Shown here: positions 1 through 64,000 of the stretch, one piece after another | How positions within the stretch are numbered: the stretch's first letter is position 1 | Layout: every line of letters begins with the position of its first letter | Notes under the pieces: generated by a model | The model's input: the letters and a program-made list of their open reading frames with translations, nothing else | Told to the model about the DNA's origin: nothing | The model's database searches: none | Program-made: the position numbers and the translations under genes | Assembly (NCBI GenBank): GCA_004195025.1 | Contig: SGBB01000004.1 | Span: 53,478-117,477, forward strand | DNA: 64,000 nucleotides | DNA from: Candidatus Acididesulfobacter diazotrophicus | Lineage (GTDB): Bacteria; SZUA-79; Acidulodesulfobacterales; Acidulodesulfobacteraceae | Direction: 5' to 3'

Positions 1-2770
1 TATGGCATTTTTTACGACAAGACCAAGCAGGAGAATTATCCCGATAAGAGCAATAACGCTTAAATTTCTGTGAGCAAGATATAACGCACCTATTGCTCCG
101 ATTAACGCAAGCGGAACGGAAAGCATAATTACTAACGGATCAACAAAACTATCAAATAAAGATGCTAATATCATATAAACAATTATTAATGCAAGAAGTA
201 AAGCTCCTCCCATTGAAGCAAATGACTGCTGTTGTTTTGAAGCCATACCTGAAAATTCATAAGTATATAAAGATTTTTTCGGAAGTATCTGTTTCATATA
301 TTCAGCCGCTTTTTTAATTCCAAATCCTAAAGGAACATGATTAGCCATATCGGCATAAACAGTAACGGAATTTTCTAAATCTCTCCTGTTGATTACCTGA
401 GGACCTATCGTCTTTTTTATGGTTATAAGATCTCTTAACGGTATAAGTTTGCCTTTATTATTTGAAACATATAGATTTTTAATGTCACCAGGTTTATTCC
501 TTTCGTTCCTGAATAATCTTATCTGTTGATTGTATATGTGATTTTCGTAAACAAAATTATAATTCTTAAAAATATTAATATCTCCGCCTATTAGAGCGTC
601 AATTGTCTCTCCTATTGACGCAACGCTTACACCTAAAGACCCTGCGATATTCCTTCTAATATGTATTAAAAGTTCAGGCTGATGAAATTGCATATTTGAT
701 GTTATATCTACAAGTCCATGAGTTTTTCTTAATTTATTTATCAATTCATTAGAATAAGCGGTAATTTTATGCAAATTTGGTCCCATAACTATAACCTGAA
801 GAGGCGCCACATTTTGAGAAGCCCCGCCGACATTCGGCATATCCATAACCTGAGTAATAACACCCGGTACAATTGCTAATTTTTTTCTTAATATTCCCAT
901 AACCTGCTGCTGATTTAAATTTCTATTGCTTTTAATCGCAACAAAGAACATACCTTTATATCTTGAACCGTTTGCGCCAAACCCTGTTGCCATAAAAATA
1001 CTTTTCAGAAAAGGCGTCTTTTGAACTATTTTATATAATTTTGTAGAATATTTTTTCATAACTCTGACGCTCGTTCCTTCAGGTGCCTGAAAATACACAA
1101 GAAAATTACCTGAATTTGACGGAGGCATCATTTCTTTGCCGATAAATTTAGTCATATACAAAGAACCGATAAATATAAGTAATGCTGTTAATATAACAAG
1201 CAATCTATGTTTTAAACTCCACGCAATCATACCTTTGTAAATATGCGTAATTTTTATCATCATATTTTCAAGAATTGTAAATAGCATGCCATGGTCTTTT
1301 TTATGGACGATAAACCTTGACGCAAGCATAGGAGTGAGCGTAAAAGATACGAACAATGAAACTAATACGGCAAAAGCAACAGTTAAACCAAATTCATAAA
1401 AAAACTTTCCTATCATGCCAGGCATAAAAGCGACTGGAATAAACACCGCAACAATAGACAAAGTTGTAGCCATAATAGCTATGCCTATTTCACTCATTGA
1501 GTTAAAAGAAGCGCTGACTCTTTCTTCTCCGTTTTCAACATGCCTGAATATATTTTCAATGACAACGATAGCATCGTCTATTAATAACCCTACGGAAAGA
1601 GACAGCCCAAGCATAGTCATATTGTTCAATGCGAAACCCATTAAATGCATAAATCCGAATGTAGAAATTATGGCAGCGGGTAATGATATTGCGGCAATTA
1701 GAGTAGTTCTTATGTCTTTTAAGAAAAAAAATACTATTAAAACAGTAAGAAGAGCGCCCCATATAATATCAAATTCAACCCCTGATATTGATCTTTCAAT
1801 ATACGTCGCGCTGTTATATGCGACAGACGCATGCACTCCCGGAGGAAACGAATATTTTATTTCATTTAAATAATTGATAGATTCACTTGCAACTTTTACT
1901 GCATTTGCATGCGTTTTAATAGTTATGCCTAAACCTACGGCAGGTTTTCCGTCGAAAGTAGTTATAGAAACAGCAGGAGCCTCATAATTTTTTGCAAGAC
2001 CTATTTGAGAAAACTTGACGGGAACACCGTTAATATTATTTATAATCATATTATTAAAGGCTTTTGAGCTGTGCAGTCTTCCTTTTAAATATGTAAAATA
2101 TGTTTTTGTATTAGTTTTTAAATTGCCGGTAGGCATTGCTACGCTTTGAGATTCTATTGCATTTATTATCTGATTTACGCCAAGGTTATGACTTATTAAT
2201 TTATTATTGTTTATATTAAATACCATTCTTCTGTTTCTTGCTCCGCTAACTATAACCTGTCCAACGCCGGATAATCTTTCAAATTTGCGCTGCAGCACTT
2301 TCTCGGCATAAAAAGTTAAAAATCTTTTAGAACGGTTTCCGCTCAAAGTAATCCATAAAATAGGCGAAGAATTTACATTTAATTTTTTTATTACGGGAGT
2401 ATTTATGTTCTTTGGTAATGTGTCTAAAATTGCATCTACATCAGCGGTTACTACTTCATATCTATGGTCTATATTTTTGTTTAAATGAAATTCAACGATA
2501 ACGGATGACTGCCCTACGCTGCTTGTGGACATAATATGTTTTATTCCGGAAACAGAATTTACAGCGTCTTCAATTTTTTTTGTAACATCAAGCTCCATTT
2601 CTTTAGGGCTTGCTCCAGGCAAGGTGGTTGTGACGGTAACAATAGGAAATTGAATATTAGGATAAAGATCTACAGCGAGGGTAAAGTATCCAAAAATACC
2701 CAGAACAACAAAGATACTTACCATCATTACGGCAAAAACAGGTCTTTTAATAGATATATCAGATATTTTC
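1..2770 (-). CDS. RND-family efflux transporter, inner-membrane pump subunit (AcrB/HAE1-like); C-terminal end runs off the left window edge
   Basis: My own minus-strand translation from the ATG at 2770-2768 gives MKISDISIKRPVFAVMMVSIFVVLGIFGY..., a canonical RND N-terminus. The frame stays open to position 1. It shares an operon with an adaptor and a TetR gene. It is absent from the ORF track because it is truncated. Plus-strand ORFs 1415-1873 and 2536-2802 lie antisense inside it. Confidence 0.85.
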
Positions 2771-2916
2771 ATAGCAATTTAGTTTGCTTTGTTTTGCTTT
2801 AATTAAATTTATTTTAAATTTATTAAATTAGTCTATTTCTAAATTATTTTTAGCAATTTAGCTAATTAGTTGAAATTAAATAAATTACATACGCATGCAT
2901 TGTACATTTAGTTAAG

Positions 2917-4119
2917 TTATTTGGCGACGGAGACTTTCTGTCCGTTTCGCACAAGATTTGATCCTTTCACTATTACATAATCATTTTTAGCTATACCTTT
3001 AACAATTTGTATATATCCGTTTTTAGTTGTTCCTGTTTTTACCTTTTTTATATAAGCTTTATTATTTTTGTAAATAAAGATAAAATTTCCGGTTAAACCT
3101 GTTCTTAAAGATGCTTCAGGAACAAATAATCCATTGTTTATTTTTTTTACTTTAATATCAACATTAGCAAATAACTGAGGTCTAAGTATTGATTTATCAT
3201 TTTTAAATATAGCTTTTACTCTGACCATTCTGGTTTGAGCATTAAGCTGCGGACTTATAAAATATATTTTGCCGCTAAATATTTTATGAGGAAAACCTTT
3301 TACTTTTGCCAGCACTGTCTGTCCTTTTTTAATTTGAGAAATTTGGCTTTGCGAAATATGAAATTCTATTTCAAGCGGTTTAAGGGAAACAATTTCATAG
3401 GCAACTTTATTTATGGGAACATAATCTCCCAGATTAATATTTCTTTTATAAACAATGCCGTTAATCAAAGATTTTATCAAAGTATCTCTATAATTTTTAG
3501 CATCAATACCGAGAACAGATTTATCGGAATTTAATGCCGATAGCGCCATTTTATAGTTTGAAACGGCAGTATCATACTCTAAAGGAGTTAAAAGCTTTTG
3601 TCTATACAACATTTTATCTCTTTTTAATGTCGATAGCGCAAGGGCGAGGTCGGCTTTATCTTTATTGACTACACCATGCTGAGCCTTTAAAGCATAATAA
3701 GCTTTTGTTCTGTCTATAACTGCCAGCACTTCCCCTGCATGAACCATATTGCCGTCATGAGCGTAAATTTTTACTACCTGTCCTGCAGTTCTTGATGAAA
3801 CATTTGCGGTTGTATACGGTATAAAATACCCGGGCGAAGAAATATATACATTTGCATTCATAACTTTAACTTTTTTTACTGTTACAAGAAGATTATGTTT
3901 TACCGTTATTTTTTTACTTGAGCAAGCGCTTAAAGTAAAAACAGATATAAGAATAAATATTAAAAGTAAAATAGGGGTCAAATGCCTGAATTCTTGACTC
4001 GGCATTTTATGCTTAGCATTAAAAGCTATATTGAGATTTGAATTTGAATTTGAATTAAATGTTTTTTTATTTTTATTATTACTTTTACTTGCTATAAATT
4101 TTACAATTTTATTTATCAT
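2917..4119 (-). CDS. Efflux pump periplasmic adaptor (membrane-fusion/HlyD family), probable lipoprotein
   Basis: 400-aa ORF with a coiled-coil hairpin segment (KAYYALKAQHGVVNKDKADLALALSTLKRDKMLYRQKLLT) and a beta-rich C-terminus typical of RND adaptors. It has a lipobox-like FTLSAC after a hydrophobic stretch. The first 38 Asn/Ser-rich codons look over-extended; the ATG at 4005 (MPSQEFRHL...) is a more plausible start. Confidence 0.8.
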   Translation of the reverse strand: MINKIVKFIASKSNNKNKKTFNSNSNSNLNIAFNAKHKMPSQEFRHLTPILLLIFILISVFTLSACSSKKITVKHNLLVTVKKVKVMNANVYISSPGYFIPYTTANVSSRTAGQVVKIYAHDGNMVHAGEVLAVIDRTKAYYALKAQHGVVNKDKADLALALSTLKRDKMLYRQKLLTPLEYDTAVSNYKMALSALNSDKSVLGIDAKNYRDTLIKSLINGIVYKRNINLGDYVPINKVAYEIVSLKPLEIEFHISQSQISQIKKGQTVLAKVKGFPHKIFSGKIYFISPQLNAQTRMVRVKAIFKNDKSILRPQLFANVDIKVKKINNGLFVPEASLRTGLTGNFIFIYKNNKAYIKKVKTGTTKNGYIQIVKGIAKNDYVIVKGSNLVRNGQKVSVAK

Positions 4120-4135
4120 TTTTATGATCCTTTAA

Positions 4136-4750
4136 TTAATTTTTAACTCCGTCAATAAAAATATTATATATTTCAATTGCTTCCGATTTAATTAAATTTT
4201 CGTCAAATTCAACCGCATTGGTTTTAAAATTATAAATGGCATTAGTTTTAATAAGCGAGATAAGATAAAAACCTGATTTTAAAGGATTAAGCCAATTTTT
4301 AAAAATTCCTTCGTCTATACCCTTTTTAATTATTTCAGAAATAAATTCGGCATATTTTTTTCTTCTTAAATTATAAGATTCCTGCGAAGTTTTTTTTAAA
4401 AATACGACATTCATTTCATCTAAAAAAACAGTCTTAAAAAAATATTTATTTTCGTTTATATATAAAAGATTTTCGTATATTAAAGTTCTAATTTTTTCTT
4501 CAGGTGTTTTTTCATTGTTTACTTTATGCGCCATCCTTTCAAACATATTTTGAAAACCGCTTTTTAAAACATTTTCCAGCACATCATTTTTGTTTTTAAA
4601 ATACAAATAAACGGTTCCTTTTGCAATACCTGCATTATTAGCCAGTTTATCCATAGTAAAATTAGAAAATCCTTCTTCTCCTATAAGTTTCCTGGCCGAT
4701 TTTAAAATAGAATCAAATTTATTTATTTTTATAGATTCTTCTTCAGTCAT
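4136..4750 (-). CDS. TetR/AcrR-family transcriptional repressor of the adjacent efflux operon
   Basis: N-terminal helix-turn-helix FTMDKLANNAGIAKGTVYLYFKNKNDV is the TetR signature. Its size (204 aa) and its position as first gene of the efflux operon also fit. Confidence 0.85.
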   Translation of the reverse strand: MTEEESIKINKFDSILKSARKLIGEEGFSNFTMDKLANNAGIAKGTVYLYFKNKNDVLENVLKSGFQNMFERMAHKVNNEKTPEEKIRTLIYENLLYINENKYFFKTVFLDEMNVVFLKKTSQESYNLRRKKYAEFISEIIKKGIDEGIFKNWLNPLKSGFYLISLIKTNAIYNFKTNAVEFDENLIKSEAIEIYNIFIDGVKN

Positions 4751-4908
4751 ATCTTTTAATTAAATTAATTAAATTTATTAAATTTATTATTTTTTATATA
4801 TAGCGATTATTTAATTTCATAATTATTTATTATAATGACTTTATAGTCATAAGTCAAACAAATACTTTAATTCTTCCTATCGGTATAGATATTATCTAAG
4901 ATTTAAAT

Positions 4909-5475
4909 TTAATTTTGGCAATACTGCATTAGCGGCTGTTTAATTTTTTTAATTAAAAATGATAAAGCAAGGAGCATAATAAAAAAATATATTATACTAA
5001 AAATTAAATGAACGGCAGAATTAAATTGAATATTTAAAATAAATACAATAAGATTTAATAATATTAATATCGGAAACGACCATAGTAATATCCATCCTTC
5101 ATAAAAATGAAAACAATGCGCTTCTTTGCCGTATAATCCGCCCAAACCTGCTAATACTAATCCTATTGAAATTATAATTGAAATATCTTTAAATAAAGCA
5201 TTAAAATTAAAAAAGTAAAAAGAAACAGCACTAAGGAGTATTCCTGCTATAATACAAGAAAGTATAAAAATCTTAACTTCTTTCTTCCAAACAAGAAGAA
5301 ATATTCCTGAAAGAAGTGTTCCTGTTTCAAAAATTGCAAGTCCGAGCAATATATAATTTAAACTGTTAAAAATATATGAAAAAACAAATATCAAAATTCC
5401 TATAAATCCGATAACATAACCAATCCTGTATGTTATGTCGTAAGATTTAGGATAATAAACATCGTCTTGACTCAT
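4909..5475 (-). CDS. Hypothetical polytopic membrane protein (about 6 hydrophobic segments)
   Basis: 188-aa ORF that is almost entirely hydrophobic helices. I recognise no family motif. Confidence 0.5.
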   Translation of the reverse strand: MSQDDVYYPKSYDITYRIGYVIGFIGILIFVFSYIFNSLNYILLGLAIFETGTLLSGIFLLVWKKEVKIFILSCIIAGILLSAVSFYFFNFNALFKDISIIISIGLVLAGLGGLYGKEAHCFHFYEGWILLWSFPILILLNLIVFILNIQFNSAVHLIFSIIYFFIMLLALSFLIKKIKQPLMQYCQN

Positions 5476-5538
5476 TGTAATATAATATAATATAAGATAT
5501 ATAAATCTTTAATTTATTAGTTTTATGTAATATCCCCG

Positions 5539-5569
5539 CCTAAAATTTTTAGCTTCAGCTAAATTTGGG
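5539..5569. repeat. CCTAAAATTT...AAATTTGGG hairpin, short member of the CCAAAATT inverted-repeat motif family
   Basis: cctaaaatttttagc-ttca-gctaaatttggg lies just downstream of the M16 peptidase gene on the minus strand. The same CC(C)AAAATT / AATTTTGG(G) arms recur at 22054/22271, 35974/36028 and 43129. Confidence 0.45.
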
Positions 5570-5683
5570 TTAAATAATCGTTTTAATTTTAAAATTTTTA
5601 AATAAGATTACGTATTTTATTTGTAATATATTGTAATATGAAGCTAATTTAAATAGGTTCATTATTTTTATATAAATAATTAA

Positions 5684-6967
5684 TCATTGTATGTCTTTGC
5701 CGAGAATAGTTATTAAAGGACCTTTTTTGCCAGAAAATATTTTTTTAACTAAACTAAATATTAAATCTCCATTCACGGCTTCTATTTTTTTTAATACCTG
5801 ATTTTTTGAAATATATTTTTTATAATAAATTTCATTCAATGCATTCCTAGTCATTAAATTGTTTGACGACTCTATTCCGAGCAGGAAACTATCTGAAACG
5901 TGTTTTTTGGCATTTAATATGTCATCCTCGCTAATTTTATTTTCACCTAATTCATTGACAATATCTAAAATAACATTTTTTGCAGTATTAAATTTATCAT
6001 TTGCAACTCCGGCATATATTGATAAATAGCCGTCCGCTTTATGAAAAACACTATTGGAATAAATAGAATATGCCAGTCCCTTTTTTTCCCTTACTTCTTG
6101 AAATAAGCGGGAACTGACAGACCCTCCGAGAACGGTATTTAAAATTTCCATAATATAATATTCTTTATCTGTTTTCTTTATCCCGTCAAATCCAATCACA
6201 AAATGAATTTGTTCTAATTCTTTGCAGTGGAAAAATTCGCCGTAATTTTTTGATATTTTTTTATTTACGACGGTCAAATTATCCAAATTACCGAGAATTA
6301 TACTATTATTTAGTTCGGCGTTATTGTTTTCTTTATAAAATTTTTTTATAAATTTATCTATTGATTCAACAACTTTATTATGGTCGATATTTCCTGCCAC
6401 TGATACTATAATATTTTTAGGAATATAATATTCATTAAAATATTTAATAATTTTATCCCTGTCAAAACCCCGGATTGTTTCGGCAGTTCCAAGTATAGGG
6501 TTTCCATATAAAGAATTGCCGTAAAAATCTTTATAAAAAAGGTCATGGACATAATCATAAGGGTCATCCTGCGCACCCATAATTTCTTGAAGCACGACTG
6601 ACTTTTCTTTTTCTATTTCGCTTGCCGAAAACAATGAATTAAACATTATATCCGTAAGCAAATCAATAGCTCTTTCATAATTTTTTGCTAAAACTTTTGT
6701 ATAAAAACAAGTCAATTCGTTTCCAGTAAAAGCATTTAATGCGCCGCCCATAATATCAATTTCTTTATCAATATCTAAATATGAGCGTTTTTTAGTCCCT
6801 TTAAAAAGCATATGTTCTATAAAATGCGATATGCCGTTGATATCCGAAGGTTCGTTTGCGCTGCCTGTTTTTACCCAGAAACCTATTGCAATAGAATCAA
6901 AATATGATTTTCTTTCGGTTATAACAGTTGCGCCTGAATCTAATATGTCTTTATAAACCTGTCTCAT
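5684..6967 (-). CDS. M16-family (pitrilysin-like) zinc metallopeptidase
   Basis: Inverted zinc motif HxxEH in GISHFIEHMLFKGT near the N-terminus. It is 427 aa and lies downstream of pnp, a common arrangement. Confidence 0.85.
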   Translation of the reverse strand: MRQVYKDILDSGATVITERKSYFDSIAIGFWVKTGSANEPSDINGISHFIEHMLFKGTKKRSYLDIDKEIDIMGGALNAFTGNELTCFYTKVLAKNYERAIDLLTDIMFNSLFSASEIEKEKSVVLQEIMGAQDDPYDYVHDLFYKDFYGNSLYGNPILGTAETIRGFDRDKIIKYFNEYYIPKNIIVSVAGNIDHNKVVESIDKFIKKFYKENNNAELNNSIILGNLDNLTVVNKKISKNYGEFFHCKELEQIHFVIGFDGIKKTDKEYYIMEILNTVLGGSVSSRLFQEVREKKGLAYSIYSNSVFHKADGYLSIYAGVANDKFNTAKNVILDIVNELGENKISEDDILNAKKHVSDSFLLGIESSNNLMTRNALNEIYYKKYISKNQVLKKIEAVNGDLIFSLVKKIFSGKKGPLITILGKDIQ

Positions 6968-7216
6968 AAATTTTTAATTGTTTATTTAATAGTATAATAT
7001 AAATAGTAAAATAGTTTTAACCCAAGTTTACTATTGTTGCAGTAAACCATTGATAAACCACACTTTTTTTATTTTTTATAGTGGTTACAAAATATTTTAT
7101 AAAACACTTATAAACATTGAATCTTTAAAAATAAATGGTAAAGTTGGTTTAAGTACTAATGAATATATTAATGTTATATAAACTTTTTATATAAGCATTC
7201 AAAATAAAAAAAATTA

Positions 7217-7257
7217 TTAAGTTCTTAAATTACCGTAATAAAAATTTAAGAACTTAA
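7217..7257 (-). terminator. Rho-independent terminator downstream of pnp
   Basis: 14-bp perfect stem ttaagttcttaaat / atttaagaacttaa with a 13-nt loop, about 40 nt after the pnp stop. On the minus strand it is followed by a T-run (plus strand aaaataaaaaaaatt at 7201-7215). Confidence 0.6.
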
Positions 7258-7298
7258 TTTATTATAAAACAATTACATCTAAGCTATCTAATCTTTTC

Positions 7299-9380
7299 TT
7301 ATAATGCGGCTTTTCGAGATAGTTTAATTTTACCTGCTTTGTCGATATCTATAACCTTAACCTTTACTTCATCGCCTTCTTTCAGAATATCTAAAACATT
7401 TTCAACTCTCTTTTCATCAAGCTGAGATATATGAACTAAACCGTCCGTTCCCGGAAAAATTTCTACAAAAGCTCCGAATTCCATTATTTTTCTAACTTTG
7501 CCGTAATAAATTTTTCCTATTTCAGCTTCCTGAGTAATGTCGTTTATTATTGCAACGGCAATATCTAAAGAATTTTTATCGGACGAATATATATTAATTT
7601 TTCCTGTATCGTCAATATCTATCTTAGCTCCGCTTTTTTCAATTATTCCTTTAATAACTTTACCGCCCTGCCCAATAATTTCTCTGACTTTGTCGGGTTT
7701 AACCTTCATTGTTATAATTTGAGGAGCGTTAGGAGCAAGTTCTTTTTTTGGTTCACTAATGGTTTTAAGCATAATATCAAGAATAACGATACGCCCTTCC
7801 TTAGCTTGAGCTAAAGCCTTACGCAATATATCGTCAGTTACGCCTGCAATCTTAATATCCATTTGAAGAGCGGTAACACCGTTCCTTGTACCTGCAACTT
7901 TAAAATCCATATCCCCAAGATGGTCTTCGTCCCCGAGTATATCGGTTAAAATTGCAACCTTTTCATTTTCTTTGATAAGCCCCATTGCAATACCTGCTAT
8001 AGGCGATTTAATAGGCACTCCTGCATCCATTAGCGATAAAATCGCTCCGCAAATTGTTGCTTGCGATGATGAACCGTTTGATTCAAGGATTTCGGAAACG
8101 ACTCTTATCGTATAAGGAAATTCGTCTTTAGAAGGAATAACATATCTTAAAGCTTTTTCGCCAAGCGAACCGTGTCCTATTTCACGCCTGCCGGGACCTC
8201 TTAACGGAGCAACTTCTCCAACCGAAAACGGAGGAAAATTATAGTGGATCATAAATCTTTTAAATGATTCTTTTTCCGGCGCATCAATGATTTGTTCGTC
8301 AAATTTAGTACCCAAGGTTGTCACAACTAAAGCTTGAGTCTCTCCTCGAGTAAAAACCGCAGAACCGTGAGCCATTGGAATTTCGCCGATAGAACAGGTT
8401 ATCGGCCTAATATCTTTTAAGCCTCTGCCGTCTATTCTCTTGCCTTCATCTAATATCAAATTTCTTAGTATTTCTTTTTGTATGTCTTCAAATACGCTAT
8501 AAATTAAATTTTCATTATCAGGATAAATTTCGCTGAATAAAGTATTAGTCTTTTCTCTAAGTAATGAGATTGCTTCATTTCTTTCCTGCTTAGAAGTAAT
8601 TAATACACATTTTTTTAATTCGCTATATGCATTTTCTTTAATTCTTTCTACAAGCTCTTCAGGCATAGAAGGCAGAATAATTTCCATTTTTTTTGTATCT
8701 AACTTTTCTAAAATAGAATTTTGAAATGATACTAATTCTATTATTTTACTATGCCCAAAATTTATTGCGGAAAGAATATCTTCTTCGTCTAATTCGTCAA
8801 AACTTCCTTCTACCATTGTTATTGCATCTATAGAACCCGCTATTACGAGATGAGTATCGCTTTTTTCAATTTCCTGATATGTCGGATTAATAATAAATTC
8901 TCCGTTTATTCTTCCTACTCTAACCCCTGCGGTAGGACCGTTAAAAGGGATTTCCGAGGACATAAGCGAAAATGAAACGCCGAGCATAGCTGCCATATCA
9001 GGGTCATTTTCCTCATCCATTGATATGACGGTTGCAATGACCTGCGTGTCAAAAAAATAATTTTCCGGAAAAAGGGGTCTTATCGGACGATCTAAAAATC
9101 TTGAAGTAAGAACTTCTTTTTCGGTAGCTCTTCCTTCTCTTTTAAAGAAACCTCCCGGTATTTTGCCTGCTGAATAAAATTTTTCAACATAATTTACCGT
9201 TAAAGGCAAAAAATCCGTTCCTTCTTTAATATTTTTATTTACACAGGTAGTAACAAGCACTTTAGTCTTGCCGATAGTAACTAACGCGCTGCCGCTTGCC
9301 TGCTTAGCTAATCTGCCTGTTTCAATAGTAATTTTTTTGCCGTCTAAATCTAAACTTTCAACAATACAGTTATTTGCCAT
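7299..9380 (-). CDS. pnp: Polyribonucleotide nucleotidyltransferase (PNPase)
   Basis: 693 aa with two RNase PH-like halves and C-terminal KH and S1 regions (GKIYYGKVRKIMEFGAFVEIFPGTDGLVHISQL). It lies immediately downstream of rpsO. Confidence 0.95.
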   Translation of the reverse strand: MANNCIVESLDLDGKKITIETGRLAKQASGSALVTIGKTKVLVTTCVNKNIKEGTDFLPLTVNYVEKFYSAGKIPGGFFKREGRATEKEVLTSRFLDRPIRPLFPENYFFDTQVIATVISMDEENDPDMAAMLGVSFSLMSSEIPFNGPTAGVRVGRINGEFIINPTYQEIEKSDTHLVIAGSIDAITMVEGSFDELDEEDILSAINFGHSKIIELVSFQNSILEKLDTKKMEIILPSMPEELVERIKENAYSELKKCVLITSKQERNEAISLLREKTNTLFSEIYPDNENLIYSVFEDIQKEILRNLILDEGKRIDGRGLKDIRPITCSIGEIPMAHGSAVFTRGETQALVVTTLGTKFDEQIIDAPEKESFKRFMIHYNFPPFSVGEVAPLRGPGRREIGHGSLGEKALRYVIPSKDEFPYTIRVVSEILESNGSSSQATICGAILSLMDAGVPIKSPIAGIAMGLIKENEKVAILTDILGDEDHLGDMDFKVAGTRNGVTALQMDIKIAGVTDDILRKALAQAKEGRIVILDIMLKTISEPKKELAPNAPQIITMKVKPDKVREIIGQGGKVIKGIIEKSGAKIDIDDTGKINIYSSDKNSLDIAVAIINDITQEAEIGKIYYGKVRKIMEFGAFVEIFPGTDGLVHISQLDEKRVENVLDILKEGDEVKVKVIDIDKAGKIKLSRKAAL

Positions 9381-9451
9381 TGTATTTAATCTCCGTCGCT
9401 TTTATTGCCTGATATAAAACTAAATGGCAATATAGTTAAATTAATTTAAAA

Positions 9452-9721
9452 TCATTTTCTAAGATCAAGAGATTCTATCAATGATTTATATCTTTCTTCA
9501 TTTTTGCCTTTAATATAATCAAGAAGATGTCTCCTCTTTGAAACCATTTTTAAAAGTCCTCTTCTTGAATGATGATCTTTAGCGAACTTTTTAAAATGTT
9601 CAGATAATAAATTGATGCGGTAAGTTAATAATGCAACCTGCACTTCAACTGAACCTGAATCAGAATCGTGCTTTTTAAATTTCCCGATTATTGACTGTTT
9701 TTCTTCCTTTGAAATAGCCAT
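9452..9721 (-). CDS. rpsO: 30S ribosomal protein S15
   Basis: 89 aa: [42 protein letters not shown] is the S15 signature region. Confidence 0.95.
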
Positions 9722-9852
9722 CTAATAAATTCCTCCAAAAAAATAGTTTAAAATATTATATGTTAATTTTTATCTTTATTAATTAGTTAAATCTTTATAA
9801 ATTAAATCTTTTAAGTAAAATATGCCGAGTCAAATCTGTGAAATAAAATTTA

Positions 9853-10587
9853 CTAAGTTAAATTTACATTAATCAAATTGCTTATAATAAAATCTTTTCC
9901 TTTTTCAATATCTTTAAAAGGTATAGCGTTAGAAATATCGTATCCGCCAGCATTTGTTCTTCTGAGAGAAATAAGACTCATAGGCAAATTAAATTTATCT
10001 AAAATATCTTGTGCAAAAGCTCTAATGTAAGTGCCTTTGGAAACCTTACACATAAAATTAATAAAAAACCCTTCTATGGATTTAATTTCAAATTGATAAA
10101 TATGAACCGCCGAAGTCTTATTGACAATTTCATCGGGCAATTCATTGCTTCCATTATTTTCATTCTTTCTGGCATATTTATAAAACGCTATGCCTTTATA
10201 TTTTTTAGCGCTGTATAAAGGAGCTTTTTGAATAATATCTCCTTTTAAATCTTGCAGATATTTTGCTATTTTAACAACATCATCATCGGTAATTTCTTTT
10301 TCTATGACTATTTTGCCCGAAGCATCAAGTGTATCGGTAAATTCGCCGCATTTAAACGTTCCTTCATATGACTTTGGCATATTAAGAAACTTATCCTGTA
10401 ATTTTGTTGCATTATTGATTAAAACAGGTAAAACTCCGGTTGCAAACGGGTCAATAGTGCCTGCATGTCCAACTTTTTTACAATTTAATGTTTTTTTTAT
10501 AAAACTGTCAACGCCGAAAGAAGAAATATCCGACGGCTTGTCTATTATCAAAAGTCCTGACTTAAAGAACTTCTCTGCAGTATTCAT
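9853..10587 (-). CDS. truB: tRNA pseudouridine(55) synthase TruB (short form, no obvious PUA domain)
   Basis: Catalytic motif GHAGTIDPFATGVLPV, plus its position between nrnA/rbfA and rpsO. Confidence 0.9.
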   Translation of the reverse strand: MNTAEKFFKSGLLIIDKPSDISSFGVDSFIKKTLNCKKVGHAGTIDPFATGVLPVLINNATKLQDKFLNMPKSYEGTFKCGEFTDTLDASGKIVIEKEITDDDVVKIAKYLQDLKGDIIQKAPLYSAKKYKGIAFYKYARKNENNGSNELPDEIVNKTSAVHIYQFEIKSIEGFFINFMCKVSKGTYIRAFAQDILDKFNLPMSLISLRRTNAGGYDISNAIPFKDIEKGKDFIISNLINVNLT

Positions 10588-11644
10588 ATATATCCTTTTT
10601 AATATTATTTAAATCACCGCTTACTTTGCATCCTGCCGCAAATTTATGACCTCCTCCGCCATACTTTTCTGCAACTTTAGCAACATTGGCATAGCTTTTG
10701 GCTCTAAAACTTAGCCTATATTCATTAAATGAAGCTTCTTTAAAAAAAATAGCAATTTCAACACCGTTAATTGACCTCGGATAATTAACGAAATTTTCAA
10801 AAAGTGCCATGCCTTTTTGCTGGTTTTCATTATTTTCAAATACTTCATTTAACATTTGTTTAGAACCAATCATCGATGCAATTTTTCCGTCTTGAACTAA
10901 TTCAAGCGTTGCTAAACTTTTTGCTAAAAGTCTATATTGCTCTTGAGGTTTTGTTTCATATATTTCTTCGGCAATTTTAGCGGGATTTATATCATATTGA
11001 TTTAAAACAGAAGCAATATAGAAAGCATTTTTGGTAGCCGAAGCATATCTGAAAGAGCCTGTGTCTGTTAATATTGAAGCATAAAGGCATATTGCTATAT
11101 CTTTATTTATTTTAGATAATACTTTTTGTCTTTCTTCTATTTTACAGGGTAATTCATCGCCAATTTTATATTCTATTTTATTTTCTTTTGCGCCGTAGGC
11201 AGCAAAAAGATAAAACAATACTTCTCCCGTCGAACTTGCATCCGGAATAACAAGATTAGCATGTCCAAAATTATTATTAGTAAAATGATGGTCAATATTA
11301 ATTATTCTATTAATCGACAGCAAATTTTCATACCCGTCGCCGATTCTTTGAAGTTCGCCGCAATCCACTACAATAAGTAAATCTATAGGTTCCGCAGGAA
11401 ATTTCTGGGAAAAATCTTTTGACCACGGCAAAAATCTTAAATTTAGCGGTATAGGGTCTTTATCATAAAGATATATCTCTTTATCAAGCGATTTTAAAAA
11501 CATTCCCATAGACATAGCCGAACTTATCGCGTCGCCTTCAGGGTTTTCATGGGTTACAATAAGTATTTTTTTAGATGTCTCTATTAAATGAAATATTTCA
11601 TCAACATTAGCAGAAAAACTATTAATATTACTCAAATTATACAT
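10562..11644 (-). CDS. nrnA: DHH/DHHA1 phosphoesterase, NrnA-like oligoribonuclease / pAp phosphatase
   Basis: DHH motif (NIDHHFTNN) and DHHA1 motif (GGGGHKFAAG). It is conserved between rbfA and truB. Confidence 0.75.
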   Translation of the reverse strand: MYNLSNINSFSANVDEIFHLIETSKKILIVTHENPEGDAISSAMSMGMFLKSLDKEIYLYDKDPIPLNLRFLPWSKDFSQKFPAEPIDLLIVVDCGELQRIGDGYENLLSINRIINIDHHFTNNNFGHANLVIPDASSTGEVLFYLFAAYGAKENKIEYKIGDELPCKIEERQKVLSKINKDIAICLYASILTDTGSFRYASATKNAFYIASVLNQYDINPAKIAEEIYETKPQEQYRLLAKSLATLELVQDGKIASMIGSKQMLNEVFENNENQQKGMALFENFVNYPRSINGVEIAIFFKEASFNEYRLSFRAKSYANVAKVAEKYGGGGHKFAAGCKVSGDLNNIKKDIYEYCREVL

Positions 11645-11706
11645 TTATAATTTTTTATCCTTTTATTTTAATTATTATATAAAACATATACTATAAATTA
11701 TTGCCG

Positions 11707-12114
11707 TTAATTATTATCGTTTATTATTTTATTATTGTCGTTTATTATTTTTAGAATCCTTGATGATTGTTCAATTCCGGGATCGTATTCAAAACTTAAA
11801 TCAGGTATTAATCTAAGTAAAACTTTAGAAAAAACTTCCTTTTTAATAAAATTCTTTGAACTTTTAAAACCGCTCATTGCTTTTTTAACTTCTTTTTCTG
11901 CATAATCAGAATAATTAATATCTTTACTATCGTAAATATTCCCGTTTTTTATAACAATAACGCTGAAAAAAATTTTGCAGTACCTCAGGTCTTTTGAAAT
12001 CTCTGCTCTAATAATCGTAACATTCTTAAGTCTGTCGTCATTAATCTTAAATTCTAATACTAATGAAATCTCATGGGCAATCAGTTCTGCAACTCTTTTA
12101 TTTCTTTCTATCAT
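11707..12114 (-). CDS. rbfA: Ribosome-binding factor A
   Basis: N-terminal RVAELIAHEISLVL-type motif and a 4-nt overlap with the infB stop. The C-terminus carries a duplicated IINDNN(K) tail. Confidence 0.85.
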   Translation of the reverse strand: MIERNKRVAELIAHEISLVLEFKINDDRLKNVTIIRAEISKDLRYCKIFFSVIVIKNGNIYDSKDINYSDYAEKEVKKAMSGFKSSKNFIKKEVFSKVLLRLIPDLSFEYDPGIEQSSRILKIINDNNKIINDNN

Positions 12115-14525
12115 AATGTTTGTTTTATATATTCAATTTCATAAATTTCTATTACATCGTTGATTTTAATATCATTAAAATTTTCAAGAGATATGCCGCA
12201 TTCGAAATTTGACTGTACTTCTTTAACATCATCTTTGAATCTTTTTAAAGAATCTATATGACCGCTATATATTATAATATTATCTCTTAAAAGTCTTACA
12301 CCCGCAGATCGCTTGACGACACCTGATGTTACCATACATCCTGCAACAGCGCCTATTTTTGGAACATTAAACACGCTTCTTACTTCCGCTTTTCCAATAA
12401 TAATCTCTTTTTCTATAGGAGCAAGAAGACCTTCCATTGCATCTTTAATATCTTTGACTGCATCATAAATAATATTATAATACCTTATTTCTATATTTTC
12501 AGTTTCGCTTAAAGCAAGAGCTTTAGGTTCAGGTCTAACATTAAAAGCTATTACTATAGAACCTGTAGCTTTTGCAAGCATAATATCGGATTCCGTTATA
12601 GCAGAAGCGCCGCTATGAATTGTTACAACCTTAACTTTATCTGTCGAAAGCTTATTAAAAGATTGCATTAGAGCTTCCATAGATCCATACACATCACTCT
12701 TAATTATTAATTTAAGCTCTTTTACATCGCCTGCTTTTATTTTAGAATATAAATTCTCAAGGGTCATTCTGCTTGAAGATTTATATTCACTCTCTCTTCG
12801 CTTTAGCTGTCTTTCTATGCTTATTTTTTTAGCTTCTTTTTCATCTTTTAAAACTATAAAATTGTCGCCGGGAGACGGGACTCCTTCTATCCCGAATATT
12901 TCTATAGGAGTAGACGGACCTGCTTTTTCTAATTTGTTGCCTTTATAATCCATCATTGCTCTGACTTTAACAAAATATAAACCGCATACCGCGCTGTCAT
13001 TAATATGCAAAGTACCGCTCTTAATCAAAATAGTCGCAACGGGACCTCTGCCTTTATCAAGCGCCGCTTCTATTACGGTTCCTCTGGCAGGCTTATCGGG
13101 GTTAGCTTTTAGCTCTAATATTTCTGCTTGAAGTATTATAAGTTCAAGAAGTTCTTTTAATCCCTGTCCTGTTTTTGCAGATACTAAAGAAAATAAAGTG
13201 GAGCCTCCTAAATCTTCAGACACCAATCCATATTCCATTAAGCTATTTTTAATTTTTTCGGGGTTAGCTCCGGGCTTATCTATTTTATTTATCGCAACTA
13301 TTATCGGAACATTTGCAGCCTTGGCATGATTGATAGCTTCAACTGTTTGAGGCATGACGCCGTCATCAGCCGCTACGACAAGAATTACGATATCAGTAAT
13401 ACCGGCTCCCCTAGCTCTCATTTCCGTAAAAGCTTCATGCCCCGGCGTATCAAGAAAAACAACCATAGAATCGCCTACTTTTACATTGTATGCACCGATA
13501 TGCTGAGTAATACCTCCTGCTTCGTTAGTCGTAACATTTGTTTTTCTTATGGCATCCAATAAAGAAGTTTTCCCATGGTCAACATGACCCATGACAGTAA
13601 CCACGGGAGCTCTTGGAACTAATGATCCTTCAGGATCTATCGCCTCTTCAAGCGCCACGACCTCATCAAAGCTGACATTTTCAACGGTATATCCGTATTC
13701 GGATGTTATAAGCGATGCTGCGTCAATATCTATAATCTGATTAATTGTGGCAATAATATCAACATCTAAAAGCTTTTTAATAACTTCGGAAGCTTTAACG
13801 CCAATAGCTTGGGAAAGTTCGTTAACGGTTATTCCATTACTTATTTTAATTACTTTCTTTGATTGTTTTTTTTCTGTTATTAACGTTGAATTATATTCAT
13901 TATGGTGTTTATTGAAATCTTTAAACATTTTAAATCTTTTTCTAGGTTTTCTTGGAGCTACATATTCTTTCTCTTCTATAAGGTCTATAATTTTTTCATT
14001 TTTTTTAGGTTTGGCAACGTTTTGTTTTTTTACGATATTTTTCTTTAATGATTTATTTTCCGATAGGTCTTTCGCTTCATTTGAAGGCAAAATTACCGGT
14101 TTTTCTATTTTTGAAATTACTTCTGAATCTAATTTATTTTTGGTTTTATTTTGTAAATTTTCAGTATTTTCTATACTCTCTGATATATTTTCTTTTACCG
14201 GAGCGTTTATTAATTTGTCTGACTCATTATCATTGATAAATTTGCTCTGTTGTTCATTTGTTTTATCCTGATTTACCTGATTTACATCAGTCTGCCTTAC
14301 ATCAGGAACGGAACCTTCTCCTTTATCAATATTTTCCGAAGATATCGCATCTTTAGATAATGAATCTATCAAATTTTGTTCGCTTTTATCCTTATTGTTA
14401 TCATCGTTGATGGATTCAACTTTGCTTGACCTTCTTCTAATAACTCCCCTAGAGACTCTTCTTTCTTCAGTTTTTAAAGAATCTTGCGAACTGCTTTCAT
14501 TTATTACTTCATTATTATCTGTCAT
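12111..14525 (-). CDS. infB: Translation initiation factor IF-2
   Basis: G-domain motifs [24 protein letters not shown] and NKIDK, with a long low-complexity Lys/Asn/Glu-rich N-terminus. It lies downstream of nusA. Confidence 0.95.
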
Positions 14526-14528
14526 AGT

Positions 14529-15824
14529 TTAATTAATTTCCCTGTTTATCCGTTCTTTAAGTTCTAAATCTGACTGCAGACGATTAAGTAAATCCTGAGC
14601 GGATTGGATAGTTTTATCCGCTTTTTTAATATCAATAGATAAGTCGTTAGCTAATTTTTCAGGATTTGCGCCTGCTATAATTTCAACGGTAGAATAACCG
14701 ATTTGATAAAGCGATCTTGCAATAATGTCTCCCACGCCGGGAATATCCATAAGCATTTTATATCCTTCTACATCTTTTTTGGCAGCTTTAGATTCAGAAA
14801 CAACATCTATTTTATAACCCGTCAAGTTAGAAGTAAGTCTAACATTCTGCCCCTGTCTTCCTATTGCAAGAGACAATTGATCGTCAGGGACGATAACGGT
14901 TATAACTTTAGTTTGGTTATTAAGCAGAACTTTTGACGGCTCAGCAGGGCTTAGAGCATTTGAAGCCAACTTAGAAGGGTTATCGGAATATTCGATTATA
15001 TCTATTTTTTCCCCTCTTAATTCATTAATGATGTTTTGTATCCTGAAACCTTTAATGCCGACACATGCTCCAATAGGGTCTATATCTCTGCTGGTGCTGT
15101 AAACTGCTACTTTAGATCTGAAGCCGGGAGCCCTTGCAACCTTTGCAATCTTTACTATTCCGTCATAAATTTCAGGAACTTCGGATTCAAAAAGTTTTAT
15201 TAAAAATTCGTCCGATACCCTCGAAAGAATAAGTTTTGGTCCTCCTTTTTCCATTCTAATATCTGATAGCACGGCTCTTATTCTGTCGTGAGACTTATAT
15301 GTCTCGCTAAAAATTTGTTCCTGTTTAGGCAAAACTGCTTCGGTTTTTCCGAGGTCTACAATTATCATTGATTTTTCTACTTTTCTTACAAGACCGTTGA
15401 CAATTTCGCCTTTTCTCAGATTAAATTCATCAAATATATTTTGATGTTCAACTTCTTTTATTTTCTGAAATATAATTTGTTTAGCAACTTGAGCTTCAAT
15501 TCTCCCATAAATATTTTTTTCTACTTTGAGACCGAGACTATCCCCGATATGACTGTCGACATCATATTCAACAGCTTCCTGAAGCGTAATCTCTGTTTTA
15601 TCATTCTTTACTTCTTCAGCCACATCTTTAAACATAAAAACTTCAATTTCTCCTGTTTCCTCAGTATAACGAGCTTCCAAATCGTAGCCGCTCCCGATAT
15701 TTCTACGTGCAATTGCAAGTATAGCCTGCTCAATGGCTTCTATGACTAAAGATCTGTCAATGTTCTTGTCTTTAGACAACTGATCTATAACTGAAGAAAG
15801 CTGGTCGGTATTAAGTTGCGCCAC
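14529..15824 (-). CDS. nusA: Transcription termination/antitermination factor NusA
   Basis: 431 aa with an S1 region and two KH regions (GACVGIKGFRIQNIINEL, AIGRQGQNVRL) and a C-terminal HhH region. It sits between rimP and infB. Confidence 0.95.
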   Translation of the reverse strand: MAQLNTDQLSSVIDQLSKDKNIDRSLVIEAIEQAILAIARRNIGSGYDLEARYTEETGEIEVFMFKDVAEEVKNDKTEITLQEAVEYDVDSHIGDSLGLKVEKNIYGRIEAQVAKQIIFQKIKEVEHQNIFDEFNLRKGEIVNGLVRKVEKSMIIVDLGKTEAVLPKQEQIFSETYKSHDRIRAVLSDIRMEKGGPKLILSRVSDEFLIKLFESEVPEIYDGIVKIAKVARAPGFRSKVAVYSTSRDIDPIGACVGIKGFRIQNIINELRGEKIDIIEYSDNPSKLASNALSPAEPSKVLLNNQTKVITVIVPDDQLSLAIGRQGQNVRLTSNLTGYKIDVVSESKAAKKDVEGYKMLMDIPGVGDIIARSLYQIGYSTVEIIAGANPEKLANDLSIDIKKADKTIQSAQDLLNRLQSDLELKERINREIN

Positions 15825-15866
15825 AATTAAACTCCTTGACTAATATAAAATATAAAATTAAAATTT

Positions 15867-16370
15867 TTATTCTGCTATTAAATTTGCTTTTTTTATTTGC
15901 AAAAAAGGTATTACGTAATTTTTATTATCTATTTCATCATATATTTTGATATTTGCATTTAATAATTCTTTTTCACCTGTTTTATTTGTTATATCTGAAA
16001 CATCAATAATCTTTCCTACGAAATTTAACCTTCCGTTAATTTTTTCATTTAAAGATATTTTAACACGTTTATCTTTAAATCTTATATAATCTTTTATTTT
16101 AAAAATTACCCTGTCTATTCCCGGCGAAGATATTTCTAAGTTATATTTAAAATCTATCAATTCTTTTATATCAAGAATCATGCTTAATTCTTTAGAGATA
16201 TCGGTAAGCTGGGATATGTTAACCCCGCCTTCGGCATCAGCATAAATTCTCAAAACAACTCCTTTATTTTTTAAAGAAGAAACAAATAAAGCTCCGACAA
16301 TATAGCAGCCGTAGTATTTTGCAATATCCTCTGCAAGTTCTTCAATTTTTTTTAACAAATCATCATGCAT
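15867..16370 (-). CDS. rimP: Ribosome maturation factor RimP
   Basis: 167 aa containing LEISSPGIDR, immediately upstream of nusA. Confidence 0.85.
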   Translation of the reverse strand: MHDDLLKKIEELAEDIAKYYGCYIVGALFVSSLKNKGVVLRIYADAEGGVNISQLTDISKELSMILDIKELIDFKYNLEISSPGIDRVIFKIKDYIRFKDKRVKISLNEKINGRLNFVGKIIDVSDITNKTGEKELLNANIKIYDEIDNKNYVIPFLQIKKANLIAE

Positions 16371-16461
16371 AAATAAAAAAAGCGGGATAAACCCACTTTT
16401 AGATAAAACTTTAGTAATGATTAACTTTATTTTTTAATTATAAACAAATAAATGATAAATA

Positions 16462-17247
16462 TCAACAAAATAATTTATGATTATATTTGATTGAATATAA
16501 AAAAAGACCTTCTGGAGGAGCTTTAGTAATGTTTGAGGGAGTTTTGCCTTTATTAAGCAAATAATTTATATTCTCAATATTAATTTTACCTAATCCGCAA
16601 AGAACAATCGCTCCAATAATTCTTCTTACCATATGTCTTAAAAAACCCTCGCCTTCAATATAAATATTGAATCCATAATTTTTTTTTTGAATATTAATTT
16701 TAATTACCGTTCTAAAATAATCTTCAATATCTCTTTTTTTATCTGATTTTGCAAAATTTACGAAGTTATAATTTCCTATAAACATTTTAGAAGCTTCTTT
16801 CATTAAATCAAGATTAAGGCTATCTTTGATATACCATGAATATTTAGATAGCAGAGCGCTTTTAAATCCGTTATTTAATTTATAAAGATATGTTTTAGAA
16901 ATAGTATTAAAAGTTGCATGGAAAGAATCATGAACAATTTCTATACTTTTAACTGTAATATCATTGGAGGGTAAAACTCCGTTCAAGCTTGATTTTAATT
17001 TATGCAAATCAAGTAAAAAAGGTAATTTAAAATTAGCTACCTGATTTAATGCATGAACTCCCGCATCTGTTCTGCCTGAAACAAATAGCTCAATATCTAT
17101 TCCGGTTATTTTTTTAATCGCTTTTAAAAGTTCACCTGATATTGTTTTTAATTCTATTTTGCCAATTTCCGCAGCAAAATTATTTTGGATCTGCCATCCG
17201 TGATAATTTGACCCGTCATATTCTATAACTATAAGATAATTGATCAT
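16462..17247 (-). CDS. truA: tRNA pseudouridine(38-40) synthase TruA
   Basis: Catalytic motif SGRTDAGVHALNQV and N-terminal IEYDGSNYHGWQ. Confidence 0.9.
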   Translation of the reverse strand: MINYLIVIEYDGSNYHGWQIQNNFAAEIGKIELKTISGELLKAIKKITGIDIELFVSGRTDAGVHALNQVANFKLPFLLDLHKLKSSLNGVLPSNDITVKSIEIVHDSFHATFNTISKTYLYKLNNGFKSALLSKYSWYIKDSLNLDLMKEASKMFIGNYNFVNFAKSDKKRDIEDYFRTVIKINIQKKNYGFNIYIEGEGFLRHMVRRIIGAIVLCGLGKINIENINYLLNKGKTPSNITKAPPEGLFLYSIKYNHKLFC

Positions 17248-18773
17248 TTTCTGTTAACAATTTTAGAAATTATATATCTTAGAGATCTCAAAGACAATCC
17301 AAGTTCGCTTGCCAGCAGTTTTTTAGGCTGCCGTTTGTTTTCAATTCTATCAATAACGATATTGCTTTCAATATCACTTATAAATCTTTCTAAACTTATT
17401 TTATTTTTTATATTAATTTCATTAAATATAAAAATAATTTTTTTTAAAATATCTTCATATGCAGCGGTATTTATATCGGAAATAATATCATTATAATTTG
17501 AATTTTTTCTTAGGGTATCCGGAAGGCAATTTTCTGTTATATCCTCTGATTTACAATATATACATGCTCTTTCTATAATATTTTCTAACTCGCGAACATT
17601 TCCCGGATAATCATAATCAGCTAAAATAGAAACCGCATCTTGACCAACCGAATAAATTTTTTTATTATGTTCTTTAGAATAATTATTAATAAAATGTGAC
17701 ACTAGTAACGGAATATCCTCTTTATGTTTTCTTAAAGGAGGCATTTCAATATGAATAGCGTTAAGTCTAAAAAATAAATCTTCTCTAAATTTGCCCTGCC
17801 TTATTAACTCATTTAAATCTTTATTTGTTGCGGCAATAAATCTTATATCTAAAACATATTCTTTATTGGAACCAAGCTTTCTAAAGGTTTTTTCCTGTAA
17901 AACCCTTAAGAGTTTTACTTGAACAGGCATAGGCAGATCGCCTATTTCGTCAAGAAACAGCGTTCCTTTGTTTGCATATTCTAAAATACCTTTTTTATCA
18001 TAATTTGCGCCGGTAAAGGCTCCTTTAAGATAACCAAAAAGCTCACTTTCTATAAGATTTTCAGGAATTGCGGACAAATTTACCGGAACAAATTCGCCGC
18101 CGTTTTTACCGTTGGATAAATTATTAAAATATATATCATGGGAAAGCTTAGCCGCAAGTTCTTTTCCTGTACCTGATTCTCCTGTTATAAGCATTGTAGT
18201 AAAGCTTTTGGCAAAAATATTTATTTCATCTATAACTTTAGCTATTATAGCGGAATTTCCTATTATATTGCCTCGTAATTTGTCTTTATTGGCTAATTTA
18301 TTTTTTAAATTATTGAGTTCGTCATATATGGAAAAATAATCTATAGCTTTTTTTATCGTTATTTTGAATTCTTCCGTATCAAAAGGCTTTATAAGATAAT
18401 CAAATGCTCCGTCTTTTAAAGCGTTTACGGCAGTTTTTACATCGGAGTATGCCGTCATAAGTATTACCGGCAACTGATGATTTGTATGAGTATAATTTGT
18501 ATTTTTAAAATACTTTATCTTAAATTGACGAAGAAAATCAATACCGCTTATATCCGGCATTGAAATATCGGATATGATCAGATTAAATCCGTTATCTTTA
18601 TTATTGTCATTATTGTCGTCAATAATTTTTAAAGCTTCTCCTGCAGATAATAAAGCCGTAACTTCATATCCTTCATATTTTAAAAGTATTCCTAAAGAAT
18701 CTAAAACAGATTTTTCATCATCTATAATAAGGATTTTTTTACTGTTCTTCATCTTCATGTCCATTGTATTCAT
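17244..18773 (-). CDS. pilR: Sigma54-dependent response regulator (REC + AAA+ + Fis-type HTH), PilR-like by synteny
   Basis: It has a receiver domain (ILIIDDE...DISMPDISG), Walker A GESGTGKE, the sigma54-contact loop GAFTGA, and a C-terminal HTH. It lies downstream of a histidine kinase and pilC. Its stop overlaps the truA start (ATGA). Confidence 0.7.
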   Translation of the reverse strand: MNTMDMKMKNSKKILIIDDEKSVLDSLGILLKYEGYEVTALLSAGEALKIIDDNNDNNKDNGFNLIISDISMPDISGIDFLRQFKIKYFKNTNYTHTNHQLPVILMTAYSDVKTAVNALKDGAFDYLIKPFDTEEFKITIKKAIDYFSIYDELNNLKNKLANKDKLRGNIIGNSAIIAKVIDEINIFAKSFTTMLITGESGTGKELAAKLSHDIYFNNLSNGKNGGEFVPVNLSAIPENLIESELFGYLKGAFTGANYDKKGILEYANKGTLFLDEIGDLPMPVQVKLLRVLQEKTFRKLGSNKEYVLDIRFIAATNKDLNELIRQGKFREDLFFRLNAIHIEMPPLRKHKEDIPLLVSHFINNYSKEHNKKIYSVGQDAVSILADYDYPGNVRELENIIERACIYCKSEDITENCLPDTLRKNSNYNDIISDINTAAYEDILKKIIFIFNEINIKNKISLERFISDIESNIVIDRIENKRQPKKLLASELGLSLRSLRYIISKIVNRK

Positions 18774-20556
18774 ATAACGGTAATTTAATATTGATTAATG
18801 TGCCTTTATTCTTTTTACTTTTTATACTAATATTTCCGTTAAAATTATCTAAAATAGATTTGACTATTGAAAGACCGAGTCCAGTACCGTTTTTTTTTGT
18901 GGTAAAAAGAGGCTTAAATATATTTTTAATAATATCTTCGCCTATACCTTCTCCATTGTCATAAAATTTCACAATTAAGCAATTATTAACTTTATTTTGT
19001 TCAATTAAAAAATCTCCTGAAATTTTTATAGAACTTATTCTGATTTTGCCCCTTTTATTATTACCGCAATTTTTATATCTTGATTTAATAGAAGCTGCTG
19101 CATTTTCAATTATGTTCACAAATATCTGCTGTAAACGGTATTTTTCAAAAAATATATTTATTTTGCCGTCAATTCTATTTTCTATATTATAATCTTCCGA
19201 TGATTTAAATTGAGAAATTATGTATTCTGAAAAATCATAAAGATTAAAATATTCAAAATTCACGGAATTATCTATTATATTAATATTAAAAGTTTTAGTT
19301 TTAGTATTGACAAAACCAAGAAAATCTTTTACAAGAGACTCAAGCCTTATAGTTTCTGCTTTTATGATTCCCGTCAATTTATTAAAATCGTCACCGCTAA
19401 TTTTCACGTCTTCAGCAAATTTTCTATTTTCAGAATTTAAAATATCTATAGAGGTATTAATTGCAGAGAGGGGGTTCCTTATTTCATGCGCAAGCCAGCC
19501 TGCTAATTTTCCGGTAGCAATTAATCCTTCATTTATTTTTGCGTCAAGCTCCAATTCTTTTACGTATGATATATCTCTAAAAAGCAGAATATGCCAACCG
19601 GAATTGTTATTCTCTTTAAACTTAGAATAAGAAAAACCGATAATGCTTCCGTTATGTTTAACTTCAAAACGAACATTGTTGATTTTTTCATCCTCAAAAA
19701 TATTCAGCGGAAAATCTTTAAAAATATCGTCTATTCTTAAATTGAAATAATAGAATGTACCTGCTTTGCCTGTCAGGGACTCTTTAAATATCCCTGCTCC
19801 AACCAAATCCATTCCAGATCTATTTACGAATACAATATCATTTTTATCATTTAAAACTATAACTCCCTGCGTGAAACTATTAATAAGTTCTTTATTAAAT
19901 ATTGCGGCATTTTTCATTACCTCGTCTATTTCTATCACTTTATTACTTAAATATTTTATGTTTTTAGAAAATTTATATAAAATCCAGCCGAATATTAATA
20001 AACCTAAAATATTTAAACTTAAAGCAAATAACAATTTATCAGGATTATATAAATAATAATAATGATCTGGAACATTAAAATAAAACTGCAAGTCGGCAAT
20101 AAAACCAATAGTTAAAGAAGAGGCAACGGTAAAAAAAATAATCCCTGCGCCTAAAAAAATAAATCCGGCTATTAAAATTAATAAATAATATAAAAGGATA
20201 AGATTGCTTCCTAATCCTCCGTTTAAAATTACAAAAGCCGATATTAATATAAAATCAAAGATAAGCTGTATTAATCCAAATAAACTAAAATATCTTTCTT
20301 TTTTCTTTTTTCTAATATAATAATTTATAAGTGAGTATAAAACAGTAAGAAAAAGAGCGATGAATAAAAAAATAAAAATTTCAACTTCAGTATAAATAAA
20401 CAGGCTTGAATTATGCTTAATTAAGATAATCAGGTAGGTTAAAACAGCTAAAGAAATTGCAGTAAATCTAAAAACTATAATAAATTTTAATTTTTCATAA
20501 ATATTATCTCCTTCAATATTAAAATTCAAGTTCAGGCTTTTATGTGCCATATGCAA
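18739..20556 (-). CDS. pilS: Membrane sensor histidine kinase, PilS-like by synteny
   Basis: About six N-terminal TM segments, H-box HEIRNPLSAI, and an ATPase region with GTGLGLSIVKSILDNFNG. It sits between pilC and the NtrC-type regulator. Confidence 0.65.
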   Translation of the reverse strand: MHMAHKSLNLNFNIEGDNIYEKLKFIIVFRFTAISLAVLTYLIILIKHNSSLFIYTEVEIFIFLFIALFLTVLYSLINYYIRKKKKERYFSLFGLIQLIFDFILISAFVILNGGLGSNLILLYYLLILIAGFIFLGAGIIFFTVASSLTIGFIADLQFYFNVPDHYYYLYNPDKLLFALSLNILGLLIFGWILYKFSKNIKYLSNKVIEIDEVMKNAAIFNKELINSFTQGVIVLNDKNDIVFVNRSGMDLVGAGIFKESLTGKAGTFYYFNLRIDDIFKDFPLNIFEDEKINNVRFEVKHNGSIIGFSYSKFKENNNSGWHILLFRDISYVKELELDAKINEGLIATGKLAGWLAHEIRNPLSAINTSIDILNSENRKFAEDVKISGDDFNKLTGIIKAETIRLESLVKDFLGFVNTKTKTFNINIIDNSVNFEYFNLYDFSEYIISQFKSSEDYNIENRIDGKINIFFEKYRLQQIFVNIIENAAASIKSRYKNCGNNKRGKIRISSIKISGDFLIEQNKVNNCLIVKFYDNGEGIGEDIIKNIFKPLFTTKKNGTGLGLSIVKSILDNFNGNISIKSKKNKGTLINIKLPLYEYNGHEDEEQ

Positions 20557-20744
20557 TAAGGTAAAATACTTTTATCTTAATTTATAACTGCTTTAAACCT
20601 CGCCATAACCGCCGCCACTATTTAAACAAGACGAAAGTTAAACAAGATTAAAGTTGACTGATACAATTTTTATCTTTTCATAGCTATCTAATAAACTAAT
20701 AAAGTAAAGTTATAAAACATCCTTGCAGTAGGGGAGTTAAACAA

Positions 20745-21971
20745 CTATCCTTTAATTGCTTTTCCAAGATTAAATATGGGCAAATACATAGCTACAACCA
20801 AAACACCGACAACAATTCCAAGAAAAACTATAAGAGCAGGTTCCATCATTGAAGTCAAATTAGTTACCGCATTGTCAACTTCCTCGTCATAATAATCGGC
20901 AACTTTAGCTAACATAGCATCAAGATTACCTGTTTTTTCTCCAACCATTATCATTTGAACAACAAGGGGAGGAAAAAGTCCTGTTTTATTAATTGCAACT
21001 GAAAGGGGGGCACCTGAAGCTACATCTTCTTTTGTTTTAATTAAAGACTCTTCTATAATTTTATTTCCGCTTATTTTAGATACAATACCGAGAGCCGCTA
21101 AAATAGGAACACCGCTTTCAACCATTGTTGAAAGTGTCCTGGAAAATCTGGCAATAGAAACTTTTTTCAGCAATAATCCTATTAACGGCAATTTAAGAAT
21201 TAAACGGTCTATATTTCGTCTTCCGTTTTCCCTTTTATAATATGACTTAAGTAAGAAAACTGCAATGCCTATGGCAATAATTATATAAAGTATATACGAC
21301 CTGACAAAATCGCTGAAATTAATGACATCCTGCGTAAGACCCGGCAGTTTTGCGCCTACGCTGGCAAAAAGATTTGCAAATACAGGGATAACAAATGTCA
21401 ATAATATTACGATAACTGCAAATGCAACCGACAATACTATCGTCGGATATATCATTGCACCTTTCACTTTTCTTTTAAGTTTAAGAGTTTTTTCAAAATA
21501 TACGGATAATCTCTTAAAAACTTTATCTAAAACACCGCCCTTTTCCCCCGCATCAACAAGATTTATATACAAATCATTAAATACACGCGGAAATTTTTTC
21601 AAACTATCGGATAAACTTCCTCCGCTTTCTATGTTTTCTTTAATTTTTGATAAAATGCCTTTTAAATTTTTATTTTTTTGCTGATCTATCATTATGGATA
21701 AACCTTGCAAAATAGGGACGCCCGAATCTACTAATGAAGAAAACTGCCTTGTAAATACTATTAAATCGTTGTCGCTTATTTTAGTCTTTGGACTTACTTC
21801 CTTTGAAGCAGTTAGCCGTAAACTTAAGAATTCACTTTTCTTATCAACATTTATAGGATAAATATTATTCTTATGAAGTTCATCAATAACAATTTCAGGA
21901 CTTACGGCATCAATTTGACCCGTAATATATTCTCCTGTTTTTTTTCTGCCTTTCCATTGATAAACAGGCAT
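20745..21971 (-). CDS. pilC: Type IV pilus platform protein PilC (GspF family)
   Basis: 408 aa with two T2SSF repeats and three TM segments. The N-terminus reads MPVYQWKGRKKTGE, typical of PilC. Confidence 0.9.
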   Translation of the reverse strand: MPVYQWKGRKKTGEYITGQIDAVSPEIVIDELHKNNIYPINVDKKSEFLSLRLTASKEVSPKTKISDNDLIVFTRQFSSLVDSGVPILQGLSIMIDQQKNKNLKGILSKIKENIESGGSLSDSLKKFPRVFNDLYINLVDAGEKGGVLDKVFKRLSVYFEKTLKLKRKVKGAMIYPTIVLSVAFAVIVILLTFVIPVFANLFASVGAKLPGLTQDVINFSDFVRSYILYIIIAIGIAVFLLKSYYKRENGRRNIDRLILKLPLIGLLLKKVSIARFSRTLSTMVESGVPILAALGIVSKISGNKIIEESLIKTKEDVASGAPLSVAINKTGLFPPLVVQMIMVGEKTGNLDAMLAKVADYYDEEVDNAVTNLTSMMEPALIVFLGIVVGVLVVAMYLPIFNLGKAIKG

Positions 21972-22053
21972 AAAATTAACCTCTTAATAATTTTATATTA
22001 TATTTATATTATAATATAACATATTATAATTATACAATCAATTAATATCACCG

Positions 22054-22286
22054 CCCTAAAATTGCCGATAGAAAATTTTATACTGGATGACCGCTTAGCT
22101 CTCGGATTATAGCCTCGTGAACAGAAACGGCGTGCGTTTCTACTATCGGAACTTTCCCGCTGAAGCGGGTTGGGACTTTGAGAAGATTTATCGTTTCACC
22201 CGTCGGGTTTCATTCCTGCACAGGCACTAATCCTGTATTCTTAATACATTGCAGTATATTTAGCAATCTTTATCGGCAATTTTGGG
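22054..22286. mobile_element. 233-bp GC-rich MITE-like/structured element with 18-nt terminal inverted repeats, inserted between pilT and pilC
   Basis: The ends are CCCTAAAATTGCCGATAG (22054-) and TATCGGCAATTTTGGG (-22286). The interior has perfect hairpins at 22123-22141 and 22156-22169. Its end and core are shared with the 43029-43144 copy in the opposite orientation. Confidence 0.6.
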
Positions 22287-22292
22287 ACAGTA

Positions 22293-23513
22293 TTACAATT
22301 TATCAAAATCAATTCCTGAAAATAACCCGTCATTTTTTTTATTTGAGTCGCCGTTTTGCTGCTGTATTCCCGGTGTTCCAATCTTATTTGCATTTGAAGA
22401 CATATTATTGTTTAAAGAACCGCCTTTAGAAATCAATCCTGAATTTATATTTTGTTTTAATTCATCTATATCTGAAGAACGCGAGTATGCTTCTGCTTCA
22501 CTTATTATTCTATTATTTACTAATGAAGCAAGCGCCTGATTTAACGTTTGCATGCCGTATTTTTCCTGCCCCAATTGGAGCTGGGAATATATTTGATGTA
22601 TTTTATTTTCACGAATAAGATTCCTTATGGCAGCATTAGGAATCATAACTTCTGCCGCCAATATCCTGCCGCGGTCATCTATTTTAGGAATAAGAGTTTG
22701 AGACATGACTCCTACTAATGATAATGATAATGACGACCTAATCTGAGATTGCTGATCGGAAGGAAATATATCTATTATTCTTGAAATAGTTTGCACTGCC
22801 GAATTGGTATGCAGAGTTCCAAACGTCAAGTGTCCAGTCTCCGCAATGGTTAATGCAGCCTCCATGGTTTCCATGTCTCGTATTTCGCCTATTAGAACTA
22901 CATCGGGATCTTCTCTTAATATATGCCTTAAACTTTCTAAAAAACTATAAGAATCCTGACCTACTTCTCTCTGATTAACTAAACATGATTTATGCTGAAA
23001 AATATATTCTATAGGATCCTCAATAGTAATGATATGTTCATGTCTTGTTGCGTTTATAGAATCTATCATAGCGGCTAAAGAGGTAGTTTTGCCAGAACCT
23101 GTAGGACCTGTGACTAATATTAAACCTCTTGGCGATTTGATAATTTCTTTTATTATAGGGGGCAAACCTAGTGCATCTATTGAAGGTATCTCATGCGGAA
23201 TAACTCTGAAAGCTCCTGCCACCGAACCTCTGTCAAAATATAGATTGCCTCTGAAACGGGATACCCCTTTCTGTGAAAATGAAAAATCAAGTTCATGAGT
23301 TTCTTCAAATTTTTTCTTTTGGGCATCCGTTATAACGCTATAGCATAAACCTTGGGTATCGGAAGGCGGCAAAGGCGGAAAATTAAGCGGAGCAAGCGAG
23401 CCTTTAAGTCTAATAACCGGAGGTGAACCCGCTGCTATATGCAAATCTGATGCTCCCATATCCACGGTAGTTTTTAATAAATCAGCTATAGAAGGCATTC
23501 CATGTATCCTCAA
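22293..23513 (-). CDS. pilT: Type IV pilus retraction ATPase PilT, with about 50-aa low-complexity C-terminal tail
   Basis: Walker A GPTGSGKTTSLAAM, and GHLTFGTLHTNSA (the PilT AIRNLIRE region is present as AAIRNLIRENK). Confidence 0.9.
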   Translation of the reverse strand: MRIHGMPSIADLLKTTVDMGASDLHIAAGSPPVIRLKGSLAPLNFPPLPPSDTQGLCYSVITDAQKKKFEETHELDFSFSQKGVSRFRGNLYFDRGSVAGAFRVIPHEIPSIDALGLPPIIKEIIKSPRGLILVTGPTGSGKTTSLAAMIDSINATRHEHIITIEDPIEYIFQHKSCLVNQREVGQDSYSFLESLRHILREDPDVVLIGEIRDMETMEAALTIAETGHLTFGTLHTNSAVQTISRIIDIFPSDQQSQIRSSLSLSLVGVMSQTLIPKIDDRGRILAAEVMIPNAAIRNLIRENKIHQIYSQLQLGQEKYGMQTLNQALASLVNNRIISEAEAYSRSSDIDELKQNINSGLISKGGSLNNNMSSNANKIGTPGIQQQNGDSNKKNDGLFSGIDFDKL

Positions 23514-23636
23514 TTAAAAAATAAATTAACGAAATGAATTAATTTTTATAATATTTATATTAATTATTATATTTAATAATCATTGTAATATTATCTAATT
23601 ATAATATTATATATTATAATTAGATAATATTATTCA

Positions 23637-25466
23637 TCATATAATTATATTATTATTATTTGTTTTAAGATATTGCAATATTTCCTCAAGAGAAGTTATG
23701 CCTGAAATAAATTTCTCTTTTGCCGATTCGCTTAAAGTAATCATTTTATGATTTTTAACGGCTAAATTTTCAATTTCAAATTCATTAGCATTTTTATAAA
23801 TTAAATCTTTAATATCATCGGTTACGGTAAGCACTTCGTATATTGCGATTCTGCCTTTGTATCCTGTATTCATACAAGCGGAACATCCTTTAGGCTTATA
23901 AAATAAATTGCGAGAAACGTTGCTGTCTTCAAATCCGAAACCTTTTAGAAGTATATTGTCAGGTTTATAAGGTTCTTTGCATTCATTACATAATTTTCTT
24001 ATAAGTCTTTGTGCTATTATAAGATTAAGACTGGACGCCACAAGAAATGACTCCACTCCGACATTAATTAAACGGGAAATAGTTGATGCAGCATTATTTG
24101 TATGAATCGTTGAAAGAACTAAATGTCCCGTCAAAGCGGCTTTAATAGCAATTTCTGCGGTTTCAAGGTCCCTTATTTCGCCTACCATAATTATGTCAGG
24201 ATCCTGCCTTAAAAAAGAACGCAGCGCTGCAGCAAATGTTAAACCTATATCTTCGTTAATTTGAACCTGATTAATACCGTAAATATTATATTCTACAGGA
24301 TCTTCCGCTGTAGAAATATTTACTGATTTTGCGTTTAAATCGCTTAATGCGCTGTATAAAGTAGTTGTTTTGCCTGAGCCTGTAGGACCTGTGACAAGTA
24401 TCATGCCGTATGGTTTATGTATAGCGCTCTGAAAATCATTCAATTGATTTTCAGAAAATCCTAATTTACCCATATCAAGCTGAAGGGAAGATTTATCTAG
24501 TATTCTCATTACAATTTTCTCTCCGTACAGTATAGGGAGACACGATACTCTAATATCTACTTCTTTATTCTCCACTTTAACTTTTATCCTTCCGTCTTGA
24601 GGCATTCGTCTTTCTGCTATGTCCATCTGAGACATAATTTTAATTCTTGAACTTATTGCATTTTTTAATTGTCCCGGAACCGTCATAATTTCATTTAATT
24701 TTCCGTCTATCCTGAATCTCACTCTTATATTGTTTTCGTAAGGTTCAAAGTGTAAGTCGCTTGCGCCTCTTCTGATCCCGTCAGCTAAAACCTTATTAAC
24801 AAATTGGATGATAGGTTTTTCTGAGGAAGATTTTTGCATCTCTGAAATATCAATTTTTTCATTGGTATCTTCAATAGAAATAGAATCTATATAATCTTTG
24901 TGGTCCGTCAAAATAGTAGAAGCATTGTAATATGAAGATAAAGCTTGATTTATTTCAGATTCGGAGGCAAGCACTACTTCAACATTAAGTCCTGTATAAA
25001 ACTTAATGTCTTCAAGAACGGTCACTTTTGTAGGATCGGAAACTGCCAGATATAAAGTATTGCCTTGGCGTTTATATGGAACAACGCGATATTTTAAAGC
25101 AGTGTCAGGAGGAATCAGTTTGATAACATCTGAAGGTATTTCAGAAGAAAGAAGATTAATAGTCGCTGCGCCAAATTCTTTTGATAAAAATGAAACAAGT
25201 TCGGAATCTTTAACAAACCCAAGTTTTGACAGCTGTTTGCCGATGCTGCCGCCTGATAGTTCCTGCTCTTCAAGTGCCTGTTTTAATTGGCTTGCAGTAA
25301 TTATATCATTTTTTACAAGTATTTCTCCCAGCTTAATATCTTGTAATTGCTGACCTTTTTTTAATCCGTTTCTTATCTTTTCCTGTATCAATAAAGCATT
25401 ATTTACATCATCTTTCTTTATTGCACCATGTTTTATTAAAATTTCGCCAAGTTTTTGAGATTCCAT
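23637..25466 (-). CDS. pilB: Type IV pilus assembly ATPase PilB (GspE family)
   Basis: Duplicated N-terminal GspE_N-type segments (LGEILIKHGAI..., LGEILVKNDII...), Walker A GPTGSGKTTTLYS, and a tetracysteine cluster CNECK...CSAC. Confidence 0.9.
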   Translation of the reverse strand: MESQKLGEILIKHGAIKKDDVNNALLIQEKIRNGLKKGQQLQDIKLGEILVKNDIITASQLKQALEEQELSGGSIGKQLSKLGFVKDSELVSFLSKEFGAATINLLSSEIPSDVIKLIPPDTALKYRVVPYKRQGNTLYLAVSDPTKVTVLEDIKFYTGLNVEVVLASESEINQALSSYYNASTILTDHKDYIDSISIEDTNEKIDISEMQKSSSEKPIIQFVNKVLADGIRRGASDLHFEPYENNIRVRFRIDGKLNEIMTVPGQLKNAISSRIKIMSQMDIAERRMPQDGRIKVKVENKEVDIRVSCLPILYGEKIVMRILDKSSLQLDMGKLGFSENQLNDFQSAIHKPYGMILVTGPTGSGKTTTLYSALSDLNAKSVNISTAEDPVEYNIYGINQVQINEDIGLTFAAALRSFLRQDPDIIMVGEIRDLETAEIAIKAALTGHLVLSTIHTNNAASTISRLINVGVESFLVASSLNLIIAQRLIRKLCNECKEPYKPDNILLKGFGFEDSNVSRNLFYKPKGCSACMNTGYKGRIAIYEVLTVTDDIKDLIYKNANEFEIENLAVKNHKMITLSESAKEKFISGITSLEEILQYLKTNNNNIII

Positions 25467-25550
25467 AATAATATAATAAAAATATTAAATTTTGTAATTT
25501 TGTTATATAAAAAAAATTTCTATATATTTATCAATATTTATATTTATCAA

Positions 25551-25606
25551 CGCAGGCCAAATGTATTATATTATAATGAATAAAATACCTGACTAAAACT
25601 AAACAG
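25551..25606. repeat. Degenerate fragment of the 43-kb palindromic element family
   Basis: It shares the 14-mer ctaaaactaaacag (25593-25606 = 43055-43068) plus upstream cgcagg / aatgtatt pieces in the same order as 43036-43068. Confidence 0.35.
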
Positions 25607-25779
25607 AATACCGATTTAAAACTAACTTTTTTAAAGTAAAATAGAATCGCTGGAGCTTTACTTTATTTATTAGATGTCTAAACTAAAAAATAATTTAATT
25701 TTCAATATCTATTTTATAATATAAATTACATATAAATCAAGCAGGTAAATACGTAATTTTATAATTTTTATTTATATAT

Positions 25780-26673
25780 TTATAATTGTATAGCATTTAA
25801 GGCAAAATTAAAATCAGGTTTTTTGTCTGTCCATATATAAAAACTTTCAATAGCTTGAAAAAGCAGCATTGAAAAACCATTGGCAGTTTTTATTTTATTT
25901 TTTCTCATAATTGCCATAAACGGAGTTTCGGGAGGGCTATATGAAATATCTATTGCATAAGAATTCTTGTTTAATTCGCTAAAAGGCAGCGATAATATTG
26001 TTTTGGCAGATTCTTCCGAAGGAGTTACGGTATTTACGATTAAACCGCACTCATTAAATACATTTTTAATTGTTTCGGATATAAAATTAGAATATGATAA
26101 TGATTTAATATTGAGGTTATTATATTTATTCCATTCAGATGCCGTCTCGACTAATTGCGCAGCCTTTCTTAAATCTCTATTTATCAAATGTATACCTGAA
26201 GCCCCTTCTTTTAGCAAAGAATATAAAATAGCTTTTGAAGCGCCTCCTGCTCCAAGAATAATAATTTTTGCATTATTTAAATTAAAATTAAATTCATATT
26301 TAACGCTTTTAATAAAACCGATACTGTCTGTATTATAACCCTTATAAATATTATTGTCTAATTTTACGGTATTTACAGCTCCTATAATTTCTGCTTCTTT
26401 GCTTAATTTATCTAAATATTTTACGACCTCTACTTTGTAGGGTTTTGTGATATTGGCGCCGTTTAGTTTTAGAGATTTAAAACCGTTAAAAGCTTCTGCA
26501 AAACAATCGGGATTCACATCAAATTTCTTATAACAAAGATTTAATTTTAAAATATTTCCAAGTTTATTATGGATAAGGGGAGATACTGAATACGATATGT
26601 TATGTCCGAATATGCCTAAAACCAAAGGGCAAACATATTGATTTTTAGAGTTTTCAGAAACAATAAAATCCAT
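25780..26673 (-). CDS. aroE: Shikimate 5-dehydrogenase
   Basis: SYSVSPLIHN substrate motif, NITKPYK, GYNTD, and the Rossmann GAGGASKA. Confidence 0.85.
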   Translation of the reverse strand: MDFIVSENSKNQYVCPLVLGIFGHNISYSVSPLIHNKLGNILKLNLCYKKFDVNPDCFAEAFNGFKSLKLNGANITKPYKVEVVKYLDKLSKEAEIIGAVNTVKLDNNIYKGYNTDSIGFIKSVKYEFNFNLNNAKIIILGAGGASKAILYSLLKEGASGIHLINRDLRKAAQLVETASEWNKYNNLNIKSLSYSNFISETIKNVFNECGLIVNTVTPSEESAKTILSLPFSELNKNSYAIDISYSPPETPFMAIMRKNKIKTANGFSMLLFQAIESFYIWTDKKPDFNFALNAIQL

Positions 26674-26745
26674 TAAGCCTTATTTTATCTTATTTATTTC
26701 TTATTTATTTATTTATTTTTAAATCATTTAATCCAAATCATTAAT

Positions 26746-27690
26746 TTAAACCATTAATAGCTGTTTAAGAAGATAATCTATTTTTGCAGCCTTTTTATCG
26801 TCAATAAACATATACACATATCTTTCTATTTCATTAACGAGCTTAGTAAGGGATTGCTTATCTGTTTTGACATGACTGAAATCAACGGGTATTTTTTCGG
26901 CTTTTTTTCCTAATTGTTCATTTAATATTTTTTTAATAGAGTCTACAATGTCAACGTTGGCAGCTTTAAGATTTTGTGGCGGGTCAAGATGAATATATCC
27001 GCTTTGCGAAAGATTATATAAAGTTTTTATAATAAAAAAATCATTTTCAATGGAAAGCGCAATAATCTGGCTTACCGTTCTTTTCCCGTCAATAAGAGAT
27101 AAAACATTCCATATGGCAGGAGAAAGGCTTAACGGTCTTGCGTTTTCCGTTCTATTTGTAATAACATGCGGTACATATTGCTTTGAAGGTATTATTTTAG
27201 ACATCACGGCCAATTCGTCTCTTCTTTTTTTAGTTTCTAAAAGAACAGGGATGAGATTTATCGGAGATGCAAAATTTATAACTTCAGGAAGAGATTTTTC
27301 ATCAAAAGAAAATTCGCCGTTGGATAAAAATAGGATATAATTAATGGTCTCAAGTATATAGTTAGAAATAAAATCATTTTCTTTATCTTTAGGGATAACG
27401 CCCAATTTAAAAAAATATATATCAAATCCTGCCGTGGTTTTATAATAAGTTCTGTATTTTTCTATCATTTGAAAATAATCTTCTTTGCTGATGTCTAAAA
27501 ATTTCATTATAAATTTTTCAAGGATAGAATTTTCTGAAATAGACAGGAAATTAAGCAATCCGTCTTTTATAAAAAGCTTAGCCGCAAAATCATCAAAGCG
27601 TAGATTTAAAACGCCTGTTTTTTTTGATATATCCAAAAATTTTAATACATCAAAGAGTTCTAAATTTGTTATATTTCCTTTAACATCCAT
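26746..27690 (-). CDS. DUF4388-like (PATAN-type) domain protein
   Basis: N-terminal GNITNLELFDVLKFLDISKKTGVLNLRFDDFAAKLFIKDGLLNFL matches the pattern I associate with DUF4388. The rest is unassigned. Confidence 0.55.
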   Translation of the reverse strand: MDVKGNITNLELFDVLKFLDISKKTGVLNLRFDDFAAKLFIKDGLLNFLSISENSILEKFIMKFLDISKEDYFQMIEKYRTYYKTTAGFDIYFFKLGVIPKDKENDFISNYILETINYILFLSNGEFSFDEKSLPEVINFASPINLIPVLLETKKRRDELAVMSKIIPSKQYVPHVITNRTENARPLSLSPAIWNVLSLIDGKRTVSQIIALSIENDFFIIKTLYNLSQSGYIHLDPPQNLKAANVDIVDSIKKILNEQLGKKAEKIPVDFSHVKTDKQSLTKLVNEIERYVYMFIDDKKAAKIDYLLKQLLMV

Positions 27691-27695
27691 GATAT

Positions 27696-28043
27696 TTATT
27701 TGCGAACCTCTAATTCTTGAATTAAGTGAAATATAAATCTATTGACAACAGCTACAAATATGGAACCAAAAAATAAAACTAAAGAAATAAGAAAATAAGC
27801 CAGGTCCATATTAGTTAAATATGAAATAAAAAAGAAACTCCCTGCTTCTGCTATAAAAAAAAATAACATAAAAACAAACATTATAGCAAGCCATTTTCCT
27901 ACAAAACCTCCGGGAACTCTCTTCTTTAGGGAAGAAGCAATAATCATATTGGCCAGCATTATTAAAGCTCCAAATAATATGAAAACATAAAACAAATTTT
28001 TAAAATTTAATAAATTTAATGATCCCGCCATAAAATCCTCCAA
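27696..28043 (-). CDS. Small hypothetical membrane protein (3 TM segments)
   Basis: 115-aa hydrophobic ORF ending 5 nt upstream of the DUF4388 gene start. No family recognised. Confidence 0.45.
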   Translation of the reverse strand: MEDFMAGSLNLLNFKNLFYVFILFGALIMLANMIIASSLKKRVPGGFVGKWLAIMFVFMLFFFIAEAGSFFFISYLTNMDLAYFLISLVLFFGSIFVAVVNRFIFHLIQELEVRK

Positions 28044-28348
28044 ACTTAATATATAATATTAAATTATTTATTTTAATTTATCACAGGCATATTATATAAC
28101 ATATTTTGAAAATTTATTAAAATAAAATTAAGCTTTTTATTTATTATTATTTCTTAATTTATTTATTATTTATTTAATTATTATTTATACTATTTTTATA
28201 CATTATATTACATATAAAATTTTATGCAATAAATTATTATTTAATTTTTTAATTTTTTTTATTTTATTATACACTATTTAATATTTCAAAATAACATCAC
28301 GCAATATTACAATAACACAATATATTAATAAAACAAATTAAAATTTCC

Positions 28349-28508
28349 TTAATCCTGCGATAGTAAATAATTACTTCTGTATTCCAGCTTTCGCGGAATG
28401 ACTTAGCAAAGATTTAAATTTCTCACTTCAGGTGTTATTCCAGCGAAAGCGGGAATACAGTGTTATTTAGCGTTAAAATATCTAAAACATATTTTAACGC
28501 AGGATTAA
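28349..28508. repeat. 160-bp nested palindromic intergenic element built from two inverted GT(C/T)ATTCC-N9/10-GGAATACAG units
   Basis: Outer arms are ttaatcctgcg (28349-28359) / cgcaggattaa (28498-28508). Inner units are ctgtattccagctttcgcggaatgac (28377-28402) and gttattccagcgaaagcgggaatacag (28434-28460). There is an extra hairpin at 28472-28498. Confidence 0.7.
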
Positions 28509-28623
28509 AATGTAATTTGACACTTTTAATTTATGAAATAATAAATTATAATAAATATATAGACAGAGTAAAAGTATAATAAATATAATAAATAACAATT
28601 ATAATAAATAACAATAAATAAAT

Positions 28624-28968
28624 ATGACTATAAATATTAAAGATTTAAATAAATTGAGCTTTGAAGAAGCTTTGAAAAAGCTCGAAGAAAATGTTACTAA
28701 CCTTGAAAAAGGAGACTTAGGTCTTGAAGAATCGCTTAAAATTTATGAAGAAGGAGTTGTGTATTCTAAATATTGCATTGATAAATTAGACGCAGCCGAA
28801 AAAAAAGTTGAAGAATTAACGTCTGATAAAAACGGCAAGTTAAAAATAAAACCTATAGATAATATAGATACTATAAACATTGAAACTCCTAAAAATGCCG
28901 AAAATGCAATAGGTAGTGATGAGATAAATAATAATAATGATAATATATTTGATGAACCTCCATTTTAA
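28624..28968 (+). CDS. xseB: Exodeoxyribonuclease VII small subunit with extended C-terminus
   Basis: LSFEEALKKLEENVTNLEKGDLGLEESLKIYEEGVVYSKYC is the XseB core. It lies immediately upstream of ispA-dxs, the conserved arrangement. Confidence 0.85.
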   Translation: MTINIKDLNKLSFEEALKKLEENVTNLEKGDLGLEESLKIYEEGVVYSKYCIDKLDAAEKKVEELTSDKNGKLKIKPIDNIDTINIETPKNAENAIGSDEINNNNDNIFDEPPF

Positions 28969-28982
28969 TATCTAATTTTATT

Positions 28983-29936
28983 ATGTTTTTAATAGAAAAT
29001 TACATAGAAGAAAATAAAAACATTATAAATAATTTTTTATATGAGTATTTTCAAAAAAATTATAATTATAATGAAGACAATTTTTTAAAAAAAAATATTT
29101 CAAACGAAATATCTAAAATTAATACAAATTCTTCAATAAAAGATGCGATGTATTATACCGTATCTCTCGGAGGTAAAAGGATCCGCCCTATTTTTTTGCT
29201 TATAACGGCAGAATGTCTCGGGTTTAAAAATAAATCGCAATTACTTCCGTTTGCATGCTCTATTGAACTTATCCACTCATATTCCTTAATACATGATGAT
29301 TTACCAGCTATGGACAATGATAATTTAAGAAGAGGAAAGCCTACAAACCATGTTGTTTTCGGGGAGGCCGCCGCAATTCTTGCAGGAGATGCATTGCTTT
29401 CAGAAGCTTTTATAATGATTTCCGATAACGAATATATAAAACATTTTAAATGCGATATTATATTAAAAATAATTCAAGAATTATCTTTTTTATCAGGTGC
29501 GGAGGGCTTAGTCGGGGGACAATTTCTTGATATAATAAATTCAGGAATGTCTATCTGCAATGAAAAACTGACGGAAATACATGATAAAAAAACAGCTGCT
29601 CTGATTAAAGCTGCTTGCGCTATGGGCGGAATTCTCGGAGGAGCAGACGACAGCCTGACAGCTTCTTTAAAAAATTACGGGACTTATATAGGACTTGCTT
29701 TTCAAGCGTTAGACGATTTGTTAGATATCACCGGAAACAGTCAAATTACAGGAAAAACAGCAGGCATTGACGAAAATAATAAAAAATCCAATATTGCATC
29801 AATACTCGGAGCGGATAAAACTAAAAAATTAATAAAAGAATATACCGAAAATGGTCTATCATGCCTTGATAAAACAAATATAAATTTTAATATGCTAAAA
29901 GATTTTTCATATTATTTGACAAAAAGAATAAATTAA
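28983..29936 (+). CDS. ispA: Farnesyl/geranyl diphosphate synthase (short-chain trans-prenyltransferase)
   Basis: First and second Asp-rich motifs LIHDDLPAMDNDNLRRG and ALDDLLD. Confidence 0.9.
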   Translation: MFLIENYIEENKNIINNFLYEYFQKNYNYNEDNFLKKNISNEISKINTNSSIKDAMYYTVSLGGKRIRPIFLLITAECLGFKNKSQLLPFACSIELIHSYSLIHDDLPAMDNDNLRRGKPTNHVVFGEAAAILAGDALLSEAFIMISDNEYIKHFKCDIILKIIQELSFLSGAEGLVGGQFLDIINSGMSICNEKLTEIHDKKTAALIKAACAMGGILGGADDSLTASLKNYGTYIGLAFQALDDLLDITGNSQITGKTAGIDENNKKSNIASILGADKTKKLIKEYTENGLSCLDKTNINFNMLKDFSYYLTKRIN

Positions 29937-30014
29937 AAATTTTCGTAAATATATAAATAATATTAAATAATATATATAAACAACCATCGCTAACATGGTT
30001 ATAAAAATAAAATA

Positions 30015-31973
30015 ATGATACTAGATAATATAAATGATGTTAAAGATATAAAAAAAATAAACCCGGAAGATCTTAATCTATTAGCAAAAGAACTCCGTAA
30101 AGAAATTATTTCGGTATGCTCAAAAAACGGGGGACATCTTGCTTCAAGTTTAGGGGTAGTTGAATTGACTATTGCGATATTAAAGTCGTTTGATATAGAA
30201 AAAAATGACAAAATTATCTGGGATGTAGGTCATCAATCCTATGCATACAAGCTTCTTACGGGAAGACGCGATAAATTTAATTCAATTAGAAAATTAGGCG
30301 GGCTGTCCGGTTTTCCGTCTATAAACGAAAGCAAATATGATTTTTTTGGAACAGGACACGCCGGAACTTCCATATCTGCAGCCTTAGGAATGGCTATTGC
30401 AGACGATATAATAAAAAAAAATCTTAATCTTAATAATGACGGAAGAATTATTGCCGTAATAGGAGACGCTTCTATTTCTAACGGGCTGGCATTAGAAGGG
30501 CTAAATCACGCTGGAGCAATGAAAAAAGACATTATTGTAATTCTTAACGATAACGAAATGTCAATATCAAAAAGCGTAGGGGCTTTTTCAAATTATCTGA
30601 ATAAAATTCTAACCGGCGAAATTTATATAAAATTAAGAAATGAAACTGAAAAATTTTTAAAATCTATACCTTTATTTGGTTTACAATTTGCAAAATTAGC
30701 TTCTAAAACTGAAGAACTATTTAAAAATATGATAGGTCCAGGTATAATATTTGAAGAACTCGGTTTTACTTATATAGGACCTATAGACGGGCATAACATT
30801 GAATATTTAGCAGATACGTTTGAAAACATTAAAAAAATAAAAAAACCTATTTTACTTCATATAATTACTCAGAAGGGCAAAGGATATAAACCGTCGGAAA
30901 AGAACCCGTCATTATTTCACGGTATTTCCGCTTTTGATGAAAACACCGGTATAATGCTTAAGAAAACTGGCAATATTACATTAGGAGAAACCGCAAGCAA
31001 TTTTCTGATTAAATTAGCTAAAAACAATAAAAATATTATCGCAATAACCGCCGCTATGACTGAGGGCACGGGTCTTGCCAATTTTGCCAAATTATTTCCC
31101 GAGAGATTTTTTGATGTCGGAATACAGGAAGAACATGCGGTTACATTTTCAGCAGGAGCTGCTGCAAACGGACTTAAACCTTTTTTCTTTATTTATTCCA
31201 CATTTCTTCAAAGATCGCTTGATCAGATAATCCACGATGTATGTCTGCAAAATTTACCAGTAGTTTTTTGCATAGACAGAGCCGGCATTGCAGGAGAAGA
31301 CGGCGTCACTCACCAGGGAATATTTGACTTATCTTTCTTAGGTTATATTCCTAATTTAGTTATAATGTGTCCTAAAGACGCAGATGAACTGATAAGAATG
31401 GTTAAAAGCTCCATTTCTTACAATAAACCTGTTGCGATAAGATACCCTAAAAGCGAAATACCCTATTTTGAAATGCCTGATCCCGACAATATAGCTATAA
31501 TTCAGGAGGGTGAATTTGAAACTTTAATTGATAATTTTGAATACATTATTGTAAGCATAGGTATACAAACCGCTATGCTTGAAAAAATATTAAACGAAAT
31601 TAACACGGATAACAAGAACGTCAGCGGTATGAAATCCATAGGTCTTATTAATGCCAGATTCGTTTCGCCTATATCGGAAAACCTTATAAATAAAATAAAA
31701 TATGCAAAAAAAATAATGACTGTTGAAGAAAATGTTGAGTTTTCAGGATTCGGATCAAAAATTATTACGCTTTTATCCGATAATTTATCAAATGATGTAT
31801 TAAATTTTAAATATAAAATAGTATCTTTAGGAAATAATTTTATTGAACACGGTTCCAGAAAAGAAATGCTTTCTTTATCCGGATTTTCGGAACAGGGTTT
31901 TAAAATAATGATCAATGAATTTTTCTTTTCCAAAAAAAAATTAATTGATATCAGATATTCTGCCAATTTATAA
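30015..31973 (+). CDS. dxs: 1-deoxy-D-xylulose-5-phosphate synthase
   Basis: 652 aa with GGHLASSLGVVELT, WDVGHQSYAYKLLTGR, and the TPP motif GDASISNGLALEGLNHAG. Confidence 0.95.
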   Translation: MILDNINDVKDIKKINPEDLNLLAKELRKEIISVCSKNGGHLASSLGVVELTIAILKSFDIEKNDKIIWDVGHQSYAYKLLTGRRDKFNSIRKLGGLSGFPSINESKYDFFGTGHAGTSISAALGMAIADDIIKKNLNLNNDGRIIAVIGDASISNGLALEGLNHAGAMKKDIIVILNDNEMSISKSVGAFSNYLNKILTGEIYIKLRNETEKFLKSIPLFGLQFAKLASKTEELFKNMIGPGIIFEELGFTYIGPIDGHNIEYLADTFENIKKIKKPILLHIITQKGKGYKPSEKNPSLFHGISAFDENTGIMLKKTGNITLGETASNFLIKLAKNNKNIIAITAAMTEGTGLANFAKLFPERFFDVGIQEEHAVTFSAGAAANGLKPFFFIYSTFLQRSLDQIIHDVCLQNLPVVFCIDRAGIAGEDGVTHQGIFDLSFLGYIPNLVIMCPKDADELIRMVKSSISYNKPVAIRYPKSEIPYFEMPDPDNIAIIQEGEFETLIDNFEYIIVSIGIQTAMLEKILNEINTDNKNVSGMKSIGLINARFVSPISENLINKIKYAKKIMTVEENVEFSGFGSKIITLLSDNLSNDVLNFKYKIVSLGNNFIEHGSRKEMLSLSGFSEQGFKIMINEFFFSKKKLIDIRYSANL

Positions 31974-32131
31974 TATTTCATAATTGTTTTTTGTAAAATT
32001 GAGAAATATATAAAACTTAACAAAGCTATATAAAATAAAATAAAAAATTAAAAATATAATAAAACAAAATAAGTAAATTGACTAGCTTAAAGTTTTCTTT
32101 ACTTGCTTTATTTTTATGAAGATAAGATAAA

Positions 32132-32881
32132 GTGAAAAAATTACGATTAGATATTCTGCTGTCTGAAAAAATTATAGCGGGACAAACATTAACTCGAAGC
32201 AGAGCATCATCTTTAATAATTGAATGTAAAGTCACGGTAAACGGAAAAATATGTTCTAAACCTGGTACATTAGTAAATATTGAAAGCGACATTGATATTA
32301 TTGAATCCGCTAATCCTTATGTATCAAGAGGCGGCATAAAACTAAAAAACGCTTTGAATGAATTTAACGTAAGCGTTAAAGGTTGCAGAGCTTTAGATGT
32401 CGGAGCTTCTACAGGCGGATTTACCGACTGTCTGTTAAAAGAAGGATGCGAATTAGTCTATTGTGTTGATGTAGGCTATGGACAGCTGGATTATAATTTA
32501 AGAAATAATGAAAAAGTAATAAATTATGAAAAAACTCATATTAAAGATCTTGGGTTTGATAAAATAAAAGAAAAAGTTGATATTTGCGTGATTGACGCAT
32601 CTTTCATACCGTTAAAAAAAGTGCTTCCATATGCGGTAAAATTTTTAAAAGATGACGGTTTAATACTTGCCTTAATAAAGCCGCAATTTGAAACAGGCAG
32701 CAAAAAATTCCTAAAAAAAGGCATCGTTAAAGATGAAAAGATTTATGAAAATATAATATCTGATATAATAGAATTTTCAAAAACTATAAATCTTATAAGT
32801 TTGGGAGTCAAAAAATCGTGTATAAAAGGAAAAAAAGGGAATACGGAGTTTTTTATCCATCTTGTAAAAACTCCGGCATAA
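32132..32881 (+). CDS. tlyA: TlyA-family rRNA 2'-O-methyltransferase (S4 + FtsJ-like domains)
   Basis: It has an S4-like N-terminus (RLDILLSEK...), VSRGGIKL, and the SAM motif LDVGASTGGFTDCLL. It lies downstream of dxs as in many bacteria. Confidence 0.85.
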   Translation: MKKLRLDILLSEKIIAGQTLTRSRASSLIIECKVTVNGKICSKPGTLVNIESDIDIIESANPYVSRGGIKLKNALNEFNVSVKGCRALDVGASTGGFTDCLLKEGCELVYCVDVGYGQLDYNLRNNEKVINYEKTHIKDLGFDKIKEKVDICVIDASFIPLKKVLPYAVKFLKDDGLILALIKPQFETGSKKFLKKGIVKDEKIYENIISDIIEFSKTINLISLGVKKSCIKGKKGNTEFFIHLVKTPA

Positions 32882-34527
32882 GCACAGAATCAATAATAAC
32901 TAAATTTTTAAGGTCGTTTTTTATATTAATATTATTTATTAACACATTATCGGTATTTTTTTTCTTAACTTCTCCATCATCTTCGTATGCATTCAGGGCA
33001 TCGGATATCCAAAAAATAATTAATGGCTTTATTTATGAAAATTACGGAAATTATAATAAATCTTTAGAAACATCTAAAAATATATTAAAAAAATCCAATA
33101 GCGCCGTCGGATATCATTATCTTGCAAAATTATATTTAAAGAACAAGAATTTTAAAAAAGCAAAATATTATATTGATAAGACAATTAAAATCAGCCATAA
33201 AGAAAATAAGATTAATTACTATATTTTAAAAACTAAAATATATTTAAATGAAAATAAGATTAAAAAATCTTTAAATACTTTAAATTTTATTTTAAAAAAG
33301 GAGCCGTATAATAGACATGCATTATTGCTAATCGCAGGTATTTATAAATTTCAAAAAAAATATGCTTCAGCTTCATATTATTTAAATCTGCTTAAATTAT
33401 ATTATCCAGATAATATAGACTCTTATTATGAATTATCAAAGATTTATATCGAGGAAAATAAGCCCGCAAAAGCAATAAAAAATTTAAAAGAAGTAGTTGT
33501 ATTAAATCCTTATTTTAAAGAAAGCTATTTCCAATTAGCCGCAATTTACACGGTAATCGGAAAAGAAAAGCAAGCATTAAACATTCTTAAAAGATATTTA
33601 AAATATAATCCGCATAGCAATTTTGCATTATATCAATCAGGCCTTATAAATTATGCCGTTAAAAATTATAAATTAAGCAGAAAATATTTTTTTAGATTGC
33701 TGCATTCAATTTCTATCGGAAAAAATAACCTTAGAAATAATTCATATTTCTTCATCGGAGCTTCTTATTATTTTCAAAATAATTATCCCGAAAGCATTAA
33801 ATATCTTTCAATGGTTAAATACGGTCAGCATTATGTAGATTCAAGGTTTCAGGAAATTGAAATATATTTGGCACTTAATAATAAAGCGCAAAATCATAAA
33901 TATAATATAAATATTAACTATATCATTAATGAACTAATAAATAATAAAAAATTAGAAAAAAATTTAAAAGTTTATTATTTTTCCGCAATTTCATTAATGG
34001 AAATAAAACAGTACATGGAAGCCAAAAACGTTCTAAATAAAGGATTGGAATATTTTCCTAAAAACACTGCACTACTTTATCAATTAGGTTCCGATTATCA
34101 TTTTTTACATAATAACAAAAAATCATTACAAATAATGAACAGTGTGTTGGAAATTAATCCGATGAGCGCCGATGCATTAAATTTTAAAGGATATTATCTT
34201 GCAGCTCATAAGAAAAATATAATTAAAGCAAAAAAATTAATCAAAAAAGCGCTGTCTATAAAACCTGATTCTCCTTATATTATAGACAGCATGGGATTTG
34301 TTTATTTAAGACTTAAAGAATACAAAAAAGCTTTGCTTTATTTTAAACGCGCATTAAAAAAATTAAAGAATTCAAGCGTCGTATTAAGACATACTGGAAT
34401 GGATTATTTAATGCTGAAAAATTATGGGAAAGCTAAAAAATATTTAAAATTATCCGAAAAAATTAAAAAATCTAATGAGACGCTAAAATATTTAAAAAAA
34501 TTAAACAATCTGATAAAGAATAATTAA
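32818..34527 (+). CDS. TPR-repeat protein with N-terminal signal/anchor; the annotated start is probably too far upstream
   Basis: Multiple TPR-like 34-aa repeats (e.g. AKKYLKLSEKI, ALLYFKRALKK) and the hydrophobic segment FILILFINTLSVFFFLTSPSSSYA. The listed ORF overlaps tlyA by 64 nt, so a downstream non-ATG start is likely. Confidence 0.7.
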   Translation: MYKRKKREYGVFYPSCKNSGISTESIITKFLRSFFILILFINTLSVFFFLTSPSSSYAFRASDIQKIINGFIYENYGNYNKSLETSKNILKKSNSAVGYHYLAKLYLKNKNFKKAKYYIDKTIKISHKENKINYYILKTKIYLNENKIKKSLNTLNFILKKEPYNRHALLLIAGIYKFQKKYASASYYLNLLKLYYPDNIDSYYELSKIYIEENKPAKAIKNLKEVVVLNPYFKESYFQLAAIYTVIGKEKQALNILKRYLKYNPHSNFALYQSGLINYAVKNYKLSRKYFFRLLHSISIGKNNLRNNSYFFIGASYYFQNNYPESIKYLSMVKYGQHYVDSRFQEIEIYLALNNKAQNHKYNININYIINELINNKKLEKNLKVYYFSAISLMEIKQYMEAKNVLNKGLEYFPKNTALLYQLGSDYHFLHNNKKSLQIMNSVLEINPMSADALNFKGYYLAAHKKNIIKAKKLIKKALSIKPDSPYIIDSMGFVYLRLKEYKKALLYFKRALKKLKNSSVVLRHTGMDYLMLKNYGKAKKYLKLSEKIKKSNETLKYLKKLNNLIKNN

Positions 34528-35978
34528 GATTTTAAATTTTTAATAGTTTCTAATTTTCTATATAACGTTTTAAGTCCTATATTTAATGTTTTTGAAGTTT
34601 TTACCTTATCGTTAGAATTCTTTAGAAGAGTTTTTAATATAATCAAATTTTCTGCGTCTTCAAGATGCATATTAAACGGAATTTTTATAAAGTCTTCTTT
34701 GTCTTCGCCGCTGTTTATTGTATTATCACTATGTTCTTCGTTTCTATTATTTTTATTATTAGATAAATTATTTTTATATTTTAAGTCATTTAAATAAGCA
34801 GGCAAAATATTTTCATTAATAATATCGTTATTTGCAGAAACTGCTACCATAAATTCAATTATATTTTTAAGTTCCCTTATATTTCCCGGATAATTATAAT
34901 CTAATAAGATGTTTAAAACTTTTTCATTTACACCTTTAATATTTTTTCCCATTTCTTTAGAAAAATCTTCCGTAAATTTATTAACAAGCAAAGGTATATC
35001 TTCTTTTCTTTCGCGAAGAGGAGTAATTTTCAAATTTATTACATTAAGCCTGTAATATAAATCTTGTCTGAACTCTCCTTTTTTAACTTTATCAGCTATA
35101 TCTTGGGATGCGGCTATTATTCTTATATCAACCTTGATTGTTTTATTGCCGCCTACACGCTCAAATTCTTTTTCTTGGAGAACCCTTAAAATTTTAGCCT
35201 GAGTCTTAAGAGGAATTTCGCCTATTTCATCTAAAAAAATTGTTCCTCCGTCAGCAACCTCAAATCTGCCTTTATGAAGAGAATCAGCGCCGGTAAACGA
35301 TCCTTTTTCATGTCCAAAAAGTTCGCTTTCTAAAATAGTTTCGGAAAGCGCGGCACAATTTAATTTTATAAACGGTTTATTTTTTCTTTCGCTGCTATTG
35401 ACAATAATGTTTGCAAGAAGTTCTTTACCCGTTCCCGATTCTCCCTCTATTAATACTGTAGAATTTGTATTAGATACGGCAATAGCAGTATTTATAATTT
35501 CTATCATTTTTTTTGATTTAGTGATTAAATTTCCAAAACTAAATTTATCTTCAAGCCGTATTTTTAATTCATTTATTTCGCTTAATAAATTGCGTTTAGA
35601 AACAATTCTTTTTAATATAATGTCTAATTCTTCAAGGTTAATAGGCTTTGTTATATAGTCGTAAGCTCCTGATTTAATTGCCTCAACAGCCGTTTTAACA
35701 GAGCTGAAACCAGTCGTAATCAGCACGTCTATATCAAAATTTTTTGATTTTACTATTTTAAGGATTTCAATGCCGGAACCGTCAGGTAATTTAAGATCGG
35801 TTATTATTACATCTATAAAATGAATTTTTTTGATATCGTCTAAAATTTTAGCTGCGGATTTAAAATCTTTAGCTTCGGTAATATTATATCCTTCCGCTCT
35901 AAGATAATTTGAAAGCGCAAAAAGCGATGCTTCATTGTCTTCGACTATAAGTATATTCAATGCATAACTCATTCCCAA
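34524..35978 (-). CDS. Sigma54-dependent response regulator (NtrC family)
   Basis: It has a receiver domain, Walker A GESGTGKE, the sigma54-contact loop GSFTGA, and a C-terminal HTH. Its stop overlaps the convergent TPR gene stop by 4 nt. Confidence 0.85.
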   Translation of the reverse strand: MGMSYALNILIVEDNEASLFALSNYLRAEGYNITEAKDFKSAAKILDDIKKIHFIDVIITDLKLPDGSGIEILKIVKSKNFDIDVLITTGFSSVKTAVEAIKSGAYDYITKPINLEELDIILKRIVSKRNLLSEINELKIRLEDKFSFGNLITKSKKMIEIINTAIAVSNTNSTVLIEGESGTGKELLANIIVNSSERKNKPFIKLNCAALSETILESELFGHEKGSFTGADSLHKGRFEVADGGTIFLDEIGEIPLKTQAKILRVLQEKEFERVGGNKTIKVDIRIIAASQDIADKVKKGEFRQDLYYRLNVINLKITPLRERKEDIPLLVNKFTEDFSKEMGKNIKGVNEKVLNILLDYNYPGNIRELKNIIEFMVAVSANNDIINENILPAYLNDLKYKNNLSNNKNNRNEEHSDNTINSGEDKEDFIKIPFNMHLEDAENLIILKTLLKNSNDKVKTSKTLNIGLKTLYRKLETIKNLKS

Positions 35979-36038
35979 AATTGCAGATAGAAATATTTAA
36001 AATAGCTTTAAAGTTATATAAACATTGGCAATTTTGGG
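35974..36038. repeat. Intercistronic 11-bp-stem hairpin CCCAAAATTGC...GCAATTTTGGG between kinase and regulator genes
   Basis: cccaaaattgc (35974-35984) and gcaattttggg (36028-36038) are perfect complements separated by 43 nt. The arm sequence matches the termini of the 22-kb and 43-kb elements. Confidence 0.6.
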
Positions 36039-36047
36039 TCATTTATA

Positions 36048-37223
36048 TTAATTAAGGACATGGCTTAAAATAATGGATACTTTAGTCCCTTTACTCTGCT
36101 GCGTATCAATATCAATAGAAAACCCATGCGAATCAATAACTTTTTTAACAAATGCAAGACCTAATCCTATGCCGTTTTCTCTTGTCGTAAAAAAAGGTTC
36201 AAATATTTTTTTTAAATTATTTTTGCTGATTCCCATTCCTTTATCTTCAATTACTATCATTGCTTTAGAAAAATAATAAGATGAATATATATAAACGGAA
36301 CCTGGCATTCCGTTATAAGAATTAATTGAATTTGATACTAAATTCATAAAAACCTGCTTCATAAGAGACGGATCCATTCTTACTATAATTTGTTTATCTA
36401 TATTTAATTTAATATTAATATTATTATTATTAAAATAACTTAAATCAATATCGTTTATGGATTCGCGAATTAGTGAATCTAAACAGATATCTTCAAAATC
36501 AGGTTTAAAAGATTTGGAAAATTTTATTATATTTTCCATTGTTAAATTTATTTTATCTGTTTCAGATTCAATCATACTGCCAATCTTGACAAAATCTGAC
36601 TTAATTTCCGATGTATTGTTAAAATTATCTGCATTATTATTAATAATATTTTTACCTGAATGAAAATTAAAATTATTTAATTTGGAATTTAATAACTTAG
36701 AATTAATAGACAATGCATTTATATTGTTTTTAATTTCATGAAAAATAAGAGACGGCACCTCAAGAGCATTTTTTTCAATTGAACTCAAACTCAATTCTAG
36801 ATTATCCTGCTTAATTATTAGCTTGTAAAAATATAAAAACATTAATGATACTATGATAAAAGATAATACTGCGGCAATTACAAAAAACGTGAAAAAACCG
36901 CTGTACTGAAAACTGCCGAAAATATGCGGGGGAAATCCGCCGCCGTATAAATTATTGCCGTTATTATAATTATAATATACGGCAGATGACTGATTCAGCG
37001 AATACATCGAATTTTTTTGAGTATCTGCAAAATTAAAAATTGAATAAACTGAATAAGAAAGAAAACCGATAATTAAAAATAGACTGAAAGTTAAAACGCC
37101 GAGAACCGAAATCTTAAAATTTTTTTTCTTTGATAAAAAATTTATACCGTCGGAAATTTGACCGCGTGATAATAATTTTTCTTTCAAAAAAAGTTTATTA
37201 GGTTTTAATTTTAACTTCAACAT
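36048..37223 (-). CDS. Membrane sensor histidine kinase
   Basis: Two TM segments, H-box FHEIKNNINAL, and ATPase motifs NLVSNSINS and GIGLGLAFVKKVIDSHG. It lies upstream of the NtrC-type regulator. Confidence 0.8.
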   Translation of the reverse strand: MLKLKLKPNKLFLKEKLLSRGQISDGINFLSKKKNFKISVLGVLTFSLFLIIGFLSYSVYSIFNFADTQKNSMYSLNQSSAVYYNYNNGNNLYGGGFPPHIFGSFQYSGFFTFFVIAAVLSFIIVSLMFLYFYKLIIKQDNLELSLSSIEKNALEVPSLIFHEIKNNINALSINSKLLNSKLNNFNFHSGKNIINNNADNFNNTSEIKSDFVKIGSMIESETDKINLTMENIIKFSKSFKPDFEDICLDSLIRESINDIDLSYFNNNNINIKLNIDKQIIVRMDPSLMKQVFMNLVSNSINSYNGMPGSVYIYSSYYFSKAMIVIEDKGMGISKNNLKKIFEPFFTTRENGIGLGLAFVKKVIDSHGFSIDIDTQQSKGTKVSIILSHVLN

Positions 37224-37459
37224 AGCTCAACTCATTATTATTATTATCTATTGTCATTTATTTAAATAACATCATAATATATTATACCATATTATATAGT
37301 ATATTATAGTTTTTATATTATGAAACAAAATAATTAAATAAAATAAAAAAATAACAAATTAAATAATTGCAATGATTGATTTAATTTAATAATTAATATA
37401 GTTTAATTATAATAAAATTTTTTAAAAAAATAAAGCTTTTCAGTTTAAAAATATAATCT

Positions 37460-38401
37460 TTACTTGAAAACTTCTTGTTTTTGGGATTGGAATATATATT
37501 CCGTAAATTCTATATCTTCTTTTATTTTTTCCTGCAAATCGTTGACCGAATCAAATTTAATCTCGTCTCTTATCCTTTCAACAAAATAAACCTCAATTTC
37601 ATTATCATAAATATCGCCTACAAAATTGAATATAAAAGATTCTATTCTGCGCAAATCATCATTGAAAGTAGGATTTGAACCAATGTTGGTAATGGCTTTA
37701 TAGTTTATACCGTTAATTTTAACAAATGATGCATATACACCGTCTTTAGGGAATAATTCTTCTTCAGGTATAATATTTGCCGTTGGAAAACCTATTGACT
37801 TACCTCTATTGCTACCTTTAATAACTTTTCCATGTACAGAATAATATCTTCCTAAATACGCTTTAACTTTAAAAATTTCTCCTTTAAGTATTAATTGTCT
37901 AATAAGAGTGCTGGATATAATATCATCCCCTATTTTTACTGGACTTACAACCGACAGTTCAAAACCTAATTCATTAGAATACCTGTCAAGGAGCGTAATA
38001 TCTCCTTTTTTACCGTTTCCAAAACCAAAATCATGTCCTACAATTATTTTTAAAGGTTTAAGCTTTTCATATATAATTTCTTTAATAAAAGTTTCCGGCG
38101 GCATTTTTGCAAATTTCAAACTGAAAGGAATATAGATTAAATAATCAATGCCTAATTTTGCAATTAATTCAACTTTTTTTTCAAAAGTAGTGATTAAATG
38201 TATTTTCCTTTCCGGTTTTAATGTTTTCATAGGATGAGGATGAAAGGTAAGCACAATAGATTTTGAATTTATTTTTTCGGCTGATTCTTTAGTGAGTTCC
38301 ATTAATTTGATATGTCCTAAATGTATTCCGTCGAAGCTTCCTATAGTCAAAACAGAATTTTGAAAAGTGAAATTTAAATCATTAATATTATATATTTTCA
38401 T
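37460..38401 (-). CDS. ribF: Bifunctional riboflavin kinase / FMN adenylyltransferase
   Basis: GSFDGIHLGHIKL at the N-terminus and the kinase motif GKSIGFPTANI. Confidence 0.9.
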   Translation of the reverse strand: MKIYNINDLNFTFQNSVLTIGSFDGIHLGHIKLMELTKESAEKINSKSIVLTFHPHPMKTLKPERKIHLITTFEKKVELIAKLGIDYLIYIPFSLKFAKMPPETFIKEIIYEKLKPLKIIVGHDFGFGNGKKGDITLLDRYSNELGFELSVVSPVKIGDDIISSTLIRQLILKGEIFKVKAYLGRYYSVHGKVIKGSNRGKSIGFPTANIIPEEELFPKDGVYASFVKINGINYKAITNIGSNPTFNDDLRRIESFIFNFVGDIYDNEIEVYFVERIRDEIKFDSVNDLQEKIKEDIEFTEYIFQSQKQEVFK

Positions 38402-38599
38402 AATAAAATATTTTAAAAAATATAAATCAATTATATGTTATATATAGTTAAACTAAATATTCTATAACTTCATTCTATATGTTAATGTAATATAAATATA
38501 TCAAGCTTATTTGTATTTATTTAAATGTTCTTAATAATATATTTTAGCTGTAATAAATAAATATAATAAACAATAATAGTTGCAAGTCCTTTATGCATC

Positions 38600-40294
38600 T
38601 TATTTTTTATTCAATCCTTTTATCAGTAATACAAATAAGTACAGCATGCCTAAAATCCAACCTACGGTTCCCATTGTTTCCATCCACCCCATTTTTGCCG
38701 AGCTTCCTAAAAACATTAAAATGGTAGAAGAAATTATTAGAGCAACAAGTAAAAGTCCAAGCACAAGCCGTTTACTGGCGTTTTCTATCTCATTAATGAG
38801 TCCTTCAAGACCTTTATGAATAAATTCTATTGAAAAATTATCTTCAGACATTTTACGTAATATTTTCTCGCCTTTTTTTGGAAAATCAGCTATCAAATCA
38901 CCGTAATCTTTTAATTTTTCAAAAAATGATTCTTTTATAGATTTAACTTTTTCTTCATTTGAAATTTTTCCTTCTACAAAATCATAAAAATTTAATCTAC
39001 TAAATGTAAAATCAGGATCTAATATTTTAGCAATAGATTCAATTGAAAGAAGCGCTTTAAATAGCAATGAAAGCTCCGAAGGAACAACTATCCGATGTCT
39101 TCTTGCAATTTTTAATGTTTCTAATAGTAATTCGGAACTATATAATTCTTTAAAAGGCGTGACTGACACGCTGTCTATAAATTCCATCAAATCATGCTTA
39201 AAACTTTGTTCTTCTTTCTCGCTTAATTCAGCCAAACATATTTCCATAAAATCATTAGCTGCAAGTTCATAATCTTCTTTCAAAAAATTTATAAGATAAT
39301 TAAGGGCTTTTTGCCTTGTATTCTTAGTTAAGTTTCCTACAAGTCCATGGTCTATAACGCCAATCGTAGAATTATTGATGACAAAAATATTTCCGGGATG
39401 TGGGTCGGCATTAAAAGAACCTATTAAAAAAATCTGATTAAAAAAATATTCCAAAAAAATATCAAGAATTTTTTTTAAATCATATCCTTTATTTACTAAC
39501 TCATTTTTATCGGAAATTTTAATCCCTTCTATAAATTCTTCTACTAAAATAGATTCTGTAGAATACTCCCTGAATATTTTAGGTATAGCGACGGTTTCTT
39601 TGTTAATATTTGAGTTTCTGATTCTGTCGGTATATCCTGCTTCCTGTAAAAAATTCAATTCTGTTTTAATGTTTTTAGAAAATTCATTATATAATTCATC
39701 TATATTGTCTATATAAAAAAGTTCTTTAGCCGGTTTTCTTATAATTTTTACTATAAAATAAAGAACATCCAGATCTTCTTTTATTATTTTAGCTGCACCG
39801 GGCTTTTTAATTTTAACGGCTACTTTAGTTCCGTCTTTAAGAACAGCTTTGTGCACCTGTGCAATGGAAGCGGAGGCAATAGGGATTTCATTGAATTCAA
39901 GAAAAATATCCTCAATATTTTTATTTAAACCTTTCATGATAAGTTCTTTAATCTGAAAATTTTCGGCATAATTTAACCGAACGTTATCTTGAAGGTTTTT
40001 AAGTTCATTTATATATTGAGGAGGCAGCATCGAAATTTCCTGAGAAGCCATCTGCCCGAGTTTTATAAAAGTAGGACCTAATTCTTCTAATACAAATCTT
40101 AATCTAACTTCAGGAGGAGCTTCTCCCGTATCTGAAGTAGAATACGCTCTTTTTAAATACTTTTTAAAAATAAAATATCTTGAAAGACCGATAGATATAA
40201 TAAACTGATAAAATCCGTGCTTAATAAAAATAAATGAAACTTCTCTTATTCTTTTTACGGCTTTAAAAAACTTAAAAACTTCTAATATTTTCAT
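38600..40294 (-). CDS. ubiB: ABC1/UbiB-family atypical protein kinase
   Basis: GPTFIKLGQMASQ, the ASIAQVHKA lysine motif, ADPHPGN, and two C-terminal TM helices. Confidence 0.8.
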   Translation of the reverse strand: MKILEVFKFFKAVKRIREVSFIFIKHGFYQFIISIGLSRYFIFKKYLKRAYSTSDTGEAPPEVRLRFVLEELGPTFIKLGQMASQEISMLPPQYINELKNLQDNVRLNYAENFQIKELIMKGLNKNIEDIFLEFNEIPIASASIAQVHKAVLKDGTKVAVKIKKPGAAKIIKEDLDVLYFIVKIIRKPAKELFYIDNIDELYNEFSKNIKTELNFLQEAGYTDRIRNSNINKETVAIPKIFREYSTESILVEEFIEGIKISDKNELVNKGYDLKKILDIFLEYFFNQIFLIGSFNADPHPGNIFVINNSTIGVIDHGLVGNLTKNTRQKALNYLINFLKEDYELAANDFMEICLAELSEKEEQSFKHDLMEFIDSVSVTPFKELYSSELLLETLKIARRHRIVVPSELSLLFKALLSIESIAKILDPDFTFSRLNFYDFVEGKISNEEKVKSIKESFFEKLKDYGDLIADFPKKGEKILRKMSEDNFSIEFIHKGLEGLINEIENASKRLVLGLLLVALIISSTILMFLGSSAKMGWMETMGTVGWILGMLYLFVLLIKGLNKK

Positions 40295-40296
40295 TA

Positions 40297-42642
40297 TTAT
40301 TTTTTATTCGTCTTTGTTTTGTTTTGTTTTTTTGTTTTTATTTTTTTATTTTGGCGGCTTCTTTGCAAGTTTTTTTGTAATAATTTATTTTCTATAAGTC
40401 TTAAATCTATTTCTCTTTTTAAAAGATCAATAGAATATATACCGACTTCAACTTCATCGCCTATTTTAAATATTTTGCCGGAATGCCTTCCTCTTAAGAT
40501 TTTGGTATTATAATTATATTCATAGTAATCATCTGCTATCGTAGATACATGCACAAAACCTGCAATAAAATATCCCGTAATTTGAACAAAAAAGCCAAAA
40601 TTAGTAACGCTGGTAATATAGCCGCTATAAATTTCCGCCGCATTTTTTTTTAAAAACTGCATTTTTTTAAATTCGGCATACTCTCTTTCTGCTTCGGTAG
40701 AAAGTCTTTCTCTTTGAGATATGAAACCGCCGGCTGATTTTAAATACTCATTATTCCACCATGAAGAATTATTATTTTTAACGCTGTTATCCGTTTCTGG
40801 ATATAATTCTGAATATATAATAATCTTTAGAATCCTGTGAACAATTAAATCAGCATATCTCCGTATAGGCGATGTAAAATGAGTATATGATTTGAGAGCT
40901 AAACCAAAATGATGAATATTTATATTAGAATATACTGCTATCTTCATTGATTTTAGGAATGCCTGCTCAAGAAAAGGGGATATAGGCTTTCCTTTTAGCG
41001 AATCTAGCATTTTCTGGTAATCTATGCCTGAATCTAATGATTTTGTGGAAAAATTAAAACCAAACGGTTTTATAGTTTTTAAAAATTCATTTATTTTTTC
41101 TTCATCAGGTTTTGCATGTACCCTATATAAAGAAGGTGCATTTTTACTTTCAATTAACTCAGATACGGCGCAGTTGGCGGTTATCATAAAATCTTCTATT
41201 AAATCATTTGCAAAATTTCTTTCTTCCTGCACTATTTTTTGAACATCTCCTGATTCGTCAATAATAACTTTGCTTGAAACTGGATCAAAATTAAGACTGC
41301 CGCTTTTAAGTCTCTTCATTCTTAATATATTAGACAACTCTTTCATTTGCAGGAGCATATCTTTGATAGGGTTAAGTTTTAAATAAACATTATCTTTTAT
41401 TTCTGCTTCATTGTTGTCTACACCTGAGATAAATTCAAAAACTTCGTTATAAGTTAATCTGCCGAAAGTTTTGATAATACCTTCATACACTTTTTTTTCA
41501 AGCAATTTGCCGTGCTTGTCTATTAGCATTTCGCAAACCATGACAAATCTTTTTGCTTTAGGGAGAAGACTGCATAAATTATTTGATAATCTTTCCGGAA
41601 GCATAGGATAAACTTTAGCAGGAAAATAAGTTGAATTACCTCTTTTATATGCTTCGATATCAATTTTGCTTCCATATTTAACAAAATAAGAAACATCGGC
41701 TATAGCGACATATAATTTGTATTTGACTCCAGTATTGCCCTTTTTATTAATTAACTCCAAATAGATAGCATCGTCAAAATCCTTAGCATCTTCTCCGTCT
41801 ATGGTAATAAAAGGAAGATTGGTCAAGTCTATCCTTCTTGCTTTGTTCTCTTTGTCATATAAATCGCTTTCTTCAAAATTTGCGGGAATTAAATCCGATT
41901 CTTTCAAGGTTTCTTCGTCAAAATCTTTATATAAATTGTATTTATTAATTATAATTTCTTCTTCTATACCGCTGCCGTCTATATCGCCTAATATTTTTTC
42001 CACCGATACTATTCTGGAAGAAAAATCTTCGGGGTTAATTAATTTAGCTTTAACAATAATCCCGTCTTTAATTTGTTTTTTATCTTTAAATCCATGCAAA
42101 TCAAAATAAAATAAATCCGTAAAATTGGATGAAACAGGTATGAGCGTGGCTATATTTTTATCTAATTTTACCGTCGCCATGAAACTTTCCAATTGTCTTT
42201 TAACAATTCTGACGACGCTGCCTCTGATTTTTTTATTTGATTTTGAAATATTTTTTAAATAATGCGAACTGTCTGGAATTACTCTTAACAAAACAATATC
42301 TTTCGGCAGCGCTCCTGCTAAATCAGAATTTTTAACATAAATATCTGACCCGCCTGCGCTATTTCTTACAAATGAAAAATTATCTTTTTTTGAAACTACT
42401 TCGCCTTCAATTAAATGAAGTTTTTGAGGTAATGCATATTTCCCTCCTTTAGTAAATATTATATCTCCGTTTTTTACCATTAAATCTAAAATTTCTTTAG
42501 CTTTTGCAAGTTTTACAGGAGAATTAATATTTAATTTATGTTTAATATCTAAAAGGGATAAGGGTATAGATTGTTCTTCAAAAAAAATATTGGAAATTTC
42601 TTCTTTAGATATGACTTTATTATTTTTAATGAAATTTTTCAT
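40297..42642 (-). CDS. rnr: Ribonuclease R
   Basis: 781 aa with RNB catalytic region DGEDAKDFDDAIY, HFTSPIRRYADLIVHR, a C-terminal S1 domain and a Lys-rich tail. Confidence 0.9.
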   Translation of the reverse strand: MKNFIKNNKVISKEEISNIFFEEQSIPLSLLDIKHKLNINSPVKLAKAKEILDLMVKNGDIIFTKGGKYALPQKLHLIEGEVVSKKDNFSFVRNSAGGSDIYVKNSDLAGALPKDIVLLRVIPDSSHYLKNISKSNKKIRGSVVRIVKRQLESFMATVKLDKNIATLIPVSSNFTDLFYFDLHGFKDKKQIKDGIIVKAKLINPEDFSSRIVSVEKILGDIDGSGIEEEIIINKYNLYKDFDEETLKESDLIPANFEESDLYDKENKARRIDLTNLPFITIDGEDAKDFDDAIYLELINKKGNTGVKYKLYVAIADVSYFVKYGSKIDIEAYKRGNSTYFPAKVYPMLPERLSNNLCSLLPKAKRFVMVCEMLIDKHGKLLEKKVYEGIIKTFGRLTYNEVFEFISGVDNNEAEIKDNVYLKLNPIKDMLLQMKELSNILRMKRLKSGSLNFDPVSSKVIIDESGDVQKIVQEERNFANDLIEDFMITANCAVSELIESKNAPSLYRVHAKPDEEKINEFLKTIKPFGFNFSTKSLDSGIDYQKMLDSLKGKPISPFLEQAFLKSMKIAVYSNINIHHFGLALKSYTHFTSPIRRYADLIVHRILKIIIYSELYPETDNSVKNNNSSWWNNEYLKSAGGFISQRERLSTEAEREYAEFKKMQFLKKNAAEIYSGYITSVTNFGFFVQITGYFIAGFVHVSTIADDYYEYNYNTKILRGRHSGKIFKIGDEVEVGIYSIDLLKREIDLRLIENKLLQKNLQRSRQNKKIKTKKQNKTKTNKK

Positions 42643-43028
42643 TATATTTATTATATTTATATTTAATATTTATATTTATTTGTATCTATATATGATATGT
42701 AATGCTATGTAATGCGTAATAAAAAATTATAACCGTTATAAAATTGCAAGCAAAACATTATTTATTTTTATCTATAATAATCCTGTATGAAATAAAGCAA
42801 TTTGTAATGTAATTTGCAATTAAATAATTAAAATTAAATTAAATTAAATTAAATATTAATATTCTATCATACATAATTAAAATATTTATAAATAATTATT
42901 CCAAATTAAGCTTAATTTGGTTATAATGAATCAGTATAATAAAAATCACTAATAATTAAAAGAATTAAATGATATCCTTAAATTACCGACAGAGATTATT
43001 AAATATACCGTAATGCATTAATAATATA

Positions 43029-43144
43029 GGATTAATGTATTCGCAGGAATGACACTAAAACTAAACAGGTGAACTTTTAAAATCCCTCAAAGTCGTTCCT
43101 GCACAGTAGTGAATCCAGAATAAATTTTCTATCGGCAATTTTGG
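43029..43144. repeat. About 116-bp palindromic intergenic element, same family as the 22054-22286 and 28349-28508 copies
   Basis: It contains cgcaggaatgac (rc gtcattcctgcg), the unit gtcgttcctgcacagtagtgaatccag, and the terminal ttctatcggcaattttgg. Its last 34 nt match the reverse complement of 22054-22090 at roughly 88% by hand alignment. Confidence 0.6.
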
Positions 43145-43221
43145 TTGATACAAGAAATATTAAACTTTAACATAAAAAAAATAAACATAAAAACATAAAA
43201 ACATAAAAAAATACAAAACCT

Positions 43222-43308
43222 GCCGGAATGGCGGAACTGGTAGACGCGCACGGTTCAGGGCCGTGTAAGATTTATCTTGTGGGGGTTCGATTCCCCCTTC
43301 CGGCACCA
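43222..43308 (+). tRNA. tRNA-Leu (anticodon CAG), class II with long variable arm, CCA encoded
   Basis: Hand-folded cloverleaf: acceptor GCCGGAA/TTCCGGC, anticodon stem cacgg/ccgtg with loop ttCAGgg, variable arm aagat-tt-atctt, and T arm ggggg-ttcgatt-ccccc. Confidence 0.9.
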
Positions 43309-43569
43309 TTTATTATATATATAATTTATATATAAATTATTCTACATATTATATTATATTGTTGCCGTCAGAAATAATTTCATTAACGGCAGTATTATTT
43401 ATAATTCAATATATTAATTTTATATATAAAATTAATATATTGCTTAAATAACATATTATTAATATATAATTATATATTACGGTATTATTATGAAATAAAA
43501 TTCTCTTTAATAATAAATCAATAATAAATCCATCATAAATTCATAAATATTAATTTTGAGGTATTTACA

Positions 43570-45705
43570 ATGAATATCAGTTTTAAAAATCGTTCAGCCA
43601 ATTTTATTTTAAACTATCCGCAATTAAAATTAATAAATAAAAAAAATAAAAAAATAGGCATCAGAATATTTATTTTATTTGTTTTTATATCTTTAATGTT
43701 TTCCACTATATTTTTGCCCAAAAAAGCATTTTCTTATCAAATAGCCCGGGCAGACGCCAAAACAAACACAAACACAAACAGCAATAACATGGTTAAACCA
43801 AAAAATATTAAAGCTGTTTCTTCGTCAATTATATTATTAGACCATACAAATGAAAGAATAACTTCTAAATTCAAAGATATTCTTGTCCAGCATGAAAAAA
43901 TTAAAGTTATCACAAAAAAAGGAATAAAAAAATATTCCGAACTTAGTTTTCCGTTTTCTATTAAAAATCAAAAATTAAAAATTTATTTTATCAAAATAAT
44001 AAAGCCTACCGGAAAAATAATAACTATTAATTTAAAAAATTTAAAAACGGTCACAGCTCCATTTAATATGAATGCTCCAATATTTTCAAACCGATTGTTA
44101 AAAACTATCCGCCTTCCTAATATTTCAAAAAACTCTGTTATAGACTATAAATTTAAGACGACTACTATTAAACCTTATATGAAAAATAATTTTTTTACGG
44201 AGGATTATTTTGGAGGCTTGTCCCCTGTCAAAAAATCTGTTTATCTGCTAACAATACCTGCAGGAATTCATTATAAATACGCAGAATATGGGCTGCGCAG
44301 CAAACCTGAAATTAAAAAAACAAATAAAACCGTTACATTAAAATGGATAGTAGTAAATAGAAAAAAAATAACTCCTGAAAATTTTGGTCCTGGCGAATCA
44401 TTTATAGTACCTCATGTTATGGTTTCTTCCGTTAAATCATGGAATGATGTTGCAAAATGGTATTCAACACTCACAGATAACCAAATAATGCCTGATAAAA
44501 AACTTAAAAATTTCATTAAAAAATTAACATATTCAAAAAAAAGAGAATCATACAAAATAAAAGCTATTTATAACTTTGTAGCAAAAAAAATTAGATATGT
44601 CGGCTATGAATTCGGCATTGGCGGCTATAAACCTAGCAATGTTAACAAAATATTTAAAAATAAATTTGGGGACTGTAAGGACCACGCAACGCTATTTATG
44701 TCCATGCTGCGTTCAATAGGAGTAAATGCTTATCCTGTTTTAATTCCGACTGTTATGATTCCCGATATGAATCCTGCATTGCCAACTCCATTTGTATTTG
44801 ACCATGAAATAACCGCAATAAAAATTAACGGCAATACTAATAAAATTATTAATAAATTAATATACCCAAACACATCTAAGATTTCATTTAACGATAACAA
44901 CTTTTCTCCTGTTGTAAAAGTGAACAACAATTTTTTCCTTTTCGCCGATACAACTTCTAATGTTACTACATTCGGAGATTTACCCCCTATGGATCAGGGA
45001 AGAAATGTTCTTATAATAATGCATAATAAAGGATTGGTTGTAAAAACACCGATATTTCCTCCTGCGTATAACAATATAATATTTAAGGAAAATGCTTCAA
45101 TAAATGAAAATGGTACTCTTACTTCAAAAACAAATGCCGTATACACAGGCGCTTATGATATGTACAAAAGATATGTTTTTACTTCAATCTCTAAAAGACA
45201 AAAACTAAATAAGATACTAAAAAATATTAATTCTATTACTCCTAAAGCAATATTGCTCCATTATTCTATAAGAAATGCAAACAGCATGGACAAACCTTTC
45301 ATTGAAAATATTACATTTAAAGCTAAAAAATATGCAGCGGAGAATCAAAAATTTTTTCTTATCAGACTTCCTATCAAAATAAGAACAATACTTTCTAAAA
45401 TTGCTATTTTAAAAAGCAGAAAATATTCTTTAAAATTGGGATATAATTTTTCGGAAACTAATATAATAAAATTAAATATTCCCGATGGATACATTATAGC
45501 TTTCAAGCCGCCGTATATTCACTATTCCAATAAAATAGGCTCTTTTTTTGCAGACTATAAGGTAAAAAACAATCAAATATTTTTTCATAGTATTTTTAAT
45601 GTCAACGGATATAAAATATTAAAACAAGATTATCCTTCTGCAAGAAAATTATTTGATAAAACAATTAAATATTTATCTAATCAAATACTAATAGCAAAAA
45701 AGTGA
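43570..45705 (+). CDS. Secreted DUF3857-like + transglutaminase-core protein
   Basis: It has an N-terminal signal/anchor. The transglutaminase catalytic Cys motif is FGDCKDHATLFMSMLRSIG in the central region. The size and layout resemble DUF3857/transglutaminase family proteins. Confidence 0.7.
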   Translation: MNISFKNRSANFILNYPQLKLINKKNKKIGIRIFILFVFISLMFSTIFLPKKAFSYQIARADAKTNTNTNSNNMVKPKNIKAVSSSIILLDHTNERITSKFKDILVQHEKIKVITKKGIKKYSELSFPFSIKNQKLKIYFIKIIKPTGKIITINLKNLKTVTAPFNMNAPIFSNRLLKTIRLPNISKNSVIDYKFKTTTIKPYMKNNFFTEDYFGGLSPVKKSVYLLTIPAGIHYKYAEYGLRSKPEIKKTNKTVTLKWIVVNRKKITPENFGPGESFIVPHVMVSSVKSWNDVAKWYSTLTDNQIMPDKKLKNFIKKLTYSKKRESYKIKAIYNFVAKKIRYVGYEFGIGGYKPSNVNKIFKNKFGDCKDHATLFMSMLRSIGVNAYPVLIPTVMIPDMNPALPTPFVFDHEITAIKINGNTNKIINKLIYPNTSKISFNDNNFSPVVKVNNNFFLFADTTSNVTTFGDLPPMDQGRNVLIIMHNKGLVVKTPIFPPAYNNIIFKENASINENGTLTSKTNAVYTGAYDMYKRYVFTSISKRQKLNKILKNINSITPKAILLHYSIRNANSMDKPFIENITFKAKKYAAENQKFFLIRLPIKIRTILSKIAILKSRKYSLKLGYNFSETNIIKLNIPDGYIIAFKPPYIHYSNKIGSFFADYKVKNNQIFFHSIFNVNGYKILKQDYPSARKLFDKTIKYLSNQILIAKK

Positions 45706-45751
45706 TTAATTTAATTATATTAATTAATTATATTCATTAATTATATTATAT

Positions 45752-46375
45752 ATGGATAAAAATACAAAAGAAAACAATAAAAAATGTGATTTAGATAAAG
45801 ATTTATCTATCCACAATAATTGGTTTAACGATACTTTAATATCCGTATTTGAATTAGGTTTAGTTCAAGTTTATACAGGAAACGGGAAAGGGAAAACGAC
45901 GGCTGCATTAGGACAGGCATTAAGAGCCTGTGGGCATAACCTGAAATCTGTTGTTATACAATTTCTGAAAGGGGGTTCTTATACCGGTGAATTTAAAATT
46001 CAAGAAAAACTTCAACCGTTTTTTAAAATATATCAATTTGGAAATCCATATTTTATAAATAAAAACTGCATCAGGGAGGAAGATTTAGAATTAAACAGAA
46101 ACGGTTTTAAATTAGCGCTTGAAATTGCCACGCAGCAAAATGATATTCATATATTAGTCTTAGATGAAATTAATGTTGCAGTTAATATCGGCATTATAAA
46201 AATAGATGAAGTTCTAAATTTAATAAAAAACAAAAGAAAAGATATAGAGCTGATACTTACGGGAAGATATGCTTCGCAAGAAATAATAGACGCAGCAGAC
46301 CTCGTAACTGAAATGAAAGAAATAAAACATTATTATAATAATAATGTTACTTCAAGATTCGGAATAGAAAAATGA
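45752..46375 (+). CDS. cobO: Cob(I)yrinic acid a,c-diamide adenosyltransferase (CobO/BtuR type)
   Basis: P-loop VYTGNGKGKTTAALGQALRA, followed by VIQFLKG and LDEIN motifs. Confidence 0.85.
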   Translation: MDKNTKENNKKCDLDKDLSIHNNWFNDTLISVFELGLVQVYTGNGKGKTTAALGQALRACGHNLKSVVIQFLKGGSYTGEFKIQEKLQPFFKIYQFGNPYFINKNCIREEDLELNRNGFKLALEIATQQNDIHILVLDEINVAVNIGIIKIDEVLNLIKNKRKDIELILTGRYASQEIIDAADLVTEMKEIKHYYNNNVTSRFGIEK

Positions 46376-46769
46376 ATAAAAATAAATAACGGTTTAACAA
46401 ATATTCTTGATTTAAAATATTTGATAATATATAATTAAAACTTATTTTTTATATTTTATATCATAATAATTTAATAATAAGTTAGGCATATAATTTAGAA
46501 AATGGATATAAATGAATATTGAAATTATCTAAACTAACATAAAAAAACAATATTATAGATTAAATTATGTATATATATGATAAAAAACCCATTTTTAATA
46601 ATAAAATAATTTTATTATTAAAAAAATAATTTATCTTTTGTTAATTTTTTATTATTATAATATATTTAGTATTATTGATTTTTATTTATATATTTTATTT
46701 ATATAACAATATTATATTTTATAAATAAAAATCAATAAATTCAAAAAATAAAATTCGGGGGTATATTTA

Positions 46770-47702
46770 ATGAAAGTCAGTATTATAGGAGCAGGAAGAT
46801 TAGGAGCTACTCTTGCATATACGTTAACGCTTAAAGATATTGTCAGAGAAATAACATTAATAGATATAAACAAAGACCTATCTAAAGGAGAAATGCTTGA
46901 TATATCGCACGGTATTTCTCTAACAGGACACACTAGAGTAAAAACTGCCGATTATGAATCCGTAAAAGATGCCGACATAATTGTTATAACTGCAGGCATA
47001 CCAAGGAAACCTGGTGAATCAAGACTTGATTTAAACAAAAAAAATGTTCATATATTAAAACAAATTGTAGAAAATATTATAAAATATAATACAAATTGTA
47101 TATTATTTGTAGTTTCCAACCCTGTAGATATAATGACTTATGTTGCTTATAAAACATCTGGATTTGAACGAAAAAAAGTTTTCGGAATGGGGACGATGCT
47201 TGACACGACTAGACTTCGTTCAGCCATAGGTTCTTATTTTGATCTTAATCCTGAGGATGTAGATATAATGTTCCTTGGAGAGCACGGAGACAGTATGACT
47301 CCTATTTTTTCTCTTGCAAGTATTAACAGTATTCCTTTGAGAGATATACCCGGGTACAACATGGAAAAACTCAAAGAAATAGCCGAACGTTCAAGCACAT
47401 GCGCTGCTGAAGTAATTGCGTTAAAAGGCGGAACAATCTTCGCTCCTGCGGTAGTGATGTCGGAAATCATAGAATCAATGGTCAAAGACAGGCGTCAAAT
47501 TATGCCTCTTTCGGTTTATCTTGAAGATTACTATGGAATAAATGGCATATACACAGGGGTTCCCGCTATATTATCAAAAGATGGAATAGAAAAAGTTATT
47601 AAACCTAAATTAACGGAAGAAGAAATTAAAGGATTAAATAAATCGGCTTCTGTAATAAAAAATGCAATCGACGATTTAAAAAAAGAAGGTTTAATAGAAT
47701 AA
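46770..47702 (+). CDS. mdh: Malate dehydrogenase (LDH-like MDH family)
   Basis: Rossmann KVSIIGAGRLG and GIPRKPGESRLDL, with Arg rather than Gln at the substrate-discriminating position, which favours MDH over LDH. The catalytic GEHGDS is present. Confidence 0.8.
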   Translation: MKVSIIGAGRLGATLAYTLTLKDIVREITLIDINKDLSKGEMLDISHGISLTGHTRVKTADYESVKDADIIVITAGIPRKPGESRLDLNKKNVHILKQIVENIIKYNTNCILFVVSNPVDIMTYVAYKTSGFERKKVFGMGTMLDTTRLRSAIGSYFDLNPEDVDIMFLGEHGDSMTPIFSLASINSIPLRDIPGYNMEKLKEIAERSSTCAAEVIALKGGTIFAPAVVMSEIIESMVKDRRQIMPLSVYLEDYYGINGIYTGVPAILSKDGIEKVIKPKLTEEEIKGLNKSASVIKNAIDDLKKEGLIE

Positions 47703-47959
47703 CTAATAAAATAACTAATAAATTTTAAAAATGACAAATTAAATTGTTTTTAACTTGTATTTATATAATGTATTAATTTATATAAATAATTTGCGCAATT
47801 ATTATAATATTATAATATATTCTTATAAATTCTTATATATTCTTATATTTATTTAATATTTTTTAATTATTAAACAAAATTTATTATTTTAAATTTTTAT
47901 TTTTTTTTATTTTTAAGCAATTATATTAATTTTGTTATTAATTATTATAATTGCTTTTC

Positions 47960-48598
47960 TTATTTCTTATTTTTACTTACGAGCAAAGTTTTAAATTTAT
48001 CTTTTCCGACCCTGATTAAATAATTTATTTTAAATCTGCCTGTAAATATTTTATTTTTATTCATATTTAAATAAACTTTATACCCCGTTAAATTATTAAG
48101 ACTGTTTAAAAAATTCTTTTTATAAATAATTAATCGCAAATACACTCTTCCGTCTTTTACTATAATTGATCTCAATTTGCTTTTAGGAAATTTATGAATG
48201 GAAACTGTATATAAAAGATTTGAAATATTAATTTGATTATATTTAATATTTTTAAAAAAATGCAGGTTATTTTTTAATTTATCTAAAAAAACCGAATTAT
48301 TTTTTATATGAATACTTAATGAAGATAATTCTTTATTATATTTAGCAATTATTTTATTGCTTGTGACATAATTAATAAAAAAAGCAAACCAAATTATAAT
48401 TAAAACAAAAATATATACTAAAATTATTATTTTCTGTTGTTTTTTATTTTTTCTATTATTATTGATTTTAGTATTATTTATTTTCTTAAAAGAATTATCC
48501 ATATCTAATAAATCAATGTCATTGCCGTCGCCGTAATTATCATCAATAATTTTATGAAAATCATCAATTTTAAAATCGCTCATAGTATTAATAAACAT
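47960..48598 (-). CDS. Hypothetical bitopic membrane protein, Asn/Lys-rich
   Basis: 212-aa ORF with an acidic N-terminus, one TM (IIILVYIFVLIIIWFAFFINYV) and a basic C-terminal domain. No family recognised. It is isolated by large AT-rich spacers. Confidence 0.5.
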   Translation of the reverse strand: MFINTMSDFKIDDFHKIIDDNYGDGNDIDLLDMDNSFKKINNTKINNNRKNKKQQKIIILVYIFVLIIIWFAFFINYVTSNKIIAKYNKELSSLSIHIKNNSVFLDKLKNNLHFFKNIKYNQINISNLLYTVSIHKFPKSKLRSIIVKDGRVYLRLIIYKKNFLNSLNNLTGYKVYLNMNKNKIFTGRFKINYLIRVGKDKFKTLLVSKNKK

Positions 48599-49037
48599 TA
48601 ATAAAATTAATAAATATTAAATTTATATACATAAATATTGTTAAACTTTTAAATAAGATACAATATTTTTTATATTTTTCAATATAATATTATATCAGCT
48701 ATACTATAATAGTATATATAAATATTATTTATTTGCAAATTTACAATTTTAATATATTAGTTCTAAATATATTAAAATTGTAACGTGATAGACTTATTGC
48801 TTATAATTAATCTAATATAAATTAAAATATAATGCAAACAATATTTTAATTTATAAAACAAAACACCAAAATACTTAATTTTTATTCTCATTAACTTATA
48901 TCTTAATAATGTAATAATAAATTAAATGCGATAATAAATTAAAAATTAATTTCAACAGGTAAAATAAAAGTAAACGACAAATACTTAATTTTTATTGAAT
49001 ATTATTAATTTATATTGTAAAATTAATACTATCAAAA

Positions 49038-49124
49038 GCCGAAGTGGTGGAATTGGTAGACGCACCGGACTCAAAATCCGGCGAAGGCAACTTCATGGGG
49101 GTTCGATTCCCCCCTTCGGCACCA
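49038..49124 (+). tRNA. tRNA-Leu (anticodon CAA), class II, CCA encoded; integration target
   Basis: Hand-folded: acceptor GCCGAAG/CTTCGGC, anticodon stem ccgga/tccgg with loop ctCAAaa, a long variable arm, and T arm ggggg-ttcgatt-ccccc. Confidence 0.9.
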
Positions 49125-49137
49125 CAGTAAATAAGCC
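49064..49137 (+). repeat. Direct repeat copy 1 (attL-like): 3' 61 nt of tRNA-Leu(CAA) plus 13 nt of flank
   Basis: It is identical at all 74 positions to 49879-49952 (aligned by hand). Confidence 0.95.
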
Positions 49138-49192
49138 GTTAAACTATATAAAAATATATAGTACTTTTTGTTTAAAATATTACCAAACGCAA

Positions 49193-49222
49193 CAAGGAGT
49201 GAGTAATAAAATAAATCGGATA
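49193..49222 (+). repeat. Copy of the AGGAG..GAGTAA..ATAAAATAAATCGGATA motif shared with 60511-60539 and 60774-60806
   Basis: caaggagtgagtaataaaataaatcggata: the 17-nt core ataaaataaatcggata is identical in all three copies. Confidence 0.6.
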
Positions 49223-49304
49223 CCTTTTAGTTTAATAATTTTATTAATGCTATAATAAATATACCTTATAAACAATGTAAGTAAAATATTTAAGGGAGGA
49301 AAAA

Positions 49305-49493
49305 ATGCAGACGGCCAAAAATGAGGTTGCCGACCTTCTCAAACGCTTACCTGATAATTGCACATTGGAAGACGTCCAGTATCATTTATATGTAATACAA
49401 AAAATTGAACGCGGATTGAAGGACGAGGAAGAAGGCCGCGTTTACGAAGAAAAAGAAATCGAAAAGAAAATGTCAAAATGGCTCGAAAAATAA
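49305..49493 (+). CDS. Putative type II antitoxin partnered with ParE/RelE-family toxin
   Basis: 62-aa acidic protein (LPDNCTLEDVQYHLYVIQKIERGLKDEEEG) with a strong RBS (gggagg) 7 nt upstream. It overlaps the toxin gene by 16 nt. I associate this sequence pattern with antitoxins paired to RelE/ParE toxins, but I cannot name the family. Confidence 0.65.
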   Translation: MQTAKNEVADLLKRLPDNCTLEDVQYHLYVIQKIERGLKDEEEGRVYEEKEIEKKMSKWLEK

Positions 49494-49792
49494 TCTGGAC
49501 ATTAGAATCCGCTGACGACCTTGAAGCGATTGCAACTTACATAGCTCGGGATTCCGGTTTTTATGCTAGGTCTTTCATCCGTGAAATCAGAGACGCAAGT
49601 CTCTCTCTTAAAGAATTTCCTGAAAGAGGCCGCATGGTTCCGGAATTTTCAAATACTGCCGTTCGTGAGCTTTTCATAAAAGAATACCGTCTTATATATA
49701 AAATAGAAGAATCCCGCATTGTCGTTCTAGGTATTATCCATGGAAAAAGAGACCTCAAGGTTTTATCTGAAAAAGATGGGTGGAAAAACTGA
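49478..49792 (+). CDS. ParE/RelE-family type II toxin (plasmid stabilisation system protein)
   Basis: 104 aa: IIWTLESADDLEAIATYIARDS...FPERGRMVPEF...RELFIKEYRLIYKIEESRIVVLGIIHGKRDL is the typical ParE/RelE layout. Confidence 0.8.
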   Translation: MARKIIWTLESADDLEAIATYIARDSGFYARSFIREIRDASLSLKEFPERGRMVPEFSNTAVRELFIKEYRLIYKIEESRIVVLGIIHGKRDLKVLSEKDGWKN

Positions 49793-49878
49793 TTTTCCGT
49801 TATAGCGGAATTCTAACATGGGCATATTTTTTATATGCAGAAATACATATTAAAATCAGTTAGTTATAAAATATCATA

Positions 49879-49939
49879 ACCGGACTCAAAATCCGGCGAA
49901 GGCAACTTCATGGGGGTTCGATTCCCCCCTTCGGCACCA
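49879..49939 (+). pseudogene. Displaced 3' fragment of tRNA-Leu(CAA), from anticodon stem to CCA
   Basis: It lacks the acceptor 5' strand and the D arm. It is identical to 49064-49124. Confidence 0.9.
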
Positions 49940-49952
49940 CAGTAAATAAGCC
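49879..49952 (+). repeat. Direct repeat copy 2 (attR-like)
   Basis: Exact 74-nt copy of 49064-49137. Confidence 0.95.
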
Positions 49953-50026
49953 TTTTTACCCACTTGACGTTAAATCATAATTTACGGAATCTACGGTAGA
50001 CGGCAAAAGACATCGTTATAGCTTAA

Positions 50027-50863
50027 TTAAGGCTTTTTTGCCATACTAAATTTATTGGATTGTTTTTTGATATTATCAAATTGCCAGTCAAGTTCTGCGA
50101 TTATCTCGTTATTAGATGTAATAGTAACCTTTCCCAATAAATCTTCTCTATGCGAAATTACTCCTACCGACAATTCTTCTGATAGAGCAAAACTGGCATA
50201 TGGCAATAATTTATTTAAATCGTTTTTAAAAACATAAAATACATCAATGTTATTTTGCGCCTGCTCATCCATAATATCTTTTATTTTAGAGAAATCATCC
50301 TCATTTTTTAAAATAAATATACGTTCAATGTGAACGCCTTTTTTCGCCTGCCTATAATTTAATTTTGTATGCTCAGTCGCATACTTACCAGATTTCCAAT
50401 AAAACGGTTCTATAAGATTACTCGCAACCTTAAAAGACTGACCAGGTTTTAATTCCTCCAATATAATCATTTTAGCAGCATAAATATCATGGAAAGTAAA
50501 ATCTCCTCCTTTTTCAGCCTGCTTTAATAGATGATGAATTTTCTCAAAATCTGCAATAGCTATTTGTGTCGAAATATCTGTTTTTTTCTTTTTAAGCTTG
50601 TTATATAGCATTATAGTTTCATTAACTACAATTTGTTCTTTGAGAGAAAGTTCTAATGACGGAAAAGCTGCCTTTAATCTTTTTTCCAGATTATCTATAG
50701 CTATTACCAACTCCGCAAAAATAGTCGCTAACGCAAAAGCCAATACGATTACTATTTTTGTAGAAGTACCCAAATGGAAATATACGCTTAACCAAAATGT
50801 GAGCACAATAAAGACAAGACCGAACAGCCCAATAAATAAGCGTAAAAATATAACTCTTGACAT
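50027..50863 (-). CDS. Hypothetical 2-TM protein with unassigned ~170-aa soluble C-terminal domain
   Basis: 278-aa ORF with TM segments at about residues 4-27 and 36-56, a Lys-rich linker, then a soluble domain (…FTFHDIYAAKMIILEELKPG…KGVHIERIFILKNEDD…). No family recognised. Confidence 0.55.
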   Translation of the reverse strand: MSRVIFLRLFIGLFGLVFIVLTFWLSVYFHLGTSTKIVIVLAFALATIFAELVIAIDNLEKRLKAAFPSLELSLKEQIVVNETIMLYNKLKKKKTDISTQIAIADFEKIHHLLKQAEKGGDFTFHDIYAAKMIILEELKPGQSFKVASNLIEPFYWKSGKYATEHTKLNYRQAKKGVHIERIFILKNEDDFSKIKDIMDEQAQNNIDVFYVFKNDLNKLLPYASFALSEELSVGVISHREDLLGKVTITSNNEIIAELDWQFDNIKKQSNKFSMAKKP

Positions 50864-51162
50864 TATATAATATAACCTCTCTATTTTTTTAGAAATTGTA
50901 AAATTATCTTTATTTTAAATGACAAACTGAGCTTATTCGTATAAGGACTCAACCATAAACCATACTTACTTAAAATGCGCATGGGAGAAATATGACAATT
51001 CTCCCCCTGCGCAACATAATTCTGGTTAATTAAATCCAAACGTAAGCTTTTACTCTGGCATGATCACCTTTTGGCGGCTTCAAACACTTTCTTTGTTATT
51101 TTAAATTTTAATTTAAGTCGTTATTCTTTTTATTGTTTTTATTAATAGTTTTACCGTTATTA

Positions 51163-51624
51163 TTAGCTTTTATTTGATTTATTGGCATTTGCGGTTATAG
51201 AATAAGACAATTTTTGTAAAACATCAATAATAATATGCAAAATTTTTGCAATAATCTCCGGCGTATTATCATTATCATTCGTTTTGTCACTGCCTTCTTT
51301 ATCCGATAAGTGTTTTGCATGCACGACAATGTCAACTAAACTGTGCGCCAAATAGACTACGAAATCAATAATACGTCTAATTTCTTCTTCATCCATTTTA
51401 ACTGCTTCTTTAACTTCTTCTGTTTTAGCCGTTACGCTTTTAGATGCATCGTTTTTTGTTGCTGCGCTTTTAGTCACTACGTCTTTAGCTTTGTGCGATA
51501 AAGAGTTCAGATAATCAATAACTTGGTTAATTTTTTCCTTATCCACTTTAACTACTTCACTTTTAATTTTCTGCAATAAAGAGTCTATATAATCAATAAC
51601 TTGGTTAATTTTTTCCTTATCCAT
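51163..51624 (-). CDS. Hypothetical repeat protein (three DKEKINQVIDY-type helical repeats)
   Basis: 153-aa ORF. MDKEKINQVIDYIDSL, VDKEKINQVIDYLNSL and MDEEEIRRIIDFVVYL occur in series. At the DNA level there is a 78-bp-period near-identical repeat (about 51510 and 51588). Confidence 0.5.
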   Translation of the reverse strand: MDKEKINQVIDYIDSLLQKIKSEVVKVDKEKINQVIDYLNSLSHKAKDVVTKSAATKNDASKSVTAKTEEVKEAVKMDEEEIRRIIDFVVYLAHSLVDIVVHAKHLSDKEGSDKTNDNDNTPEIIAKILHIIIDVLQKLSYSITANANKSNKS

Positions 51625-51975
51625 TTTAACTACTCCTTCTTTTAATTTAATTTAATAAATTTTTCATTTAATAATTTAATAAATAATATAAGTTAATTAA
51701 TATTATTTGATTATAATTTAAATACTATTTAAATTATAAATATTTTAATTACAATTAAAATATTTATAATTTTTTTGCCTTAATCCCTATTTATATAATA
51801 TAATAATTTTAATAATTTAAGAAACTGTATTGGTTAATATTATACCTTAATTATTAATGTATCATAAAATACTAATATTATCAATATACATTTTTGCTTT
51901 TAATATATTTTTATAATAATAAAAGCACATCTATTTGCCATTTTGCCTATATATTTTACACAACTTATTTATTTC

Positions 51976-53040
51976 TTATAATTTAGCCCTTTTATATTGA
52001 TCAGGCCATTCAATATCAACACCTAATTTATGGGCTGCATATAACGGCCAATAAGGGTTTCTTAAAAGCTCTCTGCCTAACGCAACCATATCAACTAAAT
52101 CTGAAGCAACAAGATAATCCGCAAACTCCGGTTTTGTAATCAAACCTACGGTAGAAACAGGAATATCGGCTTTTTTTCTTATTTCATCGGCAAACTTTAT
52201 TTGATATCCGTGGTATATTTTCATCTTGGCATGCGGAGATATCCCGCCTGAAGAACAATCAATTAAAGAAATTCCAACCTTTTTAAGCATTTTCGCAAGA
52301 TAAACCGAATCCTCTAATTGAACCCCGCCTTCAACCCAATCAATAGCGGAAATTCTGACAAAAATAGGTTTATTTTCCGACCAAACAGACTTAATACTTG
52401 TTATTATTTCTAATAACAATCTAGCTCTATTTTCAATTGGACCGCCATATAAATCTGTTCTTTTATTAGATTCAGGAGATAAAAACTCATTAATCAAATA
52501 GCCGTGGGCAGCATGAATTTCAATAATATCAAATCCTGCGTCATTTGCGTTTTTTGCTGCATTAGTAAAATCATTTATTACTTTTTTTATGTCATTATAA
52601 TCCATTTCTTTTGGAACAGGAAACCCTTCATTAAATTGAATTGCACTCGGAGCCAATGTCTGCCATGCGCCATTTTGAGAATTTAACGGCTTTTCGCCTA
52701 ACCATGGAGCATCGGTTGAAGCTTTCCTTCCTGCATGAGCAAGCTGAATACCCATTGCAGAGCCAAAACTTTTGCAAAATCTAACTATCGGTTTAAATGC
52801 TTCAACATGTTTTTTATCCCATATTCCCGCATCATAAGGACTAATTCTGCCTTCAGGACTGACACCCGTCGCTTCAACCATAATTAATCCTACTCCTCCG
52901 ACTGCTCTTGAGCCAAGATGAGCCATATGGAAATCCGAAACAACACCGTCTTTCGCAGAATACACGCACATCGGAGCCATCATTATTCTGTTTTTAATCG
53001 TTAAATCTTTAAACTGTATTGACTTAAAAAGCATACTCAT
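51976..53040 (-). CDS. Old Yellow Enzyme family NADH:flavin oxidoreductase (YqjM/NamA-like)
   Basis: MAPMCVYSA, HAAHGYLINEFLSPESNKRTDLYGG, and a C-terminal GRELLRNPYW. Confidence 0.85.
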   Translation of the reverse strand: MSMLFKSIQFKDLTIKNRIMMAPMCVYSAKDGVVSDFHMAHLGSRAVGGVGLIMVEATGVSPEGRISPYDAGIWDKKHVEAFKPIVRFCKSFGSAMGIQLAHAGRKASTDAPWLGEKPLNSQNGAWQTLAPSAIQFNEGFPVPKEMDYNDIKKVINDFTNAAKNANDAGFDIIEIHAAHGYLINEFLSPESNKRTDLYGGPIENRARLLLEIITSIKSVWSENKPIFVRISAIDWVEGGVQLEDSVYLAKMLKKVGISLIDCSSGGISPHAKMKIYHGYQIKFADEIRKKADIPVSTVGLITKPEFADYLVASDLVDMVALGRELLRNPYWPLYAAHKLGVDIEWPDQYKRAKL

Positions 53041-53216
53041 AATTAATTCTCCTATAATTAATATTTATAAATTATATTATTCTATTTATTACTCAATAAT
53101 ATTCTATTGAATTAATTTCAAATTGCATTTAAGATTAATAACTAACTTAAATTTAGATACTTAGATACGATAAGTTATTTTAAAATTGACTTCTATTAAA
53201 TTAAAGTTCTAATATT

Positions 53217-54134
53217 TTAAGATTTAAGATTGTTAAATAAATTAGAAATATTTTCAAGTACTTCATAAGTTTGACGATGATTATTTATATAATAATCTGC
53301 TGAAGATTTTTTTTCTCCTACAACACAATTTATTGACATTACATTAATTTTTTTTGAATTTGATTTAAATGAATATTCATTTTTACCAAACATAGTTTCA
53401 TCAGTTAAATCATCTCCAATATTAACTCTTAACATATTTATTATATCCTTATTATTCTTATTATAATTACTGTTATCTTTATTTAATCCGCTATGAAAAT
53501 TCCCGTTTAGCTGCAGTGAAATTTCTTTAATAATAAAATCACATGCTTTTCCTTTATCCCATTTAATTTCAGGTCTTATCTCAATAATTTTTTTTCCTTT
53601 TTTTAACTCAAACATACGCTTAAAATCATTATTTGAATTCATAATATGTTTTACTTCATCTTTTAAAATTTTTATATCTTCATGGCGTAAAATACGGTAA
53701 TGCAAACTTATTGAATATTTCTTATTTTCAATAATTAAATTTTTTATTGGAATTTCATTCACTTTTTTAACAATATCTTGTAAAACAGGCATATAATTTT
53801 TTAAATCTTTATATACAAAATTTAATTTTATTTTTTCATATAAACTTTTGATTTCAAAACCGTGATTGCCTGAATATATAATATTGCTATTTATATCAAT
53901 TCTTTTAATAATATCAGATAATTCTCTCCCTGTTACTATACAAAAAAATACATTTTCAATAATTCTTATATTTTCAATAATTTCTCTATAATTATCTTCC
54001 AACACGACATCAAAAGGACTCTCGTAAATTTTAGTCAGAGTTCCGTCAAAATCAACGCATAAAACCAATATATCCGGTTTGAAAGTTTGTATTTTATTTT
54101 CTATTTTTTTTAAATTGTCTAAAAAATTAATCAT
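53217..54134 (-). CDS. otsB: Trehalose-6-phosphate phosphatase (HAD superfamily)
   Basis: HAD motif I VDFDGTLT and a C-terminal GDDLTDE. It is divergent from otsA. Confidence 0.75.
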   Translation of the reverse strand: MINFLDNLKKIENKIQTFKPDILVLCVDFDGTLTKIYESPFDVVLEDNYREIIENIRIIENVFFCIVTGRELSDIIKRIDINSNIIYSGNHGFEIKSLYEKIKLNFVYKDLKNYMPVLQDIVKKVNEIPIKNLIIENKKYSISLHYRILRHEDIKILKDEVKHIMNSNNDFKRMFELKKGKKIIEIRPEIKWDKGKACDFIIKEISLQLNGNFHSGLNKDNSNYNKNNKDIINMLRVNIGDDLTDETMFGKNEYSFKSNSKKINVMSINCVVGEKKSSADYYINNHRQTYEVLENISNLFNNLKS

Positions 54135-54329
54135 AATTAATTAAAAATTGAAAAAAATTGAAAAAAATGATATGATTTATAATAAATTTAAAAATTCAGT
54201 ATATTTTTTATAGTAATTTATATTTTTTTTGATAAATATATTCCGATATTTTGCAATTATTTAAATTTTATATATAATACGTAATATATAATTTAAAATT
54301 ATACAACAAATTACACATATAATCCAATT

Positions 54330-55820
54330 ATGGAAAAAAAACAATTTAATATTCTGATTAAAGAAAAATTTAAAAATATAAATCTGATTGCGGTTTCTAA
54401 TAGGGAGCCCGTTGTCCATGAATATTTAGGCAAAAAAATCATTTCTCATCGCTCTGTCGGCGGTCTGACCATAGCTTTAGAACCTATAATGCGGAATCTT
54501 AACGGAACTTGGATTGCTTATGGCGGCGGAAGCGCCGATAAAGCGGTTTTAGATAAAAACAATGAAATTAAATTGCCTACCGATGAAGAATCGTATACAT
54601 TGAAAAGATTATTTTTAAGCAAAACAGAGATAGACGGATATTATTACGGCTATTCAAATTCTGTTTTGTGGCCTTTAAGCCATATAGTTTATAAGCAGCC
54701 AGAATTTGATTCAAGATATTTTGAAATTTATAAAAGAGTAAATAAGAAATTTGCAGATTCGGTCATAGAAGAAATAAAGTTAATGAATGACGAAAATAGC
54801 AAAGAAGACGCCGATAATATTATTTGGCTTCAAGATTATCATTTATCATTAGCTGCAAAATATATAAAAGAATACGATGAAACATTAAAAATCGGAATAT
54901 TCTGGCATATTCCATGGCCAAATCCTGAAGTTTTTTCAATATGTCCTGAAAAAAAAGAGCTTTTAGAAGGCTTATTATCAAATGATTTAATTGGCTTTCA
55001 TATTTTATACCACTGCCAAAATTTTTTAAAAGCCTGCGAATGGGAATTGGAAGCACAGGTCAATTGGGCAGATTACTTAGTTACATACAAGGGTCATACG
55101 ACCAAAATTAACCCTTTCCCTATAAGTATAGATGCAAGGTCTCTATATGATTTTTCAAAAGATATGAACATTAACTCTGATGATTTTAATAATTTAAAAG
55201 AGCTTATTGAACTTCCTCATCAATTTTTAGCACTTTCTGTTGACAGAATCGACTACACAAAGGGCATAAAAGAAAAATTAATGGCTATAGATTTATTCTT
55301 AGAAAAATATCCTGAATTTATCGGTAAATTTATTTTTTTACAGCTTGGCGTTCCTTCAAGAATGCACATAAAGTCATATAAAGAATATTATGATGAAATA
55401 AATAGTATGGCCGAACAGATAAACTGGAAATATAAAAATGATGACTGGTATCCTATAGTATTATTTTTAAAACAGTTAGATTTACAATCATATATTTATT
55501 TTTACAAAATTGCGGATATTGTAATTGTAAGTCCGCTACATGACGGGATGAATCTTGTCGCAAAAGAATTTATAATGTCAAATACCGATTATAAAGGAAT
55601 GCTTATACTGTCAAAATTTACAGGATCATCTAAAGAACTTACTGAAGCAATTCTAATTAATCCTTATAATATTGAATGTTTTGCAGATTCTATAAATAAT
55701 GCGCTAGAATTGGACGATGAAGAAAAAAAAAGAAGAGTATCTAAAATGCAGGATATAATTCTTGATAATGATATATATGATTGGGCATATAATTTTCTTT
55801 CAAAACTTAAAACTATTTAA
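54330..55820 (+). CDS. otsA: Alpha,alpha-trehalose-phosphate synthase (GT20)
   Basis: VSNREP near the N-terminus, YYYGYSNSVLWPLSH, WLQDYHL and DGMNLVAKEF. Confidence 0.9.
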   Translation: MEKKQFNILIKEKFKNINLIAVSNREPVVHEYLGKKIISHRSVGGLTIALEPIMRNLNGTWIAYGGGSADKAVLDKNNEIKLPTDEESYTLKRLFLSKTEIDGYYYGYSNSVLWPLSHIVYKQPEFDSRYFEIYKRVNKKFADSVIEEIKLMNDENSKEDADNIIWLQDYHLSLAAKYIKEYDETLKIGIFWHIPWPNPEVFSICPEKKELLEGLLSNDLIGFHILYHCQNFLKACEWELEAQVNWADYLVTYKGHTTKINPFPISIDARSLYDFSKDMNINSDDFNNLKELIELPHQFLALSVDRIDYTKGIKEKLMAIDLFLEKYPEFIGKFIFLQLGVPSRMHIKSYKEYYDEINSMAEQINWKYKNDDWYPIVLFLKQLDLQSYIYFYKIADIVIVSPLHDGMNLVAKEFIMSNTDYKGMLILSKFTGSSKELTEAILINPYNIECFADSINNALELDDEEKKRRVSKMQDIILDNDIYDWAYNFLSKLKTI

Positions 55821-55884
55821 TCTATATTATTAATATTAATCTATATAATTATAATTTTATAATTTAAATTAAGATAATAATATT

Positions 55885-55924
55885 AGAATAGAATAGAATA
55901 GAATAGAATAGAATAGAATAGAAT
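55885..55924. repeat. Pentanucleotide microsatellite (AGAAT)x8
   Basis: Eight perfect tandem copies counted by hand, between the otsA stop and the MscS gene start. Confidence 0.9.
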
Positions 55925-56096
55925 AATATTAAAAATAACTGTTACGATAGTGAACAAAAACGGAAAATTATAATGCTATAATAATATAATAAGATATAAT
56001 ATTTAATATTATTACTTAAATTATACTAAATAATTTTAAATTTTAATTAATTGCTTAATTGATCAATTTTAAATCAATTTTTACTAATTATTAGTT

Positions 56097-57110
56097 ATGA
56101 ATGAAAATAAAAATTCGGGCGACAAAAAAAATAACACATTTAAAAAAGTACTATATTATGTAATTGGAATTATAGCAATATTATTATTTGTATATACCGT
56201 TTTATATGCAGTGTCGTTATATTCAAAAAATCTTCCTAAAGGTTCTTTTTCTATAATAGAAGCTGTTATACTGGTTATTTTTGGCATTTTAGTAATAAAA
56301 CTGATTCAAAATCTGTTTGTTAAAATAGTTCATAATTATTTATCGGAAGATAAATTAGGTCTGTTAAAATTTCTCTTTAATGTTACGGCGTATTTTATTC
56401 TTTTTTTACTAATTTTTTCATCATTAGGAATAGATGTTACTAATATACTTCTTGGAGCTACTTTCTTAGGCATAGTATTCGGCCTTGCATCGCAGACTAT
56501 TCTTTCAAATTTGCTTTCAGGATTTGCTATATTATTTGCAAAACCGTTCAAAATCGGCGATAGAATTACAATAGTAACTTGGCAATGGGGACTTTTAATG
56601 TCAACATACCAGCATGAAACAATGAAACCCGGATACACGGGCGTTATTAAAGATATCAACATTCTTTTCACGACCATTAGAGAAGATAGCGGTTTTATTA
56701 TGAAAGCTCCGAATAATATTTTAATGCAGTCAATGATTACCAATTATGCAAATACTAACAAACGATTAGTCAGAATCAGATTTGAACTTGACAAAACAAT
56801 AGATTTTAAAACTTTCAAGGAAGAGTTTAATAATTATTTATTGACACAAGTTCTTATAGAAAAAACACCTCTTCCTACGATAAGGATTGTTGATTTATCT
56901 TTGACGAGCTATTTTGTAGCAGTAGAAGCTTTCACTCCTTCTATTTTTGAGGATCCTGTAAGAGATTTGGTATTGTCCTATGTTCTTAAGGTGGTTGCTA
57001 AGAAACAATCTGAAACAGTAAATAAACCGCCTGCTGAAGCAGATAAGGTAAACTCTCTTATTGCAACAGATAATAATAATAAGTTGAAGGAAAAAGAAGG
57101 AAAAAAATAG
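56097..57110 (+). CDS. MscS-family small-conductance mechanosensitive channel
   Basis: Three or four N-terminal TM helices, then LSGFAILFAKPFKIGDRITI, the MscS pore/beta-domain junction motif. Confidence 0.8.
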   Translation: MNENKNSGDKKNNTFKKVLYYVIGIIAILLFVYTVLYAVSLYSKNLPKGSFSIIEAVILVIFGILVIKLIQNLFVKIVHNYLSEDKLGLLKFLFNVTAYFILFLLIFSSLGIDVTNILLGATFLGIVFGLASQTILSNLLSGFAILFAKPFKIGDRITIVTWQWGLLMSTYQHETMKPGYTGVIKDINILFTTIREDSGFIMKAPNNILMQSMITNYANTNKRLVRIRFELDKTIDFKTFKEEFNNYLLTQVLIEKTPLPTIRIVDLSLTSYFVAVEAFTPSIFEDPVRDLVLSYVLKVVAKKQSETVNKPPAEADKVNSLIATDNNNKLKEKEGKK

Positions 57111-57132
57111 ATAAATAGATAAATAGATAAAT

Positions 57133-57251
57133 AATAAATAATAAATAATAAATAATAAATAATAAATAATAAATAATAAATAATAAATAATAAATAATAA
57201 ATAATAAATAATAAATAATAAATAATAAATAATAAATAATAAATAATAAAT
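57133..57251. repeat. Heptanucleotide microsatellite (AATAAAT)x17, preceded by about 3 copies of ATAAATAG (57111-57132)
   Basis: 17 perfect tandem copies counted by hand. The array starts directly after the MscS stop codon. Confidence 0.9.
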
Positions 57252-57260
57252 AATAAAAAT

Positions 57261-57379
57261 TAATTTGGAACAGGATTTACAACAAGTGACATCTTCTATG
57301 GGACGGATATGTTCCGCATACTCCCCTGCCTTTAGCTTTAGGCATGCATTGGGAGTGAGTATATCAAAATACCAAATTA
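57261..57379. other. 119-bp GC-rich structured island bounded by taatttgg / ccaaatta; candidate bidirectional terminator or small RNA
   Basis: Internal hairpins are ggaaca...tgttcc (57267-57315) and atactcccc-tgcct..aggca-..gggagtgagtat (about 57319-57363). It lies between the convergent MscS and lgt genes. Confidence 0.4.
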
Positions 57380-57509
57380 TAATATAAAATTGACAGGGTT
57401 GTTAATATAAAAATAACACGCAAACATTAGTAACTTATCGTATATATTATATTCTATACTATATTTTAACTATAAAAATTTATAAAATATAAAAATAAAT
57501 TTTTTTATT

Positions 57510-58367
57510 TTATAAATTTTTATAATGATAATGCCGATAAATTATTGCGGCAACAGCACCTATAACAGCGATCATACTTAACACCTGAGATATTCTAATA
57601 GTATTTCCGAGCCATAAACTGTCAATTCTTGTTCCTTCGGTAAAAAACCTGGTTATACCATACCATATTAAATACCCTATTAAAATCTTACCTGCAACTT
57701 TTGGCTTTTTACGCGACAATAACATCAAAAAAATAAATCCTAAAAAATCAGGCACGGATTCATAAAAAAAAGATGGCTCAAAATAATGATACATTGTTAA
57801 ATTTTTTGGAAATGCCGCCTGAAAAGGATAGCCCCACAAACCAAAAATAAGATGCTTTGGCGTATAAGCGTTAACAGGGCGTAAAGCTTTTGCAATTGGC
57901 AGTCCCCATTTAACAGGATATCCAAAAGCCTGCTGGTCAATGAAATTACCCCACCTTCCTATTGCCTGTCCTAAAATTAAACTCGGCGCAAAAGTGTCTA
58001 TATAAAGCCATATATTCAGTTTCTTGACTTTAGTATAAACATAAAGAGCAATTAAGCCGCCTATTTCTCCGCCGTATATTGCAAGCCCGCCATCCCATAT
58101 ATAAAATATAGATATAGGATCTCTAGCGTAATATCCCCATGCAAAAACAACATAATATAAACGCGCAAAAATAATTGAAAGAGGAATGGCAAAAACCATA
58201 ATATTAATGATATTTTCAGGATCCTCTCTCCATGATTTTGCACGATAATAAGCTATAGCGATACCGACAATAAATCCTATTCCTATTAACACCCCGTACC
58301 AATGAACAGGAAGCGGACCTATTTTTATTATTGGATTTGGAGCATACCAATTATTGAAATTAAACAT
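57510..58367 (-). CDS. lgt: Prolipoprotein diacylglyceryl transferase
   Basis: HWYGVLIGIGFIVG, the GRWGNFIDQQAFG signature, and 7 TM helices. Confidence 0.9.
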   Translation of the reverse strand: MFNFNNWYAPNPIIKIGPLPVHWYGVLIGIGFIVGIAIAYYRAKSWREDPENIINIMVFAIPLSIIFARLYYVVFAWGYYARDPISIFYIWDGGLAIYGGEIGGLIALYVYTKVKKLNIWLYIDTFAPSLILGQAIGRWGNFIDQQAFGYPVKWGLPIAKALRPVNAYTPKHLIFGLWGYPFQAAFPKNLTMYHYFEPSFFYESVPDFLGFIFLMLLSRKKPKVAGKILIGYLIWYGITRFFTEGTRIDSLWLGNTIRISQVLSMIAVIGAVAAIIYRHYHYKNL

Positions 58368-58583
58368 AATTAAAAGTCCTTAGTTAAAATATAATTTGCT
58401 ATCATTATATGATTATATTAATATTATTAAATTTTGCCTCAACAGTAAATAAACCACATAATACTGAAAGAAATTACTACTATTAAATTTTAAACAAAGT
58501 CTTAACAGTAAAATAAACTACATAATACTGACAGATGAGGGCTTTCATGTAATGGTATCAAATTAAATGTTTATTATTTATTA

Positions 58584-59879
58584 TTATTTAATAGATTTAG
58601 CGAATGCATAAGTTCTTTTAAAATATTCATTTGAAAGGCTATTTACGGTAACCTTGCCTACTCCTGAATTTGCCTGAATAAATTTTCCATGTCCTATATA
58701 TATTCCGACATGTGAAATATATGCAGCATATGTTCTAAAAAATAACAACATACCAGGCTTCAATTTACTTTTCGGAACATATTTTCCAAGCCTTGATTGT
58801 TCTTGTGCAGTTCTTGGGATACTAATGTCTAATTTTTTAAAAACACGCTGAACAAATCCCGAACAATCCATGCCGCTGCGCGTGGTTCCTCCCCAAACAT
58901 ATGGAACACCACGATACCTGAACGCTACTTTAACTATTTTTTTCCCAAGGTAATCATGCTTTTTATAGTTATTAAGACTGTCATTTGAATTGTTGTAAAC
59001 ATTTTTATGCAGTACTTCAAATGATGCCGTTTTATTATTATTGTTATTACTAAAATGATTAATTCTATTATCTGCAACTTTATAACTTTCAGGAACTGTA
59101 AGAACGGCGCCCTGTCTTATTACATTTGAATAAAGATGATTTAAATTTTTTAATTGGCTTATTGAGGTATTATATTTTTGGGCTATCAAAGATAGCGTAT
59201 CTCCAAACTTAACAACATAGTGTCCGTATGTCACTGCAGGCTGCTGCGGAACATAAGCGCCTCCGGAAACTATCTTGAGTTTTTGACCTGTATATATGTT
59301 GTAGTTTGATAAACCGTTTTCAGACATTATAGAAGAAACCGACGTATTATATTTGGAAGCAATCTGACTTAGGGTATAACCTGGTTGAACGGTGACATAA
59401 ATAATATCGGCGGAAGGATGATGATAAATAGGAACTGTAAGAACGGCGCCCTGTCTTATTACATTTGAATAAAGATGATTTAAATTTTTTAATTGGCTTA
59501 TTGAGGTATTATATTTTTGGGCTATCAAAGATAGCGTATCTCCAAACTTAACAACATAGTGTCCGTATGTCACTGCAGGCTGCTGCGGAACATAAGCGCC
59601 TCCGGAAACTATCTTGAGTTTTTGACCTGTATATATGTTGTAGTTTGATAAACCGTTTTCAGACATTATAGAAGAAACCGACGTATTATATTTGGAAGCA
59701 ATCTGACTTAGGGTATAACCTGGTTGAACGGTGACATAAATAATATCGGCGGAAACATCACCAGGACTAAAATATATTATTGAAAAAATTAAATAAACTA
59801 TTAAACTAATTAAAATTATAAATTGATTTTTATGATTTTTATGGTTATTGCAGTTTTTTAAAAAAATTTCATACGCCAT
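58584..59879 (-). CDS. Cell-wall hydrolase with four LysM domains and C-terminal NlpC/P60 domain
   Basis: LysM repeats (YVTVQPGYTLSQIASKYNTSVSSIMSENGL; YVVKFGDTLSLIAQKYNTSISQLKNLN), each present twice. The NlpC/P60 catalytic region is GVPYVWGGTTRSGMDCSGFVQRVF. Confidence 0.85.
   Translation of the reverse strand: MAYEIFLKNCNNHKNHKNQFIILISLIVYLIFSIIYFSPGDVSADIIYVTVQPGYTLSQIASKYNTSVSSIMSENGLSNYNIYTGQKLKIVSGGAYVPQQPAVTYGHYVVKFGDTLSLIAQKYNTSISQLKNLNHLYSNVIRQGAVLTVPIYHHPSADIIYVTVQPGYTLSQIASKYNTSVSSIMSENGLSNYNIYTGQKLKIVSGGAYVPQQPAVTYGHYVVKFGDTLSLIAQKYNTSISQLKNLNHLYSNVIRQGAVLTVPESYKVADNRINHFSNNNNNKTASFEVLHKNVYNNSNDSLNNYKKHDYLGKKIVKVAFRYRGVPYVWGGTTRSGMDCSGFVQRVFKKLDISIPRTAQEQSRLGKYVPKSKLKPGMLLFFRTYAAYISHVGIYIGHGKFIQANSGVGKVTVNSLSNEYFKRTYAFAKSIK
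59091..59754. repeat. Perfect 325-bp direct duplication (59091-59415 = 59430-59754), period 339 bp, in frame inside the LysM hydrolase gene
   Basis: Base-by-base comparison of the two copies shows no mismatch. They are separated by 14 nt. Confidence 0.95.
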
Positions 59880-60360
59880 AATACAAAACCCTCAATTTAA
59901 ATTTATAAATTTAATAAATAAAATAAAAATAATTAATTTAATAAATAATAGTATTAAATTATATCTAATAAATAATAAGCTAATTTATTTTTTAATGTAT
60001 ATTACTACAAATATATAAATGCTGTCAAGTTTTTATGTTAAATTTTTTATGTTAAATTAGTATAAAAGAAAAATAAACAACTTAAAATAAAATAAAATAA
60101 AATAATGTTGACAACAATACAAAATTAGTGCTATTATAAAAAATCACATGGTGTTATAGTATTGTATTATCTTTTGTATTATTTATATTATCTAAAGTAT
60201 ATATATTATATTATAAATAAACATTATTTATTAAATTGATATTATTTAATTAATCAATATTAATTATTAAAAATACTATCATTTTAATATTATTAATTAA
60301 CATTTAAGTTATTCGTTTTTATATTTACACACATCACGATTTAATATGCAATTTATATAC

Positions 60361-60437
<77 letters not shown>

Positions 60438-60510
60438 TTTAAAACCCCAGCAAATAAGCACTTCAGAGTAAACCTTAAAAAATTATAATGCTAAATTTTA
60501 GTTAAAAAGT

Positions 60511-60806
60511 TATCCGATTTATTTTATCTTCTACTCCTGATTGAATTTATAAGCAATTAAAAAATCTTATTGCTTTTTTTATGTTTTTTAAAACATATAT
60601 GGAATACATTCGGAACAGTTTTTATTATTTTAAATTTCTGTTTAATATTTATGTTTAATTTTTTTTGAAATTTATTCAATTAATAAAATAAATATGTATT
60701 TAATATATATTTATTGATATAAATAATCAAGTTCTGTGTAATGAAATTTACAGAGGATAAAAACCAGCAAATGCAGGAGGGAGTAAAAGATAAAATAAAT
60801 CGGATA
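60511..60806. mobile_element. 296-bp MITE-like element bounded by about 29-33-nt inverted repeats
   Basis: Left end tatccgatttattttatcttctactcctg (60511-60539) is the reverse complement, with a small indel, of caggagggagtaaaagataaaataaatcggata (60774-60806). The terminal 20 nt are identical. No ORF lies inside. Confidence 0.55.
60551..60580 (+). terminator. Hairpin plus T-run downstream of tRNA-fMet
   Basis: aagcaat-taaaaaatctt-attgctt followed by ttttt. Confidence 0.45.
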
Positions 60807-60908
60807 GCGGTAATATGTTAATAAAAAAATTATTATAAAAAATAATTTAACGACAATTTAAATGATAAAAAAAATACTAAATAACCAATAAAAAATCCCC
60901 GCATATGT

Positions 60909-60954
60909 TGAGGAAATTTATTTTGCAATAATTAGGATTTTTTCATTGCAAAAT
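60909..60954. repeat. Left copy of 45/46-nt inverted repeat flanking the small-ORF cassette
   Basis: tgaggaaatttattttgcaataattaggattttttcattgcaaaat matches the reverse complement of 62604-62648 at 42 of 46 positions (3 mismatches, 1 indel) by hand alignment. Confidence 0.8.
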
Positions 60955-60980
60955 CCCCGCCTTTTTATTTTAAATATTTA

Positions 60981-61343
60981 TTAATTATTCTTATATTTTA
61001 TCATAACAGGCGAACCTGCGGAAACATAAAACGGCGGCGGTCCGACTGGAACATAATATGCGGGTCTTTCATAATAAGGATATATGTCATAACCGCTTTT
61101 AATATAATAATTTACTTTTCCGTAAGGAATAAACATTACAGGAGAATGGCTTCCATCAGGGAATATTTCAATAAAATACTTGCTTGATTTTGACGGAGCA
61201 TTATAATTATAAAAATATTGATATTGATTGTTATAGGCTATCTCAGGAGACATCGGCACAATAACACTATTGTAAGCGTAAACTTTTATAGAAAACAGAA
61301 ATAATCCTGATATAATTAATACAGTTAATAATATTTTTTTCAT
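60981..61343 (-). CDS. Hypothetical secreted Tyr/Pro-rich protein
   Basis: 120 aa with signal peptide MKKILLTVLIISGLFLFSIKVYA and a mature part rich in Y, P and N. No family recognised. Confidence 0.55.
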   Translation of the reverse strand: MKKILLTVLIISGLFLFSIKVYAYNSVIVPMSPEIAYNNQYQYFYNYNAPSKSSKYFIEIFPDGSHSPVMFIPYGKVNYYIKSGYDIYPYYERPAYYVPVGPPPFYVSAGSPVMIKYKNN

Positions 61344-61366
61344 AATTAGTCTCTATTGTCTTATAT

Positions 61367-61576
61367 TTATGAAGCGAAGTTAATTTTAATTTCAATTTCC
61401 GGATAAAAATATCTTACAATATCAATCTGTTCCAAATATAATCTGCTGCCGACTTTGCAATCAATTAATCCTTCTTCGCCGTCTGCTTTAGGATTATGTA
61501 AATCTTCTACTCCCGTATTTCCGGTAATTATGAAAACATTTTTTGTAATTTCTTTAATTTCTAATGTTTTTAACAT
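61367..61576 (-). CDS. Hypothetical 69-aa protein
   Basis: ORF spaced 23 nt from the downstream gene in the same strand series. No family recognised. Confidence 0.4.
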   Translation of the reverse strand: MLKTLEIKEITKNVFIITGNTGVEDLHNPKADGEEGLIDCKVGSRLYLEQIDIVRYFYPEIEIKINFAS

Positions 61577-61638
61577 TTAGATACTTGTTTTTTTAAATAA
61601 ATATATTTAATTAAGCTTAATATATTTCATCGGCATTG

Positions 61639-61890
61639 TTACTTATTTTCACCGTTTTTATTTTTAATATTGCCGTTTCCGAATTTAAATAAGTTTTTAT
61701 CTTTTGAATTTTTTATAACTACAAAATATATTATACTTCCTATTAAATTAAACAAGACGACTATTAATAACCATATAATTTTATTAGCCCCGTCCATTTT
61801 GGACTGTTTAACAATATCAATAATGGCTATAATAATTACTATAGCTCCTATAAGCCATAAAATGCCGAAACCGAAAAACATACTGAACAT
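61639..61890 (-). CDS. Small 2-TM protein resembling the PLDc_N (phospholipase-D-nuclease N-terminal) membrane domain
   Basis: GILWLIGAIVIIIAIIDIV...KIIWLLIVVLFNLIGSIIYFVV fits the pattern of stand-alone PLDc_N proteins as I remember it. Confidence 0.5.
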   Translation of the reverse strand: MFSMFFGFGILWLIGAIVIIIAIIDIVKQSKMDGANKIIWLLIVVLFNLIGSIIYFVVIKNSKDKNLFKFGNGNIKNKNGENK

Positions 61891-62220
61891 AATTAACCTC
61901 TTTTTATCTTATTTTTCGTTTATCTTAGCTTAAAATATTAAGCTTTAATTATACTGTTAATGGTGTGTTTTCTATTGCCTTAATTTATATGGCGTTTAAA
62001 TGCCATATAATGCGTTTTAAAGCGTGTTGTTTATAAAGCATTATTTATATAAAAATAAGATAAGGCTTTATAAAGTGCAAATTATCGGTTTATCAAGTTA
62101 TCCTGTCCGATTTATCTCATCTATAGAACAAAACTAATACGTTGATTTATTTTATAAAATTAAATTTTTGAGATGAATAATGTTTTTTGTTTTTAACAAT
62201 ATTATTATGGTTATTTAATT

Positions 62221-62397
62221 TTATTTCGTGTAAACATTTAATCCGATTTTTACTTCTTCCTTGCCGGATACGGATACATTGCCTTCCGTAGAAGCGATAA
62301 TAGTTGACTTGCCGCTGCTTGACTTACCGAATGTTTTAGAAAGATCAACCTTAATTGTTAAAATATCGCCGTTAACGTTCATTTCAATATTTTTCAT
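62221..62397 (-). CDS. Unlisted 58-aa ORF (MKNIEMNVNGDILTIKVDLSKTFGKSSSGKSTIIASTEGNVSVSGKEEVKIGLNVYTK)
   Basis: My own translation. It falls below the ORF-track length cut-off. GGAGA lies 7 nt upstream of the ATG. It is GC-richer than the surrounding spacer and its composition is soluble and non-repetitive. Confidence 0.55.
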   Translation of the reverse strand: MKNIEMNVNGDILTIKVDLSKTFGKSSSGKSTIIASTEGNVSVSGKEEVKIGLNVYTK

Positions 62398-62416
62398 TTG
62401 TATTCTCCATATAAAT

Positions 62417-62566
62417 TTATTTTTTAATTATTTTAACAGATTTATTTAATTTTTTCTTTGAAATATTAAAATGCGGGATAAGCATTAAATCTTTTTTAAA
62501 AGATTTTGCTTTATACCGTCTTAAATCTTCTTTGACATATTTTTCTATTATTTTTTGAATGTCCAT
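62417..62566 (-). CDS. Hypothetical 49-aa basic protein (MDIQKIIEKYVKEDLRRYKAKSF...)
   Basis: This is the likely true start inside track ORF 62417-62626. It is preceded by a TTGCAG-16 nt-TATATT promoter-like string lying in and after the right inverted repeat. It ends 19 nt upstream of the 58-aa ORF. Confidence 0.4.
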   Translation of the reverse strand: MDIQKIIEKYVKEDLRRYKAKSFKKDLMLIPHFNISKKKLNKSVKIIKK

Positions 62567-62603
62567 ATTTATATTATACCTTATAATATACTGGAATATC
62601 TGT

Positions 62604-62648
62604 ATTCTGCAATAAAAAATCCTCATTTTTGCAAAATAAATTTCCTCA
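62604..62648. repeat. Right copy of the 45/46-nt inverted repeat flanking the small-ORF cassette
   Basis: See 60909-60954. Confidence 0.8.
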
Positions 62649-62849
62649 CTATAGATAGGTATTTTTAATTGTTTAATTGTTTAATTAATAAATTTTTTAA
62701 ATTTAAATTATTTTTTAGCTTTATTTTACCCAAATTACAAGCTGATTTAATATTTGGTAATGAGCGGTTTATTTTGCGCTATCATTCGCCAGTCTTTTTT
62801 TCTCAATATAGGCAGATTATTAATTATAATACTGCCTGACTAAAAAAAT

Positions 62850-64000
62850 TTAATCAATTCTATTGTACGAATCTTCTATTCTGACTATATCGTCTTCCTT
62901 TAAATATTCTCCTACTTGCGCTTCAATCAAAACTAAAGGAATAAGTCCGGGATTTTCTAGTCTATGTAAAGAGCCTATAGGAATATATGTTGACTCATTT
63001 GATTTTAACAATATTTTTTTATCATCAACCGTTACAAGCGCGGTACCGCTCGTGACTATCCAGTGTTCTGATCTGTGATAATGCTTTTGTAGAGATAATT
63101 TAGCTTTAGGTTTAACCAATATTTTTTTTATTTTATATGCAGGAGAATCTAATAGTACTGTATATGAACCCCATGGTCTATGCACGGTTAAATGCTGAAA
63201 ATGAAGTTCGGAATTCAGTTCTTTTAATTTTTCAACCACTTTTTTAACATTCTGCGAAGAGCCTCTCTTTGAAATAAGCAATGCATCGTCGGTATCTACT
63301 ATTATTAAGTCTTCAATATCTACTACTGCTATTGTTCTACCCGAAGACAAAATCAAATTTTTTTTAGAATTGACGTTAATAAAAGAACTAATAGAATCTG
63401 AAGAATTTAATTTAGCATTATTATCGGAATCTTTTTCTAATTCGGCATATAAAGAATCAAAACTTCCCATATCGGACCACTTAATATCGGACGGTATTAC
63501 TTTAGTACTGGAAGTTTTTTCCAATAAAGCATAATCAATTGAGTTTTCTTCTATATTTAACATATCTTCCAATTTTATTCTAACGGATGTTAAATCTTTT
63601 TTCGCATTATTGTAAGCATTTTTAGCAGATTCATATAAAGAAGGGCAATATAAGCTAAGTTCATTAAGCAAAACTTCGGGGTTAAATAAAAACATGCCGC
63701 TATTCCAAAAATAGTTATTTTTAGATAAATACGCAAGCGCTGTGTCTTTATCAGGTTTTTCTTTAAAAGAATTTACGCTATAATATGGAGCGTCTTTTGA
63801 AATATTTTCTCCTTCAGTATTTGCTTCTATATAACCATACCCTATTTCAGGATGAGCCGGTTTTATGCCGAATAATACTAAACTATTGTCTTTAGCTAAA
63901 TCTTTTGCCAATTTTATTATATTTTTATAATTGCCGTCATTTTGAATTATATGATCAGACGGAGTTATAAATACAAATCCGCTTTTATGATTTTTAGTAT
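62850..64000 (-). CDS. manC: Mannose-1-phosphate guanylyltransferase / mannose-6-phosphate isomerase (type II PMI, ManC/CpsB); N-terminus beyond the right window edge
   Basis: It has the nucleotidyltransferase part (PSDHIIQND..., FGIKPAHPEIGYGYIE) and a C-terminal cupin (RPWGSYTVL, HYHRSEHWIV). The frame stays open upstream of the track start (a TTG) to position 64000. Confidence 0.85.
   Translation of the reverse strand, partial: TKNHKSGFVFITPSDHIIQNDGNYKNIIKLAKDLAKDNSLVLFGIKPAHPEIGYGYIEANTEGENISKDAPYYSVNSFKEKPDKDTALAYLSKNNYFWNSGMFLFNPEVLLNELSLYCPSLYESAKNAYNNAKKDLTSVRIKLEDMLNIEENSIDYALLEKTSSTKVIPSDIKWSDMGSFDSLYAELEKDSDNNAKLNSSDSISSFINVNSKKNLILSSGRTIAVVDIEDLIIVDTDDALLISKRGSSQNVKKVVEKLKELNSELHFQHLTVHRPWGSYTVLLDSPAYKIKKILVKPKAKLSLQKHYHRSEHWIVTSGTALVTVDDKKILLKSNESTYIPIGSLHRLENPGLIPLVLIEAQVGEYLKEDDIVRIEDSYNRID

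Follow-up and report, generated by a model that had tools for sequence, protein, structure and literature searches.

The insert between pilT and pilC of Candidatus Acididesulfobacter AP1 very probably belongs to an apparently undescribed MITE family with IS1380-type ends

Introduction

Candidatus Acididesulfobacter AP1 is an acid-mine-drainage MAG (PMC6776010), and mobile elements are not mentioned in the two genomic papers on its lineage (PMC6776010, PMC12506266). We analysed a 64-kb window of this genome (C4:53478-117477 of the host assembly, here labelled G000); "the window" refers to this whole stretch of DNA, and positions given without a contig are positions within it. In the window, a GC-rich and hairpin-rich island separates pilT from pilC. 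A first-pass annotation left two readings of it: a non-autonomous mobile element that had landed inside the pilus operon, or a structured RNA that could decouple the expression of pilC from that of pilB and pilT. Here we ask which of these the island is. Our results point to a real, apparently undescribed family of non-autonomous DNA transposons (MITEs), and the insert appears to be ordinary selfish DNA rather than a new regulatory RNA.

Results

The G000 assembly has 2,459,539 bp in 47 contigs, with a GC content of 29.9%. Pfam searches confirmed the genes on both sides of the island (Table 1), and the spacer between pilT and pilC, re-measured at 321 bp, is indeed mostly filled by the element. 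The element lies 6 nt past the pilT stop codon (22293-22295, minus strand), the position of which is the same in relatives, and both pilT and pilC are unbroken. Throughout, the plus orientation of the element is that of the family model, while transcription of the pil genes proceeds from the other strand.

The first-pass annotation had described a 233-bp element at 22054-22286 bounded by 18-nt terminal inverted repeats. The repeats are present, but base 22054 is part of the left target duplication. As this duplication has decayed in G000 to ACCGC/ACAGT, with three of five positions still matching, the element proper is 22055-22286. Over 20 nt, its left inverted repeat does not differ from an end of an IS1380-family insertion sequence at locus L102. 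The element was rightly called a GC island (43.3% GC), and the three perfect hairpins that had been noticed were found again at 22123-22141, 22156-22169 and 22198-22208. An ORF scan yielded only spurious overlapping frames. Nearly all family members have the core in common, which contains a CCCGC-N4-GCGGG hairpin, the sequence GACTTTG, a CACCC-N3-GGGT hairpin and a degenerate ATTCCTGC-N4-GCAGGAAT hairpin; compensatory changes are present in its stems. The core hairpin at 22202-22221 has the family consensus ATTCCTGCGAAAGCAGGAAT, and one frame of it reads as a VIPAKAGI-like translation. It also fits the ATTCCC-N8-GGGAAT pattern of the Neisseria dRS3 repeats, a likeness that might reflect a relationship across phyla.

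Table 1. Features of the pil locus and family copies in the window
Feature	Position	Strand	Remarks
Sigma-54 activator	17244-18773	minus	Pfam Sigma54_activat, Response_reg
Histidine kinase	18739-20556	minus	Pfam HATPase_c, HisKA
pilC, T2SSF platform protein	20745-21971	minus	Pfam T2SSF, E = 7.8e-69
AT-rich pilC leader	21972-22049	minus	78 nt; sigma-70-like matches; outside the MITE
Left target duplication	22050-22054	.	decayed to ACCGC
Complete long-form MITE copy	22055-22286	+	232 bp; nhmmer model positions 2-235, 219 bits
Left terminal inverted repeat	22055-22075	+	CCTAAAATTGCCGATAGAAAA; family consensus CCCAAAATTGCCGATAGAAAA
66-nt accessory hairpin module	22089-22154	+	includes the AGAAACG/CGTTTCT hairpin; marks the long versus the ~160-bp short form
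Core common to nearly all family members	22155-22235	+	model positions 104-190, in ~225 of 277 nhmmer hits
Right terminal inverted repeat	22268-22286	+	CTTTATCGGCAATTTTGGG
Right target duplication	22287-22291	.	decayed to ACAGT; 1 nt before the pilT stop codon
pilT-like ATPase	22293-23513	minus	Pfam T2SSE, E = 3e-48; gene unaltered by the insertion
pilB	23637-25466	minus	Pfam T2SSE and MshEN
Partial, core-only copy	28382-28471	+	nhmmer model positions 104-196, 49 bits
Second copy, short form	42975-43144	minus	degenerate left end; nhmmer 42977-43104; repeat match ending at 43142

The window contains three copies of the family (Table 1). A cross-match of the pil-site island to an element in the opposite orientation, previously placed at 43029-43144, is real by both nhmmer and repeat matching, but that element extends over about 42975-43144. 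The pil-site copy had also been credited with about 90 extra nucleotides; the additional material is instead the discrete 66-nt module at 22089-22154.

We searched the whole assembly for the family with blastn and with a profile built from 19 full-length copies; the alignments of the element comprise 19-24 full-length copies. The 277 nhmmer hits merged into 182 loci that cover 23.4 kb in total, or about 1% of the genome. Further copies thus occur far above chance; they are spread over most contigs, and 180 of the 182 loci are intergenic. By size, the copies group at about 160 bp (the short form), at 211-217 bp and at 228-235 bp (the long form), the last being the short form plus the 66-nt module, which short-form copies lack. 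The ends of the family are sharply marked by a conserved inverted repeat of 18-20 nt, CCCAAAATTGCCGATAGAAA, and its complement. With one mismatch at most, the repeat core AAAATTGCCGATAG occurs 124 times in G000, compared to four times for a reversed-pattern control. It is also frequent in G006 (113), G007 (183), G014 (61) and G015 (78), with reversed-pattern controls at 1-12. Such strong enrichment in only some genomes of the family indicates lineage-specific bursts. A second dispersed repeat of about 157 bp was observed to the left of the G000 copy at C12 55525-55689. It has dozens of copies with 80-92% identity and is abundant in G002 (AP2-like), G006 and G007; the MITE family is not abundant in G002.

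Transposition was visible at the ends of the copies. A perfect 5-bp target duplication flanks 19 of the 45 complete copies, compared to 1.4% of mismatched pairs, in which left and right flanks were taken from different copies. When a match at four or more positions was accepted, these values were 27 of 45 and 9.4%. Of the bases in the perfect duplications, 93% are A or T. Only 1-3 of 234 bases separate five of the copies from one another, which marks a very recent burst. In addition, the joined flanks of 16 copies were searched in the sister genomes, which gave unbroken matches across the junction with 85-98% identity. Empty sites with one copy of the target were found for C7:34213 (TTTATC, in G006), C11:35956 (ATTTA, in G007) and C3:97679, and the flanks of the precise empty sites are 91-98% identical in G006 and G007. 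C16:50032 is a candidate further case, for which the search gave an unbroken G006 match to the joined flanks. Insertion polymorphism is therefore present at the pil site, as described below, and at other loci.

The pil site itself is occupied in G000, G006 and G007. G006 (96% nucleotide identity) carries the same long element, and in G007 (93%) the very same position is taken by a family member between perfect ACCGT/ACCGT flanks, so that the orthologue has all five positions of the duplication. The element is missing from this site in five genomes of the same genus (G001-G005). Of these, G001, G002, G003 and G005 have a short spacer, with a single GCCGT in G001 and G003, and the spacer of G004 (equivalent to L001) holds unrelated sequence, about 85 nt long. 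A decayed MITE copy in the L001 spacer was considered and rejected; it is better read as the unrelated insert of about 85 nt seen in G004. In other genera (L002-L007) the pilT-pilC spacer is just 12-25 nt. The first-pass annotation had allowed that the spacer might prove to be ordinary sequence conserved in all relatives, whereas the insert is present or absent by genome. The insertion would date back to the ancestor shared by G000, G006 and G007. The pil-site copy is about 80% identical to the young subfamily and has a decayed duplication, which suggests that it is now old.

Three structural variants occur at this single site with the same ACCGT duplication (G007 is represented by L091, G006 by L090 and L097). 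The long form is found in G000 and on contig C155 of G006, and a short form without the 66-nt module on contig C82 of G006; in G007 the occupant is 196 bp long, belongs to another subfamily and has its interior inverted. Replacement, gene conversion and repeated insertion are candidate explanations. A simple inversion between the repeats was rejected for the G007 variant: the interiors are about 72-82% alike over short stretches, and the lengths are 196 and 232 bp. The G006 assembly breaks inside the pil-site element on two contigs, and on C82 (L097, 100-140) a type-C inverted-repeat end, TTTTCTATCGCAGGATTAAAA, lies 10 nt from the MITE (for end types see below). Together, these breaks and the type-C end suggest strain heterogeneity or nested insertions in this 3.0-Mb MAG.

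A 5-bp duplication and ends starting with CC point to the IS1380 family, which ISfinder describes as elements of about 1.55-2.0 kb with one ORF, CC ends and a duplication of 4-5 bp. The IS1380-family insertion sequences that we found are 1,617-1,636 bp long, with one ORF of about 416-425 aa and ends of the form CCC..., CCT... or CTT.... Type-A insertion sequences are present in G037, G040 and G043, which belong to another genus of the same family. They measure 1,625-1,633 bp and encode proteins of 424-425 aa that score 228, 217 and 210.5 bits against NCBIfam NF033539 (IS1380; cut-off 180 bits). One of their ends reads CCCAAA[A/T]TTGCCGATAGAAA and the opposite end CTATAATTTGCCGATAGAAA, and homology between the insertion-sequence copies stops exactly at these ends. 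Between the end of the L102 insertion sequence and the MITE inverted repeat, 20 of 20 positions agree. Type-B insertion sequences, with ends CCTTAA[A/C]TCACCGTTAGAAA, were found in G006 and G017; in the two G006 copies the ORF is broken by a single TGA. A variant-end MITE subfamily in G000 (CCTTAAATCACCGTTAGAAA) has ends identical to type-B and the same interior as the main family.

G000 itself contains one intact IS1380-family transposase, which was picked up with NF033539 and is encoded by a type-C insertion sequence of 1,617 bp (C21:33000-34616; L082). This protein of 420 aa is 27-29% identical to the type-A transposases, and the element has 18-bp inverted repeats (CTTTAATCCTTCCATAGA) and a TTTTA duplication; its ends are unlike those of the abundant MITE. 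A cognate type-A or type-B insertion sequence was not found in G000, where blastn returned only low-complexity AT-rich matches. Likewise, pairs of inverted repeats 0.5-3.5 kb apart in G000 enclose no transposase, only ordinary genes. A cognate autonomous element thus does exist, but outside the G000 assembly. The recent burst in G000 may be explained by an insertion sequence left unbinned, by cross-mobilisation or by loss. IS1380-family transposases do act on imperfect surrogate ends (PMC9330008). Since the MITE shares just 20-25 nt or so of its ends with the insertion sequences and nothing else, it is not a simple deletion derivative of them.

All the data make it very likely that the insert is a non-autonomous DNA transposon whose family uses IS1380-family terminal inverted repeats. 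The first of the two readings in the first-pass annotation, a MITE that landed in the operon, is borne out by the repeats, the 5-bp duplication, the many copies, the empty sites and the cognate insertion sequences. We infer that mobilisation occurs in trans. An IS1380-type DDE transposase would bind the ends of about 20 bp and insert the element into mostly AT-rich pentamers, 5 bp being duplicated. At the pil site, the copy would have landed just downstream of the pilT stop codon and upstream of an AT-rich pilC leader that already existed.

Could the insert nevertheless act on the pilus genes as RNA? An exapted cis-acting role is compatible with a MITE origin. With the inverted repeats paired over 18 bp and the internal hairpins folded, read-through transcripts would form a long duplex that is cut by RNase III or at which polymerase or exonucleases stall. 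The 3′ end of pilT mRNA would thereby become structured, pilC would rely on its own promoter, and the effect would be measurable. In line with this, the predicted fold of the minus-strand transcript, in which the inverted repeats pair, has -68.6 kcal/mol (z = -4.3), the site is still occupied in three diverged genomes, and promoter-like sites lie just downstream of the element and ahead of pilC (minus strand, 22051->22023 with 10 of 12 matches and 22041->22013 with 9 of 12 and a TG). Related precedents are Correia elements, the inverted repeats of which are RNase III cleavage sites, and ERIC, which alters mRNA stability (PMC10969869). An intrinsic terminator was rejected, however: within 21800-22500 a single terminator-like site was found, on the plus strand, and none on the transcribed minus strand. 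Family copies also show no bias in orientation, 21 being co-oriented with transcription and 25 opposed in co-directional gene gaps. Moreover, G000, G006 and G007 have occupants of differing form and orientation, which means that the site does not conserve any one RNA.

The leader also speaks against such a role. Where the insert is absent, spacers within the genus already measure about 100-120 nt and contain a conserved, AT-rich and promoter-like pilC leader, which has 86-89% identity in G001-G005, empty-site genomes included. Because leader and long spacer exist without the insert, any decoupling of pilC probably predates the insertion. Overall, we consider an exapted RNA unlikely. The MITE most likely sits in a tolerated slot, with the internal pilC promoter and the long spacer older than the insertion, and we infer that the pil-site copy is nearly neutral for pilus expression. 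As a separate observation, the whole genus has a conserved and extremely AT-rich leader of about 75 nt with sigma-70-like boxes, compared to the 12-25 nt between pilT and pilC in other genera. By this comparison, pilC has probably gained its own promoter in this genus.

Elements with type-B and type-C ends likewise contain the 66-nt module and the ATTCCYGC-N4-GCRGGAAT hairpins, and the hairpin-rich interior is a mosaic of palindromic cassettes common to sister MITE families with other IS1380-type ends. In G000, the module was seen in elements bounded by CTTTAATCCTTCCATAGA or CCTTAAATCACCGTTAGAAA at C6:87638-87717, C6:88371-88452, C22:33780-33861 and C20:33140-33221. The cassettes might be selected cargo, for example a site for a host factor or transposase accessory or an mRNA-end structure, or they might be swapped in situ by the transposase at an occupied site. 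This idea arises because the module and the hairpins are present in at least three IS1380-type end classes, and because three different family members occupy a single insertion point across sister genomes. We regard it as improbable; gene conversion among copies is the simplest reading of the mosaic, itself a candidate only.

The second reading in the first-pass annotation was a family that encodes or behaves as a structured RNA, with copies kept for that RNA as a non-coding gene or riboswitch-like regulator. Both strands of the element fold far better than shuffled sequences (z = -4.3 and -5.4), and the hairpins are maintained. In the stems, 83% of cells are paired, compared to 34-47% with slid partners, and there are 17 double-change pairs against 8-12 in the slid controls. 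The covariation proposed earlier as a check is therefore partly there: compensatory changes keep the hairpins in four stems (columns 77/88, 78/87, 141/150 and 207/216), for example with a switch from CG to UA in 8 of 20 copies. It is not strand-specific, however. Among the derived mismatches, 63 cells are G:T and 71 are A:C, about equally many, and because an RNA fold would favour G:U, the pairing constraint is symmetric. Palindromy is thus a property of the family at the level of DNA, or of both strands, and the covariation between the two inverted repeats reflects recognition by the transposase, not RNA pairing.

Rfam covariance models gave no support either. Nothing reached the gathering score, neither for the spacer, searched at E up to 10, nor for the 4.3-kb locus, searched at gathering thresholds; the best matches had E values of 3.5-9 and 10-14 bits. 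This agrees with the earlier statement that no known riboswitch or RNA family could be matched. Moreover, the copies lie in either orientation relative to neighbouring genes, the target duplications and empty sites show that they arise by transposition, and about 180 copies are beyond what a regulator needs. A structured-RNA family is therefore very unlikely, and this part of the first-pass annotation is not supported.

Finally, a REP/REPIN-type element moved by a RAYT (a Y1 tyrosine transposase) can practically be dismissed: the interior does consist of REP-like palindromic units (ATTCCYGC-N4-GCRGGAAT) and G000 encodes a 238-aa Y1_Tnp-like protein (C36:3166-3882), but REPINs lack the insertion-sequence-type inverted repeats and target duplications that the pil-site family has, the Y1 gene is flanked by AT-rich tandem repeats instead of palindromic units, and the MITE ends match IS1380-family insertion sequences. 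The tandem repeats around the C36 gene, which is Y1_Tnp/RAYT-like, are long and lie on both sides; TATTATCTATA and AATAAATAAT are examples of their units, and we saw no link to the MITE.

Discussion

A MITE family with IS1380-type ends very probably accounts for the island between pilT and pilC, for about 1% of the Ca. Acididesulfobacter AP1 genome and for many odd "structured" intergenic islands in it. For annotators this means that such GC-rich hairpin islands should not be labelled as riboswitches or sRNAs. The family also serves as a sign that transposons have been active very recently in this uncultured lineage from acid mine drainage. At one operon junction it provides a natural series (empty, long, short and other subfamily) in which effects on co-transcribed genes can be tested.

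In its features, the family agrees with MITEs as a class: it is non-coding and small, within the range of about 50-500 bp, has inverted repeats and a duplication of fixed length, occurs as dispersed copies with empty sites, and has a matching autonomous element. A 2024 review of MITEs lists none for the IS1380 family, and the name "IS1380" occurs 0 times in it (PMC10969869). Our results add a 5-bp-duplicating family to the IS1380-type MITEs. With the IS1380 family (IS1380, ISEcp1, ISPme1; NF033539) the link is that autonomous elements with the same end encode proteins above the cut-off. Those insertion sequences are about 1.6 kb long with one ORF, repeats of about 18-22 bp starting with CC and a 5-bp duplication. 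The MITE, on the other hand, is 160-235 bp long and non-coding, has about 20-25 nt of its ends in common with them, and its cognate insertion sequence is missing from G000.

Chunjie, a MITE in Geobacter uraniireducens, is similar in its size of about 235 bp, its size variants (178-235 bp) and its partial copies, and its deltaproteobacterium-like host; this likeness is by description, not by sequence. Chunjie differs, on the other hand, in having another parent insertion sequence and another target duplication. Chunjie has tens of copies, one of them in an operon that was not destroyed by it (Chen et al. 2008, summarised in PMC10969869). In G000 the copy number is higher, at about 182.

Among the other known families, BOX elements of pneumococci have neither insertion-sequence-type inverted repeats nor a target duplication, and TIMEs have 38-bp Tn3-type ends, which start with GGGG; the pil-site family differs from both. 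What it has in common with BOX and the Tn3-derived TIMEs (PMC4133298) is that modules are gained, lost and shuffled, the same cassettes being found inside pil-site family elements with different ends.

Correia (NEMIS) elements of Neisseria and ERIC of enterobacteria are likewise small, bounded by inverted repeats and able to fold into hairpins. The pil-site family has different ends and a different target; Correia duplicates TA. Both Correia and ERIC are often co-transcribed with their neighbours, and the duplex of their inverted repeats in mRNA is a substrate of RNase III or RNase E (PMC10969869). By this analogy, they would be the best model for any effect that the insert may have on pilT/pilC mRNA.

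Follow-up and report, generated by a model that had tools for sequence, protein, structure and literature searches.

What kind of element is a 0.8-kb toxin-antitoxin (TA) segment that lies between two identical copies of the 3' part of a tRNA gene? The question is raised by a stretch of 64 kb (hereafter the window) from a genome of Candidatus Acidulodesulfobacterium, a poorly known and uncultured lineage from acid mine drainage. A first-pass annotation of the window had left the choice between a deletion remnant of a larger island and a small att-flanked cassette mobilized in trans. The comparative data favour the former option, i.e., the islet is most likely what decay has left of an ordinary integrase-borne island, and not a novel type of mobile element.

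The duplicated tRNA-Leu(CAA) end and the enclosed operon

ARAGORN called a complete tRNA-Leu(CAA) gene at 49038-49124 on the forward strand, with its anticodon at 49072-49074. A repeat search of the window yielded a direct repeat of 49064-49140 and 49879-49955 (815 nt start to start), in which positions 1-74 are identical, position 75 differs (G versus T) and two more positions match. Hence, the gene and its exact 74-nt copy had been annotated correctly. The repeated core (49064-49137 and 49879-49952, forward strand) consists of the last 61 nt of the tRNA gene and 13 nt of flank, CAGTAAATAAGCC. Its start had been placed at the anticodon stem and lies, precisely, one base 5' of the 5' strand of this stem (CCGGA-CTCAAAA-TCCGG). 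In 100 shuffles, a 25-nt stretch taken from the repeat has an expectation of 0.00 occurrences, and it is present at both sites. The insert is thus bounded by direct repeats of the target tRNA 3' part, which supports the initial interpretation of an attL/attR-type footprint left by tyrosine-recombinase integration at the anticodon-loop region of a tRNA gene. As the two cores are completely identical, they must be recent or have undergone gene conversion. A further apparent copy of 17 nt (50825-50841, 82% identity) was rejected as a chance match.

Anticodon-loop crossover by a tyrosine integrase is known from tRNA-integrating islands and prophages, for example P4-like elements, and the tRNA and tmRNA sublocations used by integrases were reportedly classified by Williams in 2002. 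The islet resembles such islands in that the block of identity runs from the anticodon stem to the tRNA 3' end and slightly past it, that the gene is restored by the element, and that the integrase adjoins the tRNA in an intact relative (L026); it differs from them in having only arms and the TA operon but no integrase. The variable arm of the tRNA-Leu(CAA) in the window reads GAAGGCAACTTC, while the genus-typical sequence, found in the nearest relatives and in a displaced attR of the conspecific contig L001, reads GGGAGCAATCCC. Judged from such sequence features, the 3' 61 nt of the gene in the window most likely derive from an integrating element.

The 0.8-kb segment contains only two ORFs of at least 40 aa on the coding strand, and both belong to the TA operon. 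The candidate antitoxin (62 aa, 49305-49493, forward strand) is always located 5' of the ParE-family toxin (104 aa, 49478-49792, forward strand), the two genes overlap by 16 nt, and GGGAGG is found upstream. The assignment to a ParE/RelE-type toxin, the overlap and the ribosome-binding site were confirmed by the ORF check and by profile searches, in which the toxin matched PF05016 (E 9.3e-18, 65 bits versus a cut-off of 23). It also matched the PDB ParE chains 6x0a (5e-08), 5cw7 and 5czf, which places it in the ParE/RelE superfamily; its score against TIGR02385 is below the cut-off of that model. The search proposed earlier thus identified the toxin but assigned the antitoxin to no curated family: Pfam and NCBIfam gave no match even at E 5, and the sole likeness is a weak, C-terminal one to the ParD-type CopG protein 6xrw_B (E 1.1). 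The antitoxin has more than 670 homologues, mostly of exactly 62 aa, and its pairing with the toxin, including the overlap, is kept in all contexts, which lends indirect support to toxin and antitoxin functions. The putative TA pair resembles ParDE type II systems in the matches of the toxin to PF05016 and solved ParE structures and in the small, overlapping antitoxin gene upstream, whereas the antitoxin falls outside every curated antitoxin model. The locus documents a widespread 62-aa antitoxin family that is paired with ParE and stands outside the curated models.

The earlier statement that the insert has no integrase was verified by the ORF list and by tblastn with the integrase of L026, which returned nothing across the 64-kb window. 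PADLOC gave zero matches for the TA proteins and for the 278-, 153- and 144-aa proteins described below. The compositional argument for a foreign origin held in part. The first 60 nt of the antitoxin gene do contain 28 G+C, as had been counted, but the flanks used for comparison are intergenic and only these are very AT-rich (12-23% GC); because conserved host genes (LDH, OYE) have 34-37% GC versus 40% in the TA genes, composition is weak evidence of foreignness and was dropped as proof. That the insert is foreign nevertheless follows from its absence in seven related species and from modules of 91-92% nucleotide identity in other genomes.

Occupancy of the site in related species and conspecific contigs

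The gene for a conserved hypothetical protein of 212 aa (47960-48598, reverse strand) marks the host side of the site and was found by tblastn upstream of tRNA-Leu(CAA) in most of 27 related loci. The genes for LDH, this protein, tRNA-Leu(CAA) and an NADH:flavin oxidoreductase (OYE; 51976-53040, reverse strand; PF00724, E 2e-81), the ancestral right neighbour, are contiguous in L025, L028, L030, L039, L041, L044 and L045. Since the tRNA and OYE are only 55-170 nt apart in the seven related species, the entire region 49125-51975 of about 2.85 kb is regarded as lineage-specific insert. The 0.8-kb TA segment that had been described is therefore real but represents only part of the extra DNA, and the second repeat copy is at the same time the left junction of another island. 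The lineage-specific remainder (49992-51975, reverse strand), absent between tRNA and OYE in the seven loci, contains genes for proteins of 278 aa (50027-50863) and 153 aa (51163-51624), which match no Pfam or PADLOC family.

The tRNA-Leu(CAA) gene is an integration hotspot in Candidatus Acidulodesulfobacterium. About 155 nt past the same tRNA, L026 has the start of an intact tyrosine integrase (348 aa; PF00589, E 1e-28), and frameshifted integrase copies are found there in L029 and L036; the island in L029 measures 5.8 kb and terminates in another TA. The attR sites of these three islands were searched for and not found. Integrase-linked relatives were obtained in the form of integrases or their stubs at this tRNA (L026, L029, L036, L081 and L001), but no intact parent carrying this TA was among them.

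In the conspecific contigs that span it, the site is occupied. The islet is present in every site-spanning conspecific contig (L001-L005, L007-L009), the toxin in 15, and the empty site known from the seven related species was seen in none of the conspecific contigs. The concern that the second 74-nt copy might be an assembly artefact could be dismissed. Contigs L006, L016, L017 and L019 do break near the repeat, but at least nine independent assemblies of this species from three repositories (NCBI MAGs, ENA and JGI) span both copies with 99.7-100% identity and the spacing of 815 bp is far above any k-mer, which makes such an artefact practically negligible. The source metagenomes comprise the ERZ27236945-ERZ27237493 series, JGI 3300033990 and the samples that underlie GCA_021850945.1, GCA_021835865.1 and GCA_054609135.1.

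Contig L001, a conspecific haplotype, has kept more of the neighbouring island. Window positions 49879-49983 align to L001 10638-10741, which comprise the 3' part of a second full tRNA and the left end of a second island; 49953-49991 (forward strand) accordingly represents a remnant of this left end, with about 31 nt of homology, and the window lacks L001 10742-12358. In L001 the second island has retained an attR of its own, besides an integrase stub of 140 aa and an ORF of 144 aa. The stub corresponds to the N-terminal part of an integrase and is 45% identical to the one of L026; a full-length close relative was not found among 5.8 billion proteins. The attR of this second island is the displaced original tRNA half, because its variable arm is of the genus-typical kind and its flank matches the native one of L041. 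Such a displaced half fits the prediction of the anticodon-loop crossover model. L001 furthermore contains an attP-like junction of right arm, core and left arm, and in L017, from the same species, the tRNA 3' half is another one. According to these two findings the locus has recombined recently. The L001 junction sequence reads CCTTTTAGTT|GAATATTATT and the L017 flank TATGTTTTATAAGATTCTCC. Within the additional 236 bp of L001 lie the left arm, 41 nt from upstream of the tRNA and the second full tRNA; simple duplication, integration and unequal crossover were tried for this structure, and none of them reproduces the arrangement.

The module and its arms at other loci

The TA operon belongs to a horizontally transferred module (49232-49870, forward strand) that includes a promoter-like region, antitoxin, toxin and most of the right arm. 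It is 91-92% identical at the nucleotide level, over exactly this span, to L073-L076, and up to 49830 to L068-L070, all of which have gene contexts unlike that of the window. The left boundary at 49232 is shared by three unrelated contexts and falls on a rearrangement junction in L001, which may point to a process less random than plain deletion. The adjoining left arm, armA (49138-49231, forward strand, non-coding, 23% GC), gave significant matches in conspecific contigs only, and none in other loci including integrase-bearing elements; it is presumed to be the attL-proximal remnant of the element. An origin of this arm as diverged tRNA upstream region was rejected, since the alignment score falls within shuffles.

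The sharp boundary at a promoter-like, AT-rich sequence, the L001 junction with microhomology at the same base and the occurrence of the module without a tRNA fragment in L068-L072 might also be explained without any site-specific integration, if a local segmental duplication or illegitimate recombination happened to include the tRNA 3' part and homologous or microhomology-mediated recombination brought in the TA. This scenario is very unlikely in view of the start of the copy at the anticodon stem, which recurs in the partial copies of three other tRNAs beside the same arm, the integrases and stubs at this tRNA in relatives and the displaced original tRNA half recognizable in L001. An integron gene cassette was considered as well and rejected, because the module ends in a tRNA fragment, shows no attC-like imperfect inverted repeat and has no IntI or other integrase nearby.

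The right arm of 86 nt (49793-49878, forward strand) is regarded as the P arm of the former attP. In an alignment of six attR arms, it shows a diverged copy (17/23) of a 23-nt motif and, 11-21 nt ahead of the core, a conserved TTAGTTATAA box. The motif itself, TTATGGCGAGATTTTCACATAGG, recurs between tRNA flank and integrase start in L026, L029, L036 and L081. It is found on both arms around the core, whereas the left arm of the window is devoid of it; the shared motif makes the right arm a candidate arm-type Int site. The attP type in question can be written as CA(A/G)(G/T)AAATAAGCC.

The same TA operon and 86-nt arm abut the 3' halves of four tRNAs, namely Leu(CAA), Leu(TAA), His(GTG) and a Gln(CTG)-like one, and these partial tRNAs all start at the anticodon stem. 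As Rfam cmscan reports full tRNAs only, the fragments were aligned to full genes in the same loci: the Leu(TAA) fragment in L078 is identical at 60/61 positions to a gene 2.2 kb upstream and the His(GTG) fragment in L085 at 64/69 positions to a gene 9.5 kb upstream. In L077, which also has an HTH_17 excisionase candidate, the TA and arm adjoin the Gln(CTG)-like fragment. When completed with a synthetic 5' half, the L077 and L085 fragments were called Gln(CTG) and His(GTG) by ARAGORN, which is supportive only, because half of each molecule was supplied. An intact integrase was seen in none of the five tRNA-associated TA contexts (0.8, 1.1, 2.2 and 9.5 kb, plus L077). A metagenome scan with the toxin returned four close relatives, of which three were already in the contig set and one was new (L086, 92%). 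An intact parent, with an integrase and this TA at opposite ends, appeared neither in metagenome nor in viral-contig or protein searches; the viral contigs gave only distant integrases (22-32% identity) and zero toxin relatives.

Integrase-less elements bounded by att sites had been thought undescribed in the first-pass annotation, but cis-mobilizable elements (CIMEs), known from Streptococcus, are such a class: they have lost integration and transfer genes and kept intact attL and attR, are regarded as deletion derivatives of integrative elements, and are found in tandem accretion, with related elements sharing one att site; ICEberg 2.0 catalogues 235 of them (PMC6323972). The islet resembles them in its lack of integration and transfer genes, in its two att cores, which are identical (arm competence aside), and in the tandem island at the site, whereby the second island in L001 and the remnant at 49953-49991 provide a structural prerequisite only for mobilization in cis. 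It differs from them in its size of 0.8 kb, its restriction to a TA pair, the tRNA anticodon-loop site, the acidophilic host and the lack of a known partner ICE or conjugation module.

Hence, the islet might be a functional CIME-type hitchhiker, which moves by co-excision with an adjacent related element or by an integrase acting in trans and is secured by its TA. The intact and identical cores, the tandem accretion at this very site, the integrase-free occurrence of TA and arm beside four different tRNA 3' halves, the motif shared by the right arm with the integrase-proximal arm of intact elements and the attP-like junction in L001 would all suit such a lifestyle. Moreover, TA similarity does not track att specificity, since the tRNA-His-linked copy shares 92% identity with that of the window, the other tRNA-Leu(CAA)-linked copy only 84%. 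We nevertheless regard this possibility as rather unlikely: the conspecific contigs show no empty site, the left arm has neither the 23-nt motif nor a homologue in intact elements, the right-arm motif has diverged, the window has no family integrase, an intact relative of the cognate stub has not been recorded, and L081 (see below) demonstrates the origin of such islets by simple deletion. In addition, MAG assemblies favour fixed, decayed islands, so the five integrase-free contexts are partly a sampling effect. The more specific proposal that TA operon, 86-nt arm and tRNA 3' half form a minimal selfish att cassette, moved among Leu(CAA), Leu(TAA), His and Gln genes by anticodon-loop integrases with the TA as sole cargo and retention device, seems unlikely. 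If the hitchhiker interpretation were true, the CIME concept would extend to sub-kilobase TA cassettes at tRNA genes, far smaller than the described CIMEs.

Probable decay of an integrase-borne island

That such islets arise by simple deletion is evident from the sister species. Its 1.1-kb twin islet (L081) consists of tRNA-Leu(CAA), an 84-aa ORF, the same TA (81% amino acid identity of the toxin, 84% nucleotide identity of the module) and a partial tRNA. In the 84-aa ORF, the only extra one, integrase residues 1-50 continue in frame, through a shared (R/K)ENG, into a tail that equals the last 37 residues of the 200-aa gene preceding the TA in L077; at the DNA level, L081 500-961 is 93% identical to L029 and 950-1746 is 89% identical to L077. 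From these alignments the ORF clearly appears as the product of an internal deletion, and the intermediate preserves its exact in-frame junction.

For the window, it is quite probable that the islet is a deletion remnant of an integrase-borne genomic island held in place by its addiction module. A tyrosine-integrase element would have recombined at the anticodon stem-loop of tRNA-Leu(CAA), and its attP would have brought the replacement tRNA 3' part and about 13 nt of flank, thereby leaving a whole tRNA at attL and the 74-nt partial copy at attR. The ParE/antitoxin operon would have been situated at the very end of the element, with only the 86-nt arm between operon and core. An internal deletion would then have removed the integrase and other cargo and spared 49138-49231, the TA module with its arm and both att cores. 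The TA may have been retained by addiction, as cells deleting it would lose the labile antitoxin and be poisoned by the toxin, while deletions sparing it would be tolerated. A tandem second island of the same family downstream would have been almost wholly deleted, together with the original displaced tRNA half. Lacking a recombinase of its own, the islet is probably immobile now unless a related integrase is supplied.

Because the left arm matches no integrase-bearing element, we infer the deletion that formed this islet, including the path that led to its left arm, by analogy. The seven relatives with an unoccupied site, the integrase hotspot, the deletion in L081, the stub in L001 and the shared attP-arm architecture argue for an island stub, and nothing points to current mobility: the conspecific contigs show no empty site, the window has no family integrase, and the L001 stub has no full-length close relative among the proteins searched. 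The unmatched left arm, the missing intact parent, the shared boundary at 49232, the recent recombination and the 74/74 identity speak against it, and so do the five contexts without intact integrase, which repeated decay explains but a hitchhiker lifestyle would explain, too.

As a stub, the locus provides a clean natural example of island decay, in which integrase and cargo are gone while the addiction module and the att scars were kept. Type II TAs are known from other integrated elements, where they are credited with retention, for example ParESO-CopASO, a ParE-type system, in prophage CP4So (PMC8706911) and HipAB in the tRNA-Trp composite island CGI48 (PMC8978831). The antitoxin of the islet belongs to the unannotated 62-aa family and is not CopA or ParD as curated. 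CP4So and CGI48 are large and still excise, whereas the islet has kept its TA after most of the element was lost.

The tRNA-Leu(CAA) duplication and the enclosed operon

The complete tRNA-Leu(CAA) gene (49038-49124) contributes its 3' 61 nt, together with 13 nt of flank (CAGTAAATAAGCC), to a repeat (49064-49137) that starts one base 5' of the anticodon stem. The second copy (49879-49952) shows zero mismatches, identity ends at position 75, and zero occurrences of a 25-nt piece of the repeat were expected in a shuffle control. Anticodon-loop integration sites, in which the identity block extends from the anticodon stem to past the tRNA 3' end, represent a classic class of tRNA integration sites, to which the site of this islet belongs. 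The interval between the copies, regarded as attL and attR, contains two ORFs sharing 16 nt, for a putative 62-aa antitoxin (49305-49493) and a 104-aa toxin (49478-49792), with GGGAGG ahead of them. The toxin is clearly a member of the ParE family (PF05016, 65 bits, E 9e-18; ParE chains in the PDB at best 5e-08, others weaker). The first-pass annotation of a tRNA-Leu(CAA) duplication bounding a two-gene toxin-antitoxin (TA) operon was confirmed, and the second 74-nt copy is genuine, because the whole arrangement occurs with 99.7-100% identity in at least nine independent assemblies and is thus no assembly artefact.

No Pfam or NCBIfam model matched the 62-aa antitoxin, even at E 5. More than 670 homologous proteins, mostly of exactly 62 aa, were found in several phyla, with members in Nitrospirota, Thermodesulfovibrionales, Bacteroidota and others, and some have been labelled 'predicted transcriptional regulator' by JGI. 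It is a large antitoxin family that lacks a curated model.

Upstream of the tRNA, an exact 18-nt direct repeat (AAATACTTAATTTTTATT) is present at 48869-48886 and 48979-48996. The latter copy ends exactly at the start of a 41-nt tRNA upstream segment duplicated in the conspecific contig L001 and roughly where homology to the related-species locus L041 begins.

Ancestral site, integrases and conspecific haplotypes

With the lactate/malate dehydrogenase gene 1.3 kb upstream as anchor, 27 related loci were retrieved, two of them named Candidatus Acidulodesulfobacterium, an acid-mine-drainage lineage (PMC6776010). Seven loci (L025, L028, L030, L039, L041, L044 and L045) have the order dehydrogenase gene, 212-aa gene, tRNA-Leu(CAA) and NADH:flavin oxidoreductase gene (OYE), the latter 55-170 nt past the tRNA. 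Since OYE starts at 51976 in the window, all of 49125-51975 is extra DNA, consisting of the TA unit and two genes between the att region and OYE, which encode proteins of 278 aa (50027-50863; N-terminal transmembrane segments) and 153 aa (51163-51624; internal repeats). Neither protein matched a Pfam, NCBIfam or PADLOC family, and both genes are missing from the corresponding position in all related species. The composite insert thus measures 2.85 kb, and the islet, previously taken as an entire 0.8-kb insert, is only its part nearest to the tRNA. Empty sites, which the first-pass annotation had suggested looking for, thus exist in related species, but none was found among the site-spanning conspecific contigs (L001-L005, L007-L009).

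Other relatives carry integrases at this position. In locus L026, an intact tyrosine recombinase gene starts approximately 155 nt past the tRNA and encodes 348 aa (PF00589, E 1e-28, plus a SAM-like N-domain). The copies in L029 and L036 are frameshifted; the L029 island measures 5.8 kb and ends with an AbrB/PIN TA pair adjoining OYE. No attR was detectable in these three islands. The tRNA-Leu(CAA) gene is a hotspot where one integrase family integrates.

Upstream of the site, contig L001 (GCA_054609135.1) and the window share 99.8% identity. Past the TA unit, L001 contains an extra 236 bp including a second complete tRNA-Leu(CAA), then a second island with an integrase N-terminal stub of 140 aa (45% identity to the L026 integrase; weak SAM-like match), a 144-aa ORF and its own partial tRNA copy. 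The variable arm of this partial copy, GGGAGCAATCCC, is the genus-typical one, and the adjoining flank is 88.6% identical over 88 nt to the native flank in L041; the copy is the 3' half that originally belonged to the host tRNA and was displaced, as predicted if the element integrates with its crossover in the anticodon loop. The window segment 49879-49983 aligns to the 3' part of the second L001 tRNA plus the first 31 nt of the second island, and the alignment resumes at 49992, approximately 250 nt past the L001 attR. Hence, the attR of the window is also the left junction of the second island, which has been almost entirely deleted from the window, including the original tRNA half.

In L001 (10402-10700), the TA unit is followed by the partial tRNA, the 13-nt flank and again approximately 96 nt of the left arm, i.e. 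an attP-like junction of right arm, core and left arm. Beyond an abrupt junction between CCTTTTAGTT and GAATATTATT, 41 nt from upstream of the tRNA precede the second full tRNA-Leu(CAA); the junction base corresponds to the position where the horizontally transferred TA module begins on its left side. No derivation of this structure and the second tRNA from simple events was found. Another conspecific contig, L017 (GCA_021835865.1, JAKBJS010000099.1), corresponds to window 40591-49124 with 99.9% identity upstream and then diverges; at 8440-8554 it carries tRNA-Leu(CAA) with the genus-typical arm, followed by the flank TATGTTTTATAAGATTCTCC and the contig end. This flank type is present in other species at both empty and integrase-occupied sites, and L017 might represent a third haplotype, or its end might be chimeric.

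A further example of a tRNA-adjoining integrase stub with a TA pair was seen in L157 (7785-9203), in which tRNA-Gly(CCC) precedes an integrase N-terminal stub (141 aa; 57% identity to that of L001) and a MazE/PIN pair.

A TA module with an att arm beside several tRNA genes

The window segment 49232-49870 shares 91-92% nucleotide identity with modules in other genomes (35-38% GC), and its left boundary is identical in three unrelated contexts. Past the toxin stop codon, five contexts share a conserved arm of approximately 86 nt (49793-49878 in the window), after which come 8-10 variable bases and a partial tRNA starting at the anticodon stem. The 3' half belongs to Leu(CAA) in the TA islets of the window, L001 and L081, and to Leu(TAA) in L078 (60/61 compared to the full gene 2.2 kb upstream; MNT/HepT and an ORF6N-like fragment). 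It is Gln(CTG)-like in L077 (full gene not in view; primase, DUF3987, HTH_17 and replisome-organiser genes) and His(GTG) in L085 (64/69 compared to the full gene 9.5 kb upstream). The latter (JGI Ga0207433_10013507, 1-9700) is a 9.5-kb island without integrase between tRNA-His(GTG) (31-106) and a 69-nt partial copy (9588-9656), with the ParE TA at the attR end plus type III restriction-modification genes and an MNT/HEPN-type pair. The TA module is a portable unit joined to an attP arm, found beside four tRNA genes. The second L001 island, which has no TA, has the part of the arm nearest to the core in common with these loci, including TTAGTTATAA. A 23-nt motif occurs directly past the toxin stop as well as between tRNA flank and integrase start in L026, L029, L036 and L081, making it a plausible candidate for an arm-type site, bound by the integrase on either attP arm.

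An intact integrase was seen in none of the five TA-bearing contexts. Its repeated absence and the sharp left boundary of the module leave room for a hitchhiker lifestyle resembling cis-mobilizable elements (CIMEs), which by definition have lost integration and transfer genes, retain intact attL and attR, and often undergo tandem accretion (PMC6323972). The islet qualifies by structure and would work alike, with its mobilisation only putative; the earlier belief that att-flanked, integrase-less elements are undescribed was therefore wrong. However, a currently mobile hitchhiker is unlikely, given the missing conspecific empty site, the lack of a family integrase within the window and the fact that 5.8 billion proteins included no close relative of the L001 stub at full length.

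The sister-species loci L080-L082 harbour a twin islet of 1.1 kb, in which tRNA-Leu(CAA), an ORF of 84 aa, the same TA pair (toxin 81% identical to that of the window) and a partial tRNA-Leu(CAA) follow each other, with att similarity over approximately 100 nt. The 84-aa ORF joins residues 1-50 of the integrase, in frame and across a shared (R/K)ENG, to the 37 C-terminal residues encoded by a 200-aa replisome-organiser-like gene that lies ahead of the TA in L077. At the DNA level, L081 500-961 is 93% identical to L029 and 950-1746 is 89% identical to L077. This twin keeps the junction of an unambiguous internal deletion, by which an element with an integrase became a TA islet without one.

Origin of the islet

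The first-pass interpretation is supported in part. Of the two origins proposed initially, deletion remnant or mobile cassette, the remnant is favoured: the islet is probably what was left, with its TA retained, of an ordinary tRNA-targeting island. An element of the L026-type integrase family would have integrated at the tRNA-Leu(CAA) anticodon loop, followed in tandem by a TA-bearing relative, and later deletions would have removed integrases and cargo. TA and arm may have persisted because TA loss is lethal by post-segregational killing, a proposal that draws on what is established for type II TA systems of islands and prophages, such as ParESO-CopASO in CP4So (PMC8706911) and the HipAB pair of a composite island at tRNA-Trp (PMC8978831). 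The left arm (49138-49231) has no homologue found outside the species, hence its deletion endpoints are not seen. Explanations other than remnant or hitchhiker are highly improbable. The locus is of note for its well-documented decay series, the TA-plus-att-arm module at four tRNA genes and the unannotated antitoxin family.

Several repeats were observed in addition. A motif of approximately 20 nt (AAATAAATCGGATACCTTT) at the left arm end (49208-49229) recurs in intergenic DNA of related species, in L029 as an inverted pair (18863-18884, minus strand; 19039-19058, plus strand) between the PIN toxin gene and OYE, and also in L078 (9290-9308), L040, L027 and L045. Two 325-nt stretches of the window (59091-59415 and 59430-59754), 339 nt apart in the LysM/NlpC_P60 gene region, gave 100% cross-matches in the alignment of the conspecific contig L002, which has one gap there. 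Finally, locus L073 contains a TA promoter-like region of approximately 45 nt twice (3251-3407 and 4966-5010), 1.6 kb apart, as do L074/L085; the duplicated region carries a remnant of the replisome-organiser gene tail, and its copies flank MNT/HEPN/75-aa genes, as if those genes had inserted at the promoter.

Follow-up and report, generated by a model that had tools for sequence, protein, structure and literature searches.

The window analysed here is a stretch of 64,000 nucleotides on contig C4 of the source genome (G000), and the locus of interest lies near its right-hand end, between a tRNA gene and manC. The tRNA-Met (CAT) gene (60361–60437, plus strand), recognized using ARAGORN and Rfam, forms the left edge of a variable region. 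The tRNA-Met gene is an integration hot spot; its 3' half with approximately 68 nt of downstream DNA recurs less than 1 kb from tyrosine-integrase genes on contigs C3, C31, and C12, and in a congener (G007:C144) a 3' fragment of it lies 1.5 kb from manC. Downstream of the tRNA gene is a MITE-like multi-copy repeat of about 320 bp (60496–60825), with terminal inverted repeats (TIRs) at 60511–60548 and 60769–60806; BLASTN detected more than 25 copies in the genome with 85–98% identity. On the right, the variable region is bounded by manC (62850–64000, minus strand, running off the window end), which encodes mannose-1-phosphate guanylyltransferase/mannose-6-phosphate isomerase (Pfam MannoseP_isomer, 3e-51, and NTP_transferase). 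It has a terminator-like hairpin at 62811–62836 and was found in 8/8 genomes of the genus. The first-pass annotation had described the region as accessory DNA beside a tRNA gene and a MITE-like element, and this description was borne out.

Between these edges, all five of the minus-strand small ORFs reported previously were recovered. They encode a Tyr/Pro-rich protein with a signal peptide (p120, 60981–61343), a 69-residue product (p69, 61367–61576), a two-TM protein with a PLDc_N domain (p83, 61639–61890; Pfam 4e-10), a widely conserved standalone small protein (p58, 62221–62397), and a basic, lineage-restricted protein (p49, 62417–62566). As stated previously, neither a transposase nor a recombinase is encoded inside the interval. 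The differences between paralogues fall mostly in third codon positions in four ORFs (p120, p83, p58, and p49), which is a coding-type pattern, and those of p120 and p69 include in-frame indels; thus, the small ORFs are probably real genes. When the small proteins were compared with Pfam, PHROGs, and NCBIfam, no match was obtained except PLDc_N for p83.

The five ORFs do not form one unit. The p120-p69-p83 group (Module A, 60962–61913, minus strand) has a 92% identical copy at G000:C3:59480–60439. The second group consists of p49 followed by p58 (Module B, 62221–62566, minus strand). The p49 gene has 5 paralogues in the genome, which head different operons; its four other loci differ in partner genes and in upstream DNA. 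It has only 12 homologue clusters overall, while p58 has more than 3500 homologue clusters across phyla. Between p83 and p58 lies a conserved non-coding stretch (61888–62052, BLASTN) with a terminator-like hairpin at 61985–62010; copies of this stretch were also found behind p49-type loci on contigs C17 and C19, and on C3. Each module has its own upstream region. The two groups are therefore at least two unrelated modules, and the interval is a mosaic.

The interval is bracketed by an inverted repeat. The left arm is a 45-mer, TGAGGAAATTTATTTTGCAA-TAAT-TAGGATTTTTTCATTGCAAAAT, at 60909–60954 on the plus strand, and its reverse complement forms the right arm at approximately 62601–62648 on the minus strand. 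The repeat proved to be real: the arms are identical at 42 of 46 aligned positions with one 1-nt gap, and such a match was obtained in 0/100 dinucleotide shuffles, so that none is expected by chance. The likeness extends more weakly to about 120 nt (75.8%, BLASTN); it is 86% in the core and 73–76%, with indels, over 120–135 nt. In each arm, TTGCA(A/G) hexamers and two half-sites in direct orientation can be recognized. The repeat is not confined to this locus, with further good copies at C13:5017 and C10:69507 in the source genome and at about 15 more loci in congeners. The C13 copy adjoins vapBC, some copies are convergent with genes, and one precedes a tatA-like gene by approximately 130 nt. 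Integrase fragments and tRNAs were found near several copies.

The origin of the 45-mer was recognized from an intact IS21-family element of 2877 bp in a congener (G007:C37, 1–2877), here called IS-A, which contains istA and istB. The product of istA matched the IS21-type DDE transposase model NF033546 (transpos_IS21) with 221 bits (cut-off 160; E 2e-65) and IstA of IS5376 in PDB entries 8q4d and 8b4h with E values of about 1e-13 (1.4e-13 for 8q4d). The product of istB matched the AAA+ helper models NF038214 (240 bits, cut-off 200) and PF01695 (IstB_IS21, 3e-59). The element runs from TGTTTATTGCA… to …TTGCAAAATACA, and contig C37 starts exactly at TGTTTATTGCA…, so its left flank is missing. 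Its left end carries 3–4 TTGCAA…TCCCC units, and its right end consists of GAGGAAATTTATTTTGCAA followed by GGGGATTTTTTGATTGCAAAATACA, with which the element finishes. Judged from these sequences, the 45-mer is R2 plus R1, the subterminal and terminal repeats of the right inverted repeat of such an element.

IS-A resembles IS21 and IS5376 in several respects. The transposase gene istA is followed by an overlapping helper gene (istB starts at 1741 and istA ends at 1757), and the ends begin with TG, finish with CA, and carry several repeats of one motif, as do the L1/L2 and R1/R2 repeats from which IS21 TIRs are built (PMC10122671). The right TIR of IS21 also has an outward −35 box (PMC10122671 and PMC9330008), and in the IS-A right TIR a −35-like TTGCAA facing outward can be read 6 nt from the tip. 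Unlike those elements, IS-A has an unusually long non-coding stretch of 400 nt between istB and the right end within its 2877 bp, and no target duplication accompanies the copies examined.

Further copies of IS-A occur in the genus. A second full copy (G006:C147:592–3180) has a body that is 72% identical, both end types at the limits of IS-A, and unrelated flanks. Miniature derivatives carry either two right-type ends within 82 nt (G007:C77) or a left-type and a right-type end (G007:C221). In addition, the genus has approximately 15 solo right ends. These share a constant outer limit (IS-A 2873–2877), with the flanks diverging directly after …AAATACA, while their inner limit varies between IS-A 2731 and 2821. 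Seven of them share an inner limit near IS-A 2731–2755, which could indicate a discrete unit of about 135 nt rather than random truncation; BLAST limits are imprecise in this 70% A+T DNA. A 330-nt segment of the IS-A 3' part also lies inside another IS21-family element (G006:C151), an arrangement which would fit a separable module as well as nesting.

Transposition of IS21-family elements generates target duplications of 4–8 bp (5 bp for IS5376). Direct repeats of 4–8 bp, allowing offsets of ±3 nt, were found at none of the three two-ended copies, namely, G006:C147, G007:C77, and G007:C221, and therefore recent transposition of IS-A is not demonstrated. Old age of the copies or recombination between them could explain the missing duplications. 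No IS-A transposase was found in the source assembly, a draft of 47 contigs in which repeats break contigs, so that absence from the genome is unproven. Only two other IS21-family istA genes were located there, one at C3:29476 and the other, which is truncated, on C12. The best match to IS-A IstA was 27% identical, and the resident IS21-family transposases were at most 29% identical to it. Where the ends of a second element, IS-B, could be read, its end repeats were unrelated to those of IS-A.

Other identities of the 45-mer were considered and set aside. Sigma-54 half-sites (GG-N10-GC spacing) were dropped, as the motif is an IS end and only its GG and TTGCA positions match. An RNA gene or terminator was considered for an element of about 75 nt with the stem AATAAAAAATCCCC / GGGGATTTTTTGATT; the only Rfam matches were tRNAs, and the stem is an inverted copy of R1 that is broken in both window copies. 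A recombination (att) site had been suspected from the integrase fragments and tRNAs near several copies, which are explained by IS debris piling up in tRNA-linked islands. Finally, target DNA of IS21 elements was proposed since two different istAB pairs precede the 45-mer; this was ruled out as the ends of IS-B itself lie past the motif and are unrelated, the diverged IS-A copy has both ends, and two-ended miniatures exist.

Both arms in the window were aligned with IS-A. The left remnant (60819–60957, plus strand) corresponds to IS-A 2739–2874 with 89.7% identity over 136 nt and comprises an inverted unit (CAATAAAAAATCCCC), R2 (GAGGAAATTTATTTTGCAA), and R1 (TAGGATTTTTTCATTGCAAAAT). The MITE-like repeat abuts its inner edge. 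Its tip is degenerate (…GCAAAAT-CCC instead of …AAATACA), with the terminal ACA lost, and points right toward p120. The right remnant (62601–62720, minus strand) corresponds to IS-A ~2745–2877 (2745–2883 in the alignment); compared with the right end of IS-A, its identity is 78% across 140 nt and reaches 92% in the last 50 nt. The tip of this remnant, …ATTGCAGAATACA, is undamaged; it stops at 62601 and faces left toward p49. Both arms, as read from the sequence, are right ends of approximately 120–140 nt without a transposase, and in each the interior of the IS is directed away from the interval. The genes between them consequently lie outside both remnants. Over 135 nt, the arms are 89% and 79% identical to IS-A and 73% identical to each other; as each arm is nearer to IS-A than to its partner, they are not copies from one event. 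A search for target duplications around the interval found none, whether at its outer edges, at the edges of the remnants, or at their tips.

The comparison with relatives was consistent with a patchwork. In the closest relative (G006, approximately 95% identical to G000), BLASTN against G006:C1 showed 60971–61582 joined to 62837–63997, such that p69 is followed directly by manC and segment 61583–62836 is absent at the same locus. The edges of this deletion do not coincide with the inverted repeats, and p120-p69 is oriented relative to manC as in the window. In G007, HPP and CBS genes replace the interval. Among 38 genomes of the family, p120 was found in 3, p69 in 3, and p83 in 15; p83 is present without p120 or p69 in G002 and G003, and the complete five-gene set occurs in G000 only. 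The first-pass annotation had named a lack of co-conservation among the ORFs, and a repeat unrelated to these genes, as signs against its interpretation, and both were observed.

Taken together, these results show what the repeat is and how it is oriented, that the interval is a mosaic, and that genomes differ in its presence. The arms are most probably two worn right ends of an IS21-family element facing each other across unrelated small accessory genes. The two transposase-less remnants of about 135 nt are probably independent relics in opposite orientation rather than a duplicated pair, and the interval is probably neither moved nor flipped as a unit. As for the order of events, we infer that the 1.65 kb between them was assembled as a patchwork by recombination between tRNA-Met and manC. 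Solo IS ends in tRNA-linked islands are similar in being transposase-less fragments that keep the outer tip and vary in inner limit, and in clustering near tRNAs, integrase fragments, toxin-antitoxin pairs, and MITEs. Unlike such ends, the window contains two opposed stubs of the same family 1.65 kb apart, which mimic a bracketed cassette. It also differs from IS21 and IS5376 in containing only these two right-end stubs, with no transposase in the window and no matching one in the assembly.

The same geometry could have been left by two inverted full IS-A copies with their right ends inward, either in a composite transposon or after a replicative intramolecular inversion, the bodies having been deleted later. 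Two right ends facing cargo are what inverted flanking copies would produce, the remnants are alike in length (~120–140 nt), and IS21-family elements have been reported to cause adjacent deletions (PMC9330008). However, the remnants share just 73% identity across 135 nt, each being nearer to the G007 element, and two independent body deletions would be needed. Moreover, in the G006 indel (61583–62836) the right remnant is missing along with p83-p49, suggesting that it came in with the adjacent genes, and the gene modules are found elsewhere without IS ends. As in Tn5/Tn10-type composite transposons, two inverted ends of the same IS family face cargo; unlike them, the window has no IS bodies, outer ends, or target duplications, its arms are not mutual copies, and its cargo was not found elsewhere as a unit. 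A composite or inversion origin is thus considered unlikely.

The remaining question of present-day activity concerns the right remnant. On the minus strand, TTGCAG (62612–62607), which is inside the IS tip, is separated by a 16-nt spacer from TATATT (62590–62585), which is in the flank, 18 nt upstream of the p49 ATG. The first-pass annotation had pointed out these hexamers and their spacing, which are indeed present, and the right copy could contribute to a p49-p58 promoter. The candidate fusion promoter (62585–62612, minus strand, read from the sequence) matches the −35 consensus at 3/6 positions and scores under the threshold of the consensus scanner. Promoter-like sites in the region numbered 25, compared with 20.3 ± 4.5 in shuffles, which is no enrichment. 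The −35 hexamers of right inverted repeats form fusion promoters, IS21-family members included, as known for ISKpn7 (IS21 family) upstream of blaKPC and for ISBf1 upstream of cepA (PMC9330008). The window is similar in having an outward −35 of a right inverted repeat directly 5' of a gene, with a −10-like hexamer correctly placed 16 nt away in flanking DNA. It differs from those cases in that the −35 matches weakly, the IS body has been lost, the promoter is putative, and the downstream genes encode uncharacterised small proteins. That the outward −35 and the flanking TATATT act as a fusion promoter for p49-p58 is therefore possible, with the balance tilting somewhat against it; such a promoter, whose activity is deduced, may be the only likely present-day function of the repeats, and a secondary one.

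A broader regulatory role was also considered, in which the 45-mers would be duplicated promoter/operator sites, each a domesticated IS end to which a host factor or IstA binds, that co-regulate the block from both sides, the left one by antisense transcription. Each arm has the half-sites and hexamers described above, the distance from the right arm to TATATT, 18 nt ahead of p49, is suitable for a promoter, the copy upstream of the tatA-like gene is kept in G006, and IstA binding occludes promoter elements in the IS21 TIR (PMC10122671). However, the motif is absent from the four other p49 loci, whose upstream DNA is unrelated, and it occurs at many unrelated loci, at some of which it is convergent with genes (G000:C13, beside vapBC). 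At the degenerate left tip, an acceptable −10 is lacking at the required distance, and the region shows no enrichment of promoter-like sites. Since G000 and G006 are approximately 95% identical, the conservation at the tatA locus is uninformative. Dedicated operator duplicates are thus improbable. A variant of this proposal, in which the right-end module of about 135 nt has been domesticated as a portable promoter/operator and exerts convergent sense/antisense control in the window, is very unlikely. In that case, the tip would have been kept and the body removed down to a more or less uniform inner limit, the module would lie downstream of tRNAs and upstream of small-protein operons and tatA, supplying a −35, and it would still respond to IstA-like binding.

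A segment that inverts by homologous recombination or by a recombinase acting in trans, switching the orientation of the block relative to flanking promoters, had been suggested by the inverted repeats of 45–120 nt that bracket it. However, 0/13 PF00589 (tyrosine recombinase) matches were on contig C4, no PF00239 (serine recombinase) match was found in the assembly, and the arms, 73–86% alike depending on the length compared, contain indels. Moreover, the orientation of p120-p69 relative to manC is unchanged in G006, the only comparable genome, and both modules have their own upstream regions. Inversion is therefore highly improbable. As for mobility, the earlier suggestion was right in that the repeats derive from a mobile element, namely, one of the IS21 family, but the cassette itself is not a mobile unit. 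Although the arms are true end repeats of the IstA type, IS-A has miniature derivatives in the genus, and other IS21-family transposases are encoded in the genome, it is extremely unlikely that the block is a non-autonomous cassette mobilised in trans at the 45-mers, because both arms are right ends with inward tips whose cleavage would mobilise the DNA outside, the left tip has no terminal ACA, no candidate boundary has a target duplication, the interval between such ends was found in no other genome examined, no resident IS21-family transposase exceeds 29% identity to IS-A IstA, the end repeats of IS-B are unrelated, and Module A on C3 has no flanking 45-mer.

The locus is thus of little significance past annotation; it consists of commonplace remains of an insertion sequence and does not represent a new mobile or invertible cassette. 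An apparent cassette bracketed by inverted repeats in an AT-rich draft genome was traced to a pair of orphan ends from an IS21-family element that had not been described, and as the ends of IS-A are now defined, other copies can be masked or annotated. Before a bracketed segment is called mobile, it is necessary to check which way the tips point and whether each arm resembles an intact IS more closely than it resembles the opposite arm. The only lead with biological content is that an IS end may have given rise to a fusion promoter for p49-p58.

As a separate observation, homologues of p58 in Negativicutes are 81–86% identical and stand alone. A sequence search of PDB with p58 gave no match, and its AlphaFold2 model (pLDDT 67.6) gave no Foldseek match in PDB with E <1. 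This extremely conserved 58-aa protein of unassigned function is worth a separate study.

The two inverted copies of the 45-mer were found where the first-pass annotation had placed them, the left arm (TGAGGAAATTTATTTTGCAATAATTAGGATTTTTTCATTGCAAAAT) on the plus strand at 60909-60954 and the right arm on the minus strand at approximately 62601-62648. An alignment of the arms with a single 1-nt gap gave 42 identities in 46 positions, a match produced by none of 100 dinucleotide shuffles, and weaker similarity between them (75.8%) extended to approximately 120 nt. The five minus-strand ORFs, named by length in amino acids (p120, p69, p83, p58, and p49), were present between the arms, p83 was indeed a PLDc_N two-TM protein (Pfam, 4e-10), and no transposase or recombinase was found inside the interval. 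Paralogue differences fell mainly on third codon positions for p120, p83, p58, and p49 (5/5/17, 6/0/9, 3/0/11, and 2/0/6 at positions 1/2/3, respectively), and in-frame indels separated p120 and p69 from their paralogues. Thus, the five ORFs are probably genes, and the third-codon bias suggests that p49 is translated.

In the source assembly (G000, a draft of 2.46 Mb in 47 contigs with 30% G+C, where the window spans C4:53478-117477), only four good copies of the 41-nt core were present, namely, the two in the window, C13:5017, and C10:69507. In congener genomes, the core sits in a conserved element of approximately 75 nt, CCAATAAAAAATCCCCAC-ATATATT-GGGGAAATTTATTTTGCAAAATT-GGGGATTTTTTGATTGCAAAATACA, whose flanks diverge right after …AAATACA. 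On contig C37 of the congener G007, which starts exactly at the left end TGTTTATTGCATAATATAATTACCC…, this element forms the right end of an intact IS21-family insertion sequence, IS-A. Its istA (258-1757; NF033546, 221 bits with a cut-off of 160) is homologous to IS5376 IstA (PDB 8q4d, E 1e-13), and its istB (1741-2469; NF038214, 240 bits; PF01695, 3e-59) is followed by a 400-nt non-coding stretch, the motif ending the element at 2877. A second full copy (G006:C147:592-3180) was only 72% identical in its body, with both end types at matching limits and unrelated flanks. Miniature derivatives were found in G007, one of 82 nt with a right-type end on each side (TGTATTTTGCAATC…GATTGCAAAATACA; C77) and one with a left-type end joined to a right-type end (C221). 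The genus also holds approximately 15 solo right ends, all reaching the same outer limit (IS-A 2873-2877) but with inner limits that range from 2731 to 2821.

Both ends of IS-A consist of repeated TTGCAA…TCCCC units running TG…CA. In the IS21 family, the left terminal inverted repeat is described as having L1/L2 repeats and a -10 box, and the right one as having R1/R2 repeats and a -35 box (PMC10122671). As the end architecture of IS-A matches this description, the 45-mer, with its two half-sites and TTGCA hexamers, is R2 plus R1 of an IS21-family right end; the outward -35 of the family is seen in IS-A at the sequence level only. IS-A has the istA, istB, and multi-repeat TG…CA ends that define the family, and target duplication, a further defining feature, was absent at the three IS-A copies tested. 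IS-A is a hitherto undescribed element of a well-known kind; in the window, it is represented by orphan right ends alone, which are ordinary relics. In G006, long runs of 11-16 C stand next to or in place of the AAAAAATCCCC unit of the right end (L048, C1 1-34; L034, C69), one of them coinciding with a contig end; either hypermutable homopolymers or artefacts of assembly may explain them.

Window positions 60819-60954, comprising the left arm, aligned to IS-A 2739-2874 (89.7% over 136 nt), and the reverse-complemented right arm aligned to IS-A 2745-2883 (78% over 140 nt); both arms are right ends. The left arm has its IS interior on the left and points right with a degenerate tip (…GCAAAAT-CCC versus …ACA); the right arm has its interior on the right and points left with an intact tip (…ATTGCAGAATACA) that ends at 62601. 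Because both tips point into the interval, its genes lie outside both remnants. Over 135 nt, the left and right arms were 89% and 79% identical to the G007 IS-A and 73% identical to one another; over the terminal 50 nt, the values were 88%, 92%, and 86%, respectively. The arms are independent relics rather than a duplicated pair. At none of the candidate boundaries were flanking direct repeats of 4-8 bp present. The IS-A transposase was not found in G000 (best match 27% identical), a draft with poorly assembled repeats in which absence is not proven, and neither of its only two IS21-family istA genes belongs to IS-A.

As a different istAB pair, IS-B, also precedes 330 nt of IS-A, the motif was considered as target DNA beside IS21 insertions. 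This idea was rejected because IS-B (G006:C151, L021, 107-3204; also G000:C12:41330-42277) has its own ends, TGTAAATCGTATAATAGAATTGACCCCC… repeats on the left and GGGGGTCAAAT repeats on the right, beyond the motif. Since these right-end repeats lie beyond the motif, the 330-nt IS-A 3' fragment at G006:C151, right end included, appears to be nested inside IS-B. At least seven IS-B copies break contigs in G000, including the ends of C16, C22, C25, C28, and C46.

The supposed cassette at 60909-62648 is no real unit, and the interval is a mosaic. The segment with p120, p69, and p83 (60962-61913) has a 92% identical copy without the 45-mer at C3:59480-60439 of G000. The basic p49 (62417-62566, minus strand), restricted to this lineage with 12 homologue clusters in a large protein collection, has four further copies (C19:29306, C19:23795, C17:41259, and C25:22037), each leading a distinct small operon and preceded by unrelated DNA. 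By comparison, p58 (62221-62397, minus strand) has >3500 homologue clusters, with 32 invariant positions in 58 aa; Negativicutes (Lucifera butyrica, Veillonellaceae) carry homologues of 81-86% identity as single genes between unrelated ones. Such cross-phylum conservation of an uncharacterised small protein is unusual. A PDB sequence search with p58 gave no match, a shallow alignment yielded a low-confidence, mostly beta AlphaFold2 model (pLDDT 67.6), and Foldseek of the model against PDB returned nothing significant; apart from PLDc_N in p83, Pfam, PHROGs, and NCBIfam gave no match for the interval proteins. Downstream of p58, a conserved non-coding stretch (61888-62052) with a hairpin at 61985-62010 has further copies on C3 and, following p49-type loci, on C17 and C19. 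A piece of the end of the MITE-like repeat described below (TCCGATTTATCTCATCT) was located at 62106-62122.

In G006, the closest relative (~95% identity), manC, the right edge of the region, directly follows p69. Window positions 61583-62836, with p83, p58, p49, the right arm, and the manC hairpin, are missing, and the gap edges do not coincide with the arms. In G001 and G002, tRNA-Met and manC are not neighbours. Across 38 family genomes, p120 occurred in 3, p69 in 3, and p83 in 15, and only G000 had all five genes. Hence, two of the findings that the first-pass annotation had named as counting against its reading, a repeat unrelated to these genes and ORFs lacking co-conservation, were observed.

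As a pair, the arms have no demonstrable present function. The right arm does have the promoter-like layout previously read in it, with TTGCAG at 62612-62607, a 16-nt spacer, and TATATT at 62590-62585. This TTGCAG faces outward, and the candidate promoter lies 18 nt upstream of the p49 ATG. As the p49 copies are alike only as far as 62592, just before the IS-A tip, the IS end appears to have replaced earlier upstream DNA of p49. Fusion promoters of this type are documented for IS21-family members (PMC9330008), and TTGCAG with the flanking TATATT would act as one for p49-p58. That it functions is a tentative proposal with somewhat less than an even chance of holding; the hexamer matches 3 of 6 consensus -35 positions, and promoter-like sites show no enrichment in the region. 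Antisense transcription from the left arm was unsupported because no acceptable -10 lies at the proper spacing.

The arm geometry would also fit a decayed composite transposon or a replicative inversion, but this is improbable, as neither arm is a copy of the other and the right arm is part of the G006 indel. Dedicated promoter/operator duplicates serving the module, as suggested earlier, are similarly doubtful, given that p49 loci exist without the motif and motif copies occupy unrelated, even convergent, positions. An invertible segment is very unlikely: the arms are divergent, the orientation is the same in G006, and no tyrosine recombinase was found on contig C4 and no serine recombinase in the assembly. 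A trans-mobilised, non-autonomous cassette is scarcely credible, as both arms are right ends with inward tips, one of them degenerate, and there is neither a target duplication nor a second occurrence.

Reading the surroundings of the orphan right ends as accessory DNA held up. Near tRNA-Met(CAT) (60361-60437) lies a MITE-like repeat (60496-60825; ~320 bp, 38-nt terminal inverted repeats) with >25 copies (85-98% identical), a number of which group together on the small contigs C39, C43, and C45. The tRNA-Met 3' half with ~68 nt downstream (60398-60505) recurs at C3:34001-34107, C31:4749-4821, and C12:28244-28304, each <1 kb from tyrosine-integrase genes. In G007, HPP and CBS genes separate a tRNA-Met 3' fragment (C144, L050, 472-538) from manC, 1.5 kb away. 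These 3' copies look like att sites of islands targeting tRNA-Met. At four loci (L020, L022, L025, and the window), a solo IS-A right end follows a tRNA gene at a distance of ~0.1-1.3 kb, namely, tRNA-Pro (G002), tRNA-Lys (G003), tRNA-Ser (G006, G000:C10), and tRNA-Met (window). This proximity is far above random-placement expectation and likely reflects IS debris collecting in tRNA-linked islands. The stretch from tRNA-Met to manC is most likely recombination-prone accessory DNA in which IS debris and small-gene modules have piled up. Elsewhere in the draft, G000:C5:122000-128000 has visibly higher G+C, different codon usage, and glycogen-metabolism genes, and could represent horizontal transfer or a binning chimera.
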